In this document: positions 1-64,000 of the stretch, piece by piece
Position numbering within the stretch: the first letter of the stretch is position 1
Layout: each line of letters opens with the position of its first letter
Origin: Escherichia coli
Lineage (GTDB): Bacteria; Pseudomonadota; Gammaproteobacteria; Enterobacterales; Enterobacteriaceae
NCBI RefSeq assembly: GCF_003334785.1
Contig: NZ_QOWV01000008.1
Length of the DNA stretch: 64,000 bases
Reading direction: 5' to 3' (one strand)
Notes under the pieces: generated by a model
The model's input: only the letters and a program-made list of their open reading frames with translations
Told to the model about the DNA's origin: nothing
Databases searched by the model: none
Made by a program: the position numbers and the translations under genes

Positions 1-1
1 C

Positions 2-199
2 GGTTCGGTGATCTTTACTCTAAAAGCAACACGTACTGGTAACACGATTACTGTGATTGGTGCGGGCGAGGCGAGGAACTGGACACTGTGCTTGCGCAAT
101 GTTGTGAAAGTAAATGGTCTGCAAGGCGGTTCGCAGGCTGAAAGTGAGCAGGGGCTGGTGGTGAAGCCTCAAGGGAATGCGCTGACAATTACGTTGTAA
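2..199 (+). CDS. 3' end of a CDS that begins upstream of the window; probably alpha-xylosidase YicI by synteny
   Basis: Open frame from window start to stop at 197-199, convergent with yicH; identity inferred from K-12 gene order only. Confidence 0.4.
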   Translation, partial: GSVIFTLKATRTGNTITVIGAGEARNWTLCLRNVVKVNGLQGGSQAESEQGLVVKPQGNALTITL

Positions 200-214
200 T
201 CTATTGATGGAATG

Positions 215-239
215 CCGGGTACGTCTGAGTCGTACCCGA
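215..239. terminator. Hairpin between convergent yicI and yicH
   Basis: Inverted repeat ccgggtacg / cgtacccg in the 52-bp convergent gap. Confidence 0.35.
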
Positions 240-251
240 CGAGATTGATGT

Positions 252-1961
252 TTACTGCACCGGCTCCGTCGATGTAACTTCACCGCTGGAAACGACGCCC
301 GCATTCATGGTTTGAGTCACTTGCTGCTTTGCGGCGTTCACGGCATGCAATTGCCCGCTAACCGTAGGTTTCAGCGGGGCATTGGCCTGAATATCTCCAC
401 TGGCGGTAAGCTGAATATTGCCGTCGCCAGTCAACGGTAATTCAGGCCATCCCCATTGTTGCAAAATATTCACCGGCACACCGCGTCCATTCAGGCTGAT
501 ATGGGTCTGACGTTGTGGCGTTTGTGAAACACTGGCGGTGGCTTCCAGAATGCCTTTTTCAGTAAATGCACTCAGTTCGCTGATATTCACCGTGCTGCTG
601 TTGGCGGTCAGCGCCAGCGACGGGCGACGAACATCAACACGATTGAATGTCGCGGCGGCGGCATTCAGATTCGCCGAGCCACTCCAGACGCCCCATTTAT
701 GATCGGTAACCAGCGTCAGGTTGGCACCGTAACCATCGAGCGTGGTGAGCTGCCACGGGAAGTCAGGGTCGATATCAATGATCAGATTGCGGCTGGCGCT
801 AAATCTCTTCAGTTGCAGGCTGTTTAACCAACCGGGTGTCGTTTCCATCCACAACTGTTGCCAGTTTTTCGGCAAGGTATATTCCAGCCCGGCAATTGCC
901 GCATCATCAAGGATCAACGTTTTCCCGTCACGCAGCCAGTTCCCTGACGTTCTGACCATACCCCCTTCCCAGCGGCTGGTGAACTGGCGCAGCGCTACGC
1001 CCTGCGGGGAAAATTCCGCGTTTATAATCGGGTCAAATAAATGCAGCGAACCATAAATGAACTCGCTAGCGTTCATCGACAGTTTGCCTTCTTGTGTCTG
1101 CCAGTCATCTTTACTGAAGGTCATGTTGCGCAAGCTGAGATCGAGGTCGGTCACCGCCCAGTCCGGACCTTGCAAACGAGCATCGATCACTTCCAGGCGA
1201 CCAATCTGCAACGACGGGACAGAGCGTAATGGCGCAAAGAAGTCGGTTAGCGATTTTTCGCTTTGTAGACGGATATCCGCCATGCGCAGGTTTTCCACTT
1301 GCCAGCTGCCGTCGGCGTTACGCTGCGCGTTTCCGGTTAATGTCCCGCGCGCGATGTCGGCACCCAGGTTAGTCAGCGTAACGCGATCGTTATCAATACT
1401 GCCTTCAATCAGTACATTGGTGGCAGGAACATCATTGAGCGAAAGCGATCCGGCACTAAACTGAATCTGCGCCTTCGTACCCAGCACTTTACCGGCTTCT
1501 GGTGACCACGGAACCACGCCGCCATTTACCCGCTGCGCGCTCAGTTTCCATTCGCTATTCGGGCTATTAAACGCCATATCACGCAGTTGCAGACGATCGG
1601 CTTTGAACGGTAGCGGCGCGGTCTGGTCGGTGAGATTCAGCGTCCCGTTTTCCAGCAGGATGGTATCGACATGGCGTGGTTCGGTCAGTTGCCGACTACT
1701 TAGCGCAATGTCGACACTTTTGGCCACCAGGGTCGCGGGCTGGCCATCACGACCAAACGTGACATTCTCCAGCACGATATGAGATGGCGCGGAAAAACGG
1801 TGATCCATCGCCCCGAAGGCCAGATGATAGTCGCTATTCTCGGAAACCCATGCGCTGATATGTTCTGCTCCCCAGCGGGTTTGCAGAAGAAAATAGAGGC
1901 CAGCGATCACCACTAACAGAGCGATGAGAATGTAGAGAAGCAGCTTCCCAATAAATTTCAT
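252..1961 (-). CDS. yicH: AsmA-family membrane protein YicH
   Basis: ORF 252..1985; N-terminal signal/TM segment MKFIGKLLLYILIALLVV; start set at second Met to give 569 aa. Confidence 0.8.
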   Translation of the reverse strand: MKFIGKLLLYILIALLVVIAGLYFLLQTRWGAEHISAWVSENSDYHLAFGAMDHRFSAPSHIVLENVTFGRDGQPATLVAKSVDIALSSRQLTEPRHVDTILLENGTLNLTDQTAPLPFKADRLQLRDMAFNSPNSEWKLSAQRVNGGVVPWSPEAGKVLGTKAQIQFSAGSLSLNDVPATNVLIEGSIDNDRVTLTNLGADIARGTLTGNAQRNADGSWQVENLRMADIRLQSEKSLTDFFAPLRSVPSLQIGRLEVIDARLQGPDWAVTDLDLSLRNMTFSKDDWQTQEGKLSMNASEFIYGSLHLFDPIINAEFSPQGVALRQFTSRWEGGMVRTSGNWLRDGKTLILDDAAIAGLEYTLPKNWQQLWMETTPGWLNSLQLKRFSASRNLIIDIDPDFPWQLTTLDGYGANLTLVTDHKWGVWSGSANLNAAAATFNRVDVRRPSLALTANSSTVNISELSAFTEKGILEATASVSQTPQRQTHISLNGRGVPVNILQQWGWPELPLTGDGNIQLTASGDIQANAPLKPTVSGQLHAVNAAKQQVTQTMNAGVVSSGEVTSTEPVQ

Positions 1962-2081
1962 GGTCTTCCATCCCGTGAAATGCACATAAGGGAGTTATGC
2001 ACGATTTACGCGCAATCCTCAAGGCGGGAATGGTGAAAGAGGTGAGACTGCGGCGGTAATTATCTTACCGCCGCCAGTGAA

Positions 2082-3482
2082 TTACTGTTTTTCTGGTGGG
2101 AAAATCAGATTCAGCACGATGGCAGTAATACCGCCCGCGGCGATCCCGGAGGAGAGCAGGTTTTTCAGCCATTCAGGGGCAAACTGCAAAATCAGCGGCT
2201 GCTGAGACACGCCCAGACCAACCGCCAGCGACAGCGCGATAATCAGAATCGCCCGACGGTTCAGCGGCTCACGAGAAACGATACGCACACCGGAGGCGGC
2301 GATGGTGCCAAACATTACAAGCGTTGCGCCGCCCAGAACCGGTTCTGGAATGTGTTGTACAAAACCGCTCACTGCCGGGAACAGACCCAGCACGATCAAC
2401 ATCAGCGCGACGACAAAACCGACATAGCGGCTGGCAACACCAGTCAACTGGATCACTCCGTTGTTTTGCCCGAAGCAGGAGTTCGGGAAGGTGTTAAACA
2501 CCGCCGAAACAAACGAGTTCAGGCCGTTTGCCAGCACGCCACCTTTCAGGCGTTTCATGTACAGCGGACCGGACACTGGCTGTTCGGAAACGTCAGAGGT
2601 CGCCGTGATATCGCCAATGGTTTCCAGCGAAGTGATCATAAAGACCAGCATCAGCGGCAGCAGCAGACTCCATTCAATGCCAAGACCGTAATAGAGCGGC
2701 GTTGGCACCATAATCAGTTCTTGCGTCATCGGTTCGTTGCTTTCTGGCAACATGCCCATAAACCACGCCAGCGCATATCCGGCCGCCATCGCAATCACCA
2801 GTGAGGCCACGCGTAAGTAAGGGTTACGTTGACGGTTAAGCAGGATAATTAAGGCTAAGACCACGCCTGCCAGCAGCAGATTTTTCGGTGCGCCGAAGGT
2901 GTTATCGCTCATGGCTGCGTAACCGCCGCCAATGGACGTTAACCCAACCTGAATTAGCGACAGGCCGATAATCATCACCACAACGCCAGAAACCAGCGGC
3001 GTAATAATGCGGCGCGCCAGATGCAGAACGCGGGAGATCACCATCTCGGTGCAACTTGCCAGCATCAACGTGCCGAACAAAGCCGCCATCATGGTAGGAA
3101 CATCAGCACCACCGGTTTTCAGCGCGGTACCGCCCATAATCAGCGGGGCAACAAAGTTGAAGCTGGTGCCCTGAATAGACAACAGCCCGGAGCCAACCGG
3201 ACCCCAGGCCTTAATTTGAATAATCGATGCCACACCGGAGGCAAACAGCGACATACTAATAATGTGTTGCGTGTCTTGTGCCGGTAAACCCAGCGCCTGG
3301 CAGATTAATAGCGCTGGCGTGATCACCGCAACGAACATCGCCAGCAGATGCTGACAGGCGGCAAACAGGGTTTGAGGAAGCGGCGGACGATCTTCAAGAC
3401 GGTAAATCAGTTCGCTGTTTTGAGTCTGCGCAACCGGTTGCGCATTTTCTGACTCGAGGGTGGAAACAGACATCGAAAACAA
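2082..3482 (-). CDS. xanP: Xanthine permease (NCS2 family)
   Basis: 466-aa polytopic membrane protein, recognised as XanP/YicE. Confidence 0.9.
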
Positions 3483-3752
3483 TCCCGTGGTAGCAAAGCG
3501 GGCATTTTAGCTGACCGAAAGAGAAAAGCAAACGTTTGCCACATCCTCATCTAAATATTTAAATGAGATAAATGCACTTTTTTATATAACTTTTGGTATT
3601 TTTCTGCTTAAAATCCATGCCATTTGTTCATTAACAGCTGAGAATTTGACCCAGGAAAGCATAACTCGATACCCGTCATAGTTCATGAAGTTGCCACTGC
3701 GCGATGAAGTATGACGAGTATGAAAGAGTGATGCGGATACAAAGGAGTAACT

Positions 3753-4958
3753 ATGTTTCATCTCGATACTTTAGCAACGCTTGTTGCCGCAACGCTGACG
3801 TTGCTGCTCGGGCGTAAGTTGGTCCATTCCGTCTCCTTTTTGAAGAAATACACCATACCGGAACCTGTTGCGGGTGGTTTGTTGGTGGCGCTGGCGCTAC
3901 TAGTACTGAAAAAAAGCATGGGCTGGGAAGTCAACTTTGATATGTCCCTGCGCGATCCGTTAATGCTGGCTTTCTTCGCCACCATTGGCCTGAACGCCAA
4001 CATTGCCAGTTTGCGTGCCGGTGGGCGTGTGGTTGGCATCTTCTTGATTGTGGTTGTTGGTCTGTTGGTGATGCAAAATGCCATTGGCATTGGTATGGCT
4101 AGCCTGTTAGGGCTTGATCCGCTGATGGGGCTGTTGGCCGGTTCTATTACGCTTTCCGGCGGTCACGGTACGGGCGCTGCGTGGAGTAAATTGTTCATTG
4201 AACGTTATGGCTTCACCAATGCGACGGAAGTGGCGATGGCCTGTGCAACGTTCGGTCTGGTGCTGGGCGGCTTGATTGGCGGTCCGGTGGCGCGCTATCT
4301 GGTGAAACACTCCACCACGCCGAACGGTATTCCGGATGACCAGGAAGTCCCGACGGCGTTTGAAAAGCCGGATGTGGGCCGCATGATCACCTCGTTGGTG
4401 CTGATTGAAACTATCGCGCTGATTGCTATCTGCCTGACGGTGGGGAAAATTGTTGCGCAACTTTTGGCTGGCACTGCTTTTGAACTGCCGACCTTCGTCT
4501 GTGTACTGTTTGTTGGCGTGATTCTGAGCAACGGTCTGTCAATAATGGGCTTTTACCGCGTCTTTGAGCGTGCGGTATCCGTGCTGGGTAACGTAAGCTT
4601 GTCGTTGTTCCTGGCGATGGCGTTGATGGGGCTGAAACTGTGGGAGCTGGCTTCGCTGGCGCTGCCGATGCTGGCGATTCTGGTGGTACAGACCATCTTC
4701 ATGGCGTTGTATGCCATCTTCGTTACCTGGCGCATGATGGGCAAAAACTACGATGCGGCAGTGCTGGCTGCGGGTCACTGTGGTTTTGGCCTCGGTGCAA
4801 CGCCAACGGCAATCGCCAACATGCAGGCGATCACTGAACGCTTTGGCCCGTCGCACATGGCGTTTTTGGTGGTGCCGATGGTCGGTGCGTTCTTTATCGA
4901 TATCGTCAATGCGCTGGTAATTAAGTTGTATTTGATGTTGCCGATTTTTGCCGGTTAA
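3753..4958 (+). CDS. gltS: Sodium/glutamate symporter
   Basis: 401-aa membrane protein, MFHLDTLATLVAATLTLLLG..., divergent from xanP. Confidence 0.9.
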   Translation: MFHLDTLATLVAATLTLLLGRKLVHSVSFLKKYTIPEPVAGGLLVALALLVLKKSMGWEVNFDMSLRDPLMLAFFATIGLNANIASLRAGGRVVGIFLIVVVGLLVMQNAIGIGMASLLGLDPLMGLLAGSITLSGGHGTGAAWSKLFIERYGFTNATEVAMACATFGLVLGGLIGGPVARYLVKHSTTPNGIPDDQEVPTAFEKPDVGRMITSLVLIETIALIAICLTVGKIVAQLLAGTAFELPTFVCVLFVGVILSNGLSIMGFYRVFERAVSVLGNVSLSLFLAMALMGLKLWELASLALPMLAILVVQTIFMALYAIFVTWRMMGKNYDAAVLAAGHCGFGLGATPTAIANMQAITERFGPSHMAFLVVPMVGAFFIDIVNALVIKLYLMLPIFAG

Positions 4959-5123
4959 CCGATGAAGCGGCGGTAGAAGTGCCGCCGCAACAAAGACAAA
5001 TGCCTGATACGCTTCGCTTATCAAGCCTGCGTATTGATTCATAATTTATTGAATTTGTAGGGTGAATCGCATCCGGCAGGAAGGTAGGGTAACCTGAAAT
5101 GGCGGTCTTCTCACTGCCGCCTT

Positions 5124-7205
5124 TTACGCATTCGAGTAACGTTCTGTCTCCGGCATCCAGCGTTCTATCAAGGCTTTTGCCTGTTGTGGGTAACGTTCGT
5201 GAATATGTCGCGCCAGGCGCTGAACTTCCGGGATCATCGCCTGATCGCGCAGTAAATCCGCCACTTTAAATTCAGCATTACCCGTCTGACGCGTGCCTAA
5301 CAATTCGCCAGGGCCGCGAATCTCCAGATCTTTTTGCGCAATCACAAAACCGTCGTTACTGTCGCGCAGCACTTGCAGGCGAATTTGCGCCGTTTTAGAA
5401 AGCGGCGTTTTGTAGAGCAGCACGCAGTGAGAAGCCACCGCGCCACGACCTACGCGCCCGCGCAGCTGGTGTAACTGCGCCAGACCCAGACGCTCAGGGT
5501 TTTCGATAATCATCAGGCTGGCGTTAGGCACATCAACACCGACTTCAATAACGGTAGTGGCAACCAGCAGATGTAGCTCACCTTGTTTAAACGACGCCAT
5601 CACCGCCTGTTTCTCGGCTGGTTTCATCCGCCCGTGTACCAGGCCAACATTCAATTCTGGTAGCGCCAGTTTCAACTCTTCCCAGGTAGCTTCCGCCGCC
5701 TGCGCTTCCAGTAACTCTGACTCTTCAATCAACGTACAAACCCAGTACGCCTGACGACCTTCAGTTATGCAGGCGTGGCGCACGCGGTCAATGATGTCGG
5801 TACGGCGGGTATCAGGAATAGCGACCGTAGTCACTGGCGTGCGGCCTGGCGGCAGCTCATCTATCACCGAGGTATCGAGATCGGCATACGCCGTCATTGC
5901 CAGCGTGCGGGGGATCGGCGTGGCGGTCATGATCAACTGATGCGGATGGAAGCCCTGCTGCTGGCCTTTCTCCCACAATGCCAGACGCTGATGCACGCCA
6001 AAACGATGCTGTTCGTCGATAATCACCAGCGCCAGGCCGTTAAACTGCACCTGTTCCTGGAAGATGGCGTGTGTACCGACAATCATCTGCACCTGACCGC
6101 TGGCGATGGCTTCCTGCTGAGACAGTCGCGCTTTGCCTTTCTGCTTACCGGCGAGCCAGCCCACTTTGATACCGAGCGGTGCAAACCAGTTGCGGAAGTT
6201 ATTGGCGTGCTGCTCGGCGAGTAATTCGGTTGGTGCCATCAGTGCCACCTGTTTGCCGTGGGCAATCGCACGCAGCGCGGCGAGGGCGGCGACCAGCGTT
6301 TTACCGGAACCTACATCGCCCTGTACCAGGCGCATCATCGGCACATCCAGCGCCATATCATGCTCGATCTCCGCCACTACGCGTGCCTGTGCGCCCGTTG
6401 GCTTGAACGGTAAGGCGGCGAGGAGTTTATTTTTCAGCGTGTCATTGGCGCTCAGCGGCTGGGCATGAAAACGCTGTGCTCCGGCACGTAAGGCTAACAT
6501 GCTGAGGTTGTGCGCCAGCAGTTCTTCCAGAATCAGACGACGTTGCGCCGGATGCTGCCCGGTTTCCAGATCGCTAAGCTGTAGCGTCGGTGGCGGGCGG
6601 TGCAAAGTGCGCAACGCTTCCGGTAGCGTCATCATTCCTTGTGACAGTTCCGGCGGCAGGAGTTCTTCAATGGCGCAGGTGTCGAGCAGATCCAGCGCCT
6701 GGTCGGTTAATTTACGCAGCGTGGCCTGCTTTACGCCTTCCGTTGTTGGATAAACCGGCGTGAGCGTTTCCTGTAATTCTGGCGTGCTGAGATCGCCCTG
6801 CACGCGGTATTCCGGGTGGATCATCTCCGCACCATATTTACCGCGCTTTGCTTCGCCATAAGCCAGTACACGGCGGCCCGTCGCCAGGCTATTTTTCATT
6901 GCCGCGCTGAAATTGAAAAAGCGCATGGTGAGGATGCCGGAACCGTCGCTGATCTGGCAGGTCATCATCCGCCGACCGCCGAAGGAGATATTGCAGTTCA
7001 GCACTTCGCCTTCCACCGTGGCATAAACGCCCGGCAGTAGTTCTCCGATGGGGTAGAGATGGGTGCGATCTTCGTAGCGCAGGGGAAGGTGTAAGAGTAA
7101 ATCCTGCACGGTATGCAGGTTGATTTTCGCCAGTTTGTTACTAAGCGCTGCGCCAACGCCCGTTAGGGAACTGAGCGGGACAGTATCTAACAGGCGGCCT
7201 TTCAT
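5124..7205 (-). CDS. recG: ATP-dependent DNA helicase RecG
   Basis: Walker A GDVGSGKT and helicase motifs; start placed at MKGRLLD (693 aa) rather than the upstream in-frame Met. Confidence 0.95.
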   Translation of the reverse strand: MKGRLLDTVPLSSLTGVGAALSNKLAKINLHTVQDLLLHLPLRYEDRTHLYPIGELLPGVYATVEGEVLNCNISFGGRRMMTCQISDGSGILTMRFFNFSAAMKNSLATGRRVLAYGEAKRGKYGAEMIHPEYRVQGDLSTPELQETLTPVYPTTEGVKQATLRKLTDQALDLLDTCAIEELLPPELSQGMMTLPEALRTLHRPPPTLQLSDLETGQHPAQRRLILEELLAHNLSMLALRAGAQRFHAQPLSANDTLKNKLLAALPFKPTGAQARVVAEIEHDMALDVPMMRLVQGDVGSGKTLVAALAALRAIAHGKQVALMAPTELLAEQHANNFRNWFAPLGIKVGWLAGKQKGKARLSQQEAIASGQVQMIVGTHAIFQEQVQFNGLALVIIDEQHRFGVHQRLALWEKGQQQGFHPHQLIMTATPIPRTLAMTAYADLDTSVIDELPPGRTPVTTVAIPDTRRTDIIDRVRHACITEGRQAYWVCTLIEESELLEAQAAEATWEELKLALPELNVGLVHGRMKPAEKQAVMASFKQGELHLLVATTVIEVGVDVPNASLMIIENPERLGLAQLHQLRGRVGRGAVASHCVLLYKTPLSKTAQIRLQVLRDSNDGFVIAQKDLEIRGPGELLGTRQTGNAEFKVADLLRDQAMIPEVQRLARHIHERYPQQAKALIERWMPETERYSNA

Positions 7206-7210
7206 GGCGC

Positions 7211-7900
7211 TTACCCTGCGGCCTGCATGGTGGACCACCAGTCAGCATCAGCTTCGATCTCGCCTTGCTGATTGACGTGGGGGTAAGGCAGGCCTTTGCG
7301 TTTTGCGACTTTCGCCAGCACCGGATAGCCGCCTTCAAACAACAGGCGTTGTTGCTCTGCTTCCGGCAACATGCTGTTTTCACGCAGGTACATGCCTGCA
7401 TTTTGCCGCTGACGCTGGGCTTCGTAAAGAATGAGGGCTGAGGCAACGGAAACATTCAGCGACTGCACCATGCCGATCATCGGAATGATGATGTCCTGAT
7501 CCGCCAGGGCCAATGCTTCCTGCGTGATGCCCGTTTTCTCCTGTCCCATCAAAATGCAGGTCGGGCGAGTGTAATCAATTTCGCGGAAATCGACAGCATT
7601 ATCAGAAAGATGGGTTGCCAGAATCTGCATGCCCTGGCCTTTCAGATGAGCGACGGCATCGCCAATGGTGCGGTGTGTTTTCACCTGTACCCAGCTGTTA
7701 CTACCCGCCGCTGCCGAAGCCATGGTGCGCATCCGGCTACCAGGCCAGACGGCGTGAACTTCATGTACGCCAACGGCATCTGCGGTACGAATAATCGCAG
7801 AAACGTTATGAGGTTTGTGGACCTGCTCCATGCAGACGGTCAGGTCAGGCTGCCGCCTGGCGAGCATTTCGCAGATGCGTGCATAACGTGTTGGGTTCAT
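7211..7900 (-). CDS. trmH: tRNA (Gm18) 2'-O-methyltransferase
   Basis: 229 aa SpoU-family protein; 5-bp gap to recG. Confidence 0.9.
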   Translation of the reverse strand: MNPTRYARICEMLARRQPDLTVCMEQVHKPHNVSAIIRTADAVGVHEVHAVWPGSRMRTMASAAAGSNSWVQVKTHRTIGDAVAHLKGQGMQILATHLSDNAVDFREIDYTRPTCILMGQEKTGITQEALALADQDIIIPMIGMVQSLNVSVASALILYEAQRQRQNAGMYLRENSMLPEAEQQRLLFEGGYPVLAKVAKRKGLPYPHVNQQGEIEADADWWSTMQAAG

Positions 7901-7906
7901 AAAACA

Positions 7907-10015
7907 TTAATTTCGGTTTCGGGTGACTTTAATCACGTCTGGCATCACGCGGATTTTGCGCATGATATTCGCCAGATGCACACGGTCACGAGCGGTCAGA
8001 CGAATAAAGGCGCTGTAGACGCGACCATCTTTCTCTTCCGTATTCAAACTTTGAATATTCGAGGTCGTGGTGTTAATTGCCGCCGTCAGGTTTGCCAGCG
8101 CACCCTGATGATTGAACATCTCCACCTTGATTTCGGTGATGAATTCCTGCGCCGTCTCTTTATCCCATTCCACAGCCATAAACTTCTCTGGCTCTTTCTG
8201 GTAGCCACGGATGTTACGGCAGGATTCATGGTGGATCACCAGACCTTTACCGGGGCTGACGTGGGCGATAATCGGGTCGCCAGGAATAGGGCGGCAGCAT
8301 TTCGCAAAGGTGATCAGCACGCCATCGGCACCTTTAATTGGCAGATGTCCGTGACTTTGGGTTGCCGGTGGAATGGAGGCGTCCCCATGTTGTAGATTTT
8401 TCGCGACCACCACGCTCATTGCGTTACCAAGGCCGATTTCAGCCAGCAGATCGTCAAGCGTTGCCAGCTTCATGCGATCCAGCTCGCGCTGAATATTTTC
8501 CTGCGGGATTTCATTCAGCTTACGGCTACCACCCAAAGCATGGTTGAGCAGACGACGGCCCAGGCTTACAGAATCATCACGCTTGAGGTTTTTCAGCAAC
8601 TGACGAATTTTGGCGCGCGCTTTTGAGCTAACGACAAAGTTCAGCCACGCGGCATTCGGGCGAGCGCCCGGTGCGGTAATGATTTCAACGGTTTGACCGC
8701 TGGTAAGCGGCTGCGACAGCGGGTAAGGCTGGCGGTCAACGCGTGCGCCCACGCAGGCATGACCGATATCGGTATGCACTGCATAAGCGAAGTCGACGGG
8801 CGTTGCACCGGCAGGCAGCTCGACAATGCGCCCTTCCGGTGTGAAAACGTAAATCTCATCCGGGAAGAGATCGGATTTAACGCTCTCGATAAATTCAAAC
8901 GAACTACCGGCGCTCTGTTGCAGCTCCAGCAGGCTTTGCATCCAGCGCTGGGCGCGGATTTGTGCGGTAGTACTGGTTTCGCCGTGCTCTTTATAAGCCC
9001 AGTGCGCGGCAACACCCATCTCCGCCATCTGATCCATATCTTCGGTACGGATCTGGACCTCAACCGGCACGCCGTGCGGGCCAATCATCGAGGTGTGCAA
9101 AGACTGATAGCCGTTCGCTTTTGGAATGGCGATATAGTCTTTCACGCGGCCCGGACGCGGCTTGTACAGGCTGTGCATCTGGCCCAGCACGCGATAACAG
9201 GTGTCAGAATCATTGACGATCACGCGGAAAGCGTAGATGTCCATGATTGAGTGAAAACGCTGCTCTTTGAGCACCATTTTGCAGTAAATCGAATAAAGAT
9301 GCTTTTCGCGACCACTGACGCGGCACGGTATTCCCGCTTCCTGCAAACGCCCTTCGATTTCAGAAAGAATCTTCTGGATCATCTCTTTACGGTTGCCGCG
9401 CGCGGCTTTCACCACTTCTTTGATTACGCGATAACGGTTGGGATACAGCGCCTCAAAACCCAGCTCTTCGAGTTCGGTTTTAATGTGGTGGATACCTAAA
9501 CGGTGCGCCAGCGGGCTGTAAATTTCGAGAGTTTCACGGGCGATGCGGCGACGTTTGTCCGGGCGAAGTGAGCCCAGCGTGCGCATGTTGTGGGTACGGT
9601 CGGCAAGTTTGATGAGGATGACGCGGATATCCTGCACCATCGCCATAATCATCTTGCGAAAGTTTTCGGCCTGCGCCTCTTTCTTATCGCGGAACTTGAG
9701 TTTATCAAGTTTCGACACCCCCTCTACCAGCTCGGCGACGCTTTTACCAAAAAGCTGTTCCATATCCTGGTAGGTGGCGGGAGTATCTTCAATCACGTCA
9801 TGCAGCAGCGCCGCCATCAGCGTTTCATAGTCGAGTTTCATCTCGGCCAGAATGCAGGCAACCGCTACCGGGTGCGTGATATAGGGTTCACCGCTTGAAC
9901 GTGTTTGCCCCTCGTGAGCATCACGTGCAACGAGATACGCCTGCCGCAGACGCTTGATTTGGTCTTCCGGCAGGTAGGTTTGAATCAGTTGATTCAGGCT
10001 TTCAAACAGATACAA
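7907..10015 (-). CDS. spoT: Bifunctional (p)ppGpp synthetase/hydrolase SpoT
   Basis: 702 aa with HD domain; start codon is TTG (minus strand 10015..10013). Confidence 0.95.
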   Translation of the reverse strand: MYLFESLNQLIQTYLPEDQIKRLRQAYLVARDAHEGQTRSSGEPYITHPVAVACILAEMKLDYETLMAALLHDVIEDTPATYQDMEQLFGKSVAELVEGVSKLDKLKFRDKKEAQAENFRKMIMAMVQDIRVILIKLADRTHNMRTLGSLRPDKRRRIARETLEIYSPLAHRLGIHHIKTELEELGFEALYPNRYRVIKEVVKAARGNRKEMIQKILSEIEGRLQEAGIPCRVSGREKHLYSIYCKMVLKEQRFHSIMDIYAFRVIVNDSDTCYRVLGQMHSLYKPRPGRVKDYIAIPKANGYQSLHTSMIGPHGVPVEVQIRTEDMDQMAEMGVAAHWAYKEHGETSTTAQIRAQRWMQSLLELQQSAGSSFEFIESVKSDLFPDEIYVFTPEGRIVELPAGATPVDFAYAVHTDIGHACVGARVDRQPYPLSQPLTSGQTVEIITAPGARPNAAWLNFVVSSKARAKIRQLLKNLKRDDSVSLGRRLLNHALGGSRKLNEIPQENIQRELDRMKLATLDDLLAEIGLGNAMSVVVAKNLQHGDASIPPATQSHGHLPIKGADGVLITFAKCCRPIPGDPIIAHVSPGKGLVIHHESCRNIRGYQKEPEKFMAVEWDKETAQEFITEIKVEMFNHQGALANLTAAINTTTSNIQSLNTEEKDGRVYSAFIRLTARDRVHLANIMRKIRVMPDVIKVTRNRN

Positions 10016-10033
10016 GGGCGACCCGCTTTGTGA

Positions 10034-10309
10034 TTAACGACGACCTTCAGCAATAGCGGTAACGGCTTGTAATTCAGCGGCTTCCTGCTCTTGCTGTTCC
10101 TGGCGTTCGCGAACGTCGAGGATCTGGTTGTTGATCAGACCTTCTTCGATTTCGCGCAGCGCGATTACAGTGGTTTTATCGTTTTCTTCCGGTACCAGCG
10201 GATCCTTTCCGCCTACCTGCATCTGACGAGCGCGACGCGCGGCGACCAGTACCAGGTCAAAACGGTTACCAATTTTCTCTACAGCGTCCTGAACAGTTAC
10301 GCGTGCCAT
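10034..10309 (-). CDS. rpoZ: RNA polymerase omega subunit
   Basis: 91 aa [29 protein letters not shown]... Confidence 0.95.
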
Positions 10310-10363
10310 ACTTAAAAAGCTCCACAGGTGAAGAAATGACTGGGCATGATACTGAAATCAGGT

Positions 10364-13541
<3,178 letters not shown>

Positions 13542-13832
13542 GGTTCTCTCCCTAAAAATCTGTCTGGCAGGGTAGCGATTTGTGCGTATTGTCACGATTG
13601 AGATTTTTTAAGGTGAGAGGAAATTGATAACTTGTAGTTATGTGAAATCGCTATTTTCTGTAGCGTAGATGCATTCTTCTGACTTCTTGTCTGAGAAAAT
13701 GCATAAGAAAAAATAGGTTAAAATTGAGGGGTGGAAAAGAAAGGTGCAATGTTTAGCCATTGTGTTCACCGCACCTGGACTTTGGCTTACGCATCGGGTA
13801 TCTCAATCAACAAAAAGAGTTTTTAGTTTCTG

Positions 13833-14657
13833 CTATTTCTTCTCTGTAATTTTTACACTGTTTTCCAACTGCTTGATGCTGACCTGCGGGGTCGGCAACT
13901 CCTCAGGCATGGTTCCGCCAAGTTCCTGAATGGTTTGCATCACCTTGCTACCCACGTCAAAGTGTGTGGTATTAGCTTGCTGTTTTGAATTCACGCCATC
14001 CCGCTTGAGTTTTTCTTCTGTTTGGGTAGCTCGAAAGAGATTAGCCGCCAGTTCTGTTGAACCCATATGATCCAGGATCTTCTGATTCTTTTTCAGCCCC
14101 TTCCGCTGATGAATAGCTTTCTGATCTAATCCACCATACAGCCCCTGGTAACCATGATTCTGAAATATGGCGAAATCAGTAGCTGTCGCTACCCCAGCTT
14201 GCTGTGCTGCCTCAACCAATTGTTTGTTATGTTCTTTCAACTCATTTCTCAGAAACAGACGCTTTTCGTCTTCACGAAGTTGCTTAAATGCTTCATCGTC
14301 AGCAAGCTCCTGCCGTCGGGTCTGGATAGCAAAATAAGTCTGCCCTGCCGCAATGACCGGTTTCGCAGGGTCGCCGTTTTGTACTACCAGGTAACAGGCA
14401 TAGCGGGAGAGTACGATGTCTTTTAATGCTCTTTTGGCATTTGAGCCAATTTTGACCATATCGAGGATCTCCTCGAAATGGTCATCAATTGTGTGACCAC
14501 TGTTCTCACAGGCTTCTTTGGCGCGCGTTAATACAGGTATAAAGTGACGATACTCTGAATAACCCAGTAGTTTCCCAAGTTGTCTTGCTGACCATTGTTC
14601 TGCTCCGTTTGCATTAATCAGTTTTATCTCTTCAAAAGGTTGATGATGTTCGTTCAT
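13833..14657 (-). CDS. dinD: DNA damage-inducible protein D
   Basis: 274 aa from MNEHHQPFEEIK; LexA box immediately upstream. Confidence 0.85.
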   Translation of the reverse strand: MNEHHQPFEEIKLINANGAEQWSARQLGKLLGYSEYRHFIPVLTRAKEACENSGHTIDDHFEEILDMVKIGSNAKRALKDIVLSRYACYLVVQNGDPAKPVIAAGQTYFAIQTRRQELADDEAFKQLREDEKRLFLRNELKEHNKQLVEAAQQAGVATATDFAIFQNHGYQGLYGGLDQKAIHQRKGLKKNQKILDHMGSTELAANLFRATQTEEKLKRDGVNSKQQANTTHFDVGSKVMQTIQELGGTMPEELPTPQVSIKQLENSVKITEKK

Positions 14658-14703
14658 TGCCCACTCCATGTGATATCAATTGCAAAGAAAGTAAATCTGT
14701 AAC

Positions 14704-14719
14704 TGTATTTATATACAGT
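14704..14719. promoter_or_regulatory. LexA operator (SOS box) upstream of dinD
   Basis: CTGTATTTATATACAG fits CTGT-N8-ACAG, about 45 bp upstream of the dinD start. Confidence 0.7.
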
Positions 14720-14878
14720 TGTGAGTATCTCACGTTCTCAGTGTGCTGGGCAAAAAAACATCGCAAAATCTGGAGCAGGCACGAAAAACAGAATTGAAAG
14801 TTGCGGGGAAGAAAAATGCCGCTCTGTTTGAGTGGGCGGCATTTGTGAAGGCTGAAAAGTAAGAATTGGCGTTACGAG

Positions 14879-15742
14879 TTATTCAATATTCTGAATCTGC
14901 TCGCGCATCTGCTCAATCAACACTTTCAGCTCAATCGCGGAGTTTGTCACTTCGGCATTGATAGACTTCGACGCAAGAGTGTTCGACTCGCGGTTGAACT
15001 CCTGCATCATAAAGTCCAGACGACGACCAACGGCTTCTTTTTTCTTCAGAATGTTGTAGGTCTCTTTGACATGCGCTTCGAGGCGGTCCAGTTCTTCGGC
15101 AACGTCAATTCGTTGTGCCAGCAGAACCAACTCCTGCTCCAGACGGTTGTTTTCCAACTGAACCTGAGCATCTTCCAGCTTCGCGACCAAGCGTTCACGC
15201 TGCCATTGCAGGATTTCCGGCATATGGGAGCGGACTTTGACCACTTCGGCGGTGACGCCTTCCAGACGCTGCTCGATCAATGCTTTCAGTGCCTGACCTT
15301 CGGTTTCGCGCGCGACAATAAAGTCGTCCAGCGTACCATCCAGCGCCGCGAGAATTTCAGCGGCAATGGCGTCAAGATCCTGCTCCTGGGCTGCCATCAC
15401 GCCCGGCCAGCGTAGAATATCAACCGGGTTGATTTCCCCTTCGTCACTCTGCATTTTTACCCAGTTCGCGGCAGTTACCAGCTGTTTAGCCAGTTTTTCG
15501 TTGAGGATCAGCTCACCTTGCGCGCTAACATCTGGCTCATAGCGCAGGGTACATTCCACTTTACCGCGCGTCAGGCGAGAACGAATACGCTCGCGAACGA
15601 CAGGTTCAAGGCTACGGAACTGCTCCGGCAGACGAAAGTAAGTTTCCAGATAACGCTGGTTTACCGAGCGCATTTCCCAGGTTGCGCTCCCCCATTCACC
15701 CTTGATTTCACGCCGGGCGTAGGCGGTCATACTGCGGATCAT
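14879..15742 (-). CDS. yicC: UPF0701 protein YicC
   Basis: 287 aa MIRSMTAYARREIKGEWGSATWEMRSVNQRYLE... Confidence 0.9.
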   Translation of the reverse strand: MIRSMTAYARREIKGEWGSATWEMRSVNQRYLETYFRLPEQFRSLEPVVRERIRSRLTRGKVECTLRYEPDVSAQGELILNEKLAKQLVTAANWVKMQSDEGEINPVDILRWPGVMAAQEQDLDAIAAEILAALDGTLDDFIVARETEGQALKALIEQRLEGVTAEVVKVRSHMPEILQWQRERLVAKLEDAQVQLENNRLEQELVLLAQRIDVAEELDRLEAHVKETYNILKKKEAVGRRLDFMMQEFNRESNTLASKSINAEVTNSAIELKVLIEQMREQIQNIE

Positions 15743-15868
15743 AGACGTTCCTGTTTATAAAAGGAGAGGTGGAAGGATTATAGCCATCGATGCCTTGTCA
15801 GGATAGGAATAACCGCCGGAAGTCCGTATAATGCGCAGCCACATTTGTTTCAAGCCGGAGATTTCAAT

Positions 15869-16585
15869 ATGCGTCCAGCAGGCCGTAGCAATAATCAGGT
15901 GCGTCCCGTTACCCTGACTCGTAACTATACAAAACATGCAGAAGGCTCGGTGCTGGTCGAATTTGGCGATACCAAAGTGTTGTGTACCGCCTCTATTGAA
16001 GAAGGCGTGCCGCGCTTCCTGAAAGGTCAGGGCCAGGGCTGGATCACCGCAGAGTACGGCATGCTGCCACGTTCTACCCACACCCGTAACGCTCGTGAAG
16101 CGGCGAAAGGTAAGCAGGGTGGACGCACAATGGAAATCCAGCGTCTGATCGCCCGTGCGCTTCGCGCGGCAGTAGATTTGAAAGCGCTGGGTGAGTTCAC
16201 CATTACGCTGGACTGCGACGTGCTTCAGGCTGATGGTGGCACGCGTACCGCTTCGATTACGGGTGCCTGTGTGGCGCTGGCAGATGCGCTACAGAAGCTG
16301 GTGGAAAACGGCAAGCTGAAAACCAACCCGATGAAAGGGATGGTAGCCGCGGTTTCTGTCGGGATTGTGAACGGCGAAGCGGTTTGCGATCTGGAATACG
16401 TTGAAGACTCTGCCGCAGAGACCGACATGAACGTAGTGATGACCGAAGACGGGCGCATCATTGAAGTGCAGGGGACGGCAGAAGGCGAGCCGTTCACCCA
16501 TGAAGAGCTACTCACCTTGTTGGCGCTGGCCCGAGGGGGAATCGAATCCATTGTAGCGACGCAGAAGGCGGCGCTGGCAAACTGA
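15869..16585 (+). CDS. rph: Ribonuclease PH, full-length
   Basis: 238 aa from [14 protein letters not shown] ending ...ATQKAALAN; no frameshift near the 3' end. Confidence 0.9.
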
Positions 16586-16591
16586 TTTTTA

Positions 16592-16618
16592 AGGCGACTG
16601 ATGAGTCGCTTTTTTTTG
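16592..16618 (+). terminator. pyrE attenuator (intrinsic terminator in the rph-pyrE leader)
   Basis: Hairpin ggcgact-gatg-agtcgc followed by T8, 31 bp upstream of pyrE ATG. Confidence 0.8.
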
Positions 16619-16649
16619 TCTGTAGAAAAGTAAGATGAGGAGCGAAGGC

Positions 16650-17291
16650 ATGAAACCATATCAGCGCCAGTTTATTGAATTTGCGCTTAGCAAGCAGGTG
16701 TTAAAGTTTGGCGAGTTTACGCTGAAATCCGGGCGTAAAAGCCCCTATTTCTTCAACGCCGGGCTGTTTAATACCGGGCGCGACCTGGCACTGTTAGGCC
16801 GTTTTTACGCTGAAGCATTGGTGGACTCCGGCATTGAGTTCGATCTGCTGTTTGGCCCTGCTTACAAAGGGATCCCGATTGCCACCACAACCGCCGTGGC
16901 GTTGGCGGAGCATCATGACCTGGACCTGCCGTACTGCTTTAACCGCAAAGAGGCAAAAGACCACGGTGAAGGCGGCAATCTGGTTGGTAGCGCGTTACAA
17001 GGACGCGTAATGCTGGTAGATGATGTGATCACCGCCGGAACGGCGATTCGTGAGTCGATGGAAATTATTCAGGCCAATGGCGCGACGCTTGCTGGCGTGT
17101 TGATTTCGCTCGATCGTCAGGAACGGGGGCGCGGCGAGATTTCGGCGATTCAGGAAGTTGAGCGTGATTACAACTGCAAAGTGATCTCTATCATCACCCT
17201 GAAAGATCTGATTGCTTACCTGGAAGAGAAGCCGGAAATGGCGGAACATCTGGCGGCGGTTAAGGCCTATCGCGAAGAGTTTGGCGTTTAA
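16650..17291 (+). CDS. pyrE: Orotate phosphoribosyltransferase
   Basis: 213 aa from [13 protein letters not shown]. Confidence 0.95.
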
Positions 17292-17297
17292 AGAAAC

Positions 17298-17322
17298 TCG
17301 CCGGATGAAAATTCATCCGGCG
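17298..17322. terminator. Bidirectional hairpin between convergent pyrE and slmA
   Basis: gccggatgaa-aa-ttcatccggc perfect inverted repeat. Confidence 0.5.
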
Positions 17323-17327
17323 TCATA

Positions 17328-17924
17328 TTACTGCAACTGCGCGGCAATTAGCGGCCAGCGGGCGTCAAAATCATCCGTCGGGCGGTATTTAAATTCGCTG
17401 CGGACAAAACGTGACAGCATACCTTCACAGAAGGCCAGGATCTGGCTTGCCAGCAGGGTTTCATCGGTGGTGTAACCTTCACCCTCACGCATTCTCTTTT
17501 CACGCAATACCTGGCGCAGCTGCGCTTCAATACGCTCGAACAGCTGGTTGATGCGCCCTTGCAGGCGATCCTGTTCAAACATTAGCGCATGACCAGTGAG
17601 GATGCGGGTCAGGCCAGGATTACGCTCACCAAAACCGAGAAGCAGCAACACAATCAGACGCAGGCGCGCTGTGGTGTCTTTCTCATCTTTCAGAATCAGA
17701 TTGATGCGAGTAATCAGGCTATCTTCGATAAACTCAATCAGGCTATCGAACATGCGGGTCTTACTGGGGAAGTGGCGATACAGTGCCGCTTCGGAAACGC
17801 CGACAGAGGCGGCCAGTTTTGCCGTCGTGATACGTTGGCTTCCATCGCTGGATTCCAGCATCAGCGCCAGAGACTGAAGTATTTCCTCGCGACGGTTCCT
17901 TTTCGCAGTTTGTTTTTCTGCCAT
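17328..17924 (-). CDS. slmA: Nucleoid occlusion factor SlmA (TetR family)
   Basis: 198 aa from [16 protein letters not shown]; [20 protein letters not shown]. Confidence 0.9.
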
Positions 17925-18030
17925 GTTACAAAATACCCCTGAAAATAAGCACTTGCCAGGCGGCACCCACGCTATGACCGCAAACGAAATGTTTGCGGCT
18001 ATGTTATGACGTTATTCGGATGCGTATGTG

Positions 18031-18489
18031 TTACTGACGACCAGAGTGACCAAAGCCGCCTTCACCGCGGTCGGTGGCGTCGAAATCTTCCACCAGATTA
18101 AATTCAGCCTGTACTACCGGAACAAAAATCATCTGGGCGATGCGTTCGCCAGGTTGAATGGTGAAGCTGTCCTGACCACGGTTCCACACGGAAATCATCA
18201 ACTGGCCCTGATAGTCGGAATCGATCAATCCTACCAGGTTACCAAGCACGATACCGTGCTTATGTCCCAATCCGGAGCGCGGCAGCATCATTGCCGCCAG
18301 TGAAGGATCGGCAATATGAATCGCCAGCCCGGTCGGAACCAGCGTAGTGTCACCCGGAGCCAGTTCTACGGCGTCGTCGAGACAGGCACGCAGGTCAAGT
18401 CCGGCAGAGCCAGAGGTGGCATAAGTCGGGAGCGGAAATTCCTTCCCAACGCGCGGGTCCAGAATCTTAACGTCGATTTTTTTCATCAT
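18031..18489 (-). CDS. dut: dUTP pyrophosphatase
   Basis: 152 aa [15 protein letters not shown]... Confidence 0.9.
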
Positions 18490-19687
18490 AACGGGTCACG
18501 ATCTCGTCGAGTAATAATTGGCCAAGGAGCTCTTTGCGCTCAAGCGGTAAGACTTTATCTCCGTCCTGCCAGAAAAGGTGTAATGCGTTGTTGTCGCTGT
18601 TAAATCCTTGAGTTGGCTGGGAAACATCGTTCGCGCAGATCAGATCAAGGTTTTTACGGATACGTTTTTGCCGGGCGTATTCTTCCACATTATTTGTTTC
18701 GGCGGCAAATCCAACGACGTAGGGTCGATGGTCTTTTAGTGCGGCAACGCCTGCGACGATATCGGGGTTTTTAACCATTTTTATTGTTAATTCATCACCC
18801 TGCGTGGCCTGCTTTTTGATTTTTTCTGGGGCCACGGTAGCTGCGCGATAATCCGCCACGGCGGCGCAGCCGATAAAAATATTTTGCTGCTGTACAGAAG
18901 CATTCACGGCGGCTTCCATTTCCAGCGCGGTCATCACATCAACACGTTTAACAAACGGTGGCGTCGGTAGTGAAACCGGACCTGATACCAGCGTGACGTT
19001 CGCGCCACGACGGGCAGCGGCGGCGGCGATAGCAAAACCCATCTTGCCGGAGCTGTGATTAGAGATATAACGCACCGGATCGAGCGGTTCACGCGTCGGA
19101 CCGGCGGTAATCATAATGTTCAGATGTTTCAGGTCGTTGACGGGCGAAAAATGCGCCACCGCCATATCCACAATGGTTAACGGATCGAGCATTCGCCCAG
19201 GACCGATATCACCACAAGCCTGACTGCCACTGTCTGGCCCCCAGATGAGCAAACCACGGGAAGCAAGCACCTCTAAATTATGCTGCGTGGCAGCGGCACG
19301 GTACATCTGCTGGTTCATGGCGGGGAGCACGGCTACAGGCGCAGGTGTAGCCAGACAAATCGTCGATACCAGGTCATTCGCCATTCCGGCAGCAACACGG
19401 GCAATCAAATCTGCCGTGGCAGGGGCGAGAATCACTAAATCAGCCCATTTACCCAGCTCAATATGGCCCATAGCGGCTTCGGCTGCCGGGTCCAGCAAAC
19501 TGTCGGAAACGGGATAACCAGAAACCGCCTGCAAGCTAAGTGGGGTGATAAAGGCTTTTGCCGCTTCGGTCATGGCTACGCGGACGTCGGCCCCGCGATC
19601 GCGCAAACGACGCACCAGTTCAGGGGTTTTATAGGCAGCAATACCGCCGCTAACGCCGAGAACGATTTTTTTACCGGCCAGGCTCAT
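18467..19687 (-). CDS. coaBC: Bifunctional phosphopantothenoylcysteine decarboxylase / synthetase
   Basis: 406 aa from [20 protein letters not shown]; 3' end overlaps dut by 23 nt. Confidence 0.9.
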
Positions 19688-19858
19688 GATGATTTTTCCT
19701 GTTGGGTGACACCAGAAGTTGGCGATTTTATCACAATACTTTTGTTGTCGTGCCTTCACCTGAGAATCACTTTGCGAGGCGCTTTCCAGGATTGAAAACT
19801 GGCCGTCGATTTAACGGAACGGCTATGACAGGATGCGAGCACCACAAAGGAGGTGAAG

Positions 19859-20527
19859 GTGAAAAACAATTCACAGCTGTTGATGCCGCGCGAAAAAATG
19901 CTGAAGTTTGGTATTAGCGCCTTAACGGATGTCGAGCTGCTGGCGCTATTTCTGCGTACCGGAACGCGCGGTAAAGATGTATTAACCCTGGCAAAAGAGA
20001 TGCTGGAGAATTTCGGCTCTCTTTATGGCTTGTTAACCTCTGAATATGAACAATTTAGTGGCGTTCATGGAATTGGCGTGGCGAAATTTGCCCAGTTAAA
20101 GGGGATTGCTGAACTGGCGCGGCGTTACTACAACGTGCGGATGCGTGAAGAAAGCCCTTTACTCAGCCCGGAGATGACGCGGGAATTTTTACAAAGCCAG
20201 CTCACGGGTGAGGAGCGGGAGATCTTTATGGTGATCTTTCTCGACTCACAACACCGGGTTATAACGCATAGCCGTCTTTTTTCCGGCACGCTAAACCATG
20301 TTGAAGTCCATCCTCGGGAAATTATCCGCGAAGCGATAAAAATAAACGCCTCGGCGCTGATCCTTGCACATAATCACCCTTCGGGTTGTGCTGAACCCAG
20401 TAAAGCGGATAAACTCATTACTGAACGGATAATAAAGAGTTGTCAGTTCATGGATTTACGCGTGCTCGACCATATCGTGATTGGGCGTGGAGAGTATGTT
20501 TCTTTTGCCGAACGCGGTTGGATTTAA
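19859..20527 (+). CDS. radC: UPF0758 / RadC-family JAB-domain protein (YicR)
   Basis: GTG start 6 nt after aaggagg; HNHPSG JAMM motif. Confidence 0.8.
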
Positions 20528-20722
20528 CCCGCTATGCGCGATCCTTCGGGATCTTTGTCTGTTCGGGACTTGAGCACATCGCTGAGTCAGCGTATACTAC
20601 GCCACCTTTGAGAATCTCGGGTTTGGCATTTGGGCCTGGCAATCGAGAGTTCACATAGAACTGCGATGACCGGGCTGTAAAGCCTGACGAGGCGCCAATA
20701 CCCCATACGAAGCTCGAGCTAA

Positions 20723-20980
<258 letters not shown>

Positions 20981-20997
20981 GTACTTAGAGGAAATAA

Positions 20998-21168
<171 letters not shown>

Positions 21169-21186
21169 TTCTCGCTTTGATGTAAC

Positions 21187-21215
21187 AAAAAACCTCGCTC
21201 CGGCGGGGTTTTTTG
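21187..21215 (+). terminator. Intrinsic terminator/attenuator after rpmG, before mutM
   Basis: GC hairpin cctcgc-tccg-gcgggg followed by T6. Confidence 0.5.
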
Positions 21216-21265
21216 TTATCTGCTTGCCCCCATATTGACTGCATCTGTTCATTCCTGGAGATGCT

Positions 21266-22075
21266 ATGCCTGAATTACCCGAAGTTGAAACCAGCCGCCG
21301 CGGCATAGAACCGCATCTCGTTGGTGCAACCATTCTTCATGCAGTGGTGCGCAACGGACGCTTGCGCTGGCCGGTTTCAGAAGAGATCTACCGTTTAAGC
21401 GACCAACCAGTGCTTAGCGTGCAGCGGCGGGCTAAATATCTGCTGCTGGAGCTGCCTGAGGGCTGGATTATCATTCATTTAGGGATGTCTGGCAGCCTGC
21501 GCATCCTTCCAGAAGAACTTCCCCCTGAAAAGCATGACCATGTGGATTTGGTGATGAACAACGGCAAAGTGCTGCGCTACACCGATCCGCGCCGCTTTGG
21601 TGCCTGGCTGTGGACCAAAGAGCTGGAAGGGCATAATGTGCTGGCCCATCTTGGACCGGAGCCGCTTAGCGACGATTTCAATGGTGAGTATCTGCATCAG
21701 AAGTGCGCGAAGAAAAAAACGGCGATCAAACCGTGGCTGATGGATAACAAGCTGGTGGTAGGCGTAGGGAATATCTATGCCAGCGAATCTCTGTTTGCGG
21801 CGGGGATCCATCCGGATCGGCTGGCGTCATCACTGTCGCTGGCGGAGTGCGAATTGCTGGCTCGGGTGATTAAAGCGGTGTTGCTGCGTTCGATTGAGCA
21901 GGGCGGTACAACGCTAAAAGATTTTCTGCAAAGCGACGGTAAACCGGGCTATTTCGCGCAGGAATTGCAGGTTTACGGGCGAAAAGGTGAGCCGTGTCGG
22001 GTGTGCGGTACGCCGATTGTGGCGACTAAACATGCGCAGCGGGCAACGTTTTATTGTCGGCAGTGCCAGAAGTAA
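21266..22075 (+). CDS. mutM: Formamidopyrimidine-DNA glycosylase
   Basis: 269 aa with N-terminal MPELPEVE and C-terminal zinc finger CRVCGTPI...CRQC. Confidence 0.95.
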
Positions 22076-22113
22076 TTCATGCGCGCCGGATGGCATACCA
22101 TCCGGCATAAACG

Positions 22114-23878
<1,765 letters not shown>

Positions 23879-24225
23879 AATAAATAGCTGACTTATGGAT
23901 GTGCTGGGGATTCTATGTATTTAGCACCGGGTTTGCCATTACTTTTCCTTTTTTTGACTTAATTAGCCTCTGTTTGAGCTGATCTGCCGCTAGATCTTCA
24001 TTTTTTTTGTATTTTTATGCGATTCATTGAATTTCAGCCAGGATTGCAGCTTTACATCGACAATATCTGGATTCTCGAGTATGCAAAATTTTATCTCTAT
24101 GATTTTTATAATTAAAACATATTTTGTGTATAAAAATCATTCGGGTCGGATTGCTGCGAAAGAAATGATACACTAGCGCGTCAAAGTAAGTGCGTTATCA
24201 GTATTCGGGTAGCTGTTGAGCCTGG

Positions 24226-24237
24226 GGCGGTAGCGTG
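24226..24237 (+). promoter_or_regulatory. ops element (RfaH recruitment site) in JUMPstart leader of the waaQ operon
   Basis: Exact GGCGGTAGCGTG in the long leader, about 85 bp upstream of waaQ. Confidence 0.7.
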
Positions 24238-24320
24238 CTTTTTTCTGCTTAACTTAACCAGACAATCACACAAAAGAGTCGCTAGTGGAAAAGCCATTTC
24301 GAAAAATCCTGGTCATAAAG

Positions 24321-25355
24321 ATGCGATATCACGGAGATATGTTATTAACTACTCCTGTAATCAGTACACTCAAGCAGAATTATCCCGACGCAAAAATCGA
24401 TATGCTGCTTTACCAGGATACAATTCCGATTTTATCTGAAAACCCAGAAATTAATGCACTCTATGGTATAAGCAATAAAGGTACGGGAACATTCGATAAA
24501 ATTAAAAATGCACTTTCACTGATAAAAACTCTGCGTGCGAATAATTACGACCTGGTCATTAATCTTACGGATCAGTGGATGGTGGCCCTGCTGGTACGTT
24601 GTTTACCTGCTCGTATGAAAATATCGCAGCTTTATGGTCATCGGCAGCATGGCATTTGGAAAAAAAGCTTTACACACTTAGCGCCTATACACGGTACACA
24701 TATTGTTGAGCGTAATTTGTCGGTCCTTGAGCCATTAGGTATTACCGATTTTTATACTGAAACAACCATGAGTTACGCCGAGGATTGCTGGAAGAAAATG
24801 CGCCAGGAATTAGATGCACTGGGCGTGAAAGATCATTATGTCGTCATCCAGCCGACAGCCAGACAGATATTTAAGTGCTGGGACAACGATAAATTTTCTA
24901 TGGTTATCGATGCGTTGCAACATCGTGGTTATCAGGTTGTGCTGACTTGTGGCCCTTCGGCAGATGATCTCGCTTGCGTAGATGAAATTGCACGAGGCTG
25001 CCAAACAAAACCTATTACCGGCCTTGCCGGTAAAACACGTTTTCCTGAACTGGGCGCATTAATTGATCATGCAGTGCTCTTTATTGGTGTGGATTCTGCG
25101 CCGGGGCATATTGCAGCGGCTGTGAAGACGCCAGTTATTAGCCTGTTTGGGGCCACTGATCATGTATTCTGGCGTCCATGGACCGAGAATATTATTCAGT
25201 TCTGGGCGGGGAATTATCAAAAAATGCCTACCCGGCACGAACTTGACCGCAACAAAAAATATCTTTCTGTTATTCCAGCGGAAGATGTCATTGCCGCTAC
25301 GGAAAAGCTGTTGCCAGAAGATGCACCTTCAGCTGACAGGAATGCGCAATTATGA
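24321..25355 (+). CDS. waaQ: LPS core heptosyltransferase III
   Basis: GT9-like protein; start at MRYHGDML (344 aa); an upstream in-frame GTG at 24285 is possible. Confidence 0.8.
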   Translation: MRYHGDMLLTTPVISTLKQNYPDAKIDMLLYQDTIPILSENPEINALYGISNKGTGTFDKIKNALSLIKTLRANNYDLVINLTDQWMVALLVRCLPARMKISQLYGHRQHGIWKKSFTHLAPIHGTHIVERNLSVLEPLGITDFYTETTMSYAEDCWKKMRQELDALGVKDHYVVIQPTARQIFKCWDNDKFSMVIDALQHRGYQVVLTCGPSADDLACVDEIARGCQTKPITGLAGKTRFPELGALIDHAVLFIGVDSAPGHIAAAVKTPVISLFGATDHVFWRPWTENIIQFWAGNYQKMPTRHELDRNKKYLSVIPAEDVIAATEKLLPEDAPSADRNAQL

Positions 25356-26476
25356 TCGTGGCATTTTGCTTATATAAATATTTTCCATTTGGTGGGCTAC
25401 AGCGTGACTTTATGCGTATTGCCTCAACAGTTGCCGCACGGGGCCACCATGTTCGGGTATATACACAGTCGTGGGAAGGCGATTGCCCGGAAGCATTTGA
25501 GCTTATTCGCGTACCGGTTAAATCCCATACTAACCATGGACGTAATGCAGAATATTATGCCTGGGTTCAAAACCATCTGAAGGCACATCCCGCTGATCGC
25601 GTTGTTGGCTTTAATAAGATGCCTGGGCTGGATGTTTATTTTGCCGCCGATGTCTGTTATGCCGAGAAAGTGGCGCAAGAAAAGGGATTTTTCTATCGTT
25701 TAACATCGCGCTATCGCCATTATGCTGCATTCGAGCGAGCGACTTTCGAACATGGTAAATCGACGAAACTTATGATGTTGACCGATAAGCAAATCGCCGA
25801 TTTTCAGAAGCATTACCAAACTGAACCAGAACGTTTTCAAATTCTTCCCCCTGGTATCTATCCTGACAGAAAATACAACGCGCAAATCCCAAACAGTCGT
25901 GAAATTTATCGCCAGAAAAATGGCATCACTGAACAACAAAACTTATTGCTGCAGGTTGGTTCAGATTTTGGTCGTAAAGGTGTGGATCGCTCAATTGAAG
26001 CTTTGGCATCGTTACCAGAATCGTTACGCCATAATACGTTGTTGTTTGTTGTTGGCCAGGATAAACCGCGTAAATTTGAAGTGCTGGCAGAAAAACTCGG
26101 TGTGCGTAGTAAAGTGCATTTCTTTTCCGGGCGGAATGATGTGTCTGAATTAATGGCAGCCGCTGATTTATTAATGCATCCCGCTTATCAGGAGGCTGCA
26201 GGTATTGTTCTCCTTGAGGCAATTGCCGCGGGATTACCTGTGTTGACGACTGCGGTATGCGGATACGCACACTATATCACAGATGCTAATTGTGGAACGG
26301 TCATCGCTGAACCTTTCTCCCAGGAACAATTAAATGACGTTTTACGTAAAGCGTTAACTCAATCTCCATTGCGCATGGCCTGGGCGGAGAATGCTCGGTA
26401 TTACGCCGATACTCAGGATTTATACAGCCTGCCGGAGAAAGCGGCAGATATCATTACAGGTGGTTTAGATGGTTGA
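25352..26476 (+). CDS. waaG: LPS core glucosyltransferase I (GT4)
   Basis: 374 aa [20 protein letters not shown]...; ATGA overlap with waaQ stop. Confidence 0.9.
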
Positions 26477-27266
26477 ATTAGAAGAGCCACTTGCCACACT
26501 CTGGCGTGGTAAAGATGCCTTTGCAGAAGTTAAAAAACTGAATGGCGAGGTCTTCCGTGAACTGGAGACGCGTCGCACATTACGCTTTGAACTGGCCGGC
26601 AAAAGTTATTTCCTCAAATGGCACAAAGGGACGACCCTAAAGGAGATTATAAAAAATCTGCTCTCATTGCGGATGCCCGTTTTAGGTGCAGACAGAGAGT
26701 GGCACGCTATTCATCGACTGCATGATGTCGGTGTTGATACGATGCACGGAATAGGATTTGGTGAAAAAGGGTTAAATCCATTAACTCGCACATCATTTAT
26801 TATTACCGAAGATCTCACTCCCACAATTAGCCTTGAAGATTATTGTGCAGATTGGGCGGTCAACCCGCCTGATGTACATATTAAGCGTATGCTGATCGCG
26901 CGTGTGGCAACCATGGTGCGCAAAATGCATGCAGCAGGGATTAATCACCGTGATTGTTATATCTGCCACTTTTTACTCCATTTGCCATTTACTGGCCGGG
27001 AAGATGAATTAAAAATTTCGGTTATCGATCTGCACCGGGCACAGATACGTGCAAAAGTACCACGTCGTTGGCGGGATAAAGATTTGATTGGTTTATATTT
27101 CTCATCAATGAATATTGGTCTGACGCAGAGAGATATCTGGCGATTTATGAAGGTTTATTTTGGGATGCCTTTACGCGATATTTATAGACTTGAGATTGAT
27201 TTACTTAAAAAGGCAAGGATTAAAGCAGGAAAAATAGAAGCAAGAACAATAAGAAAAAACTTGTAA
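26469..27266 (+). CDS. waaP: LPS core heptose(I) kinase
   Basis: 265 aa; kinase-like [13 protein letters not shown]. Confidence 0.9.
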
Positions 27267-27298
27267 ATAGTATTTTATTACAAAAAGGGATTCTAAAA

Positions 27299-28279
27299 TT
27301 GTTGAAATATAGAAACTTCGTTGCTAAGAAGAAAAATTTATACCAAAACGAAGTGTCGTATGTTAAAAATTTACATATTGCACTATGCTTTGACCGTGAA
27401 TTCATAATGCCAGCGGGTGTTGCATTATATTCAATTATATCCAACAATAGACATATTAACCTTCATTTTCACCTTCTTATATCAGGCATAGAAGAAAAGG
27501 AGTGTTCAGCTTTTTACGAACTAGAAGGTCCTAATACATCAATATCTGTATATTATATAACTGATAAATTTGACATTAATCCGGATACATTAGTTCTTGG
27601 TATTCCTTTATCAACATGTTTACGTTTTTTAATCCCAGAAGTTATTGATGATAAAATAAATAAGATACTTTATCTTGACTGTGATGTCATATGTAATGGT
27701 CCTTTAGATGAACTGGTTGATTATAATTTAAATGCTGATATTGCATGTGTAATTCCAGATTCGCCAGAAATGCAAGAACGTGTAAAAAAATTAGACTATG
27801 GCATTGAGTTTATTAATTATTTTAATGCCGGGGTTATGTTTATTAATACCAGCGAATGGAAAAAAAATAATATAACACAAAAAGCGTTAGAAATGATCAA
27901 CAGTGGAAAAGTATATAGGTATGCAGATCAGGATGTGCTCAATATTTTACTTAATGGACGAGTGCATTACCTTGATAAGAAGTACAATAATAAGACAACA
28001 TTGTCAGTACGATGTGATGAAGAACAAAAAAACTTGCCCAACACAATTATAATGCATTATGTTACCCAGAATAAACCATGGTACAAAATATTTAGAGCAC
28101 AAAATTTTGATCATTATTTTTCAAATTCTCCTTGGAAGAACCATAAAAGAAATCTAGCTCCATCATCAAGTGAGATTAGGTTAAAGTCTAAAGTTTTTTG
28201 GCTAGAAGGAAAATATTGTAAAGCCATTTCTTATTATTATAAGTATTTACTTGTTAAATTATTTGGCTTAAAGATTTAG
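27299..28279 (+). CDS. GT8-family (retaining) glycosyltransferase at the waaS position of the core operon
   Basis: 326 aa; LDCDVICNG (DxD) and HYVTQNKPW motifs shared with waaO/waaJ paralogs; symbol left blank because only position, not sequence, suggests waaS. Confidence 0.55.
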   Translation: MLKYRNFVAKKKNLYQNEVSYVKNLHIALCFDREFIMPAGVALYSIISNNRHINLHFHLLISGIEEKECSAFYELEGPNTSISVYYITDKFDINPDTLVLGIPLSTCLRFLIPEVIDDKINKILYLDCDVICNGPLDELVDYNLNADIACVIPDSPEMQERVKKLDYGIEFINYFNAGVMFINTSEWKKNNITQKALEMINSGKVYRYADQDVLNILLNGRVHYLDKKYNNKTTLSVRCDEEQKNLPNTIIMHYVTQNKPWYKIFRAQNFDHYFSNSPWKNHKRNLAPSSSEIRLKSKVFWLEGKYCKAISYYYKYLLVKLFGLKI

Positions 28280-28292
28280 CTGGAATGAAATT

Positions 28293-29372
28293 ATGAAAAT
28301 AGCCTTTATTGGCGAAGCTGTTTCTGGATTTGGCGGCATGGAAACAGTCATTCGTGATGTTATTACTACCTTCAGGCAACAACATATCCAAAGTGAAATT
28401 TTTTTCTTTTGTCGTAATGACAAAATGGATAAGGGATGGCTGGAAGGTATTAAGTACTCGTGTTCATTTTCCAATATTCGCTTAGGTTTTTTGCGTCGCG
28501 CGAAACATATTCATGCTTTAAGCAAATGGCTTCATGATTATCAGCCAGATGTTGTTATTTGTATTGACGTGATCTCGTGTTTGTATGCGGCCAAAGCTCG
28601 TAAAAAATCGGGGATTGATGTACCTGTATTTTCATGGCCGCATTTTTCTTTAGATCATAAAAAACATGCCGAATATATCACCTGTGCCGACTATCATTTA
28701 GCCATCAGCTCTGGTATTAAACAGCAAATGATTAGCCGGGGTGTACCAGAATCGACAATAAACGTTATTTTTAATCCCGTTGAGGCGAAAAATTCAGTCA
28801 TTCCTGCACCCGGGGAAGGCGAAACGGCAACATTCATTTATGTTGGGCGCATGAAATTTGAAGGCCAAAAGCGCGTAAAAGATCTGCTTGATGGCTTATC
28901 ACAAGTGCAAGGTGACTGGAAACTTCATGTATTGGGAGATGGCTCCGATTTCGAAAAATGCCAGGCTTATGGTAGAGGATTAAATATTGATGATCGAATT
29001 GTCTGGTATGGTTGGCAACAACATCCCTGGAAATTAGTTCAGCAAGATATTAAAAAAGTGAGTGCATTATTACTCACGTCATCTTTTGAAGGTTTCCCAA
29101 TGACTCTACTTGAAGCCTTGTCGTGGGGGATCCCTTGTATCAGTGCAGATTGTGTCTCCGGGCCTGTTGATATCATTCAGCCTGATGTTAATGGTCATTT
29201 ATATCAACCGGGGGATATGACCGGTTTTGTTGCTCTTCTCAATAAATACATAGCCGGTGAAATTCACATCGCACATGAAAAAATTCCGGCGTCGATCGAT
29301 AAATTTTATCAACCGAAATATTACGACAGATTGCAAAAGATAATTATTTCTGTTATTTCCCGGAGGAAATAA
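28293..29372 (+). CDS. waaB: LPS core alpha-1,6-galactosyltransferase (GT4)
   Basis: 359 aa MKIAFIGEAVSGFGGMETVI...; E-x7-E motif. Confidence 0.85.
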   Translation: MKIAFIGEAVSGFGGMETVIRDVITTFRQQHIQSEIFFFCRNDKMDKGWLEGIKYSCSFSNIRLGFLRRAKHIHALSKWLHDYQPDVVICIDVISCLYAAKARKKSGIDVPVFSWPHFSLDHKKHAEYITCADYHLAISSGIKQQMISRGVPESTINVIFNPVEAKNSVIPAPGEGETATFIYVGRMKFEGQKRVKDLLDGLSQVQGDWKLHVLGDGSDFEKCQAYGRGLNIDDRIVWYGWQQHPWKLVQQDIKKVSALLLTSSFEGFPMTLLEALSWGIPCISADCVSGPVDIIQPDVNGHLYQPGDMTGFVALLNKYIAGEIHIAHEKIPASIDKFYQPKYYDRLQKIIISVISRRK

Positions 29373-30391
29373 TGCAGCAGGTTTTTTTCCAGGAGACTGA
29401 GTTTCTCAATTCGGTTATTGATTATAATCATAAAATAGAAGCAGAAAATCTTTGTCTGGATATTGCTTATGGGACTGACAAAAATTTTCTTTTTGGATGC
29501 GGAATATCGATTGCTTCAATATTAAAATATAATGAAGGAAATCAATTATGCTTTCATATTTTTACTGATTATTTCGGTGATGACGATCGCAAATATTTTG
29601 ATGCCCTGGCCAGGCAATATAAAACAAGAATTAAGATATATTTAATTAATGGTGATCGACTCCGTTCATTACCCTGCACCAAGAACTGGACTCATGCTAT
29701 TTATTTTCGTTTTGTTATCGCCGATTACTTTTTTAATAAAGCACCCAAAGTTCTTTATCTGGATGCAGATATTATTTGTCAGGGAACTATAGAACCACTT
29801 ATCAATTACACGTTTTCTGAACATACAGTCGCAATGGTTGTTACAGAAGGACAAAAAGACTGGTGGGCAAAACGTGCTCATTCGTTAGGTGTTGCTGGGA
29901 TTGCTAATGGTTACTTTAACTCCGGTTTTTTACTGATTAATACTAATCAATGGACGAATGAGCGGGTTTCTGCACGGGCCATTGCAATGTTAAGTGATCC
30001 AGAGATAGTCAAAAAAATAACACATCCTGATCAGGATGTATTAAATATGTTATTGGCAGACAAACTTGTTTATGCTGATATTAAATATAACACTCAGTTT
30101 AGTTTAAATTATCAACTAAAAGAAAGTTTTAAAAACCCAGTAACTAACGATACAGTTTTTATTCATTATATTGGTCCAACTAAACCCTGGCATGACTGGG
30201 CCTGGGATTATCCAATATCACAAGCTTTTATGGCGGCAAAAAATGCTTCACCATGGAAGGATACTGCGTTATTGAAACCGGTTAATAGTAATCAATTAAG
30301 ATACAGTGCTAAACATATGTTGAAAAAAAAGCAATATATCAAAGGATTTGGCAACTATCTTTTGTATTTTATAAAAAAGCTAAAGCATTAA
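29372..30391 (+). CDS. waaO: LPS core alpha-1,3-glucosyltransferase (GT8)
   Basis: 339 aa; LDADIICQG DxD and HYIGPTKPW motifs. Confidence 0.8.
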   Translation: MQQVFFQETEFLNSVIDYNHKIEAENLCLDIAYGTDKNFLFGCGISIASILKYNEGNQLCFHIFTDYFGDDDRKYFDALARQYKTRIKIYLINGDRLRSLPCTKNWTHAIYFRFVIADYFFNKAPKVLYLDADIICQGTIEPLINYTFSEHTVAMVVTEGQKDWWAKRAHSLGVAGIANGYFNSGFLLINTNQWTNERVSARAIAMLSDPEIVKKITHPDQDVLNMLLADKLVYADIKYNTQFSLNYQLKESFKNPVTNDTVFIHYIGPTKPWHDWAWDYPISQAFMAAKNASPWKDTALLKPVNSNQLRYSAKHMLKKKQYIKGFGNYLLYFIKKLKH

Positions 30392-30554
30392 TACTGATAA
30401 TCTATACTCTAAATAATTCGAGTTGCAGGACAAAAAGCCAGTGGCGTTTTGAGGAACGCTTGCGTTGGCCCTGAAATGCCGAGTAACTCGCCGATGCAGC
30501 ACATGCAACTTGAAGTATAACGAGTATATAAAGTAATGATATAAGGATAGCCTT

Positions 30555-31571
30555 GTGAACTCATTTCCTGCCATAGAGATAGATAAAGTTAAAGCCTGGG
30601 ATTTTAGGCTTATTGATGAAAATACTGCTGAAAGTTTAAATGTTGCCTATGGTGTCGATTCCAATTATCTTGATGGTGTAGGTGTTTCCATTACTTCAAT
30701 TGTCATTAATAATCGACATGTTAATCTTGATTTTTATATTATTGCTGATGTTTATAACGACGATTTCTTTCAAAAAGTTGAGAAACTTGCTGAGCAATAC
30801 CAATTAAGAATCACACTTTATAGAATAAATACTGATAATCTTCAGTGCCTGCCTTGTACACAAGTCTGGTCAAGAGCAATGTACTTCCGTTTATTTGCTT
30901 TTCAATTATTGGGAGTAACACTTAATCGTTTGCTTTATCTTGATGCCGATGTAGTTTGTAAGGGAAATATTAGTCAACTATTGCATTTAGAGTTTAATGG
31001 AGCGGTGGCTGCAGTAGTCAGGGATGTAGACCCAATGCAGGAAAAGGCGGTAGTCAGATTATCTGATCCTGAACTTCGGGGGCAGTATTTTAATTCTGGT
31101 GTCGTTTACTTAGACCTAAAAAAATGGACAGAAGCAAAACTAACCGAAAAAGCACTGTCTATTCTTATGAGTAAAGATAGTATTTATAAGTATCCTGACC
31201 AGGACGTTATGAATGTCCTACTAAAAGGGATGACAATATTCCTGCCACGTGAGTTCAATACTATATATACAATAAAAAGTGAGTTAAAAGATAAAACGCA
31301 TCAAAAATATAAAGAGTTGATAAAAGAGGATACTCTTCTTATTCATTATACTGGGGCCACCAAGCCGTGGCACAAATGGGCAATTTATCCATCGGTAAAA
31401 TACTATAAAATAGCTTTAGAAAGATCCCCCTGGAAAGATGACTCACCACGAGATGCAAAATCAATTATTGAATTCAAAAAAAGATATAAACATCTGTTAG
31501 TGCAACATCATTATATCTCAGGACTCATTGCAGGAGTGTGTTATCTTTGCCGAAAATATTACCGTAAATAA
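30555..31571 (+). CDS. waaJ: LPS core alpha-1,2-glucosyltransferase (GT8; WaaJ/WaaR)
   Basis: 338 aa; GTG start; LDADVVCKG and HYTGATKPW motifs. Confidence 0.8.
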   Translation: MNSFPAIEIDKVKAWDFRLIDENTAESLNVAYGVDSNYLDGVGVSITSIVINNRHVNLDFYIIADVYNDDFFQKVEKLAEQYQLRITLYRINTDNLQCLPCTQVWSRAMYFRLFAFQLLGVTLNRLLYLDADVVCKGNISQLLHLEFNGAVAAVVRDVDPMQEKAVVRLSDPELRGQYFNSGVVYLDLKKWTEAKLTEKALSILMSKDSIYKYPDQDVMNVLLKGMTIFLPREFNTIYTIKSELKDKTHQKYKELIKEDTLLIHYTGATKPWHKWAIYPSVKYYKIALERSPWKDDSPRDAKSIIEFKKRYKHLLVQHHYISGLIAGVCYLCRKYYRK

Positions 31572-31588
31572 CATTTAACTGGTTTAAC

Positions 31589-32287
31589 ATGATTCAGAAG
31601 AATAAAATCAAAGATTTAGTTGTTTTTACCGATGAAAATAACTCAAAGTATCTCAATGTATTAAATGACTTTCTTTCTTATGATATTAATATCATCAAAG
31701 TTTTTCGTTCTATAGATGATACAAAAGTCATGCTTATTGATACCGATTACGGTAAATTGATACTTAAAGTTTTTTCGCCTAAAGTAAAACGCAACGAACG
31801 TTTCTTTAAATCTCTTTTAAAGGGAGATTATTATGAACGCCTTTTTGAGCATACTCAAAAAGTGCGTAACGAGGGGCTACATTCTCTCAATGATTTTTAT
31901 TTGTTGGCAGAACGGAAAACATTACGTTTTGTCCATACTTATATCATGCTTATCGAATATATCGATGGCGTAGAGTTGTGTGATATCCCCGATATTGATG
32001 AAACTTTAAAAAATAAAATTCAACAATCAATTCGTTCATTACACGAACACGGTATGGTATCTGGTGATCCTCACCGCGGTAATTTTATTATTGAAAATGG
32101 TGAAGTACGCATTATTGATCTTTCAGGAAAACGGGCATCTGCACAACGTAAAGCGAAAGATCGTATTGATTTAGAGCGACATTATGGTATTAAGAATGAG
32201 GTTAAAGATCTCGGTTATTATCTTTTAGTTTATCGTAAAAAAATACGTAATCTTATGCGGCGTTTGAAAGGGAAGCCAGCACGATAA
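31589..32287 (+). CDS. waaY: LPS core heptose(II) kinase
   Basis: 232 aa MIQKNKIKDLVVFTDENNSKY... Confidence 0.85.
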   Translation: MIQKNKIKDLVVFTDENNSKYLNVLNDFLSYDINIIKVFRSIDDTKVMLIDTDYGKLILKVFSPKVKRNERFFKSLLKGDYYERLFEHTQKVRNEGLHSLNDFYLLAERKTLRFVHTYIMLIEYIDGVELCDIPDIDETLKNKIQQSIRSLHEHGMVSGDPHRGNFIIENGEVRIIDLSGKRASAQRKAKDRIDLERHYGIKNEVKDLGYYLLVYRKKIRNLMRRLKGKPAR

Positions 32288-32358
32288 AGTAAAAGTCTTA
32301 CATTTAAACGTCTTCGTCAGGACATTTCTATGCGGAGTTCTTATTTCACAGGTTTATC

Positions 32359-33168
32359 ATGAAGAATATTAGATACATTGACAAAAAAGATGTTGAAAAC
32401 CTGATAGAAAGTAAAACGTCTGATGATGTTATTATTTTTCTTTCCGGCCCCACATCGCAAAAAACACCATTGTCAGTGCTGCAGACAAGGGATGTTATTG
32501 CTGTCAATGGTTCTGCACAATATCTATTAAGTCATAATATTATTCCCTATATTTATGTACTTACCGATGTTCGCTTTTTACATCAACGGCGTGATGATTT
32601 TTATAAATTTAGCCAGAGAAGTCGTTATACCATCGTAAATGTTGACGTTTATGAACATGCTTCTGAAGAAGATAAGCGGTACATCCTTCAAAACTGCCTG
32701 GTACTACGTTCATTTTACCGCAGAGAAAAAGGTGGATTGATCAAGAAGATCAAGTTTAATATTTTGAGCCGAATTCATAAAGAGCTCCTGATCTCTGTAC
32801 CTTTTTCTAAAAAAGGTCGTCTGGTTGGCTTTTGCAAGGATATTAACCTCGGTTATTGTTCATGCCATACCGTTGCTTTTGCTGCAATCCAAATAGCCTA
32901 TTCGCTGAAGTATGCTCGTATTATCTGTTCAGGCCTTGATTTAACGGGTAGCTGTTCGCGTTTCTATGATGAAGATAAGAATCCTATGCCCTCAGAGTTG
33001 ATTCGGGATTTATTCAAAATTTTACCATTTTTCCGTTTTATGCGTGAAAATATAGAAGATATCAATATTTATAATTTATCCGACGATACTGCAATTCAAT
33101 ATGATATTATTCCCTATATGAAAATATCCGAAATTGAAGAGCCGTGTGTTTATGAAAAAATAAGCTAA
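32359..33168 (+). CDS. waaZ: LPS core biosynthesis protein WaaZ
   Basis: 269 aa maximum (in-frame stop at 32305 prevents a longer N-terminus). Confidence 0.75.
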   Translation: MKNIRYIDKKDVENLIESKTSDDVIIFLSGPTSQKTPLSVLQTRDVIAVNGSAQYLLSHNIIPYIYVLTDVRFLHQRRDDFYKFSQRSRYTIVNVDVYEHASEEDKRYILQNCLVLRSFYRREKGGLIKKIKFNILSRIHKELLISVPFSKKGRLVGFCKDINLGYCSCHTVAFAAIQIAYSLKYARIICSGLDLTGSCSRFYDEDKNPMPSELIRDLFKILPFFRFMRENIEDINIYNLSDDTAIQYDIIPYMKISEIEEPCVYEKIS

Positions 33169-33220
33169 TATTTTATATGTGTTTATTACGTGTTATAAAT
33201 TATATTGGAGTTGGCTAATA

Positions 33221-34363
33221 ATGATTAAAAAAATAATATTTACCGTCACACCAATATTTTCTATACCGCCAAAAGGAGCTGCAGCGGTTGAAACATGGAT
33301 TTATCAGGTCGCAAAAAGACTTTCGATTCCAGTAACTATCGCCTGTATTCGAAACGAAGGTTACCCAACCTACACAAAAGTAAATGATCACTGTGATATT
33401 CACTACATTGGTTTTAGTCGAGTCTATAAACGACTTTTCCAAAAGTGGACTCGACTTGATCCTGTGCCATATTCTCAGCGTATTTTAAATACCCAACCTA
33501 AAAACACTGATCCGAAAGACTCTGTTATTGTTATCCACAATAGCATGAAGCTGTATAAACAGATTCGTAGCAGAAGCCCTCACGCGCAGCTAGTTATGCA
33601 TCTTCATAATGCTTTCGAGCCAGGTGAGTTAGACAAAAATGCAAAGATAATTGTTCCTAGCCAGTTTCTTTTCGATTTCTATTCGGAAAAAATGCCTGAT
33701 GCAAATATTGCTATTGTGCCTAATGGTTTTTGTTCTGAATCGTATGAACAAAATAATACTGAAGATTTGAGGCAGAAACTGAACATTGATGCAAATGATA
33801 CCGTGTTATTATTTGCAGGAAGGATATCACCAGATAAAGGTTGCCTGATGCTTATGGAGGCTTTTAATCAGCTGAATAAGATACAAGATAACCTCAAACT
33901 GGTGATTGTCGGAGATCCTTTTGCCAGTAAAAAAGGCGAAAAAGCTGAATATCAGAAAAAAGTTCTGGATGCAGCGAAAGCTATTGGAGCGCAATGCATT
34001 ATGGCGGGTGGACAGCCTCCAGAGCAGATGCATAACTATTACCGTTTAGCAGATTTAGTTGTTGTTCCTTCTCAGGTAGAAGAAGCTTTTTGTATGGTAG
34101 CTGTTGAAGCGATGGCGGCAGGTAAACCAGTGCTTGCCAGTCAAAAAGGTGGAATTAGTGAGTTTGTTCTGGAAGGAATTACAGGCTATCACCTTGCAGA
34201 GCCTATGACATCTGAAAGTATTCTCGCGGATATTAAGCGCGTTTTGGCGGATGCTGACAGAGCTCAAATTGCTAAAAATGCCCGAAATTTTGTTTTCTCA
34301 AAATATAGCTGGGAACATGTTACTCAGCGTTTTGAAGCACAAATACAAGACTGGTTTGGTTAA
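33221..34363 (+). CDS. waaK: LPS outer-core GT4 glycosyltransferase, WaaK-like
   Basis: About 380 aa from MIKKIIFTVTP; E-x7-E motif; an upstream ATG at 33179 is possible. Confidence 0.7.
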   Translation: MIKKIIFTVTPIFSIPPKGAAAVETWIYQVAKRLSIPVTIACIRNEGYPTYTKVNDHCDIHYIGFSRVYKRLFQKWTRLDPVPYSQRILNTQPKNTDPKDSVIVIHNSMKLYKQIRSRSPHAQLVMHLHNAFEPGELDKNAKIIVPSQFLFDFYSEKMPDANIAIVPNGFCSESYEQNNTEDLRQKLNIDANDTVLLFAGRISPDKGCLMLMEAFNQLNKIQDNLKLVIVGDPFASKKGEKAEYQKKVLDAAKAIGAQCIMAGGQPPEQMHNYYRLADLVVVPSQVEEAFCMVAVEAMAAGKPVLASQKGGISEFVLEGITGYHLAEPMTSESILADIKRVLADADRAQIAKNARNFVFSKYSWEHVTQRFEAQIQDWFG

Positions 34364-34382
34364 AAATTATTGGATTTGAAGA

Positions 34383-34418
34383 GCCTGCCTGAACTTAATG
34401 TCAGGCAGGCTTTTTTTT
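34383..34418. terminator. Bidirectional terminator between convergent waaK and waaL
   Basis: 11-bp perfect stem gcctgcctga / tcaggcaggc followed by T8; waaL stop codon lies inside the T tract. Confidence 0.6.
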
Positions 34419-35634
34419 ATTTATTCCGCATTGCTAACAGTAAACCAACAATCAAGCCAATTGGTTTGAGATCAACTTCCTCGAAGTTACCTCGAATAAT
34501 ATAAAAGCTTACAAGCGTTAAAAATAGTAGTAATTGACCATTATAAGGAGTGACGACAACTGTTTTAAACGTTGCATTAGCTGTCTCTTTGATAATAGAG
34601 CCATACAGATAAAGTAAAGCGAGTAGTCCAGCCAAACCCGCTGCAAACCAAATTGACAAAACAACGTTGTGTGGCCCAATGGATTGCCTGAACTTCCATG
34701 ACGGAAAATCTACAACACGCTTATTATATATTGCATGGTAAATATCATCGCCGTAGCCATATCCCTTAAGAGGATTTTCCATAATTAATGTCCACGCCGT
34801 ACCTTGAGTACCATTGGTATAGCGATAAGAACTGTCGGTCTGTTGAAGTTTATAAATAAGCCTGTCTTTACCAGCATGATCACCTTTATAGGTAAATACA
34901 CCCACTGCGGCAACAGAAATAACGATGGAAGTCAGCATCAATAATTTCCACTGACGATTTAAGATTAACCATAGCAGAGTCACTATGAATACTGCCAGCC
35001 ATGCACCACGAGACAGCGTTCCTAATAGCAGAAATAAGAAAACTGCACTAAAAATTACGAATGCTATTTTATAAGAGGTTTTCTTGATAAGCCAAAGGTT
35101 TAATAATGCTGGAAACAGAAACACCATTGAATCGGAAATACTACGGTGTTCATAGGTGGAAAATGGCATTATTCCTTTATTATAATCCTGAATATAAAGA
35201 ATAAGTTCAACAAGACAACGTAAGCCAAGTCCGGTAACTAATGAGTATAGTACAATTTTACCAATGCTTTCATTATCTTCATCTTTTAATAATGCAGGTA
35301 TAAGTAAACTATAGGCCAAAAATCCTTTAAGTACCGTATTACTGAATTCTTTAAAACTGATTTTCAGATCAGGTGATATAAAAGTAGCATATAAAAGAAT
35401 GAGTGATAGTGCCAGGACACTATAAAAAAGATTATTTTTATAGAGTACTTTAAATGTTCCCGGAGCACGAGAAACTTGATAGATTACCGTAATAATCATT
35501 AGTATAGATATGATGTGTTTATAACGGGTTATACCATCAAGGAAAAAGGTTGCAATAAAGAGGAATACCAACGCTTTATTCCAGTACGGTTTCCACTTTT
35601 CTTTATTACGTAGCGCCAGCGAGGCTGTTAACAT
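34417..35634 (-). CDS. waaL: O-antigen ligase
   Basis: 405 aa polytopic membrane protein starting MLTASLALRNKEKWKPYWNKALVF. Confidence 0.85.
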   Translation of the reverse strand: MLTASLALRNKEKWKPYWNKALVFLFIATFFLDGITRYKHIISILMIITVIYQVSRAPGTFKVLYKNNLFYSVLALSLILLYATFISPDLKISFKEFSNTVLKGFLAYSLLIPALLKDEDNESIGKIVLYSLVTGLGLRCLVELILYIQDYNKGIMPFSTYEHRSISDSMVFLFPALLNLWLIKKTSYKIAFVIFSAVFLFLLLGTLSRGAWLAVFIVTLLWLILNRQWKLLMLTSIVISVAAVGVFTYKGDHAGKDRLIYKLQQTDSSYRYTNGTQGTAWTLIMENPLKGYGYGDDIYHAIYNKRVVDFPSWKFRQSIGPHNVVLSIWFAAGLAGLLALLYLYGSIIKETANATFKTVVVTPYNGQLLLFLTLVSFYIIRGNFEEVDLKPIGLIVGLLLAMRNK

Positions 35635-35672
35635 TGCTTCTCCACCATCTTAAATAATATATAACGTATTAA

Positions 35673-36629
35673 TCAGGAATTGATTTTATTAAATACCGTT
35701 TCTGCAGTCAGATGAGCAAGATCTTTATCTGGTGCCCTACAAACCACCTGATTCTTCCCATATCCGCCAATTAATCCCGGATCGGTTGGTCCATAAACCG
35801 TGATATTCGGTCGATCCAGTGCTGCAGTTAAATGACTTAACCCAGTGTCTACCGATACCACGAATTTCGCTCCGGCCAGCACACGGGCAACACCTTCCAG
35901 ACTCATCTTCGGCAATACTTCAACATAAGCAAATCCTTCCGCCAGTCGTTTCGCCCGTTTTTCCTCATGCGGCGCACCCCACGGAAGTTTAATGCGAATC
36001 CCTGAATCTGCCAGTAAACCAATCAATTCTCGCCAGTGTTCTTCCGGCCAGTGTTTATCATCACGGGTCGTCGCATGAAGAAATACGGCATATTCGCCAG
36101 CATCTGTAGGCAGGTTCGTCAGAAAATGCTGTGCGATAGCATAATCGCCCTGGGTTTGCGGTTTGCTATAGCCCAGACTTTTGGCAAAAAGTTCGCGGAT
36201 GCGTTCTACGGCGTGCTGCTGTTTTGCAATATGATGTTTACGATTGTAAAACAGGCTGGCTAAAGGTTCGCGAGCGGTTTGCCAGTCCATTCCATGCTTT
36301 ACGCCATGCGCCAGACGCGTCACCAGCGCCGCGCTTTTTACCAGCCCCTGAGCATCGATAACTGCGTCATAGTTCTCTGCTTGTAGCGCTTCACGAAACG
36401 CTTTGCGTTCAGCTTTTATGGGGGCCGAGAACCAGGCTTTACGCCAGCGACGTATTGCCACAGGAATAACTCGCTCAACGGCGGCGTGCCAGGAAGGAAT
36501 CTGTGCGAACCCTTCTTCCACCACCCAGTCAAACTTAATCCCTGGGATTGCCTGCTGGGCATCAGTGAGTGCGGGCAACGTATGGAGAACATCGCCCATC
36601 GACGATGTTTTAACGATCAAAACCCGCAT
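35673..36629 (-). CDS. waaC: LPS heptosyltransferase I
   Basis: 318 aa MRVLIVKTSSMGDVLHTLPALTDA... Confidence 0.9.
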   Translation of the reverse strand: MRVLIVKTSSMGDVLHTLPALTDAQQAIPGIKFDWVVEEGFAQIPSWHAAVERVIPVAIRRWRKAWFSAPIKAERKAFREALQAENYDAVIDAQGLVKSAALVTRLAHGVKHGMDWQTAREPLASLFYNRKHHIAKQQHAVERIRELFAKSLGYSKPQTQGDYAIAQHFLTNLPTDAGEYAVFLHATTRDDKHWPEEHWRELIGLLADSGIRIKLPWGAPHEEKRAKRLAEGFAYVEVLPKMSLEGVARVLAGAKFVVSVDTGLSHLTAALDRPNITVYGPTDPGLIGGYGKNQVVCRAPDKDLAHLTAETVFNKINS

Positions 36630-36632
36630 CCG

Positions 36633-37679
36633 TCAGGCTTCCTCTTGTAACAATAGAGAGTTGAGTTCTTCCAGCACGCGCTGGGGAGTAATGTCGATCA
36701 AGCTCTGGTGATAACCTTCTGCGGCGTCGCCTTTGCGTACTTTGTGATAGCCGGTAATCAGGCGGATCACGCGCGCTTTATGGGATAGCGGCGGTGTGAA
36801 GTCCGGGCTACTCGGACCATACAGGGCAACCAGCGGACGATTGAGCGCCGCCGCAACGTGCATCAGGCCAGAATCGTTAGTGACAATGGCTTTACAGGCT
36901 GCAATCAGGATAACCGCTTGATCAAGCTGTGTTTCCCCCGCCAGGTTCCGGCACCATGCCTGCTGCTCGGTATTTAAAGCGGCAAGAATCTCATTGCCCG
37001 CTTCATGATCTTTCGCCGAGCCAAACAGAACCACTTGATAACCTTCATCAATCAGTTGCTTTGCCAGTTCCGCATAGTGGTAGTGTGGCCAGCGTTTTGC
37101 CGGACCAAACTCCGCACCCGGGCAAAAACCAATCATTGGACGTTCTGATGAAAGCGAAAATTGATTACAGGTATATGATTTTTCACCTTCGCTCACCTGC
37201 AACTGCGGCCATAACAATGGCTGCGGCAGATCTTGTGCGGTACGCATAATACCTTTGTCATAGGCCAGCGCCACATAGCGTTCCACCATCAGCGGCCAGG
37301 CTTCTTTATCCAGCACACGCACATCGTTGAGTAAACCGTAGCGCATTTCGCCGCGCCAGCCGGTGCGATGAGGAATACCCGCGAAGAAAGGCACTAATGC
37401 GGATTTGAAGGAGTTGGGTAAAACGTAGGCGCGGTCGTAACGTTTTTCGCGCAGGCTATGACCCAGCTTGCGGCGTTCGCCAATTTCCAGCGCCCCGTGA
37501 CCAAGCGGCATAGGAATGGCTTCGTTAACTTCCGGCATCCGCGATAATAATGGACGGCACCATGCCGGTGCCATCACGTCGATTATCGCCTGGGGATAGC
37601 GCGCCTGGAGCGTGCGATAGAGACTTTGCGACATCATCATGTCGCCAACCCATGACGGGCCGATCACCAATATTTTCAT
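36633..37679 (-). CDS. waaF: LPS heptosyltransferase II
   Basis: 348 aa MKILVIGPSWVGDMMMSQSLYRTL... Confidence 0.9.
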   Translation of the reverse strand: MKILVIGPSWVGDMMMSQSLYRTLQARYPQAIIDVMAPAWCRPLLSRMPEVNEAIPMPLGHGALEIGERRKLGHSLREKRYDRAYVLPNSFKSALVPFFAGIPHRTGWRGEMRYGLLNDVRVLDKEAWPLMVERYVALAYDKGIMRTAQDLPQPLLWPQLQVSEGEKSYTCNQFSLSSERPMIGFCPGAEFGPAKRWPHYHYAELAKQLIDEGYQVVLFGSAKDHEAGNEILAALNTEQQAWCRNLAGETQLDQAVILIAACKAIVTNDSGLMHVAAALNRPLVALYGPSSPDFTPPLSHKARVIRLITGYHKVRKGDAAEGYHQSLIDITPQRVLEELNSLLLQEEA

Positions 37680-37687
37680 TCACTTCA

Positions 37688-37806
37688 TCCTTCAAGCTGT
37701 CTCTGCGGCGGCTGCCTGCGTTCACTCCGGTCACTTACTTTTGTAAGCTCCCGGAGATTCACTTAGTTGCTGCCTTGATACCGCTCGAATGATTTTGTGA
37801 ATTTAC
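37688..37806. repeat. ERIC/IRU-like intergenic repeat between hldD and waaF
   Basis: Core GTGAATCTCCGGGAGCTTACAAAAGTAAGTGACCGGAGTGAACG (minus strand, 37719-37762) closely resembles the ERIC central inverted repeat as I recall it. Confidence 0.55.
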
Positions 37807-38739
37807 GTTGATGTCGCGATTCAGCCAGGCCATGTATTCCGTTACGCCTTCGGCAACGGTTTTGAACGGTTTGTCATAACCCGCCGCGCGCAGATTCGTC
37901 AGATCTGCCTGCGTGAATGCCTGATAGCGGCCTTTCAGTTTATCCGGGAACGGAATGTATTCGATCTGGCCTTTCTTGTGATAAGCAAGCGTTGCATCGG
38001 CTACCGCCTGGAAGGATTCCGCACGACCAGTACCGAGGTTGAAGATGCCGGAAACGCCATTTTCCAGGAACCACAGGTTTACATCTGCCACGTCGCCAAC
38101 ATAGACGAAGTCGCGTTTAAAGTTCTCGCTACCTTCGAACAGCTTCGGTGATTCACCGTTATTAAGCTGGGTGTTGAGATGGAAAGCGACGCTCGCCATG
38201 CTGCCTTTATGGCCTTCACGCGGTCCATAAACGTTGAAATAACGGAAGCCAACAATCTGTGAGTTTGCTTCCGGCAGAATTTGACGAACATATTCATCAA
38301 ACAGGAATTTCGAGTAACCGTAGACGTTCAACGGTTTTTCGTACTCGCGGGATTCAATAAAGTCGGAAGTGCGACCGCCGTAAGTGGCTGCGGATGAAGC
38401 GTACAGGAACGGGATTTCACGCTCCAGGCAGTAGTGCAGCAGCTCCTTGGAGTATTGATAGTTGTTATCCATCATATACTTGCCGTCCCACTCGGTGGTG
38501 GAAGAGCACGCGCCTTCGTGGAAAATCGCTTCGACATCGCCGAACTCTTCGCCAGCCATAATCTGGATCAGGAAGTCTTCCTTATCCATATAGTCTGCGA
38601 TATTCAGGTCCACCAGGTTCACAAACTTGGTGCCGTCTTTCAGGTTGTCCACCACCAGAATATCGGTGATGCCTTTGTCATTCAGGGCTTTAACGATGTT
38701 GCTGCCGATAAAGCCCGCGCCGCCGGTAACGATGATCAT
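37759..38739 (-). CDS. hldD: ADP-L-glycero-D-manno-heptose-6-epimerase with variant C-terminus
   Basis: Rossmann GGAGFIGS; ORF is 326 aa and ends ...[23 protein letters not shown] instead of the ...AWLNRDA end I recall. Confidence 0.9.
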
Positions 38740-38952
38740 AACTGTAACCTTCGAATTGTGGAGTCAGAGACAATCTCAGACACGAATACTTCTATCATAT
38801 CACTACACGGCGCTGGCTACAGCCATTCACCGAAAGTGGTATGCCTGAGCGTGATTTATGCTTATTTTTTGACAAGTACAAATGCTTCATCTCGTATCAA
38901 CCTATGGCTTTCGGTAATATGTGCTGAAATTTGCCCAGTCTGGAGAATCGCG

Positions 38953-40149
38953 ATGCGTGGAGATTTTTATCAGCAGTTAGCCAACGATCTGGAAACCGCT
39001 CGTGCGGAAGGATTGTTTAAAGAAGAGCGCATTATCACATCCGCTCAACAAGCGGATATCACTGTGGCGGATGGTAGCCACGTCATTAACTTTTGTGCCA
39101 ATAACTACCTGGGGCTGGCGAACCACCCGGAACTGATTGCGGCAGCAAAAGCGGGAATGGATTCTCATGGTTTCGGCATGGCTTCGGTGCGTTTTATTTG
39201 TGGCACTCAGGACAGCCACAAAGAGCTTGAGCAGAAGCTGGCTGCATTCCTGGGGATGGAAGATGCGATTCTCTACTCTTCCTGCTTTGATGCTAACGGT
39301 GGCCTGTTTGAAACACTGCTGGGTGCGGAAGACGCCATTATCTCCGACGCACTGAACCACGCGTCTATTATTGATGGTGTGCGTCTGTGTAAAGCTAAAC
39401 GCTATCGCTATGCCAACAACGATATGCAGGAGCTTGAAGCTCGTCTGAAAGAAGCGCGTGAAGCCGGTGCGCGTCATGTGCTGATTGCCACCGATGGTGT
39501 GTTCTCGATGGACGGCGTGATTGCCAATCTGAAGGGCGTTTGCAATCTGGCAGATAAATACGATGCCCTGGTGATGGTAGACGACTCCCACGCGGTCGGT
39601 TTTGTCGGTGAAAACGGTCGTGGTTCCCATGAATACTGCGATGTGATGGGCCGGGTCGATATTATCACCGGTACGCTTGGTAAAGCGCTGGGCGGGGCTT
39701 CTGGTGGTTATACCGCGGCGCGCAAAGAAGTGGTTGAGTGGCTACGCCAGCGTTCTCGTCCGTACCTGTTCTCCAACTCGCTGGCACCAGCGATTGTCGC
39801 CGCTTCCATCAAAGTGCTGGAGATGGTTGAAGCGGGCAGCGAGCTACGTGACCGTTTGTGGGCGAACGCGCGTCAGTTCCGTGAGCAAATGTCGGCGGCG
39901 GGCTTTACCCTGGCGGGAGCCGATCACGCCATTATTCCGGTCATGCTTGGCGATGCGGTAGTGGCGCAGAAATTTGCTCGTGAGCTGCAAAAAGAGGGGA
40001 TTTACGTCACCGGTTTCTTCTATCCGGTCGTTCCGAAAGGTCAGGCGCGTATTCGTACCCAGATGTCTGCGGCGCATACCTCTGAGCAAATTACGCGCGC
40101 AGTAGAAGCATTCACGCGTATTGGTAAACAACTGGGCGTTATCGCCTGA
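38953..40149 (+). CDS. kbl: 2-amino-3-ketobutyrate CoA ligase
   Basis: 398 aa from [20 protein letters not shown]; the ORF-track 571-aa version is an upstream read-through. Confidence 0.9.
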
Positions 40150-40158
40150 GGATGTGAA

Positions 40159-41184
40159 ATGAAAGCGTTATCCAAACTGAAAGCGGAAGAAGGCATCTGG
40201 ATGACCGACGTTCCTGAGCCGGAACTGGGTCATAACGATCTGCTGATTAAAATCCGTAAAACAGCCATCTGCGGGACTGACGTTCACATCTATAACTGGG
40301 ATGAGTGGTCGCAAAAAACCATCCCGGTGCCGATGGTCGTGGGCCATGAATATGTCGGTGAAGTGGTAGGTATTGGTCAGGAAGTGAAAGGCTTCAAGAT
40401 TGGCGATCGCGTTTCTGGCGAAGGCCATATCACTTGCGGTCACTGTCGCAACTGTCGTGGCGGTCGTACCCATCTGTGCCGCAACACGATCGGCGTCGGC
40501 GTTAACCGCCCGGGCTGCTTCGCCGAATATCTGGTGATTCCGGCGTTCAACGCCTTCAAAATTCCCGACAATATCTCCGACGATCTGGCTTCCATTTTTG
40601 ATCCCTTCGGTAATGCCGTGCATACCGCGCTGTCGTTCGATCTGGTTGGCGAGGATGTGCTGGTCTCTGGTGCAGGTCCGATAGGTATTATGGCTGCGGC
40701 GGTGGCGAAACACGTTGGTGCACGCAATGTGGTGATCACGGATGTTAATGAATATCGTCTCGAACTGGCGCGCAAAATGGGTATCACCCGTGCGGTCAAC
40801 GTCGCTAAAGAAAACCTTAATGATGTGATGGCAGAACTGGGTATGACCGAAGGCTTTGATGTCGGTCTGGAAATGTCCGGTGCGCCGCCAGCGTTTCGTA
40901 CCATGCTCGACACCATGAACCACGGCGGTCGTATTGCGATGTTGGGTATTCCACCTTCTGACATGTCGATAGACTGGACAAAAGTGATCTTTAAGGGCTT
41001 GTTCATTAAAGGCATTTACGGTCGTGAGATGTTTGAAACCTGGTACAAGATGGCGGCGCTGATTCAGTCTGGCCTCGATCTCTCGCCGATCATTACCCAT
41101 CGTTTCTCTATCGATGATTTCCAGAAGGGCTTTGACGCTATGCGTTCGGGCCAGTCCGGGAAAGTTATTCTGAGCTGGGATTAA
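40159..41184 (+). CDS. tdh: L-threonine 3-dehydrogenase
   Basis: 341 aa zinc-type alcohol dehydrogenase [27 protein letters not shown]. Confidence 0.95.
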
Positions 41185-41191
41185 CACGAAC

Positions 41192-41217
41192 AAGGGCTGG
41201 TATTCCAGCCCTTTTAT
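41192..41217 (+). terminator. Intrinsic terminator of kbl-tdh
   Basis: gggctgg-tatt-ccagccc hairpin followed by TTTTAT. Confidence 0.55.
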
Positions 41218-41422
41218 CTGAGGATAATCTGTTAAATATGTAAAATCCTGTCAGTGTAATAAAGAGTTCGTAATTGTGCTGATCTCTTATATAGCTGCTC
41301 TCATTATCTCTCTACCCTGAAGTGACTCTCTCACCTGTAAAAATAATATCTCACAGGCTTAATAGTTTCTTAATACAAAGCCTGTAAAACGTCAGGATAA
41401 CTTCAGAGGTCGTCGGTAATTT

Positions 41423-42457
41423 ATGATGAACAGCACCAATAAACTTAGTGTTATTATTCCGTTATATAATGCGGGCGATGATTTCCGCACTTGTATGGAA
41501 TCTTTAATTACGCAAACCTGGACTGCTCTGGAAATCATTATTATTAACGATGGTTCAACGGATAATTCTGTTGAAATAGCAAAGCATTACGCAGAAAACT
41601 ATCCGCACGTTCGTTTGTTGCATCAGGCGAATGCTGGCGCATCGGTGGCGCGTAATCGTGGGATTGAAGTGGCAACGGGCAAATATGTCGCTTTTGTCGA
41701 TGCTGACGATGAAGTCTATCCCACCATGTACGAAACGCTGATGACCATGGCGTTAGAGGACGACCTCGACGTGGCGCAGTGCAACGCTGACTGGTGTTTT
41801 CGTGAAACGGGAGAAACCTGGCAATCCATCCCCACCGATCGCCTTCGCTCAACCGGCGTCTTAACCGGCCCGGACTGGCTGCGGATGGGGCTTTCTTCGC
41901 GCCGTTGGACTCACGTTGTCTGGATGGGGGTTTATCGCCGTGATGTTATTGTTAAAAATAACATTAAATTTATTGCCGGATTACATCATCAGGATATTGT
42001 CTGGACAACAGAATTCATGTTTAACGCGCTGCGTGCGCGATATACCGAGCAATCATTATATAAATATTATCTGCATAATACGTCAGTGAGTCGGTTGCAT
42101 AGACAAGGGAATAAAAACCTTAATTATCAACGTCACTATATTAAGATTACCCGCCTGCTGGAGAAATTAAATCGAAATTATGCCGACAAAATTATGATTT
42201 ATCCGGAATTTCATCAGCAAATAACTTACGAGGCATTGCGTGTTTGCCATGCGGTGCGCAAAGAGCCGGATATTCTTACCCGCCAACGGATGATTGCCGA
42301 GATATTTACTTCCGGTATGTATAAGCGCCTGATTACCAATGTGCGCAGCGTGAAGGTCGGTTACCAGGCGTTACTGTGGTCTTTCCGCTTATGGCAATGG
42401 CGCGACAAAACGCGGTCGCACCATCGCATTACGCGTAGCGCCTTTAATTTGCGCTAG
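41423..42457 (+). CDS. waaH: GT2-family glycosyltransferase WaaH (YibD)
   Basis: 344 aa; LSVIIPLYNA and INDGSTD GT2 motifs. Confidence 0.85.
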   Translation: MMNSTNKLSVIIPLYNAGDDFRTCMESLITQTWTALEIIIINDGSTDNSVEIAKHYAENYPHVRLLHQANAGASVARNRGIEVATGKYVAFVDADDEVYPTMYETLMTMALEDDLDVAQCNADWCFRETGETWQSIPTDRLRSTGVLTGPDWLRMGLSSRRWTHVVWMGVYRRDVIVKNNIKFIAGLHHQDIVWTTEFMFNALRARYTEQSLYKYYLHNTSVSRLHRQGNKNLNYQRHYIKITRLLEKLNRNYADKIMIYPEFHQQITYEALRVCHAVRKEPDILTRQRMIAEIFTSGMYKRLITNVRSVKVGYQALLWSFRLWQWRDKTRSHHRITRSAFNLR

Positions 42458-43403
42458 CGTTAAACTTCGCCGCTTCGGGCTGTTTGCCCCAGCCTTGCCA
42501 CTGATGCTGGAAGTAAACGATCAGCGTGCTCTGGCTGATGCTTTCGCTTAATACTTCAAAGAAGCGATTAGCATAAACAGGTTCTATCGGTTTCTTCGGT
42601 TTGCACAGCTTCACGCCACGGAACGGATTACGCGGTGCATCAGGCACAGCGTTTTTCGGCGGTGTAGAAGTATCAACCTGCGGTTCATTCAGCAAGCTGC
42701 TGGCTTTCACCAGCGTAATGTCTGGCGGCAGGTTATAAACCATCTGTTGTAGCACGCGTACCGTTGAAGGGTGAGGATGCCCAATGGCAATGGTTGAACC
42801 GTTGCGACGCGCCAGATCAATTGCGCGATTAAATTGCACACGGATGTCCGCTTCGTTCTGCGAATCGTCGAGGAACACCTTCCGTTTGATCACCTTCACG
42901 CCAGTACCTTGCGCGGCGCGCATCGCCTGGGTATTACCGATGGTTACGCTGTCGAGGAAGTAAAGATTGTAACGCTCCAGTGCCTGCATCACTTTCTGCA
43001 TACCAAACAGGTTAGAGGTCATCTTGCTACCCATGTGGTTGTTGATCCCCACGGCATAGGGCACGTTATTGACCGCACTACGAATAATGCGCTCAATTTC
43101 GTCGCTGCTCATCTCCGGGCGCAGCGTATTTTTCTCCAGCGGCTGTTTACTCAGTGGTGCCATCGGGAGATGAATCAACACTTCGTGCCCGCTGTTATGC
43201 GCTTTGGTCGCCATCTCTCTGGCGTGCGGTGAATCGGGTAATACAGCGACGGAGATAGCGGAGGGCATCGCCAGCACCTGGTTTTCGTTGTGCGGGCGAT
43301 ACCCAAAATCATCAATGACGATGGCAAGTTTGCCAGCAAGTACGGGGGAGGAGAGCGCCAACAGAGCGGCAAATGCAAGAACGTTACGACGAAATGGAAA
43401 CAA
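42444..43403 (-). CDS. yibQ: Divergent polysaccharide deacetylase family protein YibQ
   Basis: 319 aa with signal peptide MFPFRRNVLAFAALLALSSPVLAG. Confidence 0.85.
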   Translation of the reverse strand: MFPFRRNVLAFAALLALSSPVLAGKLAIVIDDFGYRPHNENQVLAMPSAISVAVLPDSPHAREMATKAHNSGHEVLIHLPMAPLSKQPLEKNTLRPEMSSDEIERIIRSAVNNVPYAVGINNHMGSKMTSNLFGMQKVMQALERYNLYFLDSVTIGNTQAMRAAQGTGVKVIKRKVFLDDSQNEADIRVQFNRAIDLARRNGSTIAIGHPHPSTVRVLQQMVYNLPPDITLVKASSLLNEPQVDTSTPPKNAVPDAPRNPFRGVKLCKPKKPIEPVYANRFFEVLSESISQSTLIVYFQHQWQGWGKQPEAAKFNASAN

Positions 43404-43406
43404 AAC

Positions 43407-44666
43407 TTATCTTCCCAACCACGGCTGTGGATTGACCGCCTGACCCTGGCGGCGAATTTCGAAATAGAGTGAAGGCCGACCCTGACCGCCACTGCTGCCC
43501 ACCAGTGCAATTGGCTGGCCCGCGCGAACCTGCGAACCAACGCTCACCAGTGCGCTCTGATTATAGCCGTAAAGACTCATGTCGCCTTTACCGTGCTCAA
43601 CCACCACCACCAGACCGTAACCTTGCAGCCAGTCAGCCAGAATCACCCGACCGTCGGCAATCGCTTTAACTTCAGTACCTTCAGAGGCACCGATAACCAT
43701 TCCTTTCCAGCGTAGTTCGCCCTGTAGCTGTTCACCATAGCGATGCAGCGTCGGCCCGCGAACCGGCCAGAATGCCTGACCACGCGGCGCACCCAGACCA
43801 CCGGTACGGGACATCAGCGATTTTTCGCTTTCAGTCGGTTTGTAGGTGGTGCCTTTACGCGTCGCTTCTTTCTGGCGGTCGCGAACCGCCTGGGCCTCAC
43901 GCGCTTCTCGTTCAGCACGCGCTTTCGCCGCGGCTTCCGCACGGGCAATGCTGTTACGCAGACGGGATTCGTTGGCACGCAGTTCACTTAGCTGCTGCTG
44001 ACCTTGCTGGATGGAAGATTCCAGCCCCGCCAGCGTCTTTTTACGCTCGTTCAGAGCCTGAGTCAGTTTCGCCTGTTGGGCGCGCTGTTCATATAACAGC
44101 GTTTGTTGCTCGCTTTGTTTCTCTTCCAGTTCAGCACGCTGCATGGCGACTTCTTCACGCGTTTGCTTCAACTGGGCAATGGTTTCTTGTCGCGCCTGGT
44201 TGAGATAGCCGAAATAAGCCTGTAAACGCTGTCCACGCTGGCTTTCTTCACCGCTGAGAATTAGCTGAATACCGGTATGCTCGCCCTGACGGAATGCGGC
44301 ATCCAGTTGTGCGGCGAGGCTGCGCTCCTGGGCGGCTTTTTGCTGCTCCAGTTTGGCAATCGACGCGTTCATCTCATCAATCTGTTTATTGAGTTGATTG
44401 AGCGTGTTTTGCGTTTCGCGCAGCTTACGGGTGGCTTCAGAGATCGCTTCTTCCTGCTTTTTCAATTGTGCGAGCAGGCTTGCGCGTTGTTGTTGCTTTT
44501 GGCGTACCGCGCGCTCTTTCGCGGCGATATCGGCCTGAATAGATTTGAGTTGGTCACGCTCATCCGCGTGGGCGGAAAAGGCGCACAACAATACGCCAGC
44601 GCTAAGAACGCTGGCGTAGATGATGGGCCTGATTGCAAACCTGCGCGGTTTCACGGCCCGTGTCAT
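43407..44666 (-). CDS. envC: Murein hydrolase activator EnvC
   Basis: 419 aa from MTRAVKPRRF; long coiled-coil plus C-terminal LytM-like domain. Confidence 0.9.
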   Translation of the reverse strand: MTRAVKPRRFAIRPIIYASVLSAGVLLCAFSAHADERDQLKSIQADIAAKERAVRQKQQQRASLLAQLKKQEEAISEATRKLRETQNTLNQLNKQIDEMNASIAKLEQQKAAQERSLAAQLDAAFRQGEHTGIQLILSGEESQRGQRLQAYFGYLNQARQETIAQLKQTREEVAMQRAELEEKQSEQQTLLYEQRAQQAKLTQALNERKKTLAGLESSIQQGQQQLSELRANESRLRNSIARAEAAAKARAEREAREAQAVRDRQKEATRKGTTYKPTESEKSLMSRTGGLGAPRGQAFWPVRGPTLHRYGEQLQGELRWKGMVIGASEGTEVKAIADGRVILADWLQGYGLVVVVEHGKGDMSLYGYNQSALVSVGSQVRAGQPIALVGSSGGQGRPSLYFEIRRQGQAVNPQPWLGR

Positions 44667-44699
44667 GGTATTAATCGCCTTTCCCCTCATGGGGAGGGA

Positions 44700-46244
44700 T
44701 TATTCCACGATGAACAGCGGCTTACCAGTCATCTCTTGCGGGATTTCCATACCCATCAGCGACAACATGGTCGGCGCGATGTCAGAAAGTTTGCCGCCTG
44801 CAACCGCTTTCACGTTCTTATCACCAACGTAAATCAGCGGAACTGGCAGGTTGGTGTGTGCCGTGTGTGCCTGACCCGTTGCCGGATCGCGCATCTGTTC
44901 AGCGTTACCGTGGTCAGCGGTGATCAGCAGTTGTCCACCCACGGACTCAACCGCTTTCGCGACTTCTTCCACGCAGTGATCCAGTGCTTCAACCGCTTTA
45001 ACCGCCGCTTCCATCACCCCGGTGTGACCTACCATGTCGCCGTTCGGATAGTTACAGATAATGGTGTCGTATTTGCCGCTCTTGATGGCCGCAACCAGTT
45101 TTTCGGTCAGCTCTGCGGAGCTCATTTCCGGTTGCAGATCGTAGGTAGCCACTTTCGGTGAGTTGATCAGAATGCGATCTTCGCCTTTGAACGACTCTTC
45201 TACGCCACCGTTGAAGAAGAAAGTAACGTGGGCATATTTTTCGGTTTCGGAAATACGCAACTGAGTTTTGTCGTTTTTCGCCATCCACTCGCCGAAGGTG
45301 TTAACCAGGGAAGCGGGTGGGTAAGCAACCGCAGTTTTGATGTCAGCGGCGTATTCGGTCAGCATCACGAAATCGACGTTAACCACTTTCTTACGCGCGA
45401 AGCCGTCGAAATCTGCGTTTACGAATGCACGAGTGATTTCGCGCGCGCGGTCAGCACGGAAGTTCATGAAAATCAGCGCATCGCCGTCTTCCATTGCCGC
45501 ATCTGGCTGACCTTCTGCACGAATAACGGTCGCTTTCACGAACTCGTCGTTTTCGTCGCGAGCATAAGCTGCCTGCAAACCAGCAACGGCAGTATCGGCC
45601 TGGAACTCACCCTGCGCCAGAGTCAGCAGGTCATAGGCTTTTTCAACGCGATCCCAACGGTTATCGCGGTCCATCGCGTAGTAACGACCAATGATGGACG
45701 CTACGCGGCCTTTACCCAGCGCAGCAAATTTCTCTTCAAATTTTTTCAGCGAGGATTCAGCACTGCGCGGCGGGGTGTCGCGACCGTCAAGGAATGCGTG
45801 CAGGTAGATTTTTTCTGCGCCGCGTTCAGCTGCCAGTTCTACCATCGCCATGATGTGATCTTCGTGGCTGTGTACGCCGCCTGCGGAGAGCAGACCCATA
45901 ATGTGTACTGCTTTACCTGCGTTTTTCGCTTTATCTACCGCGCCAGTCAGCACTGGATTAGCAAAGAAAGCGCGATCTTTGATTTCAACGTCCAGACGAG
46001 TCAGGTCCTGATACACGATGCGGCCGGCACCCAGGTTAACGTGGCCTACTTCGGAGTTACCCATCTGACGGTCAGGCAGACCGACTTCCAGACCGGAAGC
46101 GTCGATCAGGGTATGCGGACGATTGGCCCACAGTGCATCCATTACCGGGGTTTTAGCACTAAAAATGGCGTTATCCTGCTGTTCTTCACGATAGCCATAG
46201 CCATCCAGAATCACCAGTACCATAGGTTTTTTAGAAACCGACAT
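44700..46244 (-). CDS. gpmM: 2,3-bisphosphoglycerate-independent phosphoglycerate mutase
   Basis: 514 aa from [19 protein letters not shown]. Confidence 0.9.
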
Positions 46245-46488
46245 TGCGACAACCTCATACTCAAGAGTCAAAATTTGCGTAATTTTACTACAGCTGAATC
46301 GATAAAATAGCCTCTGAAGATCAAAATATACGACCGCTCGCGGCAAGCCGATGCCAGATTTGCGCTTTTTTTTCGTCGTGCCCCGCAAAATTGCATTCCA
46401 GTTAACGCGCTGGCTGTATTTGCCGCACCGCGCAGGTATACTCCTTTCCTGGTTTTTTTAATCACTACGTCGGGAGTTGTTACCCCCC

Positions 46489-46920
46489 ATGCAAGAAATT
46501 ATGCAATTTGTTGGCCGTCATCCCATACTGAGTATCGCCTGGATCGCGTTACTGGTGGCGGTTCTTGTGACTACGTTTAAGAGCCTGACCTCGAAAGTGA
46601 AGGTGATTACTCGTGGTGAAGCTACGCGTCTGATCAACAAAGAAGACGCTGTGGTTGTGGATTTACGTCAGCGTGATGACTTCCGTAAAGGCCATATCGC
46701 AGGTTCTATCAATCTGTTGCCGAGCGAAATCAAAGCCAACAATGTTGGTGAGCTTGAGAAGCACAAAGACAAACCGGTTATCGTGGTAGACGGTTCTGGC
46801 ATGCAGTGCCAGGAGCCTGCAAACGCGCTGACGAAAGCTGGTTTTGCGCAAGTATTCGTGCTGAAAGAGGGCGTTGCTGGCTGGGCTGGCGAAAACTTGC
46901 CTCTGGTGCGCGGCAAATAA
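46489..46920 (+). CDS. yibN: Rhodanese-domain inner membrane protein YibN
   Basis: 143 aa from [12 protein letters not shown]. Confidence 0.85.
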
Positions 46921-47061
46921 TTTACCTGTCGTCTTTCATGATGCAGGCCGTTAGCTGCAATTAGGCCCCCAGCGACTTATTGTTATAAGCTTCTGGGGAC
47001 ACTCCATTTTGCAGCCGCCCTGCAACATGAAATTTCAGGGTAAAAAAACAGGAGCTAAATT

Positions 47062-47313
47062 ATGGCCAATGTTGAAATCTATACCAAAGAAACCTGCCCG
47101 TATTGCCATCGTGCAAAAGCACTGCTGAGCAGCAAGGGCGTGAGTTTTCAGGAGTTGCCGATCGATGGCAATGCCGCCAAGCGTGAAGAGATGATCAAAC
47201 GCAGCGGTCGCACCACGGTTCCCCAGATTTTTATTGACGCACAGCACATTGGCGGCTGTGATGACTTGTATGCATTGGATGCACGTGGTGGACTGGATCC
47301 CCTGCTGAAATAA
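47062..47313 (+). CDS. grxC: Glutaredoxin 3
   Basis: 83 aa with CPYC active site. Confidence 0.95.
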
Positions 47314-47375
47314 CGTGTGAACGTTGGCATTACATTGCGCAGTATTTAAGGACAACACTTAAGGGTTTTCTACAC

Positions 47376-47843
47376 ATGTCAGAACAAAACAACACTGAAA
47401 TGACTTTCCAGATCCAACGTATTTATACCAAGGATATCTCTTTCGAAGCGCCGAACGCGCCGCACGTTTTCCAGAAAGATTGGCAACCAGAAGTTAAACT
47501 TGATCTGGATACGGCATCTTCCCAACTGGCAGATGACGTATACGAAGTGGTACTGCGTGTTACCGTAACGGCCTCCCTGGGCGAAGAAACCGCGTTCCTG
47601 TGTGAAGTTCAGCAGGGCGGTATTTTCTCCATCGCGGGTATCGAAGGCACCCAGATGGCACATTGCCTGGGCGCATACTGCCCGAACATTCTGTTCCCGT
47701 ATGCTCGTGAGTGCATCACCAGCATGGTATCCCGCGGTACATTCCCGCAACTGAACCTTGCGCCGGTTAACTTCGATGCGCTGTTCATGAACTATTTGCA
47801 GCAGCAGGCTGGCGAAGGTACTGAAGAACATCAGGATGCCTGA
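47376..47843 (+). CDS. secB: Protein-export chaperone SecB
   Basis: 155 aa [29 protein letters not shown]... Confidence 0.95.
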
Positions 47844-48862
47844 TGAACCAACGTAATGCTTCAATGACTGTGATCGGTGCCGGCTCGTACGGCACCGCTC
47901 TTGCCATTACCCTGGCAAGAAATGGCCACGAGGTTGTCCTCTGGGGCCATGACCCTGAACATATCGCAACGCTTGAACGCGACCGCTGTAACGCCGCGTT
48001 TCTCCCCGATGTGCCTTTTCCCGATACGCTCCATCTTGAAAGCGATCTCGCCACTGCGCTGGCAGCCAGCCGTAATATTCTCGTCGTCGTACCCAGCCAT
48101 GTCTTTGGTGAAGTGCTGCGCCAGATTAAACCGCTGATGCGTCCTGATGCGCGTCTGGTGTGGGCGACCAAAGGGCTGGAAGCGGAAACCGGGCGTCTGT
48201 TACAGGACGTGGCCCGCGAGGCGTTAGGCGATCAAATTCCGCTGGCGGTTATCTCTGGCCCAACGTTTGCGAAAGAACTGGCGGCAGGTTTACCGACAGC
48301 TATTTCGCTGGCCTCGACCGATCAGACCTTTGCTGATGATCTTCAGCAGCTGCTGCACTGCGGCAAAAGTTTCCGCGTTTACAGTAACCCGGATTTCATT
48401 GGCGTGCAGCTTGGCGGCGCGGTGAAAAACGTCATTGCCATTGGTGCGGGGATGTCCGACGGTATCGGTTTTGGTGCGAATGCGCGTACGGCGCTGATCA
48501 CCCGTGGGCTGGCTGAAATGTCGCGTCTTGGCGCGGCGCTGGGTGCCGATCCTGCCACCTTTATGGGCATGGCGGGGCTGGGGGATCTGGTGCTTACCTG
48601 TACCGACAACCAGTCGCGTAACCGCCGTTTTGGCATGATGCTCGGTCAGGGCATGGATGTACAAAGCGCGCAGGAGAAGATTGGTCAGGTGGTGGAAGGC
48701 TACCGCAATACGAAAGAAGTCCGCGAACTGGCGCATCGCTTCGGCGTTGAAATGCCAATAACCGAGGAAATTTATCAAGTATTATATTGCGGAAAAAACG
48801 CGCGCGAGGCAGCATTGACGTTATTAGGTCGTGCACGCAAGGACGAGCGCAGCAGCCACTAA
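47843..48862 (+). CDS. gpsA: Glycerol-3-phosphate dehydrogenase [NAD(P)+]
   Basis: 339 aa; Rossmann [12 protein letters not shown]; ATGA overlap with secB stop. Confidence 0.95.
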
Positions 48863-48941
48863 CCTCAGGGAACCTTTGTTACCGCTATGACCCGGCCCGC
48901 GCAGAACGGGCCGGTCATTATCTCATCGTGTGGAGTAAGCA

Positions 48942-49763
48942 ATGTCGTGTGAAGAACTGGAAATTGTCTGGAACAATATTAAAGCCGAAGCCAGAACGCT
49001 GGCGGACTGTGAGCCAATGCTGGCCAGTTTTTACCACGCGACGCTACTCAAACACGAAAACCTTGGCAGTGCACTGAGCTACATGCTGGCGAACAAGCTG
49101 TCATCGCCAATTATGCCTGCTATTGCTATCCGTGAAGTGGTGGAAGAAGCCTACGCCGCTGACCCGGAAATGATCGCCTCTGCGGCCTGTGATATTCAGG
49201 CGGTGCGTACCCGCGACCCGGCAGTCGATAAATACTCAACCCCGTTGTTATACCTGAAGGGTTTTCATGCCTTGCAGGCCTATCGCATCGGTCACTGGTT
49301 GTGGAATCAGGGGCGTCGCGCACTGGCAATCTTTCTGCAAAACCAGGTTTCTGTGACGTTCCAGGTCGATATTCACCCGGCAGCAAAAATTGGTCGCGGT
49401 ATCATGCTTGACCACGCGACAGGCATCGTCGTTGGTGAAACGGCGGTGATTGAAAACGACGTATCGATTCTGCAATCTGTGACGCTTGGCGGTACGGGTA
49501 AATCTGGTGGTGACCGTCACCCGAAAATTCGTGAAGGTGTGATGATTGGCGCGGGCGCGAAAATCCTCGGCAATATTGAAGTTGGGCGCGGCGCGAAGAT
49601 TGGCGCAGGTTCCGTGGTGCTGCAACCGGTGCCGCCGCATACCACCGCCGCTGGCGTTCCGGCTCGTATTGTCGGTAAACCAGACAGCGATAAGCCATCA
49701 ATGGATATGGACCAGCATTTCAACGGTATTAACCATACATTTGAGTATGGGGATGGGATCTAA
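48942..49763 (+). CDS. cysE: Serine O-acetyltransferase
   Basis: 273 aa with hexapeptide repeats. Confidence 0.95.
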   Translation: MSCEELEIVWNNIKAEARTLADCEPMLASFYHATLLKHENLGSALSYMLANKLSSPIMPAIAIREVVEEAYAADPEMIASAACDIQAVRTRDPAVDKYSTPLLYLKGFHALQAYRIGHWLWNQGRRALAIFLQNQVSVTFQVDIHPAAKIGRGIMLDHATGIVVGETAVIENDVSILQSVTLGGTGKSGGDRHPKIREGVMIGAGAKILGNIEVGRGAKIGAGSVVLQPVPPHTTAAGVPARIVGKPDSDKPSMDMDQHFNGINHTFEYGDGI

Positions 49764-49815
49764 TGTCCTGTGATCGTGCCGGATGCGATGTAATCATCTA
49801 TCCGGCCTACAGTAA

Positions 49816-50289
49816 CTAATCTCTCAATACCGCTCCCGGATACCCCAACTGCCGCCAGGCTTCATACACCACTACCGACACCGCATTGGACAGATTCATG
49901 CTGCGGCTGTCCGGCACCATCGGAATGCGAATTTTTTGTTCAGCGGGCAGGGCATCAAGAATGCTCGCTGGCAGGCCGCGTGTTTCCGGGCCGAACATCA
50001 GATAATCGCCATCCTGATAGCTTACGGCGCTGTGAGCAGGTGTACCTTTCGTGGTGAGGGCGAACAGGCGCTGGGGATTTTCTGCTTCGAGGAACGCGCG
50101 ATAGTCATGATGACGCGTAACGGCGGTAAACTCGTGATAGTCCAGCCCCGCGCGGCGCAGGCGCTTATCGTCCCAGGCAAATCCCATCGGTTCGATGATA
50201 TGCAGACGAAAGCCGGTATTAGCGCAAAGACGGATGATGTTGCCAGTATTTGGCGGAATTTCTGGTTCGTAAAGTACGATGTTTAGCAT
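49816..50289 (-). CDS. trmL: tRNA (cytidine/uridine-2'-O)-methyltransferase TrmL
   Basis: 157 aa SPOUT-family [24 protein letters not shown]. Confidence 0.9.
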
Positions 50290-50486
50290 ACTGCCCCCTT
50301 AGTGCGGGGGCAGGATAGCAGAAAATTGGTGAGCAGTGCGGCCTTTTCCCCTCACCCCGGCCCTCTCCCCGGAGGGGCGAGGGAGAAAAAAAGAGTGCGG
50401 TGTCGTTTCAGAGTGAGGGAGTACATACAGCGCCGAACGGTCCCCTCTCCCTGAGGGAGAGGGTTAGGGTGAGGGGGCGCAAACGA
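50290..50486. repeat. GC-rich nested palindromic repeat cluster in the lldD-trmL intergenic region
   Basis: 8-bp perfect hairpin ctgccccc/gggggcag; nested inverted modules CCCTCACCC, CCCTCTCCCC, GGGAGAGGG and GGGTGAGGG over about 140 bp. Confidence 0.5.
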
Positions 50487-51677
50487 CTATGCCGCATTCC
50501 CTTTCGCCATGGGAGCCAGTGCCGCAGGCAACTCTTTACCCAGCCCCTGCACCAGCGAATCTTGCGTAATTTCGCTGATCGATTTCGCGCCAGTCAGCGT
50601 CATCGCCACTTTCATCTCTTTTTCGATCAGATTTAGCAGGTTAGCTACACCCGCCTGGCCCGCTGTTGCCAGCGCATACAAGAAAGCACGACCCAGCAGT
50701 ACGGTGTCGGCACCGAGCGCAATCATACGCACGACATCAAGCCCGTTACGAATTCCGCTATCCGCCAGAATGGCTATATCACCTTTCACCGCATCTGCAA
50801 TAGCAGGCAGTGCACGGGCGGAAGAGAGTACACCGTCCAGCTGGCGGCCACCGTGGTTAGAAACCACAATTCCATCAGCACCAAAACGTACTGCATCGCG
50901 CGCATCTTCCGGATCGAGGATCCCTTTGATCACCATCGGGCCATCCCAGAAATCGCGGATCCATTCAAGGTCTTTCCATGAGATGGACGGATCGAAGTTA
51001 TTCCCCAGCCAGCCGATGTAATCTTCCAGTCCGGTCGGTTTGCCGAGATAAGCTGAGATATTACCTAAATCATGTGGACGACCGTTCAGGCCCACATCCC
51101 ACGCCCATTGCGGATGTGTCACCGCTTGCAAGTAGCGGCGCATTGCCGCGTTCGGGCCGCTCATACCTGAATGCGCATCACGGTAGCGTGCGCCCGGTGT
51201 CGGCATATCCACGGTGAAAACCAGCGTCGAACAACCCGCTGCTTTTGCTCGCTCCAGCGCGTTACGCATAAAGCCGCGATCGCGCAGTACATAAAGCTGG
51301 AACCACATTGGGCGCTTGATGGCTGGCGCGACTTCTTCAATCGGGCAAACGGAAACCGTCGAGAGAGTAAACGGAATACCATGCGCGTCCGCCGCTTTGG
51401 CTGCCTGAACTTCGCCACGACGCGCATACATGCCACACAAACCCACCGGAGCCAGTGCCACCGGCATCGACAATTTCTCATTAAACAGCGTCGTTTCCAG
51501 GCTTAAGTCGGACATGTTTTTCAGAATACGCTGGCGCAGCGCCACTTCTGACAAATCTTCCACGTTGCGGCGCAGCGTGTATTCAGAATATGCACCACCA
51601 TCCATATAGTGGAACAGGAACGGCGGCAGAATGCGTTGCGCTGCGGCGCGATAATCGCTGGCTGCGGAAATAATCAT
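50487..51677 (-). CDS. lldD: L-lactate dehydrogenase (FMN-dependent)
   Basis: 396 aa [29 protein letters not shown]... Confidence 0.95.
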
Positions 51678-52450
51678 GCGTTTTTCTCCCTCGAATGCTC
51701 ATTATGCTCACCGGGCAGGCGGGTAATCCGTGCGTGGCGAGCCTGATCTTCATCGAATCGTTTCATGGTGGTGTGAACAAAACTAAGGTGCGCCATCATT
51801 GCTTTACGCGCCCCGTCAGCATCACCGGCAAAAATGGCGTCAATGACAGCCTGATGTTGTTCGGTCAGTTGTGAAAAAACCGGTGGCACCAGATACATCC
51901 GCTGACGGCTATGCTTCACTGAGGATTGCAGGACATCGAAGAAACCGCGCATGGTTTGCAGCAGCACGATGTTATGTGAGGCTTCGGCAATCGCCAGATG
52001 AAAACGAACGTCCGCTTGTGAGGCGATATCCGGGTCTTCACTTAGCGTTGCTTCAAAGCAAAGCTGAATCTTTTCTTTGTCGCCAGGTGTGGCGCGCATT
52101 GCCGCATGCCATGCGGTGCTGGCTTCAATGGCGTAGCGGGCTTCCAGAATATCGAAACTGTAATCCGGATCATCGGCCATCAGTGTTTTTAGCGGCTGGA
52201 CGATGTTTTGCTCCGACCATGTGTCATGACGCCAGCGAATAAACGTCCCGCCGCCGCGTCGACTGAGCAGCACGCCTTCACTCACCAGTTTTGCCAGCGC
52301 CTCGCGCAGTGAATTACGTGATACGCCGAGTTGCATCGCCAGTTGGCGCTCAGCGGGCAACTTCATGCCCGCTTCCAGGTTTTTTTCATCAATCAGCGCC
52401 CGCACACGATCGGCAACCTCGTCTGACAGGCGTCTGGGTAAAACAATCAT
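51674..52450 (-). CDS. lldR: GntR-family regulator LldR
   Basis: 258 aa from [15 protein letters not shown]; start overlaps lldP stop (TAATG). Confidence 0.9.
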
Positions 52451-54105
52451 TAAGGAATCATCCACGTTAAGACATAAGCCTGAAGCGTGGTGATCACGCC
52501 CACTATACAGGTGAAGATCAGGCTGTGTTTGACAGTAAAGCGGAACAAATCAGACTCTTTGCCCACCAGGCCTACCGCCGCACAGGCGATAGCGATAGAT
52601 TGCGGGGAGATCATCTTACCGGTGACGCCACCGGTGGTATTGGCGGCAACCAGCAACAGATCAGAGACGCCAATTTGTTGTGCTGCGGTGGCTTGCAGCG
52701 CGGCGAACAGGGCGTTAGATGAGGTATCCGACCCGGTCAGGAATACCCCCAGCCAGCCGAGGAACGGCGAGAAGAAGGTGAATGCATGACCGGTGTGCGC
52801 CAGTGCCAGCGCCAGTGTTGATGACAGTCCGGAATAGTTCGAAATAAAGGCGAATGCCAGCACCATACCGATGGAGTAGATGGGCAGAGCCAGTTCTTTC
52901 AGCGTGCTGCCGAAGGTGCTGATAGCGTCAGACGGTTTCATCTTCAGCCAGACAATCGAGAGCAGTGCAGCAAACAGAATGGCGGTGCCGGTGGCAGAGA
53001 ACCAGTCAAACTTAAACACGGCGGCATAGGCTGTAGCCTCGCTGACCACTGGCGGCATACGGGCAACCAGTTTATCGAGGTACGGCACCGGAATATTGAT
53101 CACCCACTCATACAGCGCGCCACCCGATGCGAACAGGGCTTTAAACGGCGGGATACTCCACAGTGTTACGGTAGCTGTCAGGAACAGGAACGGTGTCCAG
53201 GCACGTAACACCTGACCCGCAGTGTAACCGGTGTGGGCCAGCGTCATATCAACCTGTGACGCCCCCAAATCACCAAAACGGAATACACGCACTGGCTGCC
53301 AGCGTTTGAGGAACAGCGTCAGGCAGAGCAGTGATACCAGCGAAGAGATAATGTCCGGCAGCTCCGGCCCAATGAAGTTAGAGCTAAGGTACTGAGCGAT
53401 GGCAAACGAGCCGCCCGCAACCACGACCGCAGGCCACGTCTCTTTGATACCGCGCCAGCCGTCCATAATCGCCATGATCCAGAACAGCACGATAATGGTC
53501 ATAAACGGTAGCTGCCGCCCCACCATCTGACCAATCTCAAAGCTGTCGATACCTGTTACCTGTCCGGCAACCAGGATTGGAATGCCCATCGCACCAAATG
53601 CCACTGGCGCGGTGTTAACAATCAGGCACAGCCCGGCGGCGTACAGCGGTTTAAAACCCAGGCCGACCAGCAATGCGGCGGTAATTGCTACCGGTGCGCC
53701 AAAGCCTGCGGCTCCTTCAAGGAACGCGCCGAAACAGAAACCGACGATCAGCATTTGCAGACGCTGGTCAGGGGTTATCGAAAGAATAGACGAGCGAATG
53801 ATGTCAAACTGCCCGGTTTTGACCGAGATCTTATAGACGAACACCGCTGCAATAATGATCCACGCGATGGGCCACAACCCGTAGAAGAAACCATAAACCA
53901 CCGAGGCCAGCGCGTTAGCGACCGGCATTTTATAGAACAGCAAAGCCACGGCAAGGGCGATTGCCACCGTCCACGAGGCGGCGACGTATCCTTTCAGTTT
54001 GAGCTTAATCAGCGCAAAGAAGAAAAACAGGATGGGAAGCGATGCTATCAGACTGGAAAGCCAGATATTCCCGGCGGGATCGTAGTTTTGTTGCCAGAGA
54101 TTCAT
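52450..54105 (-). CDS. lldP: L-lactate permease
   Basis: 551 aa from [13 protein letters not shown]; polytopic membrane protein. Confidence 0.9.
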
Positions 54106-54177
54106 TGCAGGTCTCCTGGAGTCCACGCACATCGTGTAATGAGTCTGTTGCTCATCTCCTTGTCACACGTTGTGTAA

Positions 54178-54194
54178 AAGTGGCACTGCCAATT
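54178..54194. promoter_or_regulatory. Candidate LldR operator O2
   Basis: AAGTGG-cactg-CCAATT, one mismatch from the O1 palindrome. Confidence 0.45.
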
Positions 54195-54303
54195 GTGTTG
54201 TGTAGGGATAATGACAATGAATGGTTAACTAAATGTTATGTATTGGCAACATTGATGTGAGTTTTAATTGGGAAATTGTGAACCAGAGGTCAGATAAGCG
54301 AAG

Positions 54304-54320
54304 AATTGGTAGGGCCAATT
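54304..54320. promoter_or_regulatory. Candidate LldR operator O1
   Basis: Perfect palindrome AATTGG-taggg-CCAATT, about 126 bp upstream of O2. Confidence 0.55.
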
Positions 54321-54335
54321 CTTGTGGGGGGAGAT

Positions 54336-54378
54336 GTCTGGTAAAGAAAAGGGCAATCCTCATCAGAGAATTGCCCTT
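54336..54378 (-). terminator. Intrinsic terminator of yibL
   Basis: aagggcaat / attgccctt stem followed on the minus strand by a T-rich run. Confidence 0.5.
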
Positions 54379-54397
54379 AGGTTGTTGATCCAGAGCG

Positions 54398-54441
54398 CCT
54401 TATCTTGCCGGATGCGGCGTGAACACCTTACTCGGCCTATA
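54398..54441. repeat. REP (repetitive extragenic palindrome)
   Basis: GCCGGATGCGGCGTGAACACCTTACTCGGCCTA matches the REP family. Confidence 0.65.
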
Positions 54442-54476
54442 GGAATGTGCAGAATCACCCTGTAGATACTGTGTTC

Positions 54477-54839
54477 TTAAAACGCGGTCTTTGAAAACCC
54501 AGTCATCTCCTGCAGGCCCATTTCGCGGCCCAGTGCGGTCATTGGGTGCACAACGACCAGTCCGCAAACACTTTTCTTCAGCTTGCCCATATCAGCCTGC
54601 TCTTTTTTGGTAATTGCGCGCTGGAATGGCATCTTCATCAGCTTCTGTGCTTCTTTACTCAGTTTTTGGCTATGAACTTCACGCAGGCGAGCAATTTCTG
54701 CTTCCAGCGTGGCTTTCTCTTTTTCCAGCTCGGCATATTTGTCTGCGGCTTCAACCAGCGAAAGATCGGCCTGCTGGTGGCGGATGGCGTCCAGGCGATC
54801 GCTGAGACGTTTGATTTCGTTTTTTTCGACTTCTTTCAT
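54477..54839 (-). CDS. yibL: Uncharacterised protein YibL
   Basis: 120 aa [35 protein letters not shown]... Confidence 0.8.
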
Positions 54840-55123
54840 GTGATGGCTTCTGATAAAGATAAATTTATAGCCCCTAGTATGCGCGACCAGGTGCTTTGTT
54901 CACAACTAATGACATTGTAATAGTTCTGTAACGTAATCATTAACATGCTCAAAAACTACGCAATTCGTTGATTAATTAAGAAATCTATAGAAAAAAGATA
55001 ATAAACAGCAGCGGATGATTATTGAGGATTCAGCACGTTTTCCTTAATGTCATCTTTACCGGGAACCTAAACTAAAATTGGCGGCCGCGCATTCCCGGCG
55101 CGGGGTAATACGGAGATATCATC

Positions 55124-55333
55124 ATGGGCAAATTAGGTGAAAACGTTCCGCTTCTTATCGATAAAGCCGTAGATTTCATGGCATCAAGCCAGGCGTTCCG
55201 GGAGTATCTGAAAAAACTTCCTCCCCGTAACGCGATTCCGTCCGGAATACCCGATGAAAGCGTGCCGTTATATCTACAACGTCTGGAGTATTATCGTCGG
55301 CTTTATCGGCCGAAGCAGGTAGAGGGGCAGTAA
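55124..55333 (+). CDS. yibT: Small protein YibT
   Basis: 69-aa ORF at the K-12 yibT position between yibL and mtlR. Confidence 0.65.
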
Positions 55334-55344
55334 GCAGACGTTGC

Positions 55345-55932
55345 TTACTTTTGAAAGGCTTTTTTTAAGCTGATTTTGGAAATCAGCTCAGTCAGTGAAA
55401 GGACCATTGTTGATCGCACAGCCTGTTGATAGCGCTGAATTTGCATTGCATACAAACTGGAGTCTGCTGGTTCAAACTGTGGCGGCGGTGGTAACGCCGC
55501 CACGCAGTGCAGTTCACCAAAGGGTCCAAGGATTTCGTCGTCGGTAAAGGCGTACTCGTTGCCGTCGTGATTTAGCTCTTCACGCAATGCCATCAGCAGT
55601 TCCGCATCTTCGTATTCCTGGCGGTTAATGACGCCCAACCCGTAAATGAGTTTTAAACGCACAGAAAGATCGCCCAGCGGACCATCGCCGTCGAGTAACG
55701 GTTCTACAGCATACTTCACCGCGTAATCGTCTTTGCGGAATACCTGAAGCACCAGAAGATTTACCGCCTCGGTCAGGAGCTCGACGGCGGTGATCAGAAA
55801 GCTTCGCACGGTTTTGCCAGCATTCAGACGCTCAAGCACACGGTTTTCAAAGGCCTGGGTTTGTTCCATTGTTGCCTGCATATCTGACAATCTGTTATTC
55901 GGGCGCAGGGTGTCCTGCGCCTGGTCCACCAT
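55345..55932 (-). CDS. mtlR: Mannitol operon repressor
   Basis: 195 aa [25 protein letters not shown]... Confidence 0.9.
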   Translation of the reverse strand: MVDQAQDTLRPNNRLSDMQATMEQTQAFENRVLERLNAGKTVRSFLITAVELLTEAVNLLVLQVFRKDDYAVKYAVEPLLDGDGPLGDLSVRLKLIYGLGVINRQEYEDAELLMALREELNHDGNEYAFTDDEILGPFGELHCVAALPPPPQFEPADSSLYAMQIQRYQQAVRSTMVLSLTELISKISLKKAFQK

Positions 55933-57080
55933 TATTGCATTGCTTTATAAGCGGTTACCGCCTCGGATACAACCTCGCTGTTGGCATCAAGACCGGAAAT
56001 CTGTGCCAGCGCCGCCTGCGGACCTTTGTCAGCGATCAGTGCTGCCAGTTCCTGAGCCTGCGGATCATCTTCACTGCGGAAGTGCATTGCAGCGGCAATA
56101 CCTTCAATCAGGTTTTTATGTGGCAGACCATATTCCAGCGTACCGAGCAGTGGCTTGATCAGACGGTCGCCAGCACTCAGTTTACGCAGTGGCTGACGGC
56201 CTACGCGCTCTACATCATCTTTCAGATACGGGTTCTCAAAACGGCCGAGAATTTTCTGGATGTACGCCGCATGCTTGTCAGCGTCAAAGCCGTAGCGCTT
56301 GATCAATACTGCACCACTTTCTTCCATCGCACCTTTTACCACCGCGCGGATTTTCTCGTCGAGAATCGCGTCACGAATGGTCTGATGACCGGCCAGTTTT
56401 CCGAGGTACGCGGTTATAGCATGACCCGTGTTCAGGGTGAAGAGTTTACGTTCGACAAATGCCATCAGGTTGTCGGTTAACTCCATGCCTGGGATGTTCG
56501 ACAGTGCGCCTTTGAACTGCGTTTTATCGACAATCCATTCGCTGAAGGTTTCTACCGTCACTTCCAGCGGATCGTTAGTTGCCGAAGCCGAAGGCGGTAC
56601 GATGCGGTCAACGGCGGAATCGACAAAGCCAACGTGTTCTTCTACCCACGCTTTGGCGTCTTCCGGCAGGGCGTTCATCACATGGCCTTTCAGCTGCGTG
56701 GTACCGCGTACCATGTTTTCACAGGCGATGATGTTCAGCGGGGATTCATTACCTTGTTCTTTACGTTTCACCAGCCCTTTGGCGATTGCCGGAGCAATAC
56801 GTTCCAGCACAACCGGGCCAACGGCGGTAGTGACTAAATCAACCTGAGCAATCAGATCAACGACATCATCACCAATGCTGCTGACAGCATTGACGCCGGA
56901 AACGGTATCTACCTGCTCGGTTTCACCAACCACATGTACCTGATAGCTATGACGGGCATTCAGGGCATCAAGTACCACCTGATTGACATCGGCAAACGTC
57001 AGTTGGATACCCGCGTCTGCCAGCAGTTTACCGATAAAGCCACGACCGATATTACCTGCGCCAAAATGTAATGCTTTCAT
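55932..57080 (-). CDS. mtlD: Mannitol-1-phosphate 5-dehydrogenase
   Basis: 382 aa from [15 protein letters not shown]; the 488-aa track ORF reads through the upstream repeat region. Confidence 0.95.
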
Positions 57081-57084
57081 AGTA

Positions 57085-57309
57085 TTAACCTTCATCAATG
57101 TTTTTACCCGAGAGGGCTGGGGTGAGGCTTTTCCCTCACCCAAACCCTCTCCGTGAGGAGAGGGGCAGCGCCGGATGCGGCGTAAGCGCCTTATCCGGCC
57201 TACAAGAACGTGCAAATTCAACAAATTGTGATGCATCCTGTAGGCCTGATAAGCGTAGCGCATCAGGCAATTAACCCCACCTTCTCCATGTGGAGAGGGT
57301 GGGATTGGA
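57085..57309. repeat. BIME-type repeat cluster between mtlA and mtlD
   Basis: Two opposed REP units (GCCGGATGCGGCGTAAGCGCCTTATCCGGCCTAC and TGTAGGCCTGATAAGCGTAGCGCATCAGGC) flanked by GGGTGAGG/CCCTCACCC and CCCTCTCC/GGAGAGGG hairpin modules. Confidence 0.75.
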
Positions 57310-59223
57310 TTACTTACGACCTGCCAGCAGTTCCAGCACTTCATCCACGCTGGTGGTGTGTGCCAGACGCTCGATGACGGACTCATCATCCAGTGCATTG
57401 GTCAGGCTGGTGATAACCTGAATGTGCTCGTTGTTACGGGCAGCAATACCAATCACCAGACGGGCAATGTCATCTTCTTCTTCACCGAAGCGCACGCCTT
57501 CCGGGTACTGGCAGAACACGACGCCCGTTTTCAGTACGCGATCTTTCGCTTCAACCGTACCGTGTGGCACCGCGATAGACTCACCCAGATAAGTCGGGGT
57601 CAGTTTTTCACGATCCAGCATCGCCTGAACGTATTCCGGCTCAACGTAACCGCCTTTCACCAGCTGCTCGCCAGCAAAACGAATCGCTTCTTCTTTGGTT
57701 GCCGCTTTGCGACCGAGGAAGATGTTCTCCGCGCCTAGCTTGAACAGGTTAGCACTGGAATCGTCAAAGCTGTCTTTCAGGCTGTCTTTTACTTTCTCTT
57801 CGTTTGCCGTGTGGCGTTGGGCAGCAACCAGACGTTCGGTCAGGCTGGTGTACAGGCCGCTGTCGAGGAAGTTGGTCAGCGAAATATGCTGTGCCTGCGG
57901 AACCTGGCGCATAGCGCGTTCGGTCAGGTCACGGTGAGTGATGACGAGGTCCACATCTGGCGGCAGGTTGTTGATCGCGCTGTTAGTAACAGAAATCTGC
58001 GACAGACCTGCATCCTGAATTTTCTTACGCAGAACGCCTGCGCCCATCGCACTGGAACCCATACCGGCGTCACAGGCAACGATGATTTTACGTACGTGGC
58101 TCAGGTCGTTAGTCACATCGCCAGCAGACAGCGGAGATGCGCCTTTAGACTCAGCTTTCATGTCCTGCATACGACGAGTTGCTGCTTCAATATCATCTTC
58201 TTCTTTCACTTTGCTGGTTTTCAGCAAAATAGCAGAGACAACGAAGGAGACAGCCATCGCCGCACACACACCCGCGATGTTAGCGAAGTAAGCACCTTTT
58301 GGTGTCATCGCCAGTACAGCAAGGATAGAACCCGGAGATGCCGGAGAAACCAGACCACCGCCCAGGATAGTCAGCGTGAACACGCCAGTCATACCGCCGA
58401 GGATGACTGCGAGGATCAGACGCGGATTCATCAGCACATACGGGAAGTAGATTTCGTGGATACCCCCCAGGAAGTGGATGATTGCCGCACCGCCCGCAGA
58501 CTGTTTAGCGCTACCACGACCAAAGAACATGTACGCCAGCAGCACGCCCATACCTGGACCTGGGTTAGCTTCAATCAGGAAGAAGATTGATTTACCCAGT
58601 TCATGGGACTGCTGAATACCCAGCGGCGAGAAGATACCGTGGTTAATGGCGTTGTTGAGGAACAGGATTTTCGCCGGTTCAACAAAGATAGACGCCAGCG
58701 GCAGCATGTCATGGACAACCATGAAGTTAACGCCCGCAGCCAGCATTTTGGACAGGGCTTCAACAATCGGGCCAATGCCGAGGAATGCCAGAATAGCGAG
58801 GATCATCCCGATGATGCCTGCGGAGAAGTTATTCACCAGCATCTCAAAACCGGATTTGATCTTACCGTCTACCCAGCGGTCGAAGTGCTTAATGCACCAG
58901 CCGCCCAGCGGACCTGCAATCATAGAACCGAGGAACATCGGCATGTCTGCGCCGACGATAACGCCCATGGTGGTGATGGCACCGACTACGCCGCCACGTT
59001 CGCCGCCTACCAGCTTACCACCGGTATAACCGATCAGCAGCGGCAGGAGATAAGTGATCATCGGCCCGACCAGCTTCGCCAGCGTCTCGTTCGGTAACCA
59101 CCCTGTTGGAATAAATAACGCGGTGATGATACCCCACGCGATAAACGCGCCGATATTTGGCATCACCATGTTGCTGAGGAAACGACCAAAGCTTTGCACT
59201 TTGATCTTAATATCGGATGACAT
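57310..59223 (-). CDS. mtlA: PTS mannitol-specific EIICBA
   Basis: 637 aa [32 protein letters not shown]... Confidence 0.95.
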
Positions 59224-59363
59224 AAAAACACCCCTTCTTATGTTTGCTGTCGCGCAGGCTGGAAGCCCGAGGTTTTTTGTTAATGTGGCGGCAGAGGTAG
59301 CCGGACCTTGTAGATACTGCGAAATCTGGCACTGAATCGGTTAACTGTCCAGTCGACGGCCTT

Positions 59364-59546
59364 TTGTGTGATATCAATCACATAAATATAGGGGGTAGAG
59401 AGGTAATTGACGTGACGTTCATCACAAAACGCTTGTGTAAAAAAGCAACAAGGCGGCGATTTTCGCTAAAAATGGCATTTAAATGTGAGTAGTGTCACAT
59501 TTTTGTTTTGATGGTTTGTTGAATCTTTGTGATCTGAATCACAAGA
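59364..59546. promoter_or_regulatory. Array of CRP binding sites in the mtlA promoter
   Basis: Three perfect TGTGA-N6-TCACA sites at 59367-59382, 59484-59499 and 59528-59543, plus near-perfect CGTGA-N6-TCACA at 59411-59426. Confidence 0.65.
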
Positions 59547-59759
59547 TATTTTCTTACGGCGTTCACCTGATGTGATCTACAGCATGTTATGCCTTCGTCA
59601 TACAATCGTTATGTAACTAAGCAACTCATCACCTCTAAAAATTATTCTTTGGTGTTATGGCGAGAATCGCGAACCCGGATTATTGTCAAAATATCAGCCT
59701 GACTCCCTTCTGGCTGCCAGCCCAAAAACAACACTGATAAACGTGAATCCGAGGCAGAT

Positions 59760-60122
59760 ATGTTTCTAAACTATTTCGCGTTGGGAGTGCTGATCTTCGT
59801 CTTTCTGGTGATTTTTTATGGAATCATCGCGATACATGACATCCCTTATCTGATTGCCAAAAAGCGCAACCATCCCCATGCCGACGCTATTCATACGGCG
59901 GGCTGGGTGAGCCTGTTTACTCTGCATGTTATCTGGCCGTTTCTGTGGATCTGGGCGACGCTCTATCAACCGGAGCGTGGCTGGGGTATGCAGTCACATG
60001 TTGCGTCGCAGGAGAAAGCGACTGACCCGGAAATCGCCGCACTTTCTGACCGAATTTCCCGGCTGGAGCATCAACTCGCCGCCGAGAAAAAGACTGACTA
60101 TTCCACGTTCCCGGAGATCTAA
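59760..60122 (+). CDS. yibI: Inner membrane protein YibI
   Basis: 120 aa [29 protein letters not shown]... Confidence 0.8.
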
Positions 60123-60124
60123 TT

Positions 60125-61261
60125 ATGGATCTATTGATTGTTTTAACTTACGTGGCGCTGGCGTGGGCGGTCTTTAAAATCTTCCGCATTCCGGTAAATC
60201 AGTGGACGCTGGCGACGGCGGCGCTGGGAGGCGTGTTTCTGGTGAGTGGTTTGATTTTGTTGATGAACTACAACCACCCTTACACTTTTACCGCGCAAAA
60301 GGCAGTGATAGCGATCCCTATCACGCCACAGGTGACGGGAATTGTTACTGAAGTCACTGACAAGAATAATCAGCTTATTCAAAAGGGCGAGGTGCTTTTT
60401 AAGCTCGACCCGGTTCGTTACCAGGCGCGAGTTGACAGACTTCAGGCTGACCTGATGACGGCGACGCATAATATAAAGACGCTGCGTGCGCAGCTCACTG
60501 AAGCGCAGGCCAACACCACCCAGGTTTCAGCGGAGCGCGACCGTCTGTTTAAAAATTATCAACGTTACTTGAAAGGCAGCCAGGCGGCGGTGAATCCGTT
60601 CTCGGAACGTGACATCGACGATGCGCGGCAAAATTTCCTCGCGCAGGATGCGCTGGTGAAAGGCTCGGTGGCGGAGCAGGCGCAGATCCAGAGCCAGCTC
60701 GACAGTATGGTTAACGGCGAGCAATCGCAGATTGTGAGCTTAAGAGCGCAACTTACTGAAGCAAAATATAACCTTGAGCAGACTGTCATTCGCGCGCCGA
60801 GCAATGGCTACGTTACTCAGGTACTGATCCGCCCAGGTACATACGCAGCTGCCTTGCCGCTGCGTCCGGTGATGGTCTTCATCCCCGAGCAAAAACGGCA
60901 AATTGTCGCCCAATTTCGGCAAAACTCGCTGTTACGTCTGAAACCCGGCGATGATGCGGAAGTGGTGTTTAACGCGCTACCTGGGCAGGTGTTTCACGGC
61001 AAACTGACTAGTATTTTACCTGTCGTGCCAGGCGGTTCTTATCAGGCGCAGGGGGTATTGCAATCATTAACGGTCGTGCCCGGCACGGACGGTGTGCTGG
61101 GAACCATTGAACTGGACCCTAACGATGATATCGATGCCTTACCCGACGGCATCTACGCCCAGGTGGCGGTTTACTCCGACCATTTCAGCCATGTTTCGGT
61201 GATGCGGAAAGTGCTGCTAAGAATGACCAGCTGGATGCATTATCTTTATTTGGATCATTGA
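60125..61261 (+). CDS. yibH: HlyD-family membrane fusion-type protein YibH
   Basis: 378 aa with N-terminal TM and coiled-coil region; 2-bp gap after yibI. Confidence 0.85.
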
Positions 61262-61823
61262 GGGGGAGGGGGGAGATTATGGAACTTTGCTCCTTGTAAG
61301 GACTAATTATTTTTGCATATTACTTCATTAGCTGCGATGATTTTTCTTTAATATTCATTATGTTAATAAGTTCTGGATGAGTGTGCTCTCATTGGATTTT
61401 TTATCCGTCTTGTTCTGCCGCAGGATGAGACTATACATCGTCGAGATCGCAATGATGATATGAGTTGTTCCTCCTGCGACGGCTCTAATCAAAAAAGAGC
61501 AGGAGTGCTTTTCCATCTATTGCGATGATGGCTTTATTATCTGAAGGATGACAGTCACATTTAAAAAATATTTAATCTATAGATCACAATGTAGGGTCAT
61601 GGAATATATGTATACAACTATTTTCTTCTTCACTTTTAATTATCGTATTCATTATAAAACTAAGTTAAAAAAACTCCTGGAGAGTGAGTTATTAATATAT
61701 TTTTAAATAAAATTAAGTTATCATTCATCGATGCACTTTATAGAATCATCAATGGCCATAATAGTACTATTAACTCTCAATTTTATATTTTTATCATCAC
61801 TACAAATATTAACTGAATTTATA

Positions 61824-62242
61824 TCAATGATTTTTTTTATTCTTATCTTTTATTTTATTTACTGTTTCAATGCAATCAGCGGCAAGTTGGAGTGGATTTA
61901 GATTTTTCAGATATGGTCTTATGATCTTTCCCTTACTTAATAAATAGCATGTATAGGATTCGGAAAGTCCAGCATCTATTTTGTACCTCCTTATATTAGA
62001 TAAGGATGTGAGAAATTCCTTGTTATCATTCGCAGCCATATATGCCAGTCCGAGTTCAGCCTCTGCGGCCTTACAGGCAAAATAGCTTAGTGAACACGCT
62101 TTTCGTCCCTCTTTAGTACTGGCTGATATTAGTGCCCATAATATTGCTTTGTCTGCCAAATCTAACTCTCTCTGAAATTGTCTTGCAGTAACTGCACTCG
62201 CAGAAATAGAGAAAAAAATACAATTGTTAATAACCTTGCCAT
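61824..62242 (-). pseudogene. Secreted Sel1-like repeat protein (putative Rhs immunity-type), apparently frameshifted in a homopolymer
   Basis: ATG at 62242 opens MARLLTIVFF then stops after 26 codons; the 111-aa Sel1-like body (61824-62159) is in the frame 2 downstream; one extra A in the A7 run at 62212-62218 would restore a signal peptide plus body. Confidence 0.5.
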
Positions 62243-62541
62243 ATTTTTTAGTCCGTAACTGTTAATGTGCTATCTGGCTCTGAAAATATTAACTCATTTA
62301 ATTTTTGCATGTCATTAGATAAACCAGTTATACAACCCTCGGAACAGAATCGAGGTCCTAAAGACGGACCAAAAGCGTTTAAACAACTATGTATTGAAAA
62401 TCCATTGCGATTATAAGTTCCTGTATTAACTGACGGTACTAATCGTATGCCGTCAGGTTTTCTATTGCTTGCTCCCGGGTCATTAACATTCCAACTCCAT
62501 AGGCCTTGAGGTATTGGCCATCTATTTATAAATGTGTACAA

Positions 62542-62860
62542 CGGGGATTATTTTTACATTGCATATTATTACCAGAAGCGACTGGAATACTAAGCACATC
62601 ATAAAAATTATCATCACATGGTATATCTGAAACACACGAAAGCATACCTAAAGTTATGCTGTATAAACAGGTGGCTAATCCCAAGGGGATCGATTCCAGA
62701 AATCGGGTTCAACGGATACTGATAAAAATTCCACCTACCTTCCAGCCCAATCGGAGCCTGAGTGTTATACCGCCCCTGCTGCGGTTAATGTTACCGATAA
62801 TAGTTATAGTACAGCCCTGATTCATCATCATACTACTGCTGCGGCAGTCTGATGAACTAT
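62542..62860 (-). pseudogene. Degenerate Rhs core-end remnant with short tip
   Basis: Minus-strand translation gives [43 protein letters not shown], a stop-riddled copy of the Rhs core C-terminus. Confidence 0.5.
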
Positions 62861-62865
62861 TGCTT

Positions 62866-63327
62866 TTACGGATTCTCCTTATTCTTCCTTCTATCCATTC
62901 GCTTTAGCTTTTTGAGCTCTTGAAGTTTGCTCTTTGCATCAATATTACCGTTATTTACAGCGAATTCCATCCAATAAATAGCTCTATTCAAATTATAATA
63001 TTCTGATAATGTTGGATTTGTATCTGATAAAAAGACCCCATAATTAAACTGCGCTGTAACATTCCCCTGAGATGCTGATCTTTCCAAGAATCGCAATTGT
63101 TTGTAAATGTTATTTTTAGTAAAGCAGTAATATTGATATAGTCGAAATGATGCCTCTGAATCACCATGTTGTGATTTATACTTCAGTTTCATCAACTTTT
63201 CTTCACTTAAATCATAGGTCATTGCTGTAGACCCCATCATACTTTCGTTTTGTTTTATTTTCACATCAGCACCATGCAATTGACAAATAAAAGAGAAATA
63301 AAAAAATAGTAACAAGCATGCTTTCAT
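62866..63327 (-). CDS. yibG: Sel1-like repeat protein with signal peptide, YibG-like; putative immunity partner of the upstream Rhs tip
   Basis: 153 aa; N-terminal MKACLLLFFYFSFICQLHGA; starts 11 bp after the Rhs tip stop. Confidence 0.6.
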   Translation of the reverse strand: MKACLLLFFYFSFICQLHGADVKIKQNESMMGSTAMTYDLSEEKLMKLKYKSQHGDSEASFRLYQYYCFTKNNIYKQLRFLERSASQGNVTAQFNYGVFLSDTNPTLSEYYNLNRAIYWMEFAVNNGNIDAKSKLQELKKLKRMDRRKNKENP

Positions 63328-63338
63328 ACATCTACAAC

Positions 63339-64000
63339 CTATCTTATATCACTGGGTTTTTCTGGCGTACCTTGCATATTAGAAATGGGGTGCCCAGATG
63401 GCCCATATGTTATCCAATTACCAAGGTCTTTTGTTGTTATAGCCATTAGATCCTTATTTGAATTAAGGTTCGTTGGTGCTGTTAGCACTGTATCCATTTT
63501 TAACTTACCATTAGTTCCTCGCCCCCACCACGTCCATAGCGTGTCAGGTCCTATTACATTTGTATGTAACTCTTTAGCTAATTGGCTAGCAAATGAATTT
63601 TGTCCTTTACCTGTATTACAAGAAAATAACCAAACTGTCATCCCATCTTTATAATTCCCATCAAATTTAATTAGATATGCTAGATCTTTAGCTGTCATGA
63701 TACTGCGCGTTGCGGATTCAATAGATGTGGGGGTACCATGCCCCCCGATTGTGAAAACGCCTGGGATATTAATCTCATCAGCTACAGAATGGATAAGATC
63801 ACTTTCGGGGTATAAATTTATATCAACCAAACCTTGCGGATCTACATTTATGACCGGATTCAACGGATACTGATAAAAATTCCATCCCCCCTTCAGCCCA
63901 ATCGGATCCTGAGTGATATACCGCCCCTGCAGCGGGTCATAATAGCGGTGGCGGTTGTAATACAGGCCGGACTCCTCATCATACTGCTGCCCCGGCAGGC
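63339..64000 (-). CDS. Rhs-family protein C-terminal region (core end plus variable toxin tip), 5' end beyond the window; YibJ-like orphan
   Basis: Minus-strand translation of 63864-64000 gives ...[48 protein letters not shown] in frame with the 174-aa tip. Confidence 0.7.

Follow-up and report, generated by a model that had tools for sequence, protein, structure and literature searches.

The rph-pyrE region of the window (the whole stretch of 64,000 nucleotides that was analysed) carries an intact rph gene, followed by a pyrE attenuator hairpin whose 3' arm is one C shorter than that of E. coli K-12 MG1655. The noteworthy point, as read from the sequence, is that this natural minority allele is identical to a terminator mutation that has recurred under laboratory selection. 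With high probability, this is a wild-type bicistronic operon, rph-pyrE, with coupled attenuation, in an E. coli outside K-12. The finding is real but ordinary, and consists of known biology together with a small unexplored natural variant.

The rph gene and the layout of the operon

The genes and the sites around them are the following.

15827..15832, + strand: TATAAT, possible -10 of the operon promoter, a candidate from sequence reading, 37 nt upstream of the rph ATG
15869..16585, + strand: rph, full-length RNase PH, 238 aa plus TGA (ORF and translation, TIGR01966, NCTC9087 annotation)
16478..16487, + strand: direct repeat GCAGAAGGCG, 10 nt, copy 1, with copy 2 at 16561-16570
16535..16539, + strand: G5 run, the rph-1 frameshift site, G4 in MG1655 (alignments to NC_000913.3)
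16554..16556, + strand: out-of-frame TAG, the premature stop used by rph-1 strains (MG1655 rph translation)
16637..16642, + strand: GAGGAG, probable pyrE Shine-Dalgarno, 7 nt before the ATG (sequence reading)
16650..17291, + strand: pyrE, orotate phosphoribosyltransferase, 213 aa (TIGR00336; WP_000806177.1 in NCTC9087)
17299..17322, unstranded: 10-bp GC-rich hairpin, likely operon end (minus-strand call of the terminator scan, palindrome read from the sequence)

The ORF and its translation place the rph frame from an ATG at 15869 over 717 nt to a TGA at 16583-16585. In the profile search, the product scored 380.8 bits against the NCBIfam equivalog TIGR01966 (RNase PH, cut-off 141.5), and its residues 2-236 aligned to positions 1-235 of the 236 in the profile, i.e., from end to end. 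Base-level alignment revealed GGGGG at 16535-16539 versus GGGG in MG1655 (NC_000913.3). Because MG1655 has four rather than five Gs, its frame ends at the TAG after 228 aa, and the translation of MG1655 rph as sequenced terminates with ARGESNPL*. The C-terminus is accordingly intact in the window, with 238 aa versus the 228 aa of the rph-1 product, whose five terminal residues are altered. With the G restored, K-12 RNase PH is also 238 aa long and differs from the window protein at two residues, A138 (V in K-12) and T216 (I in K-12). The window rph is therefore predicted to encode a functional RNase PH of active length. WP_001247093.1 is the rph annotation of the identical sequence in NCTC9087, where the NCBI pipeline places rph and pyrE at exactly corresponding positions.

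The first-pass annotation had claimed a full 238-aa RNase PH and the absence of the rph-1 frameshift of MG1655 and W3110. The former is borne out by the ORF, the translation and the end-to-end TIGR01966 match, and the latter by the G5 in the alignment. The alignment of 16540-16590 to MG1655 that it had proposed was run and revealed no frameshift; the actual site lies just 5' of that stretch. An antisense ORF of 144 aa at 16225-16659 was rejected, as it lies wholly opposite rph and is unannotated in the identical NCTC9087 sequence.

The two copies of GCAGAAGGCG are 83 nt apart in the window versus 82 nt in MG1655, owing to the extra G. In MG1655 this repeat pair flanks a recurrent 82-bp rph-pyrE deletion (PMC2784333), which moves the stop back toward the hairpin and restores expression (PMC2784333, PMC5933015 supplement). 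The pair that mediates the deletion exists in the window also.

The pyrE gene is intact and starts sixty-four bases 3' of rph. Its product scored 240.6 bits against TIGR00336 (cut-off 106.8) over profile positions 1-173 of 173, and the GAGGAG Shine-Dalgarno is kept in the Escherichia and Citrobacter loci. The yicC-rph intergenic region aligned as identical to that of MG1655. The operon promoter was not found by the consensus promoter scan, which did not call the TATAAT at 15827-15832, where there is no good -35. The same scan, which cannot exclude a promoter, found no sigma-70-like site in 16586-16649. The gene order is that of MG1655: yicC and dinD precede rph on the opposite strand, and slmA, dut and coaBC follow pyrE. 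In the gap where pyrE and slmA converge, a perfect 10-bp palindrome, CGCCGGATGA...TCATCCGGCG, is present at 17299-17322 and probably acts as a terminator for both genes, judging from its position and sequence.

The attenuator hairpin and its missing C

The attenuator consists of the following elements.

16583..16585, + strand: rph stop TGA, 7 nt upstream of GGCGACT
16591..16612, + strand: pyrE attenuator hairpin, AAGGCGACT / loop GATG / AGTCGCTTT (folding, terminator scan, inverted repeat I2)
16609..16610, + strand: one-C-missing junction versus MG1655 (alignments; NC_000913.3 3815809/3815810, -41/-42 from the pyrE ATG)
16610..16617, + strand: T8 run, U-tract of the intrinsic terminator (sequence reading, terminator scan)

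Between rph and pyrE, a GC-rich hairpin is followed directly by a U-run, and a U-rich spacer is seen in the sequence. The rph frame ends within one ribosome footprint of the hairpin: the TGA of the window lies 7 nt from it, versus 36 nt for the premature TAG of MG1655. The supplement of PMC5933015 gives 10 bp versus 36 bp with the hairpin start defined differently, and our distances agree with that account.

Two alignments placed a second indel in the hairpin, where the window has GGCGACTGATGAGTCGC-T8 and MG1655 has GGCGACTGATGAGTCGCC-T8. The difference is one C in the 3' arm, which reads GAGTCGC-T8 in the window versus GAGTCGCC-T8 in MG1655. Written out by element, the window has AAGGCGACT-GATG-AGTCGC-TTTTTTTT versus AAGGCGACT-GATG-AGTCGCC-TTTTTTTT in MG1655, so the canonical hairpin sequence GGCGACUGAUGAGUCGCC is not matched. 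The first-pass annotation had described the hairpin and T8 as intact. This was right as to the T8 at 16610-16617 and the presence of a hairpin, and wrong as to identity with the reference, given the missing C.

Folding indicated a Watson-Crick core of 16594-16599 with 16604-16609, extended by G16593 and U16610 as a G·U pair. The loss of this C turns a G-C pair into G·U and leaves the predicted hairpin weaker, with an energy of -11.6 kcal/mol in the window versus -14.3 kcal/mol in MG1655, a difference of about 2.7. For the core stem alone, the predicted values were -11.7 in MG1655 versus -10.0 in the window with the G·U pair and -8.4 without it. The window hairpin still clearly outperforms shuffled sequence in folding (z = -4.2, with 0 of 200 shuffles as good), and together with the T8 it was still called terminator-like by the terminator scan. 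Counting the G·U pair, the predicted stem still has 9 bp, and the T8 is unaltered.

A search of 15700-16720 against Rfam returned no match at E <= 1, and Rfam holds no family for this leader. As a side observation, AGCGAC at 16555-16560, within the 3' end of rph, could base-pair with GTCGCT at 16606-16611 in the 3' arm of the terminator (inverted repeat I1). This pairing grows from 5 to 6 bp because of the missing C, and by sequence it could be either coincidental or a weak structure that competes with the hairpin.

The identical 1-nt deletion has recurred under selection in pyrE-limited MG1655, in the hands of two laboratories. Knöppel et al. 2018 (PMC5933015) described "pyrE(G-41ΔG terminator)" in several MG1655 lineages that had evolved independently, listed the neighbouring stem-base substitution "G-42C terminator", and reported nucleotide-level parallelism across media. 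In Sandberg et al. 2016 (PMC4786092), two of six endpoints carried "Δ1 bp pyrE/rph intergenic (-41/+54)". Either description corresponds to the CC in the 3' arm of the hairpin, and deletion of either C gives the window sequence; the mutations are named as G because pyrE lies on the minus strand of the reference. The Δ1 bp and G-42C changes are annotated by the evolution authors as terminator mutations (PMC5933015), and attenuator read-through is taken to be raised, relieving the rph-1 shortage of pyrE, an effect that they call putative (PMC5933015 supplement). A limited full-text search turned up no paper that comments on natural variants of the pyrE attenuator.

Strain background and distribution of the alleles

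The intact rph had been taken to place the strain outside the MG1655 lineage. The conclusion holds, and the argument is weak, as rph+ K-12 strains exist: JM83, JM109 and XL1-Blue are rph+ (PMC11148124), and in our searches C600, S17-1 and CM13 carried K-12-like sequence at the full, unframeshifted length. Intact rph therefore excludes only carriers of rph-1, namely MG1655, W3110 and their derivatives, and not K-12 as such. That the strain is an rph+ K-12 relative of the C600 or JM83 kind would also fit the identity to MG1655 seen between yicC and rph and over the first 290 nt of rph. We nevertheless regard this as extremely improbable. The 3.2 kb around the locus contain 45 differences from MG1655, and the first 27 kb of the window are 98.0% identical to it (533 mismatches in 27,181 aligned columns), followed by a non-K-12 waa core locus. 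K-12-type sequences have V138 and I216 in RNase PH and the GCC form of the hairpin, from all of which the window differs. Neither near-identity to MG1655 across the region nor the G4 of rph-1 was found. By sequence, then, the strain is not K-12, and divergence is the stronger evidence for this. The first 50 kb are identical to NCTC9087 (NZ_LR134231.1 51154-101153), and the haplotype comprises 521 genomes that are at least 99% identical over 25 kb, five of them identical.

Several other features of the window and of related strains were observed. In the waa (LPS core) locus at 27176-35724, segments are 87-88% identical to MG1655 or unalignable. A family-8 glycosyltransferase gene (27299-28279) occupies the place of K-12 waaS, and the locus also contains genes for an N-acetylglucosaminyltransferase (33221-34363) and a divergent O-antigen ligase (34417-35634). 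A JUMPstart RNA (RF01707, 53.1 bits) at 24199-24237, upstream of rfaQ/waaQ, was the only Rfam match in the 64 kb. At 38787-38889, about 100 bp replace about 1.3 kb of MG1655 (3792615-3793939, with htrL), leaving rfaD and kbl nearly adjacent. At the window edge, the 145 bases at 63856-64000 match MG1655 3767504-3767648 collinearly, in the yibJ pseudogene that immediately follows yibA, and also MG1655 3765751-3765895 within rhsA, and represent an rhs-associated repeat. Strain DY612 (locus L033, 1-3309) has a tyrosine integrase and phage-like genes beside yicC, where the window has dinD, which suggests that an integration site adjoins yicC in some strains. PEC399 (NZ_CM168011.1 67012-69784) carries an ISApl1-family (IS30-like) transposase inside the yicC-rph-pyrE-slmA stretch and is otherwise identical to the window over the 1.7-kb query.

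The exact MG1655 72-mer across the frameshift was present in 167 of 5,356 complete E. coli genomes, and its carriers among the matches listed were laboratory K-12 derivatives (MG1655 variants, W3110, BW25113, J53 and HMS174). The unframeshifted form occurs in about 97% of complete E. coli; the genomes sampled among those without the MG1655 72-mer are one base longer. Intact rph is thus the default state of the species and not distinctive. The combination of rph-1 with the missing C was sought in the complete genomes and was found in none, all 167 rph-1 genomes having GCC.

The MG1655-type attenuator 72-mer was found in 4,581 of 5,416 E. coli genomes (84%) and the exact 71-nt attenuator region of the window in 488 of 5,425 (9%), including NCTC9087 and ML35. 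The remaining 350 or so genomes include GCC-T7 and GCC-T9 forms and a case of IS insertion. Four sampled genomes, OkiPb01684, GCEC19, TOK-001 and M25631H, have GCC-T7 on at least three haplotype backgrounds, and SCEC020026 has GCC-T9. Such T-run variants could be real slippage or homopolymer assembly errors, which assemblies do not tell apart. In 23CRST050 (about 1545-2240 of locus L026), an IS200/IS605 element follows the T-run of a GCC-T7 attenuator immediately and separates the terminator from pyrE by about 700 bp.

A sequencing or assembly error in the window could be suspected, as the missing base adjoins the T8 run, and long-read assemblies are prone to length errors at homopolymers. The change sits in a CC dinucleotide outside the T run, however, and the exact 71-nt sequence is present in 488 independent complete genomes and tracks the 25-kb haplotype shared by 521 genomes; NCTC9087, moreover, is identical to the window over 50 kb. 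An error is therefore hardly credible, and we treat the missing C as a natural allele.

This allele appears, by sequence, to travel with the 25-kb haplotype, because its 488 carriers are close in number to the 521 haplotype genomes. A search for it on other haplotypes, over a spread of 60 sampled genomes, did not find it. Four non-K-12 matches with the 321-nt span of the window, though not identical to it, were considered as candidates for recurrence and rejected, since all were GCC-T7. Two GCC genomes that were close in the 321-nt query proved to be about 1% diverged over 7 kb, and no immediate sister haplotype was found among the GCC genomes close in that query.

Across species, one genome per species was scanned with a pattern that admitted both the GC and the GCC form and kept the rest of the hairpin exact. 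The scan returned 20 loci, in Escherichia (E. albertii, E. coli E69 and Escherichia sp. E1V33), Citrobacter, Enterobacter, Leclercia, Pseudocitrobacter, Silvania and an unclassified Enterobacteriaceae genome. Every one of these loci, from eight genera, had GGCGACTGATGAGTCGCC followed by T8 or T9 with varying flanks, in a sample confined by its pattern to species in which the rest of the hairpin is the same. In each of the 20, the rph stop lies 6-7 nt upstream of the hairpin. Within this exact-hairpin scan, the sequences identify the GCC form as ancestral and the window form as derived. GC-T8 may have arisen by loss of a C from GCC-T8 or by a C-to-T change in GCC-T7; the relatives favour the deletion, because other Escherichia and non-Escherichia genomes carry GCC-T8 or GCC-T9.

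Expected regulation and comparison with known systems

In K-12, the rph promoter drives pyrE through the intercistronic terminator, and read-through needs tight coupling of rph translation with transcription, which the rph-1 frameshift abolishes by stopping the ribosomes too early (PMC2784333, PMC4166923, PMC11148124). All three papers credit the coupling and the polarity of rph-1 to Jensen 1993 and Bonekamp 1984. The mechanism is established in K-12 and is transferred to the window by sequence identity. Here, rph would yield an RNase PH of active length, and pyrE would be transcribed by read-through from the rph promoter across the hairpin and U8 intrinsic terminator. A ribosome finishing rph close behind the RNA polymerase would cover the 5' arm of the hairpin, as the rph stop is only 7 nt before it, and so prevent termination. 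Low UTP would slow the polymerase, keep the coupling close and thereby make pyrE sensitive to the pyrimidine supply. In rph-1 strains the ribosome stops 36 nt before the hairpin, resulting in high termination and low pyrE, a defect expected to be absent here. As judged from these sequence features, the strain very likely regulates pyrE by UTP-sensitive coupled attenuation.

The missing C would be expected to lower the termination efficiency somewhat and so to raise basal read-through into pyrE. On the strength of the predicted energies and of the repeated laboratory selection, we consider that it probably weakens termination. The chances that the effect would be measurable in an rph+ cell, in which ribosome coupling already limits termination, are about even. 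Weighing against an altered function, the stem still has 9 bp, the T8 is unchanged and the terminator remains canonical. The missing C could accordingly be functionally neutral, with an attenuator quantitatively like the canonical rph+ one, and "intact" would then be right in practice. Nine pairs still form via the G·U, ribosome coupling may dominate read-through in rph+ cells, the circulating T7 and T9 variants suggest that some change is tolerated, and the allele is common among human, animal and environmental isolates (488 genomes). We still hold neutrality to be rather unlikely: the same change has been selected repeatedly when pyrE limits growth, and would hardly have been without an effect on termination; GCC is invariant in 20 of 20 loci from eight genera, even though the pattern admitted both forms; and the predicted hairpin is 2.7 kcal/mol weaker.

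Weakened termination is the reading that we prefer for the hairpin itself. The further step, that the missing-C attenuator is a naturally fixed variant which relaxes the pyrimidine control of pyrE in a widespread haplotype, is somewhat doubtful and is put forward tentatively. The 488 genomes with the allele come from many hosts, which is as compatible with neutrality as with a benefit.

The intact rph predicts RNase PH activity in this strain and freedom from the pyrimidine-limitation artefact of MG1655, W3110 and BW25113. The rph status is useful to know when growth, tRNA processing or evolution experiments are compared between strains. The hairpin is conserved base for base across the eight-genera scan, roughly one in ten sequenced E. 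coli has lost one base of it, and the lost base is the one removed by laboratory selection to raise pyrE expression. If read-through is truly higher, the regulation of pyrE differs among "wild-type" E. coli, and the K-12-derived attenuator model needs a caveat for this lineage. If the allele is indeed a regulatory variant, nature and repeated laboratory evolution of MG1655 have reached the same attenuator sequence.

The closest known system is the wild-type rph+ rph-pyrE operon (Poulsen/Bonekamp/Jensen 1984; Jensen 1993), with which the window shares the gene order, an RNase PH of 238 aa, an rph stop 7 nt from the hairpin, the GAUG loop and U8 tract of the attenuator, the spacer to the pyrE Shine-Dalgarno, and pyrE itself. 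The window differs from the wild-type K-12 operon in lacking one C of the 3' arm and in having A138 and T216 in RNase PH. The rph-1 allele of MG1655 and W3110, with its truncated RNase PH and polarity on pyrE, has the same neighbours (yicC, dinD, slmA and dut), whereas the window has G5 instead of G4 and no frameshift. The laboratory-evolved MG1655 suppressor has an attenuator, GAGTCGC-T8, identical to that of the window. The suppressor emerged in rph-1 cells that were selected for more pyrE, whereas the window allele is natural and accompanies an intact rph on a diverged haplotype. A more distant likeness is that to the pyrBI leader attenuator of E. coli, in which UTP-sensitive pausing of the polymerase lets a translating ribosome block an intrinsic terminator. 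There, a dedicated short leader peptide is translated, whereas in the rph-pyrE operon a real gene, rph, provides the 'leader' with its 3' end.

Follow-up and report, generated by a model that had tools for sequence, protein, structure and literature searches.

The waa (rfa) block at positions 24285-35634 of the window, the whole 64,000-nt stretch of Escherichia coli DNA analysed here, is almost certainly the standard chromosomal locus of the R2 lipopolysaccharide (LPS) core type, as judged from its sequence. The locus is 100% identical to that of E. coli strain H3 over 11,501 bp, and the RefSeq annotation of the identical H3 locus agrees with our gene list, with names including rfaG and rfaJ. 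Sequences at least 99% identical to the locus are present in 480 of 5,426 complete E. coli genomes (~9%), and at least 80% of the query is covered in 501 of them. waaK-waaL was also found in 501 genomes, and 2.4 kb across both genes is at least 99% identical in 481. The two R2 primers of LPSTyper match the window with no mismatches, at 32705-32725 (+) and 33294-33314 (-), and the product is equal in length to the published one. This primer pair places waaK directly downstream of waaZ, the arrangement by which the R2 genotype is recognized. The window has no match for any of the typing primer pairs of R1, R3, R4 and K-12; primer K12-F shows six or more mismatches. The gene set of the R2 genotype is all present: the slot gene wabA, K-12-like waaB, waaO, waaR/J, waaY and waaZ, waaK, and an R2/Salmonella-type WaaL. 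Furthermore, the exact WaaK and WaaL sequences bear names in use by the Whitfield laboratory. The assignment draws on the typing primers, the set of genes, the names of the proteins and published work, rather than on an alignment with the prototype R2 sequence, that of strain F632 (GenBank AF019375).

The first-pass annotation had described this region as a hybrid outer-core block. The description holds in that a K-12 gene order is joined to a Salmonella-type right-hand end, but the hybrid is not new, because the identities and primer matches given above amount to high identity throughout to one known core-type locus. The first-pass annotation had itself brought up R2 as a possible match. According to PMC13293308, R2 counts as a K-12-Salmonella hybrid, with wabA, waaK and waaL as the R2-specific genes; ECOR11 and ROAR375 are the R2 references there. 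The title of Heinrichs, Monteiro, Perry and Whitfield (1998, J Biol Chem 273:8849; cited as ref. 59 in PMC13293308) already presents R2 as a K-12/Salmonella hybrid. The R2 locus, its hybrid character and the recombinants with K-12 are all published, and the current understanding is unchanged. The abstract of the 1998 study is said to state that 10 of 13 products resemble those of K-12, which agrees with the eight such genes found here together with WaaA and WaaC. The core type sets which O antigens can be ligated, and it affects recognition by phages, amoebae and antibodies. Thus, R2 typing is useful routine information.

Gene layout and transcription signals

The open reading frames follow the order waaQ-G-P-GT8-B-O-J/R-Y-Z-K that the first-pass annotation had given, with waaL convergent (Table 1). 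waaL is the last gene of the gmhD operon, which is convergent to the waaQ operon. Curated NCBIfam cut-offs were exceeded for RfaQ, RfaP, WaaB, WaaO, RfaY, WaaZ, the GlcNAc transferase and RfaL. waaQ has an alternative in-frame ATG start at 24321, 12 codons downstream of the GTG, which would give 344 aa and was the start taken in the first-pass annotation, and waaK would encode 394 aa if it were read from an upstream GTG instead of the ATG. It had also been noted that WaaZ has 269 aa, that the terminal transferase has about 380 aa with a GT4 E-x7-E motif, and that WaaL has 405 aa. All of these were borne out, and the motif is EAFCMVAVE at residues 288-296 of WaaK. The lengths are indeed closer to Salmonella/R2 than to K-12: WaaZ, WaaK and WaaL of Salmonella diarizonae have 269, 381 and 404 aa, respectively, whereas WaaZ, WaaU and WaaL of K-12 have 283, 357 and 419 aa.

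Table 1. Features in and around the waa locus (positions in the window)
Feature	Position	Strand	Details
JUMPstart element with ops site GGCGGTAGCGTG, RfaH loading site in the waaQ operon leader	24199..24237	+	Rfam RF01707
waaQ, heptosyltransferase III	24285..25355	+	356 aa from GTG; RfaQ 680 bits vs cut-off 467 (NCBIfam)
waaG, GT4 glucosyltransferase I (GlcI)	25352..26476	+	96% aa identity to K-12; RefSeq rfaG in H3
waaP, heptose I kinase	26469..27266	+	NCBIfam RfaP 459.8 bits vs 170; 91% aa identity to K-12
GT8 glycosyltransferase 'wabA'	27299..28279	+	326 aa, TTG start; name from PMC13293308
waaB, alpha-1,6-galactosyltransferase	28293..29372	+	NCBIfam 592.9 bits vs 385; 92% aa identity to K-12
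waaO, GT8 (GlcII)	29372..30391	+	NCBIfam 572.3 bits vs 461; 88% aa identity to K-12
Hairpin-forming repeat, 120 bp, in the waaO-waaJ/R spacer	30407..30526		Alignments break here in all four comparisons
waaJ/waaR, GT8 alpha-1,2-glucosyltransferase (GlcIII)	30555..31571	+	90% aa identity to K-12; RefSeq rfaJ
waaY, heptose II kinase	31589..32287	+	NCBIfam 394.5 bits vs 248; 92% aa identity to K-12
waaZ, Kdo III transferase	32359..33168	+	269 aa; NCBIfam 546.9 bits vs 473, model of 269 positions
R2 typing amplicon of LPSTyper, waaZ to waaK	32705..33314		Both primers exact, 610 bp
Right-hand cassette, R2 vs K-12: waaZ 3' tail, waaK, waaL, waaC 3' tail	33124..35729		K-12 blastn alignment ends at 33123 and restarts at 35730
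waaK, GT4 alpha-1,2-N-acetylglucosaminyltransferase	33221..34363	+	380 aa (from ATG); NCBIfam 724.4 bits vs 618
Intrinsic terminator hairpin between convergent waaK and waaL	34378..34415	+	15-bp stem, 7 G-C pairs, then T-run
waaL, O-antigen ligase, R2/Salmonella type	34417..35634	-	405 aa; NCBIfam RfaL 651.3 bits vs 277, model of 404 positions
waaC, waaF, gmhD, conserved inner-core genes	35673..38739	-	95-100% aa identity to K-12; GC 0.50-0.54

The 5' leader of waaQ contains a JUMPstart element (53.1 bits, gathering score 35, E = 7.8e-10), and the match includes the ops sequence GGCGGTAGCGTG, as in an RfaH-dependent operon. RfaH loads at the ops site and permits read-through of an AT-rich operon. 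The long waaQ operon would be read from this leader, with read-through aided by RfaH, and it would stop at the hairpin terminator facing the convergent gmhD-waaF-waaC-waaL operon. The repeat in the spacer between waaO and waaJ/waaR has a predicted fold of -42.6 kcal/mol (z = -3.84). It is a typical feature of the R2 locus in E. coli. At its positions, 479 genomes show 99% identity or more, and K-12, E69, E. albertii and E. whittamii lack it at this site. Its family occurs at a median of about three places per genome.

Divergence from K-12 and base composition

Protein identity to K-12 is 88-98% for eight of the genes (waaQ, G, P, B, O, J/R, Y and Z), and K-12 has nothing that corresponds to the GT8 protein, WaaK or WaaL. 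WaaQ is 98% identical to K-12 but only 72-73% identical to the R1, R3 and B2-lineage alleles. The identity of WaaB, O, R/J and Y to K-12 is 88-92% over the full length. That of WaaZ is 89% over residues 1-259 only, and the tail of WaaZ aligns with the tails of Salmonella and E. albertii. tblastn with K-12 WaaS, WaaU and WaaL gave no match anywhere in the window; waaU and the K-12 waaL are the genes by which the K-12 core type is recognized. Compared with K-12, the locus has two cassette swaps, one from waaS to the GT8 gene and the other from waaZ tail-waaU-waaL to waaZ tail-waaK-waaL. Measured against K-12, the shared waa genes have a dS of 0.42-0.96 and the flanks one of 0.07-0.19; dN/dS is 0.02-0.13. 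The 'K-12-like' genes of R2 are very old alleles, deeply diverged under purifying selection (dS 0.4-1.0).

The first-pass annotation had also pointed out an AT-rich block at about 27300-35600, and the base composition confirmed this. The GC content is 0.354 for 27299-35634, 0.441 for waaQGP and 0.516 for the rest of the window (Mann-Whitney p of 3e-10 for GC in 500-bp windows, 16 in the block and 103 outside). The minimum-GC stretch of 8.3 kb in the whole 64 kb begins at 27201, and the block has sharp GC edges near 27.3 kb and 35.65 kb. GC3 is 0.24-0.34 in genes of the block and 0.46-0.62 in waaC, waaF and gmhD. The low GC, the low GC3 and the sharp edges speak for a recent arrival of the outer-core block in this lineage, by horizontal transfer from an AT-rich source. 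However, the blocks at the equivalent chromosomal site of K-12 (0.332), R1 (0.352), R3 (0.331), E. albertii (0.352) and Salmonella (0.370) have likewise low GC. Because these blocks match (0.33-0.37), low GC is an old property of the locus that is common to the genera. This, and the deep divergence of the alleles under purifying selection, make a recent acquisition very unlikely. Of the argument from AT-richness to horizontal acquisition in the first-pass annotation, the strong AT-richness stands, but it is a generic feature of the locus that other core types have too.

It is also conceivable that the locus is a new, strain-specific hybrid that arose when a K-12-type E. coli locus recently recombined with one of Salmonella, because K-12-like genes are mixed with WaaK and WaaL that resemble only Salmonella-type proteins, and the K-12 alignment breaks sharply at 27176/28292 and 33123/35730. 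However, the locus types as canonical R2, and the 480 genomes with at least 99% identity come from unrelated hosts and countries; the variety of hosts and sources argues against their being one clone. The identity to Salmonella is only 73% for WaaK and 66% for WaaL, which makes them not closer than the adjacent WaaB, O, J, Y and Z (55-70%), so nothing points to a recent or strain-specific acquisition. Furthermore, the dS of 0.4-1.0 between the 'K-12-like' genes and K-12 and the occurrence of the full R2 order in Salmonella at only 55-86% protein identity argue against a recent transfer from Salmonella. We therefore consider a new hybrid highly improbable. The R2 locus is most probably a mosaic instead, with old cassettes that reassort independently of one another and are common to Escherichia, Salmonella and Citrobacter, and not a recent import.

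The gene between waaP and waaB

wabA is the sole unassigned enzyme gene of the locus. It sits between waaP and waaB, in the slot of the rhamnosyltransferase gene waaS of K-12, and its product shows no similarity to K-12 WaaS. The Glyco_transf_8 domain and a DxD motif identify the product as a GT8 retaining glycosyltransferase. The motif is DCD at residues 127-129, nearly the same position as DAD in WaaO (residue 131) and WaaJ/R (residue 130), and there is DQD at residue 210. Precomputed Pfam assignments for the protein cluster are PF01501 and PF08437, and LgtC was matched in the PDB (E = 6e-17). With WaaO and WaaJ the product shares 29-31% identity. Its score on the NCBIfam model of WaaO/WaaI, 183.6 bits, is under the cut-off of 461, and a second WaaO (WaaO/WaaI equivalog) was rejected for this reason, which leaves a paralogue. 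wabA is present in 503 of the 5,426 E. coli genomes, and its orthologues are found in the corresponding slot in Salmonella and Citrobacter.

Most likely, the wabA product acts as a retaining alpha-hexosyltransferase and decorates the core non-stoichiometrically. Non-stoichiometric Gal on Kdo has reportedly been found in R2, which would fit a galactosyltransferase role. We tentatively propose, as a possibility that we rate at somewhat below even, a wider reading in two parts. The wabA product might be the functional counterpart of K-12 WaaS, an alpha-hexosyltransferase decorating the inner-core Kdo region in alternative R2 glycoforms. At the same time, the waaP-waaB slot and the waaK/waaU-waaL end might be a pair of ancient cassettes, each reassorting across genera independently of the other, with R2 being the Escherichia version of an ancestral Salmonella-like layout and not a hybrid made by transfer.

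Core assembly and comparison with related loci

Enzyme roles were taken from the K-12/R2 literature, and the core structure was deduced from the genes. WaaG would put GlcI on HepII, WaaQ would add HepIII, and WaaP and WaaY would phosphorylate HepI and HepII. The alpha-1,6-Gal branch would come from WaaB, GlcII from WaaO and GlcIII from WaaJ/R. WaaK is then predicted to cap GlcIII with alpha-1,2-GlcNAc, which would be the R2-defining step; the heptosyltransferase WaaU acts there instead in K-12. A third Kdo may be added by WaaZ in some glycoforms. The WaaL of R2/Salmonella type, matched to this core, would ligate O antigen to the finished core. The R2 core oligosaccharide has a terminal alpha-1,2-GlcNAc on GlcIII (PMC9927288; PMC7504096), and alpha-1,2-GlcNAc on HexIII in R2 is set against GlcNAc-Hep in K-12 in PMC9927288.

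Outside E. coli, two Salmonella enterica loci are collinear with the window gene for gene and also have the GT8 gene between waaP and waaB; their WaaZ, WaaK and WaaL have 269, 381 and 404 aa. WaaI, which corresponds to WaaO in Salmonella, is a galactosyltransferase in the literature. In a Citrobacter locus the GT8 gene occurs together with a WaaU/WaaL end of K-12 type, and E. whittamii combines waaS with R2-type waaK and waaL. The R3 locus of E. coli has a GT4 GlcNAc transferase (waaD in PMC13293308) and a Salmonella-like ligase at the right-hand end. These are 57% identical to WaaK and 51% identical to WaaL of the window, respectively, with the transferase at the equivalent locus position, but R3 lacks waaB, waaZ and the GT8 slot gene and has another gene order.

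K-12 has the same chromosomal site, operon layout and JUMPstart leader as the window. However, the slot of the GT8 gene is occupied by waaS (WaaS/CpsH family) in K-12, and that of waaK (GT4) by waaU (GT9 heptosyltransferase IV). The 419-aa WaaL of K-12 gives no BLAST match with the 405-aa WaaL of the window. K-12 WaaZ is the 283-aa form with another tail, in contrast to the 269-aa WaaZ here, and the 120-bp repeat between waaO and waaJ/R is lacking in K-12. Rare K-12/R2 and R2/K-12 recombinant loci exist (PMC13293308, 2025), in which the same two exchangeable cassettes are combined, one from K-12 and one from R2, and the E. whittamii representative, with waaS next to waaK and R2-type waaL, shows such a combination; yet there is next to no chance that the window carries such a recombinant rather than canonical R2, because it has the R2 version at both variable slots, contains no waaS, waaU or K-12 waaL anywhere, and shares its waaK-waaL at 99% or more with 481 genomes, whereas waaK of the described hybrids has ~90% nucleotide identity to R2. 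From the E. coli R2 locus itself no difference was detectable: the order waaQ-G-P-wabA-B-O-R/J-Y-Z-K with convergent waaL is as in the window, and the R2-specific waaK, waaL and wabA are all there.

The locus as an R2 core type

The block at 24200–35700 is a canonical E. coli R2 locus, because it is identical to that of strain H3 and hundreds of genomes share it, and because the R2 primers match it. A megablast search of 5,426 complete E. coli genomes revealed that all 11,501 bases are 100% identical to those of H3, and the RefSeq annotation of H3 lists the same genes (names include 'glycosyltransferase family 8 protein', 'lipopolysaccharide N-acetylglucosaminyltransferase' and 'O-antigen ligase RfaL'). 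Identity of at least 99% was found in 480 of these genomes and query coverage of at least 80% in 501. LPSTyper (2025) defines R2 by a waaZ and waaK primer pair with a 610-bp product (PMC13293308). In the window, each primer has an exact match, at 32705–32725 and 33294–33314, and the resulting product is 610 bp. The primer pairs for R1, R3, R4 and K-12 had no match in the window, and tblastn with K-12 WaaS, WaaU and WaaL gave no hit there. Each of the four proteins WaaK, WaaL, WaaZ and GT8 was found with its exact sequence on at least 1,000 contigs. Identical WaaK (100%) was also observed on short contigs labelled as Flavihumibacter and Bacillota MAGs (L007 and L008, in the species-representative collection), where it is most likely E. 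coli contamination of those bins.

The first-pass annotation had read the block as a hybrid. Since every gene is uniformly and highly identical to one known core-type locus, a new hybrid locus was rejected; the label 'hybrid' agrees with the textbook account of R2, which PMC13293308 describes as a K-12/Salmonella hybrid following a 1998 publication, but is no discovery. A K-12/R2 recombinant of the sort reported in 2025 was rejected too. The E. coli R2 core-type locus is ordinary and previously described, and only the GT8 gene wabA and the signs that the mosaic is ancient go beyond routine annotation.

Gene order and lengths given from the sequence alone agree exactly with the ORF list and translations; the start given for waaQ, 24321, is an in-frame ATG within the gene. 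The E-x7-E motif of WaaK was found at residues 288–296. Curated NCBIfam cut-offs (equivalog or subfamily models) were exceeded for RfaQ, RfaP, WaaB, WaaO, RfaY, WaaZ, LPS GlcNAc transferase and RfaL. JUMPstart is the sole above-threshold Rfam match in 21–40 kb; matches to istR, Leu-leader and V_AS5 in this region were under their gathering scores and were treated as chance.

Features of the waa locus in the window
Feature	Position	Strand	Product or note
JUMPstart/ops element	24199–24237		waaQ operon leader; 53 bits (Rfam)
waaQ	24285–25355		356 aa, counted from GTG
waaG	25352–26476		374 aa
waaP	26469–27266		265 aa
GT8 gene (wabA)	27299–28279	+	326 aa
waaB	28293–29372		359 aa
waaO	29372–30391		339 aa
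120-bp element	30407–30526		terminal inverted repeats
waaJ/R	30555–31571		338 aa
waaY	31589–32287		232 aa
waaZ	32359–33168		269 aa
waaK	33221–34363		380 aa
Hairpin terminator, strong	34378–34415		between convergent waaK and waaL
waaL	34417–35634	minus	405 aa
ERIC/IRU-like repeat	37683–37812		between gmhD and waaF

Base composition of the outer-core block

The AT-rich block is real. Its GC content is 0.354 (27299–35634), versus 0.441 in waaQGP and 0.516 in the remaining window (500-bp windows, block versus remainder, Mann-Whitney p = 3e-10), and of all 8.3-kb stretches in the window, the one with the lowest GC begins at 27201. This had been called consistent with horizontal acquisition, but low GC is specific neither to R2 nor to this strain: the equivalent blocks range from 0.330 to 0.370 (K-12, 0.332; K-12 type in a B2 strain, 0.330; R1, 0.352; R3, 0.331; E. 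albertii, 0.352; Salmonella, 0.370). Low GC is an ancient property common to the locus across the core types and genera compared. The low-GC waaQ operon carries an ops leader (RfaH recognition). Another strongly AT-rich patch was observed at 61501–63500, where GC falls to as little as 0.27; its equivalent in H3 holds the end of an RHS core protein, yibG, an RHS fragment and a frameshifted immunity gene.

The GT8 gene between waaP and waaB

The GT8 gene, named wabA in R2 (PMC13293308), occupies the slot that holds waaS in K-12. A diverged waaS was ruled out, because the GT8 protein shows no resemblance to K-12 WaaS, a member of the WaaS/CpsH family (NCBIfam). The protein shows 29–31% identity to WaaO and WaaJ, scores 183.6 bits on the WaaO/I model, below the 461 cut-off, retains DxD and DQD motifs, and matches LgtC, a retaining alpha-galactosyltransferase (E = 6e-17). 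The gene is found in 503 of the 5,426 genomes, nearly equal to waaK-waaL (501). Our literature search found 'wabA' in the LPSTyper 2025 paper (PMC13293308) and its preprint only.

The outer-core sugars of R2 are Glc3, Gal and GlcNAc (PMC7504096, PMC9927288), and WaaG, B, O, R and K account for every one of them. We therefore infer that the GT8 protein acts elsewhere than on the outer-core backbone sugars, adding a non-stoichiometric alpha-hexose. Our best guess for its acceptor is the Kdo region. This guess is drawn from the action of K-12 WaaS on Kdo and from a Gal on Kdo that the R2 core presumably carries. K-12 WaaS is a rhamnosyltransferase (PMC6358824); Gal on Kdo in R2 is not mentioned in PMC7504096, PMC3526765 or PMC6358824.

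Divergence from K-12 and reassortment across genera

Protein identity between the window and K-12 is 98% for WaaQ, 96% for WaaG, 91% for WaaP, 92% for WaaB, 88% for WaaO, 90% for WaaJ/R, 92% for WaaY, 95% for WaaC and 99% for WaaF, and 89% for WaaZ over residues 1–259 only. The blastn alignment has four breaks: 27176/28292, with the GT8 gene instead of the K-12 waaS cassette; 30406/30527, the 120-bp insertion, found in the window only; 33123/35730, which encloses the waaZ 3' tail, waaK, waaL and the waaC 3' tail; and 37682/37813, a 130-bp insertion between waaF and gmhD. The WaaZ tail aligns with those of Salmonella and E. albertii, of equal 269-aa length, whereas the K-12 tail is unrelated and longer. 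The window (38740–38952) has no yibB (htrL), a gene found between gmhD and kbl in K-12 and R3 strain RM9131; R1 strain UPEC132 likewise lacks it.

The 120-bp element lies in the waaO-waaJ/R spacer, with 28 bp between it and the waaJ/R start downstream, and K-12, E69, E. albertii and E. whittamii all lack it. Its fold is a long hairpin (-42.6 kcal/mol, z = -3.84), and E. coli genomes carry relatives of it at a median of about 3 sites each. The insertion might change regulation of waaJ/R downstream, because WaaR synthesis is repressed by RybB sRNA in K-12 (PMC6358824). The ERIC/IRU-like repeat, lacking in every other locus compared, takes the place of the gmhD stop and lengthens the gene by 16 codons (326 versus 310 aa). 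The ERIC1R primer sequence matches with 3 mismatches at 37741–37762. The weak V_AS5 match falls in this region and may alternatively stem from an ERIC-related repeat.

dS relative to K-12 is 0.42–0.96 for waaQ to waaZ and 0.07–0.19 for waaA, waaC, waaF and gmhD, and dN/dS is 0.02–0.13. Thus, in R2 the 'K-12-like' genes are not recent K-12 DNA but old alleles on which purifying selection acts. Recent acquisition from Salmonella or an AT-rich donor was also rejected. WaaK and WaaL are 73% and 66% identical to those of Salmonella (L018, L024), within the range of neighbouring proteins (WaaB, 62–63%; WaaO/I, 55–56%; WaaJ, 58%; WaaY, 67%; WaaZ, 69–70%), and nothing in these sequences marks waaK and waaL as recent imports from Salmonella.

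Variants were also observed within E. coli. The waaQ-G-P module (24285–27266) has two deeply diverged alleles, with nucleotide identity down to 66–80%; the window WaaQ is 98% identical to that of K-12, 72–73% to those of R1, R3 and B2-lineage K-12-type strains, and 78% to that of Salmonella. E. coli E69 and 17–22 further complete genomes carry a diverged R2-type locus (GT8, WaaK and WaaL of E69 are 79%, 94% and 95% identical to those of the window). The GT8 gene occurs at 90–95% nucleotide identity in 17 genomes, and waaK-waaL of O127:H6 is 91% identical in nucleotides.

The cassettes are present beyond Escherichia, in every combination. Two Salmonella loci (L024, L028) are collinear with the window throughout, with a GT8 orthologue (63–64% identity) in the waaP-waaB slot and WaaZ of 269 aa, WaaK of 381 aa and WaaL of 404 aa at the right end, and E. 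albertii has the complete R2 layout, GT8 gene with waaK and waaL. A Citrobacter locus (L026) joins the GT8 gene to K-12-type WaaU/WaaL (60% and 59% identity to K-12), and the E. whittamii representative, with nearly K-12 middle genes, joins waaS to R2-type waaK and waaL. In S. enterica subsp. diarizonae, waaK and waaL accompany an ORF of about 313–317 aa (L018:4055–5008) that is unrelated to the other slot genes and matched no NCBIfam family; the waaP-waaB slot thus holds at least three unrelated genes among different enterobacteria. Because all combinations occur in different genera, the waaP-waaB slot and the right-hand end appear to reassort independently, across genera; inside E. coli, K-12/R2 recombinants have already been reported (PMC13293308).

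Follow-up and report, generated by a model that had tools for sequence, protein, structure and literature searches.

Between waaP and waaB, in the lipopolysaccharide (LPS) core operon, Escherichia coli K-12 carries waaS, the product of which is described in the literature as a rhamnosyltransferase that adds rhamnose to KdoII or KdoIII. The gene found in this position in the R2 core type is called wabA in a core-typing study (PMC13293308), the supplement of which lists the R2 gene order as waaQ, waaG, waaP, wabA, waaB, waaO and waaR; on function, this study says that wabA 'could' introduce additional modifications and nothing further. A full-text literature search for wabA retrieved only this 2025 typing paper and its preprint, with no sugar assigned to WabA, leaving wabA among the last genes of the E. 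coli waa operon without an assigned reaction in the literature found. The published R2 core consists of Glc3, Gal, GlcNAc, Hep3 and Kdo with every residue assigned, and the R2 core oligosaccharide released by acid gives mass spectra limited to Glc3-GlcNAc-Gal-Hep3-Kdo glycoforms, in which the acid-stable part bears no additional hexose.

The window analysed here is a 64,000-nucleotide stretch of an E. coli contig (NZ_QOWV01000008.1, assembly GCF_003334785.1), in which the open reading frame (ORF) list places the waa region at 24285-35634 (Table 1). An earlier note on this DNA had described a glycosyltransferase family 8 (GT8) gene between waaP and waaB, and NCBIfam equivalog matches for both neighbours confirm that position. 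The locus is of the R2 type and not the K-12 type, because its distal end consists of waaK and a Salmonella-like waaL, where K-12 ends in waaU. As in the R2 core type (reference strains F632 and ECOR11), the gene occupies the waaP-waaB slot of a waaQ operon that ends in waaZ-waaK, with the Salmonella-like waaL adjoining; judged by this slot and by the R2 gene order of PMC13293308, it is wabA. The waaQ leader of the wabA-containing operon carries a JUMPstart element, the control region expected for RfaH-dependent expression. No terminator-like site was found in a scan of the flanks of wabA (26900-28500), and a promoter scan returned fewer sigma-70-like sites than shuffled sequences, giving no sign of a separate wabA transcription unit. 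Given the JUMPstart element and the absence of a flanking terminator-like site, wabA is taken to belong to the waaQ operon and would be co-transcribed with its other genes. The name wabA is reportedly traced to Heinrichs, Whitfield and colleagues in 1998, and the gene is an already named, ordinary allele of its core type and not a new system.

Table 1. Features of the waa region in the window, with the source of each assignment.
Feature	Position	Strand	Basis or remark
JUMPstart element, waaQ leader	24199-24237	+	Rfam RF01707, 53 bits, E = 4.9e-10
waaQ	24285-25355	+	ORF list
waaG	25352-26476	+	ORF list
waaP (HepI kinase), upstream neighbour	26469-27266	+	NCBIfam NF011703 RfaP, 460 bits; 3' end inside the cassette
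wabA cassette: last ~90 nt (~30 codons) of waaP, wabA and spacer	27177-28291	+	blastn against K-12
Shine-Dalgarno-like AAGGG	27285-27289	+	Sequence; 9 nt 5' of the wabA TTG
wabA (target ORF)	27299-28279	+	ORF list; RefSeq ML35; Pfam GT8 and GT8C
DxD motif D127-C128-D129, predicted Mn2+/UDP-sugar binding	27677-27685	+	Aligns with LgtC D103-x-D105; invariant, 34 homologues
D210-Q211-D212, GT8 sugar-binding/catalytic-centre motif	27926-27934	+	Aligns with LgtC D188-Q189-D190 region; invariant
H253-Y-V-T-Q-N-K259-P-W261, predicted metal-binding His and phosphate-binding Lys	28055-28081	+	Alignments
C-terminal GT8C region	28097-28258	+	Glyco_transf_8C (PF08437), 6.5e-6, residues 267-320
waaB (alpha-1,6-galactosyltransferase), downstream neighbour	28293-29372	+	NCBIfam NF007396, 593 bits; starts 13 nt past wabA
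waaO	29372-30391	+	NCBIfam NF011718 equivalog, 572 bits
waaJ/R	30555-31571	+	ORF list
waaY	31589-32287	+	NCBIfam RfaY equivalog
waaZ (KdoIII transferase)	32359-33168	+	NCBIfam equivalog
waaK (LPS GlcNAc transferase)	33179-34363	+	NCBIfam, 724 bits
waaL	3' of waaK; then waaC, waaF, hldD	- (waaL)	ORF list

Of 5426 complete E. coli genomes, 503 carry wabA (at least 99% identity in 485, 95-99% in one and 90-95% in 17), in agreement with the 8.15% R2 frequency of PMC13293308, and waaS is found at the same site in 1031. The near-identity of the gene across the 485 genomes, which have the R2 arrangement, lends indirect support to equating it with the wabA of the reference strain F632. Wherever present in the 503 genomes, wabA is single-copy, chromosomal and full length; copies are 100% identical in hundreds of genomes, and a 1-nt length difference occurs in one of the 60 matches listed. 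The earlier note had considered that the gene might prove to be the ordinary waaS allele of K-12 or R2. It is indeed the ordinary allele of its core type, but R2 carries wabA and not waaS in this slot (PMC13293308 supplement).

The wabA ORF is intact, with 326 codons and a stop codon after a TTG start, and a gene with identical coordinates is annotated by RefSeq in strain ML35. The TTG is favoured over Met37 as the start, since the N-terminal strand (residues 8-16) packs into the domain in the AF2 model. The database label, in ML35 as elsewhere, is 'glycosyltransferase family 8 protein'; one UniRef entry for the exact sequence bears the automatic name 'General stress protein A'. In ML35, an R2 laboratory strain, waaZ is annotated as frameshifted (14061-14844 of its extracted locus) and wabA is intact.

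A Glyco_transf_8 domain (PF01501, i-Evalue 1.6e-49) spans residues 26-263 of WabA and is followed by a GT8C region, which in the AF2 model comprises two basic/aromatic helices (residues 290-302 and 306-322). In WaaJ the GT8C tail lies at the membrane, and on this precedent the two helices of WabA are probably a membrane-interface anchor. Among 34 homologues, D127, D129, N176, D210, Q211, D212 and H253 do not vary and K259-P-W hardly does. The AF2 model (pLDDT 93.2) is a confident prediction of a GT-A fold, and its best PDB matches in Foldseek are WbbM and LgtC (E 1e-17 to 1e-15), with GlyE, LARGE1 and glycogenin also found. LgtC, a Neisseria alpha-1,4-galactosyltransferase (PDB 1GA8, 1G9R and 1SS9), is the best-characterised structural relative: it is matched by sequence (E ~6e-17) with the catalytic residues aligned, and by the predicted structure with a Foldseek E of ~1e-15 to 1e-16 and a TM of ~0.75 on target length. 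However, identity to LgtC is ~25%, the LgtC acceptor is the lactose of lipooligosaccharide and the enterobacterial GT8C tail is a feature of WabA. Judged by its profile, active-site motifs and predicted GT-A fold, WabA belongs to CAZy/Pfam family GT8.

BLASTP detected no similarity between WabA and K-12 WaaS (best E = 1.8). K-12 WaaS matches NCBIfam NF053598 (WaaS/CpsH family glycosyltransferase) with 179 bits and contains neither a GT8 domain nor any other significant Pfam domain, whereas the sole NCBIfam model matched by WabA is the GT8-type NF011718, NF053598 not being among its matches. The blastn alignment of the window with K-12 consists of blocks at 24001-27176 (90.7%) and 28292-30406 (88.3%), with the gap between them unmatched and homology restarting one base 5' of the waaB ATG. 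Since K-12 homology breaks at 27176 and returns at 28292, a 1.1-kb wabA cassette replaces the K-12 waaS cassette. The WaaP proteins of K-12 and R2 are 96% identical over residues 1-235 and 50% identical over the last 30 (236-265), and the WaaP tail of the hybrid strain LHM10-1 is R2-like (80%). Identity of WabA with WaaS is ruled out by the BLASTP result, the separate families and the lack of nucleotide homology across the cassette, and the suggestion that the protein is simply WaaS falls with it. Both cassettes are very AT-rich, with a GC content of 29.7% for wabA and 26.8% for waaS. WaaS resembles WabA in its slot, in the low GC content of its cassette (27% versus 30%), in being dispensable for the main core and in co-occurring with waaZ, but the two belong to unrelated families and share no sequence similarity; the donor of WaaS is presumably dTDP-Rha, whereas that of WabA would be a UDP-hexose.

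Within GT8, WabA was placed by multiple alignment and a neighbour-joining (NJ) tree with characterised members from the K-12, R1, R3 and Salmonella loci. BLASTP gave 28% identity to the neighbouring WaaO (E = 6e-36) and 29% to WaaJ/R (E = 5e-40), which, with the Pfam match and the presence of both motifs quoted in the earlier note (LDCDVICNG, residues 126-134, and HYVTQNKPW, residues 253-261), upholds its description of the protein as a GT8 paralogue of these two. Identity to WaaO and WaaJ/R over the multiple alignment is ~26%, and the comparison that had been proposed there, with WaaS, WaaO, WaaJ, WaaT and WaaW, gave 25-31% for the four GT8 proteins, a range that also holds for WaaI and WaaR. 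Three GT8 genes in one waa operon are not unusual, because R1 has WaaO, WaaT and WaaW.

WabA shares with WaaO/WaaI (HexII alpha-1,3), WaaJ/WaaR/WaaT (HexIII alpha-1,2) and WaaW the GT8 and GT8C domains, the DxD, DQD and H..KPW motifs, a similar length and a place in the same operon. In the NJ tree, however, the WabA orthologues form a clade of their own with GT8 proteins of Hafnia and Gilliamella, apart from both the HexII (WaaO/WaaI) and the HexIII/side-branch (WaaJ/R/T, WaaW) groups. Members of the WabA clade have CFD near the N-terminus, LDCD and HYVT[QP]NKPW where the main-chain core transferases have G-x-D, LDAD and HYxGxTKPW, and they carry a four-residue deletion following KPW relative to the core transferases. 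WabA scores 183.6 bits against the WaaO/WaaI equivalog NF011718 (LPS 3-alpha-hexosyltransferase), well below its cut-off of 461, and does not cluster with the HexIII alpha-1,2 enzymes WaaJ, WaaR and WaaT. A role as the main-chain HexII or HexIII transferase was rejected on the NF011718 score and the tree. The pI and charge of WabA did not discriminate it from WaaO, WaaJ, WaaS or WaaZ.

Orthologues located directly after waaP are found in a divergent E. coli-type locus (81% identity), in Citrobacter (63%), in Salmonella enterica subsp. salamae and serovar Infantis (61-66%) and in Pseudocitrobacter (60%; 9001-10005 of the extracted contig). In the Pseudocitrobacter-type cluster the order is waaQ-G-P-wabA-GT8-GT8-waaY-waaZ-GT9-waaL, with waaB absent; WabA is not tied to WaaB. 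The 'R2/K-12 hybrid' strain E. coli LHM10-1 has wabA 3' of waaP (92% identity at the amino-acid level), and its locus, on inspection, ends in waaU and a K-12-like waaL. The same 94%-identical allele occurs in 16 other complete genomes, for which the hybrid arrangement is read from the identity band. The slot that holds waaS or wabA and the distal waaK/waaU-waaL module are thereby shown to recombine independently.

The five orthologues compared in detail (three from E. coli and those of Citrobacter and Salmonella) all have 326 codons, show no indels and begin at the same codon, TTG or GTG. Pairwise dN/dS for wabA is 0.07-0.23, within the range for waaB and waaP from which the waaB value for the window against Citrobacter was excluded as nonsensical, probably owing to an alignment offset. 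These values imply that WabA is functional; from the sequence comparison, it appears to be a functional gene product under purifying selection and a dead paralogue is very unlikely. A pseudogene was rejected in view of the full length across genomes, the low dN/dS and the invariant catalytic residues.

Among the closest non-orthologous relatives, and in the same clade, are a prophage-associated GT8 of Hafnia paralvei (45% identity) and the Gilliamella GT8s (~44%). The Hafnia gene differs from wabA in lying outside the waa operon, at the end of a P2-like prophage beside tail-fibre genes. In H. paralvei CP014031 this gene (9001-9969 of the extracted locus) is flanked by an S24-peptidase repressor-like gene and by tail-fibre assembly/tail-fibre genes, and a related GT8 gene in a second locus (9001-10008) is found at this chromosomal site too, following a yejM-like gene and with no phage genes; the GT8s of these two loci are 45-47% identical to WabA. 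The prophage gene may be an LPS-modifying gene of lysogenic conversion. WabA itself has no phage-family match in PHROGs, and tblastn against phage records found only distant GT8s (<33%) and two Salmonella WGS contigs (AFYI01000003.1 and AGRM01000003.1) that are misfiled among those records. A wabA orthologue (61%), intact and flanked by waaP and waaB, is carried by the Infantis contig; in the S. houtenae contig the only matches are distant GT8 paralogues (32%), and some Salmonella are thus without wabA.

WabA is proposed to be a membrane-associated GT8 enzyme of the GT-A fold, acting at the cytoplasmic face of the inner membrane. From the chemistry of the family we infer a UDP-hexose (Gal or Glc) as donor and a retaining transfer that would give an alpha linkage; the acceptor would be the lipid A-core and the product a non-stoichiometric side branch outside the main outer-core chain. 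The R2 core, including its outer part (Glc3, Gal, GlcNAc), is explained by WaaG, WaaB, WaaO, WaaR/J and WaaK without WabA, in line with the argument of the earlier note that the outer core needs no third GT8. Because the core is complete without it, WabA would add something that is non-stoichiometric, condition-dependent or lost in analysis, and the extra substitution that had been suggested as one possibility is plausible. We hold with considerable confidence the overall reading that this is the wabA of the R2 slot and that it encodes an active GT8 adding a probably non-stoichiometric side-branch sugar.

The acceptor is narrowed by gene context. wabA is found with either distal end, waaK and a Salmonella-like waaL (the window and two further loci) or waaU and a K-12-like waaL (LHM10-1 and two further loci), which implies an acceptor outside the terminal outer core, in a part of the core shared by both; the presence of wabA without waaB in Pseudocitrobacter likewise implies that WabA does not require the WaaB-added Gal. 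The preferred acceptor would be the acid-labile Kdo side branch (KdoII/KdoIII), which would make WabA the functional counterpart of the unrelated WaaS. In favour of this acceptor, wabA fills precisely the position of waaS, the product of which decorates KdoII/KdoIII. Kdo in this branch is linked ketosidically, and any substituent that it carried would be lost in acid and missed in the published R2 spectra. Both alpha-Gal-(1->7)-Kdo and alpha-Gal-(1->2)-Hep are strain-variable motifs in Hafnia LPS (PMC6033962), and the former is counted in favour of a Kdo acceptor because Hafnia carries a mobile GT8 of the WabA clade. Finally, each of the seven wabA-bearing waa clusters examined contains waaZ. 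Against a link with waaZ, K-12 and many Salmonella carry waaZ without wabA, and ML35 keeps wabA beside its frameshifted waaZ; no waaZ was found within 9 kb of the Gilliamella homologues, and the association may be confounded by the shared ancestry of the K-12, R2 and Salmonella-type operons. R2 LPS may carry non-stoichiometric Gal on KdoII, although a literature search for Gal on Kdo in R2 LPS found no such statement; this Gal, if beta-linked, would not be the product of a retaining GT8. To our knowledge, the characterised relatives of WabA all act on outer-core hexoses and none on Kdo. That WabA is an alpha-hexosyltransferase, probably a galactosyltransferase, acting on the KdoII/KdoIII branch of the lipid A-core is therefore put forward as a tentative assignment.

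Ranked equal to the Kdo branch, and just as tentative, is an acceptor elsewhere in the core, either in its outer part or among the heptoses, to which WabA would add a non-stoichiometric alpha-hexose; GlcI, the WaaB-added Gal and HepIII are examples. This is suggested by the use of outer-core hexoses by all characterised GT8 core enzymes (the NF011718 family and the neighbouring genes), by the adjacency of wabA and waaB and by the Pseudocitrobacter homologue, which occupies the position of the absent waaB and might supply the GlcI side branch there. An extra hexose of this kind would, however, be expected on the acid-released R2 core, where the reported glycoforms contain none and the literature structure leaves no residue unassigned; its absence from the published spectra could reflect low or condition-dependent activity of WabA.

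The remaining alternatives are far less probable. A decaying or catalytically dead paralogue, retained by linkage to the operon, would account for the lack of a phenotype or product in the literature found, for a known R2 core that does without wabA and for Salmonella without the gene (the S. houtenae contig, with 32% paralogues only), but it is quite unlikely given an intact gene in 503 genomes, the dN/dS of 0.07-0.23 with no indels, the invariant catalytic residues and the confident fold prediction. The UniRef name 'General stress protein A' on the exact sequence and the inclusion in GT8 of protein glycosyltransferases such as GlyE could point to a target other than LPS, for example a protein or a different glycolipid. 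The position in the waaQ operon is nevertheless conserved in four genera, the GT8C tail is typical of LPS core transferases and the UniRef name is an automatic transfer and not evidence, so that such a target is highly improbable. Least probable of all, to the point of being already refuted, is that wabA is the R2 allele of waaS and encodes a rhamnosyltransferase; the shared operon position is outweighed by the E value of 1.8, the assignment to GT8 as against NF053598 and a cassette without nucleotide homology.

Because wabA is kept under purifying selection in ~9% of E. coli and in many Salmonella and Citrobacter, a hidden LPS glycoform is likely there. Decorations of the LPS inner core affect phage and colicin receptors, sensitivity to antimicrobial peptides, cross-reactive anti-core antibodies and lectin recognition, and knowledge of the WabA product would make the biosynthetic map of R2 complete and allow finer core typing, also of the 'R2/K-12 hybrids'. 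If the Kdo branch is the acceptor, waaS and wabA would be alternative 'Kdo-decoration cassettes' without homology to each other, and their recombination would be independent of the outer-core type. Since intact orthologues occur in many Salmonella, Citrobacter and Pseudocitrobacter, the Salmonella Ra core of the textbooks would in that case include an inner-core glycoform that varies between strains and has gone unrecognised. The phage-borne relatives in Hafnia would then apply the same chemistry to lysogenic conversion.

Two further features of the locus concern genes downstream of wabA. The ORF list starts waaK at a GTG (33179; 394 amino acids), while the RefSeq ML35 product has 380 amino acids and the alignment to the NCBIfam model begins at residue 15, so that the true start probably lies ~14 codons further downstream. 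The waaO stop and the waaJ/R start are separated by an insertion of ~120 bp (30407-30526) that neither K-12 nor the LHM10-1 hybrid has at this position. The insertion is a member of a family of small intergenic repeats that are bounded by terminal inverted repeats (AGTTGCAgg...caTGCAACT), match nothing in Rfam and are present at 1-7 sites per genome (median 2) in 5387 of the 5426 E. coli genomes.

Follow-up and report, generated by a model that had tools for sequence, protein, structure and literature searches.

Repeats of the ERIC family, also known as IRU or RU-1, are said to have been treated by Sharples and Lloyd in 1990, by Hulton et al. in 1991 and by Wilson and Sharp in 2006, and De Gregorio reportedly noted in 2005 that ERIC is accompanied by duplication of a TA dinucleotide. 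Insertions in ERICs, and deletions associated with palindromes, were reportedly the concern of Sharp and Leach in 1996, Cromie et al. in 1997 and Sharp in 1997. The typical element is a MITE of 127 bp; it has inverted repeats at its ends, terminates in 5′TA3′ and is accompanied by a target-site duplication (PMC2229807, Table 1; PMC3184786), and ERIC-like repeats also occur in Vibrio (PMC2267715). In Yersinia, ERICs are described as changing the stability of flanking mRNA according to their orientation, with RNase E and ribosome-dependent unfolding taking part (summarised in PMC2229807, PMC3184786 and PMC10969869). In the current study, we characterized the spacer between waaO and waaJ within a 64-kb window of Escherichia coli DNA, the window being the whole stretch that was analysed (Table 1). 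A segment of this spacer is a miniature inverted-repeat element of the ERIC/IRU family, and what the waa spacer holds is an ordinary known mobile repeat in rearranged form rather than a new RNA element. The best explanation of the observations, and one that we consider very likely to be correct, is that a core-less ERIC/IRU MITE occupies a TA site and is carried as a passenger in the operon mRNA.

The waaQ operon runs on the + strand in the order waaQ, waaG, waaP, a GT8 paralogue, waaB, waaO, waaJ (rfaJ), waaY, waaZ and a gene for a WaaK-type GlcNAc transferase; waaL, waaC, waaF and hldD lie on the strand opposite to it. The ops element marks the waaQ operon as RfaH-dependent, and an operon of this kind is transcribed by a termination-resistant polymerase. 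Since the locus carries a WaaK-type GlcNAc transferase, it would belong to the R2 core type. The original prediction had drawn attention to a 163-bp spacer between waaO and waaJ, and this measurement stands, with the waaO TAA ending at 30391 and the waaJ GTG beginning at 30555. Its further remark that neighbouring junctions overlap or lie within 35 bp is right for most of them but not for waaY–waaZ, which are 71 bp apart. The remaining gaps of the operon are −4, −8, 32, 13, −1, 17, 71 and 10 bp, and against this range of −8 to 71 bp the waaO–waaJ spacer is therefore an outlier. The comparatively GC-rich segment that had been reported is also present: the spacer centre (30428–30503) has 55.3% GC, as compared with 33.6% in waaO and 34.9% in waaJ. 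The spacer owes its length to the 126-bp ERIC/IRU element that occupies a TA site within it; this site follows the waaO stop codon by 11 nt and precedes the start codon of waaJ by 26 nt.

Three smaller features of the operon were seen as well. At the position of waaS in K-12 (27299–28279, + strand), the window encodes a 326-aa GT8-family glycosyltransferase, a third paralogue of WaaO and WaaJ, which scores 183.6 bits against NF011718, under the cutoff of 461 bits, and which PGAP labels only as 'glycosyltransferase family 8 protein'. On the strand antisense to waaO (30018–30043, −), a hairpin of 11 pairs, of which 3 are G–C, resembles a terminator together with its T-run; in coding sequence so rich in A and T, such a match is probably due to chance. 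Right before the GTG of waaJ, the Shine-Dalgarno region (30543–30554, +) could form a 4-bp mini-hairpin (AAGG-AUAG-CCUU), which the K-12 sequence (AAGGGUAGCAUU) is unable to form; the structure is weak and possibly irrelevant.

Table 1. Features of the waaO–waaJ junction and its operon, in window coordinates.
Feature	Position	Strand	Remarks
ops element GGCGGTAGCGTG	24226–24237	+	Exact match, 47 nt upstream of the waaQ start
waaO	29372–30391	+	Ends in TAA (stop codon 30389–30391), 11 nt 5′ of the element
TA target copies	Left 30401–30404, right 30527–30530		TATA context, so that the boundary is ambiguous by 2 nt
Core-less ERIC/IRU (RU-1) element, 126 bp including TA at both ends	30403–30528	+ (mRNA sense)	Profile, termini, empty site
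Left terminal inverted repeat TATACTCTAAATAATTCGAGTTGCA	30403–30427	+	Arms of 25 nt, 80% complementary
Non-canonical centre	30431–30490	+	Replaces the canonical ERIC core; from the left-hand insertion of long ERICs
Right terminal inverted repeat TGCAACTTGAAGTATAACGAGTATA	30504–30528	+	Arm pairing; SeRU-1 match
waaJ/rfaJ ribosome-binding site (AAGGA) and GTG start	30543–30557	+	Outside the element; conserved in the K-12 empty site
waaJ/rfaJ	30555–31571	+	GTG start

Membership of the family is evident from the ends of the element. Its left 28 nt are identical at 28 of 28 positions to the published Salmonella ERIC SeRU-1, and its right 35 nt (30494–30528) match SeRU-1 at 34 of 35, while its middle does not align with that sequence (127 nt, compared as the reverse complement); the reference sequence was taken from Delihas 2007, Table 1a (PMC2759123). 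An nhmmer profile built from two published ERIC sequences and three canonical E. coli copies aligned along model positions 1–127 to 30403–30528, with an E-value of 1.1e-12. When the whole spacer was used as a megablast query, one copy was recovered in 498 of the 5,426 complete E. coli genomes. A blastn search with 30400–30532, in turn, produced a match in every one of the 5,426, at a median of 5 and a maximum of 10 places per genome; some of these matches were full-length at 72–80% identity, and many were limited to the two ends at ~94%. Such a distribution is the pattern of a family of dispersed repeats whose termini are conserved. Copies of the family were seen at yafP–prfH (in a K-12 derivative), yeiS–preT, ybhJ–ybhI and uhpA–ilvN, and alignment showed that those at yafP–prfH, yeiS–preT and ybhJ–ybhI bear the canonical ERIC core. 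The canonical cores that were retrieved include the sequence of primer ERIC2, AAGTAAGTGACTGGGGTGAGCG, as well as that complementary to primer ERIC1R. The element lies on the + strand, in the sense of the mRNA, presumably the same orientation as the consensus of Wilson and Sharp. As a check on its identity, the termini recur elsewhere in the genome and the empty sites described below are not artefacts. A search of the literature found no paper linking ERIC with the waaO, waaJ, waaR or R2 junction.

Comparison of the junction among complete E. coli genomes, using a 1,351-bp query that spans it, yielded two types. In about 486 genomes the junction aligned as one piece at 90% identity or more, and in about 1,050, K-12 derivatives among them, it aligned at 80–90% identity in two pieces and was ~124 bp shorter. 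The gap between waaO and rfaJ is 39 bp in both K-12 (MGY) and L1PEag1, and relative to these two junctions the alignment gives the window exactly 124 additional bases. The K-12 junction reads ...GGGAAAC-TA-TAAAGTAATGA..., and the window reads ...GATAATC-TA-TACTC...ACGAGTA-TA-TAAAGTAATGA...; thus, the empty-site target is a single TA in K-12 and AA in L1PEag1, as opposed to TA...TA in the window. Judged from this alignment, the two junction types are the filled and the empty site of an insertion at TA, in keeping with the TA duplication reported for ERIC, although precise loss of the element in the K-12 lineage may be an alternative to insertion. Because no transposase that moves ERIC is known (PMC2229807), the term 'mobile' rests here on the comparison of filled and empty sites. 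We infer mobility from these sites together with the occurrence of the same core-less form at two loci.

The centre of the waa copy could not be aligned to the canonical ERIC core and has no sites for the ERIC1R and ERIC2 primers. With the canonical core absent, the copy is therefore a deletion derivative and not a canonical member of the family. When the 76-nt centre was searched by blastn over the E. coli genomes, it was found in 496 genomes, at one place in each and almost solely at this site, and a related partial copy was found downstream of mnmH in strain RMDEC465. Since the centre occurs almost only at waaO–waaJ, the idea that it represents a separate and abundant subfamily in E. coli was rejected. 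A pattern for the centre (CGTTTTGANNAACNNTTGCNNNNNNCCTGAAA) was then scanned over one genome per species in 100,044 species and gave six matches, all within Escherichia: one each in E. albertii, E. coli and Escherichia sp. E1V33, and three in E. whittamii. All six are a ~70-bp insertion in the left half of an otherwise canonical ERIC. Most ERICs with this left-hand insertion also bear a related insertion in the right half, as in strain JCH767, for a total of 273 bp, and both insertions terminate in GGCCGA(G/A)TAAC. When the 134 bp between these direct repeats were deleted in silico from the 273-bp ERIC, the canonical core and the right-hand insertion were both taken out, and the resulting recombinant was 92.1% identical to the window element, 94.4% to its ortholog in 32F4 and 83.2% to the uhpA–ilvN copy of E138. 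These three copies have an extra 13-bp deletion in common. Because the recombinant matches all of them and the 13-bp deletion is joint, the waa element descends from one core-less progenitor, which came to occupy two or more sites in the genome. In a local alignment of the centre with the right-hand insertion of JCH767, the score was 9 and 378 of 2,000 shuffles were as good or better; as this right-hand similarity by itself is not significant, the derivation of the centre rests on the left-hand insertion and the junction.

Long ERICs of 209–273 bp carry one or two related insertions of ~70–78 bp at symmetric positions (loci L006, 1201–1409, and L011–L016), and the left-hand insertion was found solely in Escherichia among the 100,044 species representatives, at three orthologous loci. 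The copy downstream of mnmH in RMDEC465 (L010, 1465–1640) is an independent ERIC derivative that retains the whole left insertion, has lost the canonical core between GAGTGA and GAGCGA, and has a rearranged right end. To judge by its arrangement, this derivative shows that the palindromic core has been lost recurrently.

The original prediction had also described an inverted repeat, AGTTGCA...TGCAACT. Both halves are present, at 30421–30427 and 30504–30510, and they prove to be the inner tips of the longer arms listed in Table 1; neither arm was found in 100 shuffles of the window. Folding bore out the description of the spacer as structured: as RNA, the 126-nt element reaches −41.8 kcal/mol (z = −3.98), and none of 200 shuffles was as stable. 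The minimum-free-energy fold is a single long stem closed by the inverted repeats. For the whole spacer z was −2.78, and the centre alone folds no better than chance (z = −0.49). A canonical ERIC copy forms a more stable hairpin, at −53.5 kcal/mol vs. −41.8 kcal/mol for the element.

Conservation of the element could be followed between essentially two haplotypes of the orthologous insertion, one comprising 478 near-identical genomes and the other a 3-genome clade (32F4) at 93% identity. The window and 32F4 elements differ at 11 of 126 positions (8.7%), all of them in the centre and right arm, and at none of the 28 positions of the left end. Divergence at third codon positions between the same two haplotypes is 5.3% in waaO and 1.2% in rfaJ, both below the 8.7% of the element. 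Changes derived in the window haplotype, e.g., C to A at 30436 and G to T at 30477, disrupt local stems that both 32F4 and the long ERICs retain, and a T to C change at 30510 in 32F4 breaks a pair of the inverted-repeat stem; the predicted hairpin energies are −41.8 kcal/mol for the window and −47.2 kcal/mol for 32F4. With only two haplotypes, the analysis of covariation was therefore reduced to a pairwise comparison, and no compensatory pair changes were found among the 11 substitutions in this test of low power between two diverged haplotypes. The element is apparently fixed in its locus type, with about 484–498 genomes having the spacer and ~486 the same flanking alleles, and this fixation could stem from selection instead of hitch-hiking.

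Two further ERICs were detected in the window by the nhmmer profile; searches of the window with the arms, either exact or with up to 3 mismatches, gave no other copy, and the diverged ERICs surfaced only by profile. The second ERIC (37677–37803, −; E = 3.7e-24) has a canonical core with degenerate ends and lies at the junction of hldD (rfaD) and waaF. Its left arm overlaps approximately the last 14 codons of hldD (stop codon 37759–37761), its right end abuts the waaF ATG at 37679, and its orientation to transcription is the same as that of the waaO–waaJ copy. The third (46921–47044, −; E = 5e-9) is more diverged and is located 3 nt after the stop codon of a 147-aa ORF on the + strand (46477–46920), upstream of an 83-aa ORF (47062–47313). 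Going by the sizes of the ORFs, these two are probably yibN and grxC, and secB and gpsA would come next. At 3668–3722, there is in addition a short palindrome of two inverted sequences resembling the ERIC right end (ATACCCGTCATAGTTCA...TGAAGTATGACGAGTAT; nhmmer E = 0.16 and 0.21), which could be either a mini-ERIC left by extensive deletion or a match due to chance.

The element would be transcribed as part of the long ops/RfaH-dependent mRNA of the waaQ operon, and its inverted repeats would fold there into a hairpin of about −42 kcal/mol; the co-transcription, and any effect on the mRNA, we only infer. The ribosome-binding site and start codon of waaJ are untouched, and we hold with considerable confidence that the element is a tolerated passenger. 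Its sole plausible activity would be to alter, modestly and depending on orientation, how stable the flanking mRNA segments are or how they are processed, whether as a barrier to 3′–5′ decay or through an RNase E site that the hairpin exposes or masks, as reported for ERICs in Yersinia. By analogy, such a processing or stability effect at waaO–waaJ is possible.

The original prediction had offered an RNA element, a processing site or an internal promoter as explanations of the spacer. None of these is supported: the segment is a dispersed ERIC that is absent from the K-12-type junction, and no Rfam family reaches its threshold there. Covariance-model and conservation searches pointed the same way, with no Rfam match at threshold, no compensatory changes and an interior that is 8.7% diverged. 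Rfam searches at permissive E-values returned nothing near a gathering score over the spacer, the best overlaps being SNORD19B, with 18.7 bits against a gathering score of 50, and V_AS5, with 16.5 bits against one of 96. Of these, the Vibrio antisense RNA V_AS5 (RF02818) has a weak full-length similarity to 30402–30520 on the + strand (E = 0.43), which is confined to inverted-repeat-like motifs; membership was rejected on the score of 16.5 bits against 96. The similarity probably reflects ancestry in common with the ERICs of Vibrio, and the RF02818 family may itself be derived from a Vibrio ERIC. It is also conceivable that the element was exapted as a cis-acting RNA, the hairpin of which partitions the waa mRNA and so sets the ratio of inner- to outer-core enzymes in R2-type strains, either by stabilising the upstream waaQ–O segment or by supplying an RNase E or RNase III processing site. 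We regard this as unlikely. The stable hairpin (z = −3.98), the presence of the element in essentially all genomes of the locus type and the invariance of the left inverted repeat between haplotypes would suit such a role, as would the effect of Yersinia ERICs on flanking transcripts, whose stability they alter by orientation (De Gregorio 2005, as summarised in PMC2229807 and PMC10969869). However, loci of the K-12 type have the same order of genes and function without the element, and the interior is more diverged (8.7%) than the flanking genes are at synonymous-like sites (5.3% and 1.2%). The stem-breaking changes at 30436, 30477 and 30510 are uncompensated, and with 11 nt between the stop codon and the element, a ribosome that terminates there would presumably get no further than the base of the hairpin. 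In addition, linkage within one locus haplotype explains the fixation equally well. The narrower proposal that the core-less ERIC was fixed because its hairpin divides the RfaH-dependent mRNA into two halves that differ in stability, thereby tuning WaaJ/Y/Z/K against the inner-core enzymes, strikes us as quite improbable.

Transcription signals are a still poorer account of the spacer. A promoter inside the spacer that serves waaJ-waaY-waaZ-waaK, or else an attenuator or terminator between two transcription units, would fit the unusually long gap, and a weak sigma-70-like match (TTAATA-18-AATAAT, 9/12) at 30388–30417 straddles the left end of the element. Yet the region has 8 promoter-like matches, no excess over the 5.0 ± 2.5 expected by chance; the best of them lie inside genes, only the 9/12 match touches the spacer, and the predicted internal promoter is not supported. 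The spacer holds no terminator-like site and no T-run follows the hairpin; moreover, RfaH-modified polymerase would read through such a signal, as is expected because the operon has an ops element. At the K-12 junction, just 39 bp accommodate the same ribosome-binding site and start codon, and we rate a promoter or terminator function as very improbable. We give next to no credence to a small protein encoded on the minus strand (30574–30380, 64 aa; 30564–30409, 51 aa) or to an independent small RNA gene. Both frames are uninterrupted in the window as well as in the 32F4 haplotype, and ERIC is known to contain open frames (PMC2759123), but these two exist solely through insertion of the element, start antisense within waaJ and differ by many amino-acid changes between haplotypes, as would be the case without constraint. 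A small RNA gene could draw on the weak full-length similarity to V_AS5 (16.5 bits, E = 0.43); however, no Rfam family reaches its gathering score, and a similarity limited to inverted-repeat-like motifs is what would be expected if the Vibrio RNA were ERIC-derived. The ERIC passenger remains the reading that we prefer for the waaO–waaJ spacer.

On that reading, an anomalous gap in a well-studied LPS core operon is explained by insertion of a mobile repeat and not by a new regulator, which spares follow-up effort. Because the element separates the junction types (~486 vs. ~1,050 complete genomes), its presence or absence could serve as a simple marker of the type of waaO–waaJ junction, and the waa copy is an ERIC that lacks the sites for the standard ERIC-PCR primers. 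The way in which a 273-bp double-insertion ERIC gave rise to a core-less one of 126 bp, which then appeared at two loci, illustrates the evolution of elements that keep their ends. If the element does affect mRNA stability, it would provide an E. coli counterpart of the findings in Yersinia, and if its hairpin does split the operon mRNA, it would be a domesticated MITE acting as an intra-operon element of RNA stability or processing in E. coli.

Among known systems, REP/BIME and Correia/NEMIS repeats are also co-transcribed hairpin repeats that protect or cleave segments of mRNA (PMC2229807), but their sequences are unrelated to the waa element; REP elements are ~35–40 nt long and have no TA target-site duplication, and Correia elements are Neisseria-specific RNase III substrates. 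With the Yersinia ERICs of De Gregorio et al. (2005), the waa copy has in common that an ERIC capable of forming an RNA hairpin lies in a polycistronic unit near the upstream stop codon. The waa copy differs from them in its centre and in starting 11 nt after the stop codon instead of overlapping it. With ERIC/IRU/RU-1 as a whole, the element agrees in its termini, its size of ~127 bp, its TA ends and TA target, its intergenic site within a transcription unit, its potential to fold into a long hairpin and its membership of a dispersed, low-copy E. coli family. In contrast to the canonical form, its ~60-nt centre is not the palindromic core, the ERIC1R and ERIC2 primer sites are absent, and the hairpin is weaker. 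Also close are the 273-bp double-insertion ERICs of E. whittamii, E. albertii and Escherichia sp., to the left insertion and right junction of which the window centre is 92% identical; compared with these long ERICs, the waa copy is wholly core-less and has returned to a size of ~126 bp.

Follow-up and report, generated by a model that had tools for sequence, protein, structure and literature searches.

Does the LPS gene hldD (rfaD) of some Escherichia coli strains end in a mobile repeat by accident, or has the repeat become part of the operon? In a 64-kb stretch of E. coli DNA (hereafter the window), the hldD reading frame runs past its usual end into an element that an earlier note on this DNA, made from the letters alone, took to be ERIC-like and to have been inserted at the hldD stop. 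ERICs are widely used for strain typing, but a role has, to our knowledge, been documented for very few single copies. The family, also called IRU or RU-1, was reportedly described by Sharples and Lloyd in 1990, by Hulton et al. in 1991 and by Wilson and Sharp in 2006. The copy studied here is informative because it constitutes the whole junction between two LPS genes that are essential for fitness and is far more constant than neutral sites. We asked what the element is, how it is built into the two genes, how it is distributed in E. coli and in other species, how it arose, and what it may do.

Results

Identity of the element

The E. coli ERIC consensus used throughout is that of Wilson and Sharp, taken from its reverse-complement reprint in Delihas 2007 (PMC2759123, Table 1a). 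The hldD-sense strand of the junction is 79.6% identical to consensus positions 7-119 without a single gap, with an alignment score of 111, where 500 dinucleotide shuffles averaged 16 and did not exceed 26, and the opposite orientation gave no match when aligned to the same consensus. Extrapolation of this ungapped alignment to the consensus ends yields a 127-nt footprint (37803..37677), so the location given by the earlier note (37688-37806, about 120 bp) is correct, although the footprint is slightly wider than that and includes the waaF ATG. The earlier note did not mention that the 3' end of the ERIC provides the Shine-Dalgarno (SD) sequence and the ATG of waaF. The core GAGCTTACnnAAGTAAGTGAC is matched exactly and occurs once in the window, where 0.01 occurrences would be expected by chance; around it, CTCCGG/CCGGAG represents a compensated variant of the consensus CCCCAG/CTGGGG. 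A strict 44-nt pattern for the ERIC primer region, allowing up to 3 mismatches, found no match in the window, a failure explained by the four compensated changes in the stem. The element is also 78% identical to Salmonella SeRU-1, and its termini (ATTCAC...GTGAAT) have diverged from the TATA...TATA of the consensus.

The predicted RNA fold is one long imperfect hairpin with a minimum free energy (MFE) of -52.5 kcal/mol (z = -5.8), and none of 200 shuffles was as stable. Rfam has no ERIC family, and the sole match to the element there was V_AS5 (RF02818, Vibrio RNA AS5) at 29.7 bits; membership in V_AS5 was rejected because this score is below the gathering score of 96, the weak full-length match mirroring the ERIC-like hairpin only. 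Matches to the ERIC family itself were present in every one of the 5,426 complete E. coli genomes, in 2-17 places per genome (median 11). The ERIC-like character of the repeat, which had been proposed from its central palindrome, is thus confirmed by the consensus identity, the exact core and the hairpin: the hldD-waaF element is a genuine ERIC.

Structure of the junction

Table 1. Features of the hldD-waaF junction and its operon in the window.
Feature	Position	Strand	Basis or remark
hldD (rfaD) CDS	37759..38739	minus	326-aa allele, ORF translation; in RefSeq, WP_000587766.1
waaF (rfaF) CDS	36633..37679	minus	next operon gene after hldD; ATG 37679..37677
waaC CDS	35673..36629	minus	third in the order hldD-waaF-waaC-waaL
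waaL CDS	34417..35634	minus	fourth in the order hldD-waaF-waaC-waaL
ERIC (IRU/RU-1), 127-nt footprint	37677..37803	minus	ungapped consensus alignment, exact core, family copies genome-wide
Long imperfect RNA hairpin of the ERIC	37678..37802	minus	predicted MFE fold and covariation among orthologs
Linker ATCAACGTA, 9 nt, codons I310 N311 V312	37804..37812	minus	between D309, which is the last conserved hldD codon, and the consensus-alignable ERIC; varies between species
17 extra HldD codons, replacing the single native residue A310	37762..37812	minus	ORF translation
hldD stop TGA, supplied by the ERIC	37759..37761	minus	TGA of ...AAGTGAATC, directly 5' of the central stem
waaF SD, AAGGA	37688..37692	minus	within the ERIC 3' arm; paired in the predicted hairpin
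waaF ATG	37677..37679	minus	last 3 nt of the 127-nt ERIC footprint; A and U paired in the predicted basal helix

The features of the locus are listed in Table 1. The earlier note had described the usual HldD as a 310-aa protein with only a few bp between its gene and waaF, had seen the frame continue for 17 codons into the element to give a 326-aa product, and had placed the element inside the hldD-waaF-waaC-waaL operon; all of this was found to be so. K-12 (L001) and the closest E. coli allele without the element (EC11, L003) encode 310-aa HldD proteins ending ...NRDA, with 9 nt from the hldD stop to the waaF ATG and a junction that reads GCA TAA GAGCTCTGC, while translation of the hldD frame in the window gives the 326-aa protein, and the gene order is as stated. 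Residues 1-309 of the window HldD are identical to those of the E. coli crystal enzyme (PDB 1EQ2, 310 aa), and the change to native HldD is limited to A310.

When the K-12 and window junctions were compared by anchored extraction (a MAFFT alignment misplaced the gap at the end), the stretch from ...CGCGAC to the waaF ATG was found to measure 133 nt (37812..37680) in the window as compared to 15 nt in K-12, a net gain of 118 bp, and the gap from the hldD stop to the waaF start in the window was 79 nt. No part of the K-12 15-mer GCATAAGAGCTCTGC is retained in the window junction. Because all 15 nt are absent, the change relative to K-12 is not a clean insertion: last codon, stop and spacer have all been replaced. 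Of the 127 nt of the ERIC, 42 make up the final 14 sense codons of hldD, the 3 that follow form its stop, and the waaF ATG takes the last 3. A single ERIC copy fills the whole hldD-waaF junction, its 5' arm forming the end codons and stop of hldD and its 3' arm the SD and ATG of waaF. In what follows, junctions of this kind are called filled and those lacking the element empty.

Distribution in E. coli

The filled junction is present at 99% identity or more in 480 of the 5,426 complete E. coli genomes (8.8%), and the remaining genomes have a junction shorter by 118 bp. The 981-nt rfaD of the filled allele is annotated in RefSeq under the accession given in Table 1, and at least 1,000 contigs of the protein collection encode exactly this 326-aa protein. 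Reference alleles encoding this same product, which the earlier note had named as one observation that would count against it, thus exist in those 480 genomes; the other, a lack of significant ERIC similarity, was not seen. Each filled genome contains exactly one near-identical copy, always at rfaD, whereas the paralog ranking next in megablast is 85.7% identical and no plasmid match exceeds 83.5%. With a second close copy in no genome, there is no resident donor from which the junction copy could recently have been transposed.

The waa locus around the window matches the gene content that we take to be that of the R2 core (waaZ, a GlcNAc-transferase and the window's waaL), and on this assumption the filled junction of E. 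coli sits in an R2-like waa locus. The waaL type of the window was found at 99% identity or more in 481 genomes, as compared to 480 filled genomes, and within the same gene set two sampled genomes with 97-98% waaL identity were empty and two with at least 99.9% were filled; by these counts and four spot checks, the ERIC in E. coli apparently marks one waa-locus haplotype. Differences between the filled E. coli allele and those of K-12 and EC11 are evenly spread at 3-4% with no tract standing out, only waaF positions +10 and +27 distinguish the filled allele from all empty alleles of Escherichia, and Escherichia-specific markers are present in the immediate flanks of the filled junction. An imported recombination tract was looked for in the filled E. 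coli allele, and these data fit import and ancient polymorphism alike.

Distribution in other genera

A scan for HldD in one genome per species gave 80 loci, from which the junctions were then extracted by anchors. Besides E. coli, 17 species of at least 8 genera have a filled junction: Citrobacter portucalensis, Citrobacter sp. wls619, Citrobacter sp. Cu233 and C. sedlakii; Enterobacter hormaechei subsp. hoffmannii, Enterobacter sp. 10-1 and Enterobacter sp. JUb54; Klebsiella oxytoca and K. michiganensis; Raoultella ornithinolytica and R. terrigena; Phytobacter diazotrophicus and P. ursingii; one species each of Superficieibacter (S. electus), Pseudocitrobacter (P. faecalis) and Buttiauxella (B. 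noackiae); and one record labelled Chryseobacterium, a label that is probably wrong. The other 62 loci are empty, reading GAC GCR TAA followed by 1-19 nt and ATG, most commonly in the form CGCGACGCGTAAGTATG. A search of the protein database with the 42-aa C-terminal fragment returned short partial proteins only, with no gain in taxonomic spread.

The filled copies share differences from the E. coli and the Salmonella ERIC consensus alike, the clearest being the right end, ...GCAGAGACAGCTTGAAGGATGAAGTGAATG. Given these common locus-specific differences, the copies are best taken as orthologous, and the filled junctions of E. coli and the 17 species are best read from their sequences as one old allele. 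The flanking hldD and waaF sequences, on the other hand, group by genus and not by junction state; for example, the filled B. noackiae is nearest to the empty B. massiliensis (0.90 third-position identity). The state of the junction has therefore changed repeatedly between close relatives. The codons adjoining the junction are almost invariant across genera, and the switching occurred most plausibly by homologous exchange through these codons; the linker AGCGATACA, identical in five species of several genera, indicates that some horizontal exchange is likely. Hairpins are weakened in two lineages, namely R. terrigena together with Enterobacter sp. 10-1, which have a 14-nt deletion in one arm, and L018.

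Among the empty loci, the longer spacers of Buttiauxella and Dryocola have a 10-mer in common with the ERIC 3' arm (nominal p ~0.01). As candidate ERIC remnants, these spacers were rejected because the match is not significant after the testing of about 30 spacers.

Origin of the filled junction

The span from CGCGAC to ATG measures 142 nt in the window and in most filled species, which equals the 17 nt of the commonest empty junction plus 125. The E. coli empty junction measures 24 nt, and the same insertion there would give 149 nt; since 142 nt are observed, the E. coli filled allele was not born in an E. coli-type site. A consensus ERIC placed with a TA duplication in the 17-nt site reads through in the hldD frame to the same core TGA, with a predicted read-through tail of RDAYTQNNSSCSKAASE before the stop as compared to RDAATQNHSGGIKAANE before the stop in B. 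noackiae. In this species, GAC-GCA is followed directly by an ERIC-like terminus and the right end reads ...GTG-TA-TG, and the sequence of these ends is compatible with a TA target within or beside the stop and start codons. Both ERIC junctions of the window have diverged and show no TA duplication, and those of the other species apart from B. noackiae are likewise diverged. The filled junction may have originated when an ERIC inserted, with duplication of TA, into a 17-nt junction of the type CGCGAC-GCR-TAA-GT-ATG, an event that would have destroyed the TAA stop or fused hldD past it.

These results bear on the novel insertion into a K-12-type junction that the earlier note implied. The element is missing from K-12 and from most E. 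coli genomes, and ERICs are a family of mobile elements whose insertions duplicate TA (PMC2229807, Table 1), as would suit a recent, strain-specific transposition into the hldD stop region. However, the 480 filled genomes are alike at 99% identity or more, no genome holds a second close copy, the GAGCTCTGC spacer of K-12 is missing from the window, the length of the span fits a 17-nt rather than a 24-nt empty site, and the junction is orthologous in 17 other species. We thus regard a recent transposition as extremely improbable, and the reading of the filled junction as an old allele is retained below.

Sequence constraint and covariation

Identity among orthologs was calculated as the mean over all 136 pairs of 17 species, with 4-fold degenerate sites as the neutral reference. 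Mean pairwise identity is 0.874 for the ERIC body and 0.922 for its 3' arm, the most conserved part of the element, and every ERIC segment lies between 0.79 and 0.95, as compared to 0.573 for the 9-nt linker and 0.572 for 4-fold degenerate sites within the 600 nt of hldD and the 600 nt of waaF that border the junction. The waaF SD, AAGGA, is invariant in 17 of 17 orthologs.

The consensus structure over the 17 orthologs comprises 32 pairs, with 97% of cells paired. Among these sequences, which are related by descent, double-sided compensatory changes occur in 10 of the 32 pairs, a number reached by none of 500 column shuffles, and a control in which partners were slid by 1-3 columns gave 0-4 such pairs. 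Two of the compensated pairs lie in the basal helix beside the AUG, and the C>T change by which Klebsiella acquired its stop is matched by a G>A change on the opposite arm. Exchange between ERIC subfamilies, as opposed to selection in place, could account for part of the covariation in the central stem, and the high conservation of the ERIC could in part reflect short-patch horizontal exchange.

The latter possibility leads to an explanation in which the ERIC is a neutral passenger, that is, a selfish or relic MITE of which only the last ~20 nt are constrained, as the waaF ribosome-binding site (RBS), the rest being kept alike by recurrent short-patch recombination. Such a history would account for the occurrence of both junction states in the same genera, for flanks that group by genus while the state flips often, and for a linker that is identical across genera; the near-invariant flanks could have anchored the recombination, a 14-nt deletion in one arm has been tolerated in two lineages, and the HldD tail appears neutral in its evolution (see below). 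However, all ERIC segments are conserved, and not the RBS alone, against a neutral level of 57% at which the adjacent linker lies. Species with an identical linker do not have closer ERIC bodies (C. sedlakii and Enterobacter sp. JUb54, ~93%; E. coli and C. sedlakii, 94%), and compensatory changes have kept 97% of cells paired. We therefore consider a neutral passenger possible but rather doubtful.

The HldD tail

The hldD stop always lies in the ERIC 5' arm (alignment columns 22-60), at five different positions, and the tails of the various species are 5, 7, 8, 11, 15 or 17 aa long. A tail of 17 residues and of near-identical sequence has been kept in eight species, and this might be taken to mean that the tail is itself functional, altering the activity, oligomerisation or turnover of HldD. 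In these eight species, however, the ERIC-coded variant sites are distributed in a neutral-like manner (7 nonsynonymous, 3 synonymous), nine other species have the tail cut to 5-15 aa by stops at four other positions, and only A310 of the native enzyme is altered; a functional tail is very unlikely. The varied stops and the neutral-like substitutions indicate that the likeness of the tails follows from conservation of the nucleotides or of the structure, and by these sequence patterns the 17-aa tail is a tolerated by-product that evolves neutrally, not a functional peptide. The rewritten C-terminus described in the earlier note thus holds insofar as the ERIC supplies the end of HldD and its stop, but what was rewritten amounts to one native residue, and the tail is not a conserved peptide.

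Predicted accessibility of the waaF start

The predicted fold pairs the SD of waaF, together with the A and U of its AUG, with codons of the hldD tail. The computed cost of opening positions -14 to +3 around the waaF start was 12.9 kcal/mol for the free mRNA of the filled E. coli junction in the window and 3.8 kcal/mol for the empty junction of K-12. With a ribosome footprint placed at the hldD stop, the cost in the window was 6.6 kcal/mol; the ribosome thus only halves the cost when the tail is 17 aa long, because the basal helix lies behind it. In the species with early stops (Klebsiella and Phytobacter), the predicted cost was about 10 kcal/mol for free mRNA and 1-2 kcal/mol with a ribosome at the stop. 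Across all junctions the ranges were 3.6-10.6 kcal/mol for empty and 1.6-15.7 kcal/mol for filled, so that the predicted contrast in RBS occlusion between the two is moderate, not absolute. The distance from stop to start is 79-116 nt in filled junctions and 1-19 nt in empty ones. No consensus promoter-like or terminator-like sites were found in or beside the ERIC, and a promoter or terminator role was rejected for this reason.

Discussion

The filled junction shares with the ERIC/IRU/RU-1 family its 127-nt footprint, its identity to the consensus with an exact core, its hairpin, its dispersed copies, its position within a transcription unit and its polymorphism among strains. It differs from the family in that its termini have diverged and the copy is not strictly intergenic, and in that this copy has stayed conserved at a single locus in at least 9 genera. 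Taken together, the best explanation is in our view an old, retained ERIC at the hldD-waaF junction with an inferred coupling hairpin, and we consider this explanation rather probable as a whole.

We take hldD-waaFCL to be the operon as which it is known, and co-transcription across the ERIC is presumed from this. On the polycistronic mRNA, the ERIC would form one long hairpin, in the basal helices of which the SD and AUG of waaF are paired with codons of the hldD tail; with both held in this way, a free ribosome would initiate poorly on waaF. Ribosomes finishing hldD would enter the 5' arm, in which the stop is always located, melt the stem and so expose the waaF site, and translation of waaF would remain tied to that of hldD despite a separation of 79-116 nt. 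At this distance coupling would need melting of the hairpin, whereas at an empty junction the terminating ribosome is already on the waaF site. That the hairpin hides the waaF RBS until it is opened by ribosomes translating hldD is the most likely mechanism among those considered, although we advance it only tentatively. The suggestion of the earlier note that the hairpin could affect downstream expression is in keeping with this, and is plausible given that the waaF RBS is paired in the predicted fold.

In bacterial operons and in RNA phages, intercistronic hairpins sequester a downstream RBS and are opened by upstream translation. The arrangement predicted here resembles these in that the downstream SD and AUG would be paired with the upstream coding sequence and opened by ribosomes; it would differ in that the pairing partner came ready-made, as the two arms of the palindrome of a mobile element.

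Alternatively, or in addition, the same ribosome-dependent unfolding could expose a site for RNase E and so tune the stability of hldD mRNA. For Yersinia ERICs that overlap a stop codon, papers citing De Gregorio et al. 2005 summarise a model in which ribosome entry keeps the hairpin from forming and exposes an RNase E site of the 3' inverted repeat, modulating the stability of the upstream mRNA (PMC2229807, PMC3184786, PMC10969869). As in those ERICs, so far as the citing papers describe them, the element here lies between two genes (their co-transcription taken from the known operon), overlaps the upstream stop and would have its folding disturbed by ribosomes. By this analogy, hldD mRNA would decay faster than waaFCL, lowering HldD relative to the transferases, an effect compatible with coupling. 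The geometry of the junction, with its overlapped stop and ribosomes entering the 5' arm, is that of the Yersinia 3'-end ERICs as summarised, and no part of the element is more conserved than its 3' arm; however, the presence of the waaF RBS explains the conservation of the 3' arm equally well, and we judge an RNase E destabiliser to be decidedly unlikely as the explanation. The junction also differs from the summarised Yersinia arrangement because its 3' arm carries the RBS and start of the downstream gene, so an effect on downstream translation would be expected here that forms no part of the model in that summary.

Returning to coupling, one may go further and propose a domesticated mobile element, namely a conserved intercistronic RNA switch of the LPS inner-core operon that would set the HldD:WaaF ratio by ribosome-dependent unfolding (through translational coupling, RNase E access or both). 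It would be kept in the Enterobacteriaceae as a cross-species presence/absence polymorphism, each junction type being suited to a different context of core or envelope. We regard this extended proposal as unlikely. The two junction states occur side by side in many genera, which implies that any fitness effect of the ERIC is small or dependent on context.

Fusions of ERIC/RU-1 to the 3' ends of genes have been published, for example for the E. carotovora amidase ECA3499 and for Y. pestis YPO3245 (PMC2759123). Like hldD, these genes have had their normal stop lost or replaced, and the C-terminus of a housekeeping enzyme is extended past its conserved domain by a stretch whose function is unknown or neutral. 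However, they read the opposite strand, through the 42-aa open RU-1 frame (YTRHISSCSC...), whereas hldD reads the Wilson and Sharp strand and stops after ~15 codons; the HldD tail peptide is therefore unrelated to the RU-1 frame. It corresponds to the consensus frame YTQNNSSCSKAASE (ending at a stop) and not to the 42-aa RU-1 or the 41-aa RU-1f frame, and an RU-1f-like frame is found only on the opposite strand of the window (ORF 37550..37792). Neither rfaD nor hldD is among the fusion cases of Delihas 2007 (PMC2759123).

Polymorphism of ERIC insertions between E. coli strains and ERIC hairpins within operons are already published (Wilson and Sharp 2006, as cited in PMC10969869), and our search of the literature for ERIC together with hldD/waaF or rfaD/rfaF found no relevant paper. 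Of particular interest here is that a single ERIC copy has been conserved across genera at one operon junction, where it serves as the stop of one gene and the RBS and start of the next.

For the annotation of E. coli genomes, this finding means that the 326-aa HldD should be read as a normal, common allele, neither frameshifted nor misassembled. Whether a lineage has the ERIC at hldD-waaF also makes for one band-level difference between lineages in ERIC-PCR. Finally, a natural empty allele coexists with the filled one, even within a single E. coli core-type gene set, and this makes direct tests of coupling or of mRNA stability feasible.

Occupancy of the hldD-waaF junction

Among E. coli genomes whose waa gene content resembles that of the R2 core type, the set is carried on two haplotypes, as seen when the window and loci L085 and L086 are compared with L087 and L088. 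The major haplotype (approximately 480 genomes, waaL at least 99% identical to that of the window) has the ERIC repeat between hldD and waaF; the minor one (approximately 20 genomes, waaL 90-98% identical) lacks it in both of the two genomes sampled. On the other side of hldD (rfaD), yibB (htrL) separates kbl from rfaD in K-12, and kbl directly adjoins rfaD in the window and in the remaining sampled E. coli loci, L73 and EC11 among them.

Empty junctions, those without the repeat, in four Buttiauxella and Dryocola loci (L074, L080, L081 and L082) have 16-nt spacers of the form GCAGG(T/C)AG(C/T)CTGACG(C/T), and these share the 10-mer GCAGGTAGCC with the ERIC 3' arm. Judged from sequence, the 10-mer could be the remnant of a lost ERIC; the match has a nominal p of ~0.01 and is not significant after multiple-test correction.

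ERIC-like copies were also present in 218 records of the plasmid collection, at 60-83.5% identity, a collection that includes some "plasmid" records of 4.9-5.4 Mb that are evidently chromosomes. Salmonella accounts for 160 of the 218, and most of the 218 are conjugative.

Annotation and database irregularities

Coordinates of the features discussed
Feature	Sequence	Position	Strand
R2-like waa gene set	window	34417-37679	
80-aa ORF	window	37550-37792	+
571-aa ORF	window	38434-40149	+
Interval between hldD and kbl	window	38740-38950	
yibB comparison region	K-12 locus (L001)	1-720	
Enlarged ERIC	Citrobacter sp. Cu233 locus (L008)	approx. 3478-3760	
Missing 14 nt of 5' arm	alignment A2	columns 34-47	

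Two entries in the ORF list are artefacts: the 80-aa ORF is the ERIC read through in antisense, with a translation similar to the RU-1f frame of Delihas (2007), and the 571-aa ORF is kbl with an upstream extension, antisense to hldD, that reaches a distant GTG. The 90%-identity protein cluster to which the 326-aa HldD belongs is represented by a 352-aa RfaF and mixes HldD with RfaF members, a clustering oddity perhaps produced by fused or mis-called ORFs that span the hldD-waaF junction.

Three records in the species-representative collection are probably contaminated or mislabelled. Two (L004 and L020) are contigs of "Bacillota bacterium MAG OH_SDB_141" with hldD ~99-100% E. coli, one junction being filled by ERIC and the other empty; the third, from "Chryseobacterium sp. 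18061" (L018), has an hldD-ERIC-waaF locus of Enterobacteriaceae type. The genus labels of "Enterobacter sp. 10-1" and "Enterobacter sp. JUb54" also appear loose, since their flanking sequences group with Raoultella species (R. terrigena and R. ornithinolytica, respectively).

Length variants of the element

In Raoultella terrigena (L030) and Enterobacter sp. 10-1 (L039), the ERIC 5' arm lacks 14 nt, which leaves an HldD tail of 11 aa and is predicted to weaken the hairpin, with a modelled cost of opening the waaF ribosome-binding site of ~5 kcal/mol. The orthologous ERIC of Citrobacter sp. Cu233 is 281 nt long owing to two additional segments of ~70 nt apiece, one per arm, and its hldD stops early, the protein ending NRDNATN*. 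Both segments start GTGACAAAT(T/C)(C/T)GTCTGGAAC..ATTTGAAC, and by their sequence they look like a second small repeat nested inside ERIC.

Follow-up and report, generated by a model that had tools for sequence, protein, structure and literature searches.

The 213-bp spacer that separates the divergent genes hldD and kbl in the stretch of Escherichia coli DNA analyzed here (64 kb; hereinafter the window) is very probably an ancestral, unoccupied divergent promoter region; the K-12 form of the locus, which contains htrL (yibB), would have arisen through insertion of a cassette that most likely spread by homologous recombination, together with waa alleles or near them. Judging from the aligned spacers, K-12 is the derived state, having gained htrL, and the window strain has not lost it. 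The absence of htrL, to which a sequence-only reading of the window had drawn attention, should accordingly not be taken as a loss: on the same alignments the empty spacer is the ancestral, majority form, and it is K-12 that has an insertion. That htrL is variably present was already known, and the window offers a view of an ordinary accessory-gene polymorphism from its empty side; in a pan-genome study of UTI, yibB/htrL is among the differentially present LPS genes, together with waa genes (PMC8303582). In itself, the absence of htrL is of little importance.

In the organization that we propose, the spacer would consist of two back-to-back expression modules, one for hldD (extended –10 element, transcription start, leader hairpin, and Shine-Dalgarno sequence) and one for kbl-tdh (upstream conserved blocks, TAATAT, and Shine-Dalgarno sequence), separated by a short variable center. 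An AT-rich htrL cassette of ~1.22 kb would have been inserted in this center, immediately upstream of the hldD promoter, in what are now 36% of E. coli (including K-12 and all strains with an O157/R3 core) and a few Citrobacter.

The hldD–kbl spacer in the window and in other genomes

In the window, hldD (rfaD; ADP-L-glycero-D-manno-heptose 6-epimerase, 326 aa, identified from its translation and the annotation of strain M217) occupies 37759–38739 on the minus strand, and kbl (glycine C-acetyltransferase, 398 aa, N-terminus MRGDFYQQL) occupies 38953–40149 on the plus strand. The spacer between them (38740–38952), the unoccupied form of the K-12 htrL site, matches exactly the 213 bp between divergent genes given by the sequence-only reading, and the accompanying claim that it has no coding capacity is borne out: we found no htrL remnant and no credible open reading frame, those wholly inside the spacer being 20–31 aa long and located in its variable part, and the others merely overlapping it. 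A tblastn search with K-12 HtrL as query recovered no homologue anywhere in the 64-kb window (best e-value 1.9), a BLASTN comparison of the middle 62 bp of the spacer with the K-12 cassette, run with short words, returned only chance 7-mers, and no Rfam family was detected in the spacer. A match to the Rfam model V_AS5 (e-value 8 × 10–4, far below the gathering threshold) lies on an ERIC repeat at the 3′ end of hldD and was set aside as a repeat-derived chance match. E. coli M217 (NZ_AP019189.1) is 100% identical to the window around the spacer, and its RefSeq annotation has rfaD and kbl as adjacent genes.

In K-12 MG1655, to which the window aligns in reverse orientation (3767504–3832417), htrL/yibB (b3618, 3792826–3793683, 858 bp) lies between kbl (b3617) and rfaD/hldD (b3619), as the sequence-only reading had stated, and hldD and kbl are not directly adjacent there. 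The K-12 spacer measures 1435 bp, a net excess of 1222 bp over the window. The alignment of the window with K-12 is broken only at the spacer, whose outermost 48 bp toward hldD and ~103 bp toward kbl are common to both, the middle amounting to ~63 bp in the window versus 1284 bp in K-12.

A 1211-bp junction probe found the hldD–kbl junction uninterrupted in 3466 of 5426 complete E. coli genomes (64%), which makes htrL dispensable, and split into two places in 1959. The 1284-bp K-12-specific segment is likewise present in exactly 1959 genomes (at ≥99% identity in 1711), always on the chromosome; the empty and cassette-bearing genomes are an exact complement, together accounting for 5425. The spot thus does vary among strains, as had been proposed, and is a clean two-state polymorphism in which the window has the majority state. 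The suggestion that htrL is in fact present and was missed through an assembly or collapse artefact runs against 3466 independently finished genomes with an identical uninterrupted junction, three of which are 100% identical to the window over the 1211 bp of the probe, and against the finding of the cassette nowhere in any of the 501 genomes with the window type of waaL; we regard it as next to inconceivable.

We also surveyed outgroups, taking one genome per species; the window Kbl as query yielded 80 loci, 78 of them with both genes. The spacer is 202–231 bp long and homologous to that of the window in 68 of these 78 Enterobacteriaceae representatives, on which basis the empty site would be ancestral and htrL an insertion. 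For instance, empty spacers measure 213 bp in E. albertii (the exact length also found in E. coli LF82), 202 bp in Salmonella enterica subsp. arizonae and diarizonae, 214–216 bp in Citrobacter, and 208 or 215–217 bp in Enterobacter; those of Klebsiella and its relatives, Kluyvera, Buttiauxella, and Cedecea also fall within 202–231 bp. The window spacer is collinear from end to end with empty spacers in other genera, including its central ~63 bp, which have no BLAST counterpart in K-12 and are homologous to the E. albertii, Citrobacter, and Enterobacter spacers, and which are therefore best read as ancestral sequence, not as a deletion scar. The ordered set of conserved motifs is complete in the window (Shine-Dalgarno sequence, hairpin, TGnTATGAT, CTTCAGCC, CGTGATTTATGC, CATCTCGT, GGTAATATGTGC, and GGAG), with a single substitution in its copy of CTTCAGCC (CTACAGCC).

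Three of the 78 representatives have htrL between hldD and kbl (Escherichia sp. MOD1-EC7003, Citrobacter sp. R56, and C. freundii M-21), three others, all Citrobacter, have a gene for a WaaB-like GT4 glycosyltransferase in the spacer, and four have an ERIC repeat there (a Lelliottia sp., Enterobacteriaceae bacterium RIT714, Klebsiella michiganensis, and K. indica). The ERIC repeats of the Klebsiella and Lelliottia spacers lie elsewhere than the htrL insertion point. The four ERIC-bearing spacers are widened to 340–442 bp, and in K. michiganensis the conserved CATCTCGT block upstream of kbl has given way to the repeat.

The htrL cassette and its insertion point

The K-12 HtrL protein matches the NCBIfam YibB equivalogs (NF008462/TIGR02192), and its relatives, which carry the name 'WlaTC/HtrL family glycosyltransferase', come from Citrobacter, Cedecea, Salmonella, Providencia, Pectobacterium, and Acinetobacter. 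Modeled with AlphaFold from an alignment of 45 sequences, HtrL has a GT-A Rossmann-like fold, whereas its single sequence gave no usable model (pLDDT 34). Three aspartates (D146, D232, and D233) are invariant across the 45 homologues, and D234 is nearly so. A sequence search of the PDB with HtrL gave nothing significant. From the model, we infer that HtrL is a GT-A-fold glycosyltransferase, and the consequence of its absence is likely to be one LPS-related glycosyl transfer fewer.

The K-12 cassette holds htrL as its only gene, together with its own terminator and an AT-rich promoter region; the GC content is 37% in the htrL coding sequence and 19% in the 100 bp upstream of it, versus 49% in the window. 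Shimada 2014 (PMC3946193) lists the K-12 htrL–hldD spacer among the regions to which H-NS and the RpoD holoenzyme bind. We did not find an ops/JUMPstart element (GGCGGTAG) in the K-12 cassette, despite the label 'RfaH-regulated' in the table of one paper.

The point at which the cassette would enter is still discernible in the window as an empty site (38827/38828), directly after a conserved motif, CT(T/A)CAGCCATT (38817–38827). The cassettes of K-12 and of the other htrL-bearing genomes, as well as the Citrobacter gene for the WaaB-like protein, all begin at this motif. The cleanest example is Citrobacter sp. R56, where the htrL cassette, 1226 bp long, is immediately bordered by ...CAGCCATT and TCACCGATAAG: the junction reads ...CAGCCATT, then the insert, then TCACCGATAAGCC, the ancestral sequence picking up exactly past the 1226 bp. 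This junction has no target-site duplication, and the cassette ends have no terminal direct or inverted repeats beyond chance 8-mers. An origin of the cassette as a transposon or integrative element was considered and ruled out on both counts.

In K-12, the ~45 bp beyond the 48 shared on the hldD side (GTCTGTAATCATACCATCACAT...CCCTTCAGCCCTTTAC) correspond to the ancestral hldD promoter region in diverged form. This version of the hldD flank is found in all four htrL-bearing haplotypes, which come from three taxa and have the flank GT(C/G)TGTAATCATACCATCACAT...CCCTTCAGCC in common, and in no empty site. The window is devoid of the cassette-associated GTCTGTAATCATACCATCACAT and instead has ACTTCTATCATATCACTACAC, the form of E. 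coli and E. albertii empty sites. Since the cassette has no transposon-like ends and travels with a diverged hldD flank, it most likely spread by homologous recombination in the conserved hldD and kbl sequences on either side, moving with the waa core-type alleles or close to them; its origin would have been a single or rare illegitimate insertion. The htrL genes of K-12 and Citrobacter sp. R56 are only ~76% identical at the DNA level, and the polymorphism would therefore be either old or repeatedly seeded from diverged donors.

The other gene found at this position encodes a 383-aa WaaB-like GT4 in Citrobacter sp. Cu233, Citrobacter sp. wls619, and C. youngae (loci L010, L011, and L012; e.g., L010 6696–7847), which reaches 381 bits against NF007396, just below the cutoff of 385. 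It is inserted at the motif GGCTTCAGC, the position of htrL in other taxa, which suggests that different LPS genes use a common landing point. In C. freundii M-21, the spacer of 2710 bp also contains ~1.5 kb of apparently non-coding DNA (43% GC) between htrL and kbl (L064 6459–8000); this interior has no open reading frame of at least 80 aa and is possibly a decayed second cargo gene.

Predicted regulatory elements on either side of the site

Motif conservation was assessed in an alignment of 67 distinct species spacer sequences. On the hldD side, all elements being on the minus strand, it brought out an extended –10 element, TGATATGAT (TGnTATGAT; 38794–38802), whose T, G, and TATGAT are invariant in 67 of 67 and which would mark a σ70 promoter of hldD. 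The transcription start, placed by promoter geometry only, would be an invariant A (A33; 38787) located 7 nt downstream of the –10 element. A conserved leader hairpin, GUCUGAGA-UUG-UCUCUGAC (38763–38781), spans +7 to +25 of the predicted hldD mRNA, and a near-invariant Shine-Dalgarno sequence, AAGG (38748–38751), lies 8 nt before the hldD ATG.

The hairpin is predicted in all 67 species (at about +4 to +31; 47 distinct sequences), with a mean z of –2.6 versus +0.76 in a 3′ control segment; that of the window itself is modestly stable (–6.4 kcal/mol, z –1.65). RNAalifold on a plain MAFFT alignment returned no structure, the 3′ arm being out of register, and we used per-sequence folding and covariance-model realignment thereafter. 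After realignment, 86% of cells pair and 7 of 7 pairs have compensatory changes, in 85 cells, these counts being taken from a model-fitted alignment that favors the structure; none of 500 shuffles attained the observed values, and slid controls reached at most 58%. The covariance model, with its 7-bp helix, matches 81 of 81 loci, including every cargo-bearing one, and the insertion therefore leaves the hldD module intact. In the window it matches 38734–38817 on the minus strand with 83.6 bits (e-value 6.7 × 10–12; the window being in the seed, partly by construction), compared with 85.6 bits in K-12. We infer that the module comprises a σ70 extended –10 promoter of hldD and a 5′ leader hairpin, the latter most likely acting as an mRNA-stabilizing element. 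A generic scan of the spacer for σ70 promoters and terminators made only background-level calls, the putative hldD and kbl promoters not being among them. Expression of the hldD-waaFC operon is heat-inducible, and the leader hairpin, covarying across the family, is a candidate for a role in it.

The hairpin, together with the mechanically called reading frames of 20–31 aa, could also be taken to mean that the spacer is not empty and that a small protein or a small RNA stands in place of htrL. We consider this most improbable. The reading frames lie in the variable center or overlap promoter elements and suffer substitutions and indels even among E. coli, and no Rfam family matches; the hairpin, 6 nt after the invariant extended –10/start geometry and 20 nt before the hldD Shine-Dalgarno sequence, is best taken as the leader of the hldD mRNA and, being equally present in htrL-bearing strains, is no substitute for htrL.

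On the kbl side, with all elements on the plus strand, the block CGTGATTTATGCT (38850–38862) is near-invariant across 16 genera and is possibly an operator of the kbl-tdh operon. Further toward the gene are CATCTCGT (38888–38895), nearly invariant in a 16-sequence alignment and corresponding to the –35 region of a putative kbl promoter; GGTAATATGTGC (38913–38924), invariant or near-invariant and containing the predicted –10 element TAATAT (38915–38920); and the Shine-Dalgarno sequence GGAG (38942–38945), conserved across genera. A perfect TTGACA at 38869–38874 is specific to the window allele, other E. coli having TTTTGCAGAAG, and no good –10 element lies 17 bp downstream.

A tract of ~400 bp at ~38836–39250, running from the spacer center through the kbl-proximal spacer into the first ~300 bp of kbl, is 83–90% identical to K-12, ~87% to every other E. 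coli examined, and ~86% to Citrobacter, thus being as far from other E. coli as from Citrobacter. About 479 genomes have it at ≥99% identity. By its divergence, the tract looks imported from an unsampled enterobacterial donor; at least one recombinational replacement would therefore have occurred, and the left end of the tract falls close to the point of htrL insertion. Downstream, tdh (40450–41050) is also mosaic, at 89–90% identity to K-12 and 95% to LF82 and O157.

The tract bears on whether an htrL-bearing ancestor of the window strain secondarily lost the gene, by deletion or by replacement with an empty allele. With 0.4 kb of kbl-proximal DNA apparently imported, such an ancestor may have had the gene until an allelic replacement removed it, the ancestry of an allele not being that of its lineage; moreover, both htrL-bearing and empty sites accompany the K-12-type and R1-type waa clusters, which points to switches in both directions. 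Simple deletion is excluded by a spacer that is of ancestral length, collinear with outgroups across its center, and free of any htrL remnant, and none of the 501 genomes with the window type of waaL has htrL. A lineage in which an empty allele had displaced htrL would look the same as one that never possessed it. On balance we judge secondary loss improbable and retain the ancestral empty spacer as the preferred reading.

Association with LPS core type and comparison with known loci

The proposal that the spot is a variable accessory locus calls for one refinement: it is no independent islet, the htrL state being strongly linked to the neighboring waa core-type polymorphism. We tabulated this with queries joining one type-specific waaL to the cassette, which give counts of records and places, not per-genome lists; the four waaL types do not cross-match, the arithmetic was calibrated by the window query (one cassette place per genome), and the core-type labels reflect waaL similarity plus gene content, not chemistry. 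The cassette accompanies the O157/R3-type waaL in all 1364 genomes that have it, the K-12 type in 451 of 1033 (44%), the LF82/R1 type in 140 of 1834 (7.6%), and the window type, characterized by waaK, in none of 501; the remainder, about 694 genomes, includes about four with htrL. Individual annotated genomes fit these counts: the site is empty in the R1-type LF82 and INSC1002, whereas htrL is present in the R3-type O157 86-24 and STN0717-11 and in K-12. The combined query of K-12 waaL and the htrL cassette had one match on a plasmid record, all others being chromosomal. In the htrL-bearing E. coli O157:H7 86-24, waaH, a glucuronate transferase gene just past tdh, is annotated as frameshifted (L006 17858–18893).

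The window type of waaL is thus present in 501 of 5426 E. coli genomes. In the window, the waa cluster differs from that of K-12 in two blocks (27176–28292 and 33123–35730), with a GT8-family gene at the position of K-12 waaS, and a GlcNAc-transferase gene (waaK-like) and a different waaL at the position of K-12 waaU/waaL; waaB–waaZ is only 87–88% identical to K-12. From the waaK-like gene we take the core to be R2-like, a label that follows the published core types. The window also has an ERIC/IRU repeat of ~124 bp (GTGAATCTCCGGGAGCTTACAAAAGTAAGTGACCGGAGTGAACG...) inserted at the last codon of hldD (37681–37804, minus strand, from the 3′ end of hldD to the start of waaF). It replaces the C-terminal ...NRDA*, making HldD 326 aa long instead of 310, and widens the hldD–waaF gap from 9 to 79 bp. 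Of the 5426 E. coli genomes, 480 have the repeat at this place, and they are roughly those with the window type of waaL.

With its presence in all R3/O157-type and in no waaK-type genomes, htrL is almost a marker of core type, and this offers a lead toward the acceptor of HtrL. A bolder reading, which we put forward as possible but doubtful, is that the few bases following the motif CTTCAGCCATT, just upstream of the hldD promoter, are a recurrent landing point for LPS glycosyltransferases (the GT-A-type HtrL in Escherichia and Citrobacter, the WaaB-like GT4 in other Citrobacter) and an outpost of the waa locus, with presence and absence of htrL forming a long-lived, possibly trans-species polymorphism that selection on the LPS core, e.g., phage or host pressure, would maintain. 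The trans-species element is suggested by the htrL genes of K-12 and Citrobacter sp. R56, which are only ~76% identical in DNA and yet share the same insertion point and flank signature. If this were true, the contrast between 0/501 waaK-type and 1364/1364 R3-type genomes would come from how htrL functions with each core type and would go beyond physical linkage.

Compared with the known K-12 MG1655 locus, the window has the same flanking genes in the same divergent orientation, and the hldD promoter-leader module and the kbl-proximal promoter blocks are also common to both; the difference lies in the spacer, which in K-12 contains the 858-bp htrL, an AT-rich promoter region, and a terminator, and in the window no gene. 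The spacers of E. albertii, Salmonella enterica (arizonae and diarizonae), Citrobacter braakii, and Enterobacter cloacae are gene-free, with the motifs in the same order as in the window, and the kbl-proximal 100 bp of the window have the Salmonella/Citrobacter-like variants GTGATTTATGCT, TCGTATCAAC, and GCTGAAATT, in place of the forms usual in E. coli and E. albertii. Like the genes that distinguish the E. coli waa (rfa) core types (R1, R2, R3, R4, and K-12), which are linked, recombining, low-GC LPS glycosyltransferase genes, htrL varies with the core; unlike them, it lies outside the three waa operons, beyond hldD, and its association with the type of waaL, 3.3 kb away, is strong yet incomplete. 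Finally, the WlaTC/HtrL proteins (Pfam PF09612, HtrL_YibB) are uncharacterized members of variable LPS/LOS gene clusters, e.g., the OCL5 outer-core locus of Acinetobacter baumannii (PMC4172580), a likeness that concerns K-12 htrL and nothing in the window.

Follow-up and report, generated by a model that had tools for sequence, protein, structure and literature searches.

The GC-rich palindromic modules in the spacer between lldD and trmL of Escherichia coli are BoxC repeats, which belong to a family of repeats of roughly 36–56 bp that lie between genes on the chromosomes of E. coli and related Proteobacteria, and they had already been catalogued at exactly this spacer. The account that best explains the observations as a whole, and which is very probably correct, has three parts: the modules are BoxC, their pair at lldD-trmL is a dispensable passenger that rearranges, and the copy between mtlA and mtlD is an old and conserved one for which a local role is suggested. 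The lldD-trmL finding is already known, the family having been described in 1992 and the spacer catalogued in 2015 and 2016, and it therefore adds little. The conservation of the mtl copy is a modest new lead.

The window, that is the whole stretch of 64 kb that was analysed, is K-12-like E. coli DNA and runs as the reverse complement of MG1655 around 3.77–3.78 Mb. The genes trmL (49816-50289), lldD (50487-51677), mtlD (55932-57080) and mtlA (57310-59223) are all coded on its minus strand. The lldD-trmL spacer (50290-50486) measures 197 nt and the mtlA-mtlD spacer 229 nt; both are intergenic. ORFs of 22–78 aa in the lldD-trmL spacer are mechanical, of low complexity and overlap the repeats. 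The nested inverted repeats described there by the first-pass annotation were recovered with a repeat finder: 22-nt arms at 50348-50369 / 50455-50476 (complementarity 86%), an inner perfect 10-nt hairpin at 50443-50452 / 50454-50463, and the tandem 12-mers CCCTCACCCCGG / CCCTCTCCCCGG. The strict BoxC/TMECO pattern CCCTCNCCC-N3-6-GGGNGAGGG-N3-GGGNGAGGG matches the 64-kb window only at 50349-50383 (minus strand) and 50443-50475 (plus strand), and it has no match in 100 dinucleotide-preserving shuffles of the window. The word GGGWGAGGG occurs six times in the window, against 0.43 expected, with all six occurrences in the lldD-trmL and mtlA-mtlD spacers. The two lldD-trmL units are also the sole canonical G4 motifs of the window.

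The type A unit lies on the plus strand at 50443..50476, starting 11 nt past the lldD stop codon, and reads CCCTCTCCC-TGA-GGGAGAGGG-TTA-GGGTGAGGGG, where TTA (50464-50466) is the second loop. The other unit, on the minus strand at 50348..50383, is of type B with one mismatched triplet; it reads CCCTCGCCCC-TCCG-GGGAGAGGG-CCG-GGGTGAGGGG, its second loop CCG being at 50358-50360. Both assignments rest on the pattern match, the published catalogues and the canonical G4 motif. The type B unit continues on the minus strand into a 3' tail (50322..50347, AAAAGGCCGCACTGCTCACCAATTTT), recognized by eye in comparison with four other K-12 pairs, which is homologous to the tail common to other K-12 BoxC copies (about AACAGGCCAGCACTGGTGCGAA). 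A 59-nt segment (50384..50442) separates the two units and holds the 5' flanks of both: the A7 at 50386-50392 (plus strand) is the T-rich run that precedes type B units, and the type A flank is ...CGAACGGTC. The MG1655 RefSeq annotation has no repeat features across the lldD-trmL region, and an Rfam search in E-value mode of 49500-58000 found nothing at the BoxC modules.

BoxC reportedly goes back to Bergler in 1992 and the surveys of Bachellier, and the PIT elements to Hoyne et al. in 2000. Holder et al. 2015 (PMC4666352), who treat the motif as an intrastrand triplex motif under the name TMECO, count 23 of them in MG1655 and equate the motif with BoxC, its first description, and with the later PIT elements. 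Row 17 of their Table 1 (TMECO 17, type A, MG1655 3,781,061-3,781,028, minus strand) is identical in sequence to the unit at 50443..50476, and row 18 (TMECO 18, type B with one mismatched triplet, 3,781,121-3,781,156, plus strand) to the unit at 50348..50383; Supplementary Table S2 of the same paper places both between lldD and trmL (PMC4666352). Kaplan et al. 2016 (PMC5100583) give the same units as the G4 motifs HPG1-43 (3781038, minus) and HPG2-44 (3781145, plus). The locus had thus been entered in catalogues under four names. In Petrillo et al. 2008, BoxC appears as a known family of E. coli, with 56 bp and 32 copies. The first-pass annotation had named Box C for comparison and had considered a small repeat family distinct from REP; the strict pattern match and the catalogues bear this out. 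The HPG names represent another structural reading of the same sequence, as a G-quadruplex-hairpin-duplex switch, and two features that Kaplan et al. report as conserved, C-rich sequence on the 5' side and a T-rich run ahead of HPG2, are present at lldD-trmL too (PMC5100583).

The lldD-trmL units share with TMECO/BoxC elements the exact pattern, the intergenic location, the arrangement as an inverted A and B pair, and a locus that varies between strains as Holder et al. report. Their arrangement, with one A and one B unit on opposite strands, agrees with the published rule for paired units, by which the second loop is TTA (type A) or CCG (type B) and each pair has one of each on opposite strands. 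Conserved flanks common to the four other K-12 pairs extend beyond the 36-nt core: the 5' flank ends in GTC (type A) or in a T-run (type B), and the G-G end is followed by a tail of about 22 nt, which accounts for the 56-bp length of BoxC. Each of those four pairs has its G-G ends turned toward one another, with a shared tail of 16–27 nt between them. The lldD-trmL pair, alone of the five K-12 pairs, has its C-stem hairpins inward and its G-G ends and tails outward, and its gap is 59 nt instead of 16–27 nt (from the strands in Holder Table 1 and the four fetched pairs).

The family is present genome-wide and is not confined to the two spacers. The genome-wide search that had been proposed as a check was run with the 36-nt type A consensus (word-11 BLAST) and gave 77,957 places, spread over 5,409 of the 5,426 complete E. 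coli genomes, with a median of 15 BoxC copies per genome (range 1–29) and only 46 of the places on plasmids. Salmonella reportedly has no TMECO motifs. Megablast with the whole lldD-trmL spacer recovers the orthologous locus only; it is blind to the other copies because members of the family have no 28-mer in common, hence the choice of word 11. The strict TMECO pattern is also found on at least 120 IMG/VR contigs classed as viral, of 32–74% G+C and with many variants of the second loop (TTG, TTA, CCG, CTG). These occurrences, in which phage DNA and host flank are not distinguished, fit uneasily with the published statement that the motif has no phage association.

Five alleles of the lldD-trmL spacer exist in E. 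coli; those of 197, 185, 153, 72 and 47 nt were counted 7, 8, 4, 3 and 7 times, respectively, together with one partial match, in an evenly spaced sample of 30 genomes. The 197-nt allele is the K-12 form. The 185-nt allele, as in O157, differs from it by the exact loss of one tandem 12-mer. The centre of the 153-nt allele, corresponding to the inter-unit segment (50384..50442), has given way to a palindrome of 35 nt, in which two IS50 inside-end-like sequences are joined. The 72-nt allele keeps the last G block and the type B tail only, and the 47-nt allele, found also in E. albertii and in the GTDB representative of E. coli, keeps the GGGTTAG remnant only. The pair is missing in about a third of E. 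coli genomes. Among other genera with lldD upstream of trmL, Kluyvera and Pseudocitrobacter have a pair in the spacer, and others have one unit, remnants or nothing. The series shows the lldD-trmL pair to be dispensable and prone to rearrangement, probably as a passenger, and it agrees with the variable surroundings of TMECO sites described by Holder et al. (PMC4666352).

The breakpoints between alleles fall within the repeated C/G blocks. Their position suggests that the variation may come from replication slippage and from recombination between the element's own repeated blocks, which hairpin formation would help; one allele would owe its centre, in addition, to an IS-related insertion scar. 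The series is not polarised on a strain phylogeny, so that gains and losses are separable only through the outgroup hint given by E. albertii. Note, as a caveat to the reading of the pair as a passenger, that BoxC units or remnants adjoin the trmL promoter in several genera, in two of which the upstream gene is other than lldD; the unit on the trmL side could be more than a mere passenger. The five-allele natural series, drawn from about 5,400 genomes, allows isogenic tests of the effect of the pair.

Further sequences were noted at this locus. The centre of the pair in the E. coli Res13 allele (locus positions 229-263) is CTGTCTCTTGATCAG-GAGAT-CTGATCAAGAGACAG, two IS50/Tn5 inside-end-like sequences back to back, which resemble a scar left by an IS or else a minimal MITE. 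With a query of 44 nt, matches of at least 80% coverage are found in 1,357 genomes, some of them under annotations of IS4-family transposases. The lldD-trmL spacer of Pseudocitrobacter faecalis (9808-9921) holds two tandem partial copies of about 45 nt (gtcCCCTCTCCCtcagggagaaaaccctcaccatgcacgacct) between its BoxC units, a local amplification of half a unit. Pluralibacter gergoviae (about 240-260) carries GTGTATAAGAGACAG, identical to the Tn5 outside/mosaic end core, about 85 nt upstream of trmL; this could be an IS remnant or a sequencing-adaptor artefact of the assembly.

The second copy lies in the mtlA-mtlD spacer. The claim that the same modules recur there beside REP is upheld at the level of the family, by a relaxed pattern, by the architecture and by comparison across species. 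The BoxC-like module occupies 57110..57165 on the minus strand, ends 29 nt before the mtlD ATG (57078-57080) and reads on the mRNA strand CCCTCTCC-TCAC-GGAGAGGG-TTT-GGGTGAGG-GAAAAG-CCTCACCC-CAG-CCCTCTC, with stems of 8 nt. The strict BoxC/TMECO pattern has no match in it. A relaxed pattern of two G blocks finds 57133-57153 (minus strand, one mismatch) and 57108-57128 (plus strand, three mismatches) in the spacer, whose hairpins are at 57145-57152 / 57157-57164 and 57273-57288 / 57291-57306. Its architecture, C-loop-G-TTT-G followed by a complementary C-CAG-C, and the TTA-loop versions that other genera have at this site mark the module as a degenerate relative of BoxC. It differs from BoxC/TMECO elements by its 8-nt stems and TTT loop and by being conserved rather than unstable, and from HPG1/HPG2 by having no four G3 runs, which puts it outside the HPG definition. 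The module was found neither in Table 1 and Supplementary Table S2 of Holder et al. nor in the table of Kaplan et al., and a literature search on the mtlA-mtlD intergenic region returned nothing relevant.

Including E. coli, 14 species were compared at their fetched mtlA-mtlD junctions; the 13 others all have this element where E. coli has it, and it always precedes mtlD by a fixed distance. These species were picked by TrmL similarity and not by BoxC content, so the conservation is no ascertainment effect. Pairwise identity is 0.91 in the G blocks and 0.94 in the C blocks, against 0.45 in the loop between them and 0.56 at a neutral yardstick of 52 four-fold degenerate sites (mtlD codons 1-120). 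The helix is 99% paired and almost invariant; one pair is changed on both sides, which is equalled by 38 of 500 shuffles, and with blocks so nearly invariant covariation says little. An orthologous copy far more conserved than neutral sites does not suit the general view that these motifs do no more than cause instability. That this copy has gained a local role is suggested by its conservation, an intercistronic mRNA structure being the most plausible one, with the caveat that the conservation could stem from gene conversion by other copies of the family and not from local selection. We put forward as possible rather than probable that the mtl BoxC is an intercistronic structure under purifying selection across genera of the Enterobacteriaceae, which would determine how strongly the mtlA part of the transcript is expressed, or how stable it is, relative to the mtlD-mtlR part. 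BoxC elements would thereby receive their first assigned function; we know of no copy for which a function was shown by experiment.

A BoxC unit consists of one C block followed by two G blocks, with a loop between the C block and the first G block, a 3-nt loop between the two G blocks, and conserved flanks; a single strand of it can therefore take either of two alternative hairpins. Single units folded as DNA are modestly better than shuffles (z -1.4 to -2.2), since the C block pairs with either G block. The RNA folding proposed earlier as a check was carried out: together the two lldD-trmL units can form one long composite hairpin, the predicted fold of the spacer RNA having -94.3 kcal/mol and z -4.2, and the mtl spacer reaches z -9.6.

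It has been proposed that the modules act in RNA, as terminators or as 3'-end hairpins that shield the lldPRD or mtlA mRNA from exonucleases, in the way that REP shields the upstream mRNA in malE-malF. Such action is rather unlikely, even with strong predicted hairpins at two sites that are both immediately 3' of a coding region on the transcribed strand, and with an mtl copy whose conservation, like its fixed distance from mtlD, extends across genera. A stem that leads into a U-run is absent from the transcribed strand of both spacers, and promoter and terminator scans found nothing on this (minus) strand in the lldD-trmL or the mtlA-mtlD spacer. The U7 run at 50386-50392 belongs to the type B unit as its conserved 5' flank, and only a weak, long-looped stem precedes it. 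The BoxC family shows no bias of orientation or position relative to genes, and the lldD-trmL pair is dispensed with by many E. coli genomes, as seen above, and by E. albertii. Terminator and promoter activity were not found for PIT elements by Hoyne and Maher 2002, as summarised in PMC4666352. The terminator role suggested by the first-pass annotation thus lacks support, and the lldD-trmL pair is not an intrinsic terminator. Its effect there, if any, would be at most that of a passive RNA hairpin ending the lldPRD transcript just upstream of trmL's own promoter.

A further proposal is that of Kaplan et al. 2016 (PMC5100583), which Holder et al. 2015 (PMC4666352) also considered: as non-B DNA, whether hairpin, triplex or G-quadruplex, the modules would be switches that regulate replication or the genes next to them. 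It draws on the restriction of canonical G4 motifs in the window to the lldD-trmL units, on the position of one unit directly upstream of the putative trmL promoter, and on published CD and NMR data by which BoxC-type oligonucleotides of four consensus types fold in vitro as a purine-motif triplex or a G-quadruplex (PMC4666352, PMC5100583). A triplex signal was absent in the work of Holder et al. both from double-stranded DNA and, by DMS footprinting, in vivo (PMC4666352), which leaves a DNA-structure route to instability unproven. Added to this, the flanking genes obey no rule of functional class or distance, the lldD-trmL pair is dispensable within E. coli, and the conserved mtl copy, with stems of only 8 nt, is not a G4 motif; a switch of this kind is quite improbable.

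A view of the modules as non-autonomous mobile elements, either similar to MITEs or moved by way of their hairpins as REP is by a RAYT-type enzyme, with the alleles arising by insertion and excision, likewise has little probability. Copy numbers from 1 to 29 between strains, a lldD-trmL spacer that is filled or empty across strains and genera, the inverted arms of the pair and the IMG/VR occurrences of the strict pattern would all suit mobility. The comparison of filled and short alleles, at this one site, reveals no clean target-site duplication and no precise empty site, and plasmids carry hardly any of the copies. The short alleles retain BoxC remnants (GGGTTAG, or the last G block and tail), as expected of deletions. 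To our knowledge, no transposase is associated with BoxC. The 47-nt allele was considered as a clean empty site and rejected: it keeps GGGTTAG and a tail-like end, which by eye resembles a BoxC remnant.

The suggestion of the first-pass annotation that the modules may be BIME accessory motifs, that is extra-REP parts of REP mosaics, is scarcely credible: the modules do flank a genuine REP pair in the mtlA-mtlD spacer, but they stand outside this pair and not between its units, no REP core occurs in 50290-50486 (those of the window are at 49778, 54407 and 57170) or within about 300 nt of the four other K-12 BoxC pairs, and the mtl BoxC is kept without any REP in the O157 allele and in several genera. 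The absence of a REP unit from the lldD-trmL spacer already means that the modules there are not BIME accessory motifs. This assessment is made by position relative to REP units. BoxC and REP/BIME, side by side in the mtl spacer, have in common that they are short, GC-rich, palindromic, intergenic, multi-copy, transcribed within operons and variable in number between strains; BoxC differs by its distinct consensus, its number of about 15 copies per genome and its occurrence without REP. We know of no RAYT-type partner, IHF site or gyrase site for BoxC.

The REP cluster (BIME) of the mtl spacer spans 57167..57268, its two inverted REP units (57167-57207 and 57236-57268) being separated by a 28-nt segment; the assignment is based on inverted repeats, the REP core at 57170 and a sub-threshold Rfam match to naRNA4. 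E. coli has mtl spacer alleles of 94 nt (BoxC only), 229 nt (two REPs) and 319, 419 and 520 nt (four, six and eight REPs), and the BoxC core is identical across the five. In the 94-nt allele of O157, TAATCCAATCCTA-CCCTCTCC is joined directly to TCAC-GGAGAGGG. The K-12 form is this 94-nt form plus 135 nt, bounded by two copies of CCCTCTCC. A further hairpin, CCCACCCTCTCCA-CA-TGGAGAAGGTGGG (57273..57306, minus strand), is found just after the mtlA stop codon and is separated from the first BoxC hairpin by the REP cluster; from the position of the 135 extra nt between the two copies of CCCTCTCC, it is a diverged partial duplicate of that first hairpin. The alleles suggest that the mtl BoxC is an old resident beside which REP or ERIC elements were inserted, the REP cluster being a variable guest. 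A resident BoxC with a variable REP cluster is the opposite of the accessory-motif idea. These natural alleles, with 0 to 8 REPs beside an unchanged BoxC, are ready-made test material.

An element that by eye looks like an ERIC-type repeat occupies the space from the mtlA stop codon to BoxC in Citrobacter werkmanii, C. youngae and strain RIT691. Elsewhere in the window, sub-threshold Rfam matches to the REP-derived naRNA4 coincide with REP units at 54397-54437 (minus strand, yibL-lldP region) and 49772-49807 (minus strand, trmL-cysE spacer), and STnc380 has a sub-threshold match at 54279-54387 (plus strand; 36.4 bits, with a gathering score of 60).

The trmL leader region forms the conserved edge of the variable lldD-trmL spacer. 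It comprises on the minus strand (50286-50321) a putative extended -10 of trmL, TGCTATCCT at 50312-50320, followed by an inverted repeat that is not part of BoxC, the leader hairpin CTGCCCCC/GGGGGCAG, which includes the Shine-Dalgarno sequence just before the ATG (50287-50289). Rfam has no match for this hairpin. In 45 Enterobacterales, TGCTAT(N)CT followed directly by a GC-rich hairpin is found upstream of trmL, whatever the upstream gene. TGCTAT(N)CT resembles an extended -10 and probably serves as promoter. The 3' arm of the hairpin holds the Shine-Dalgarno sequence and ends 1–10 nt before the ATG, and the stems differ by taxon (CUGCCCCC/GGGGGCAG, CGGCCCUC/GAGGGCUG, GCGUCCCU/GGGGGACGC). RNAalifold predicted no pairs on the alignment of the leader, since alignment by sequence puts the stems out of register. 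Folding was hence done on single sequences, and by this measure the leader folds in all 45, with a mean z of -3.7.
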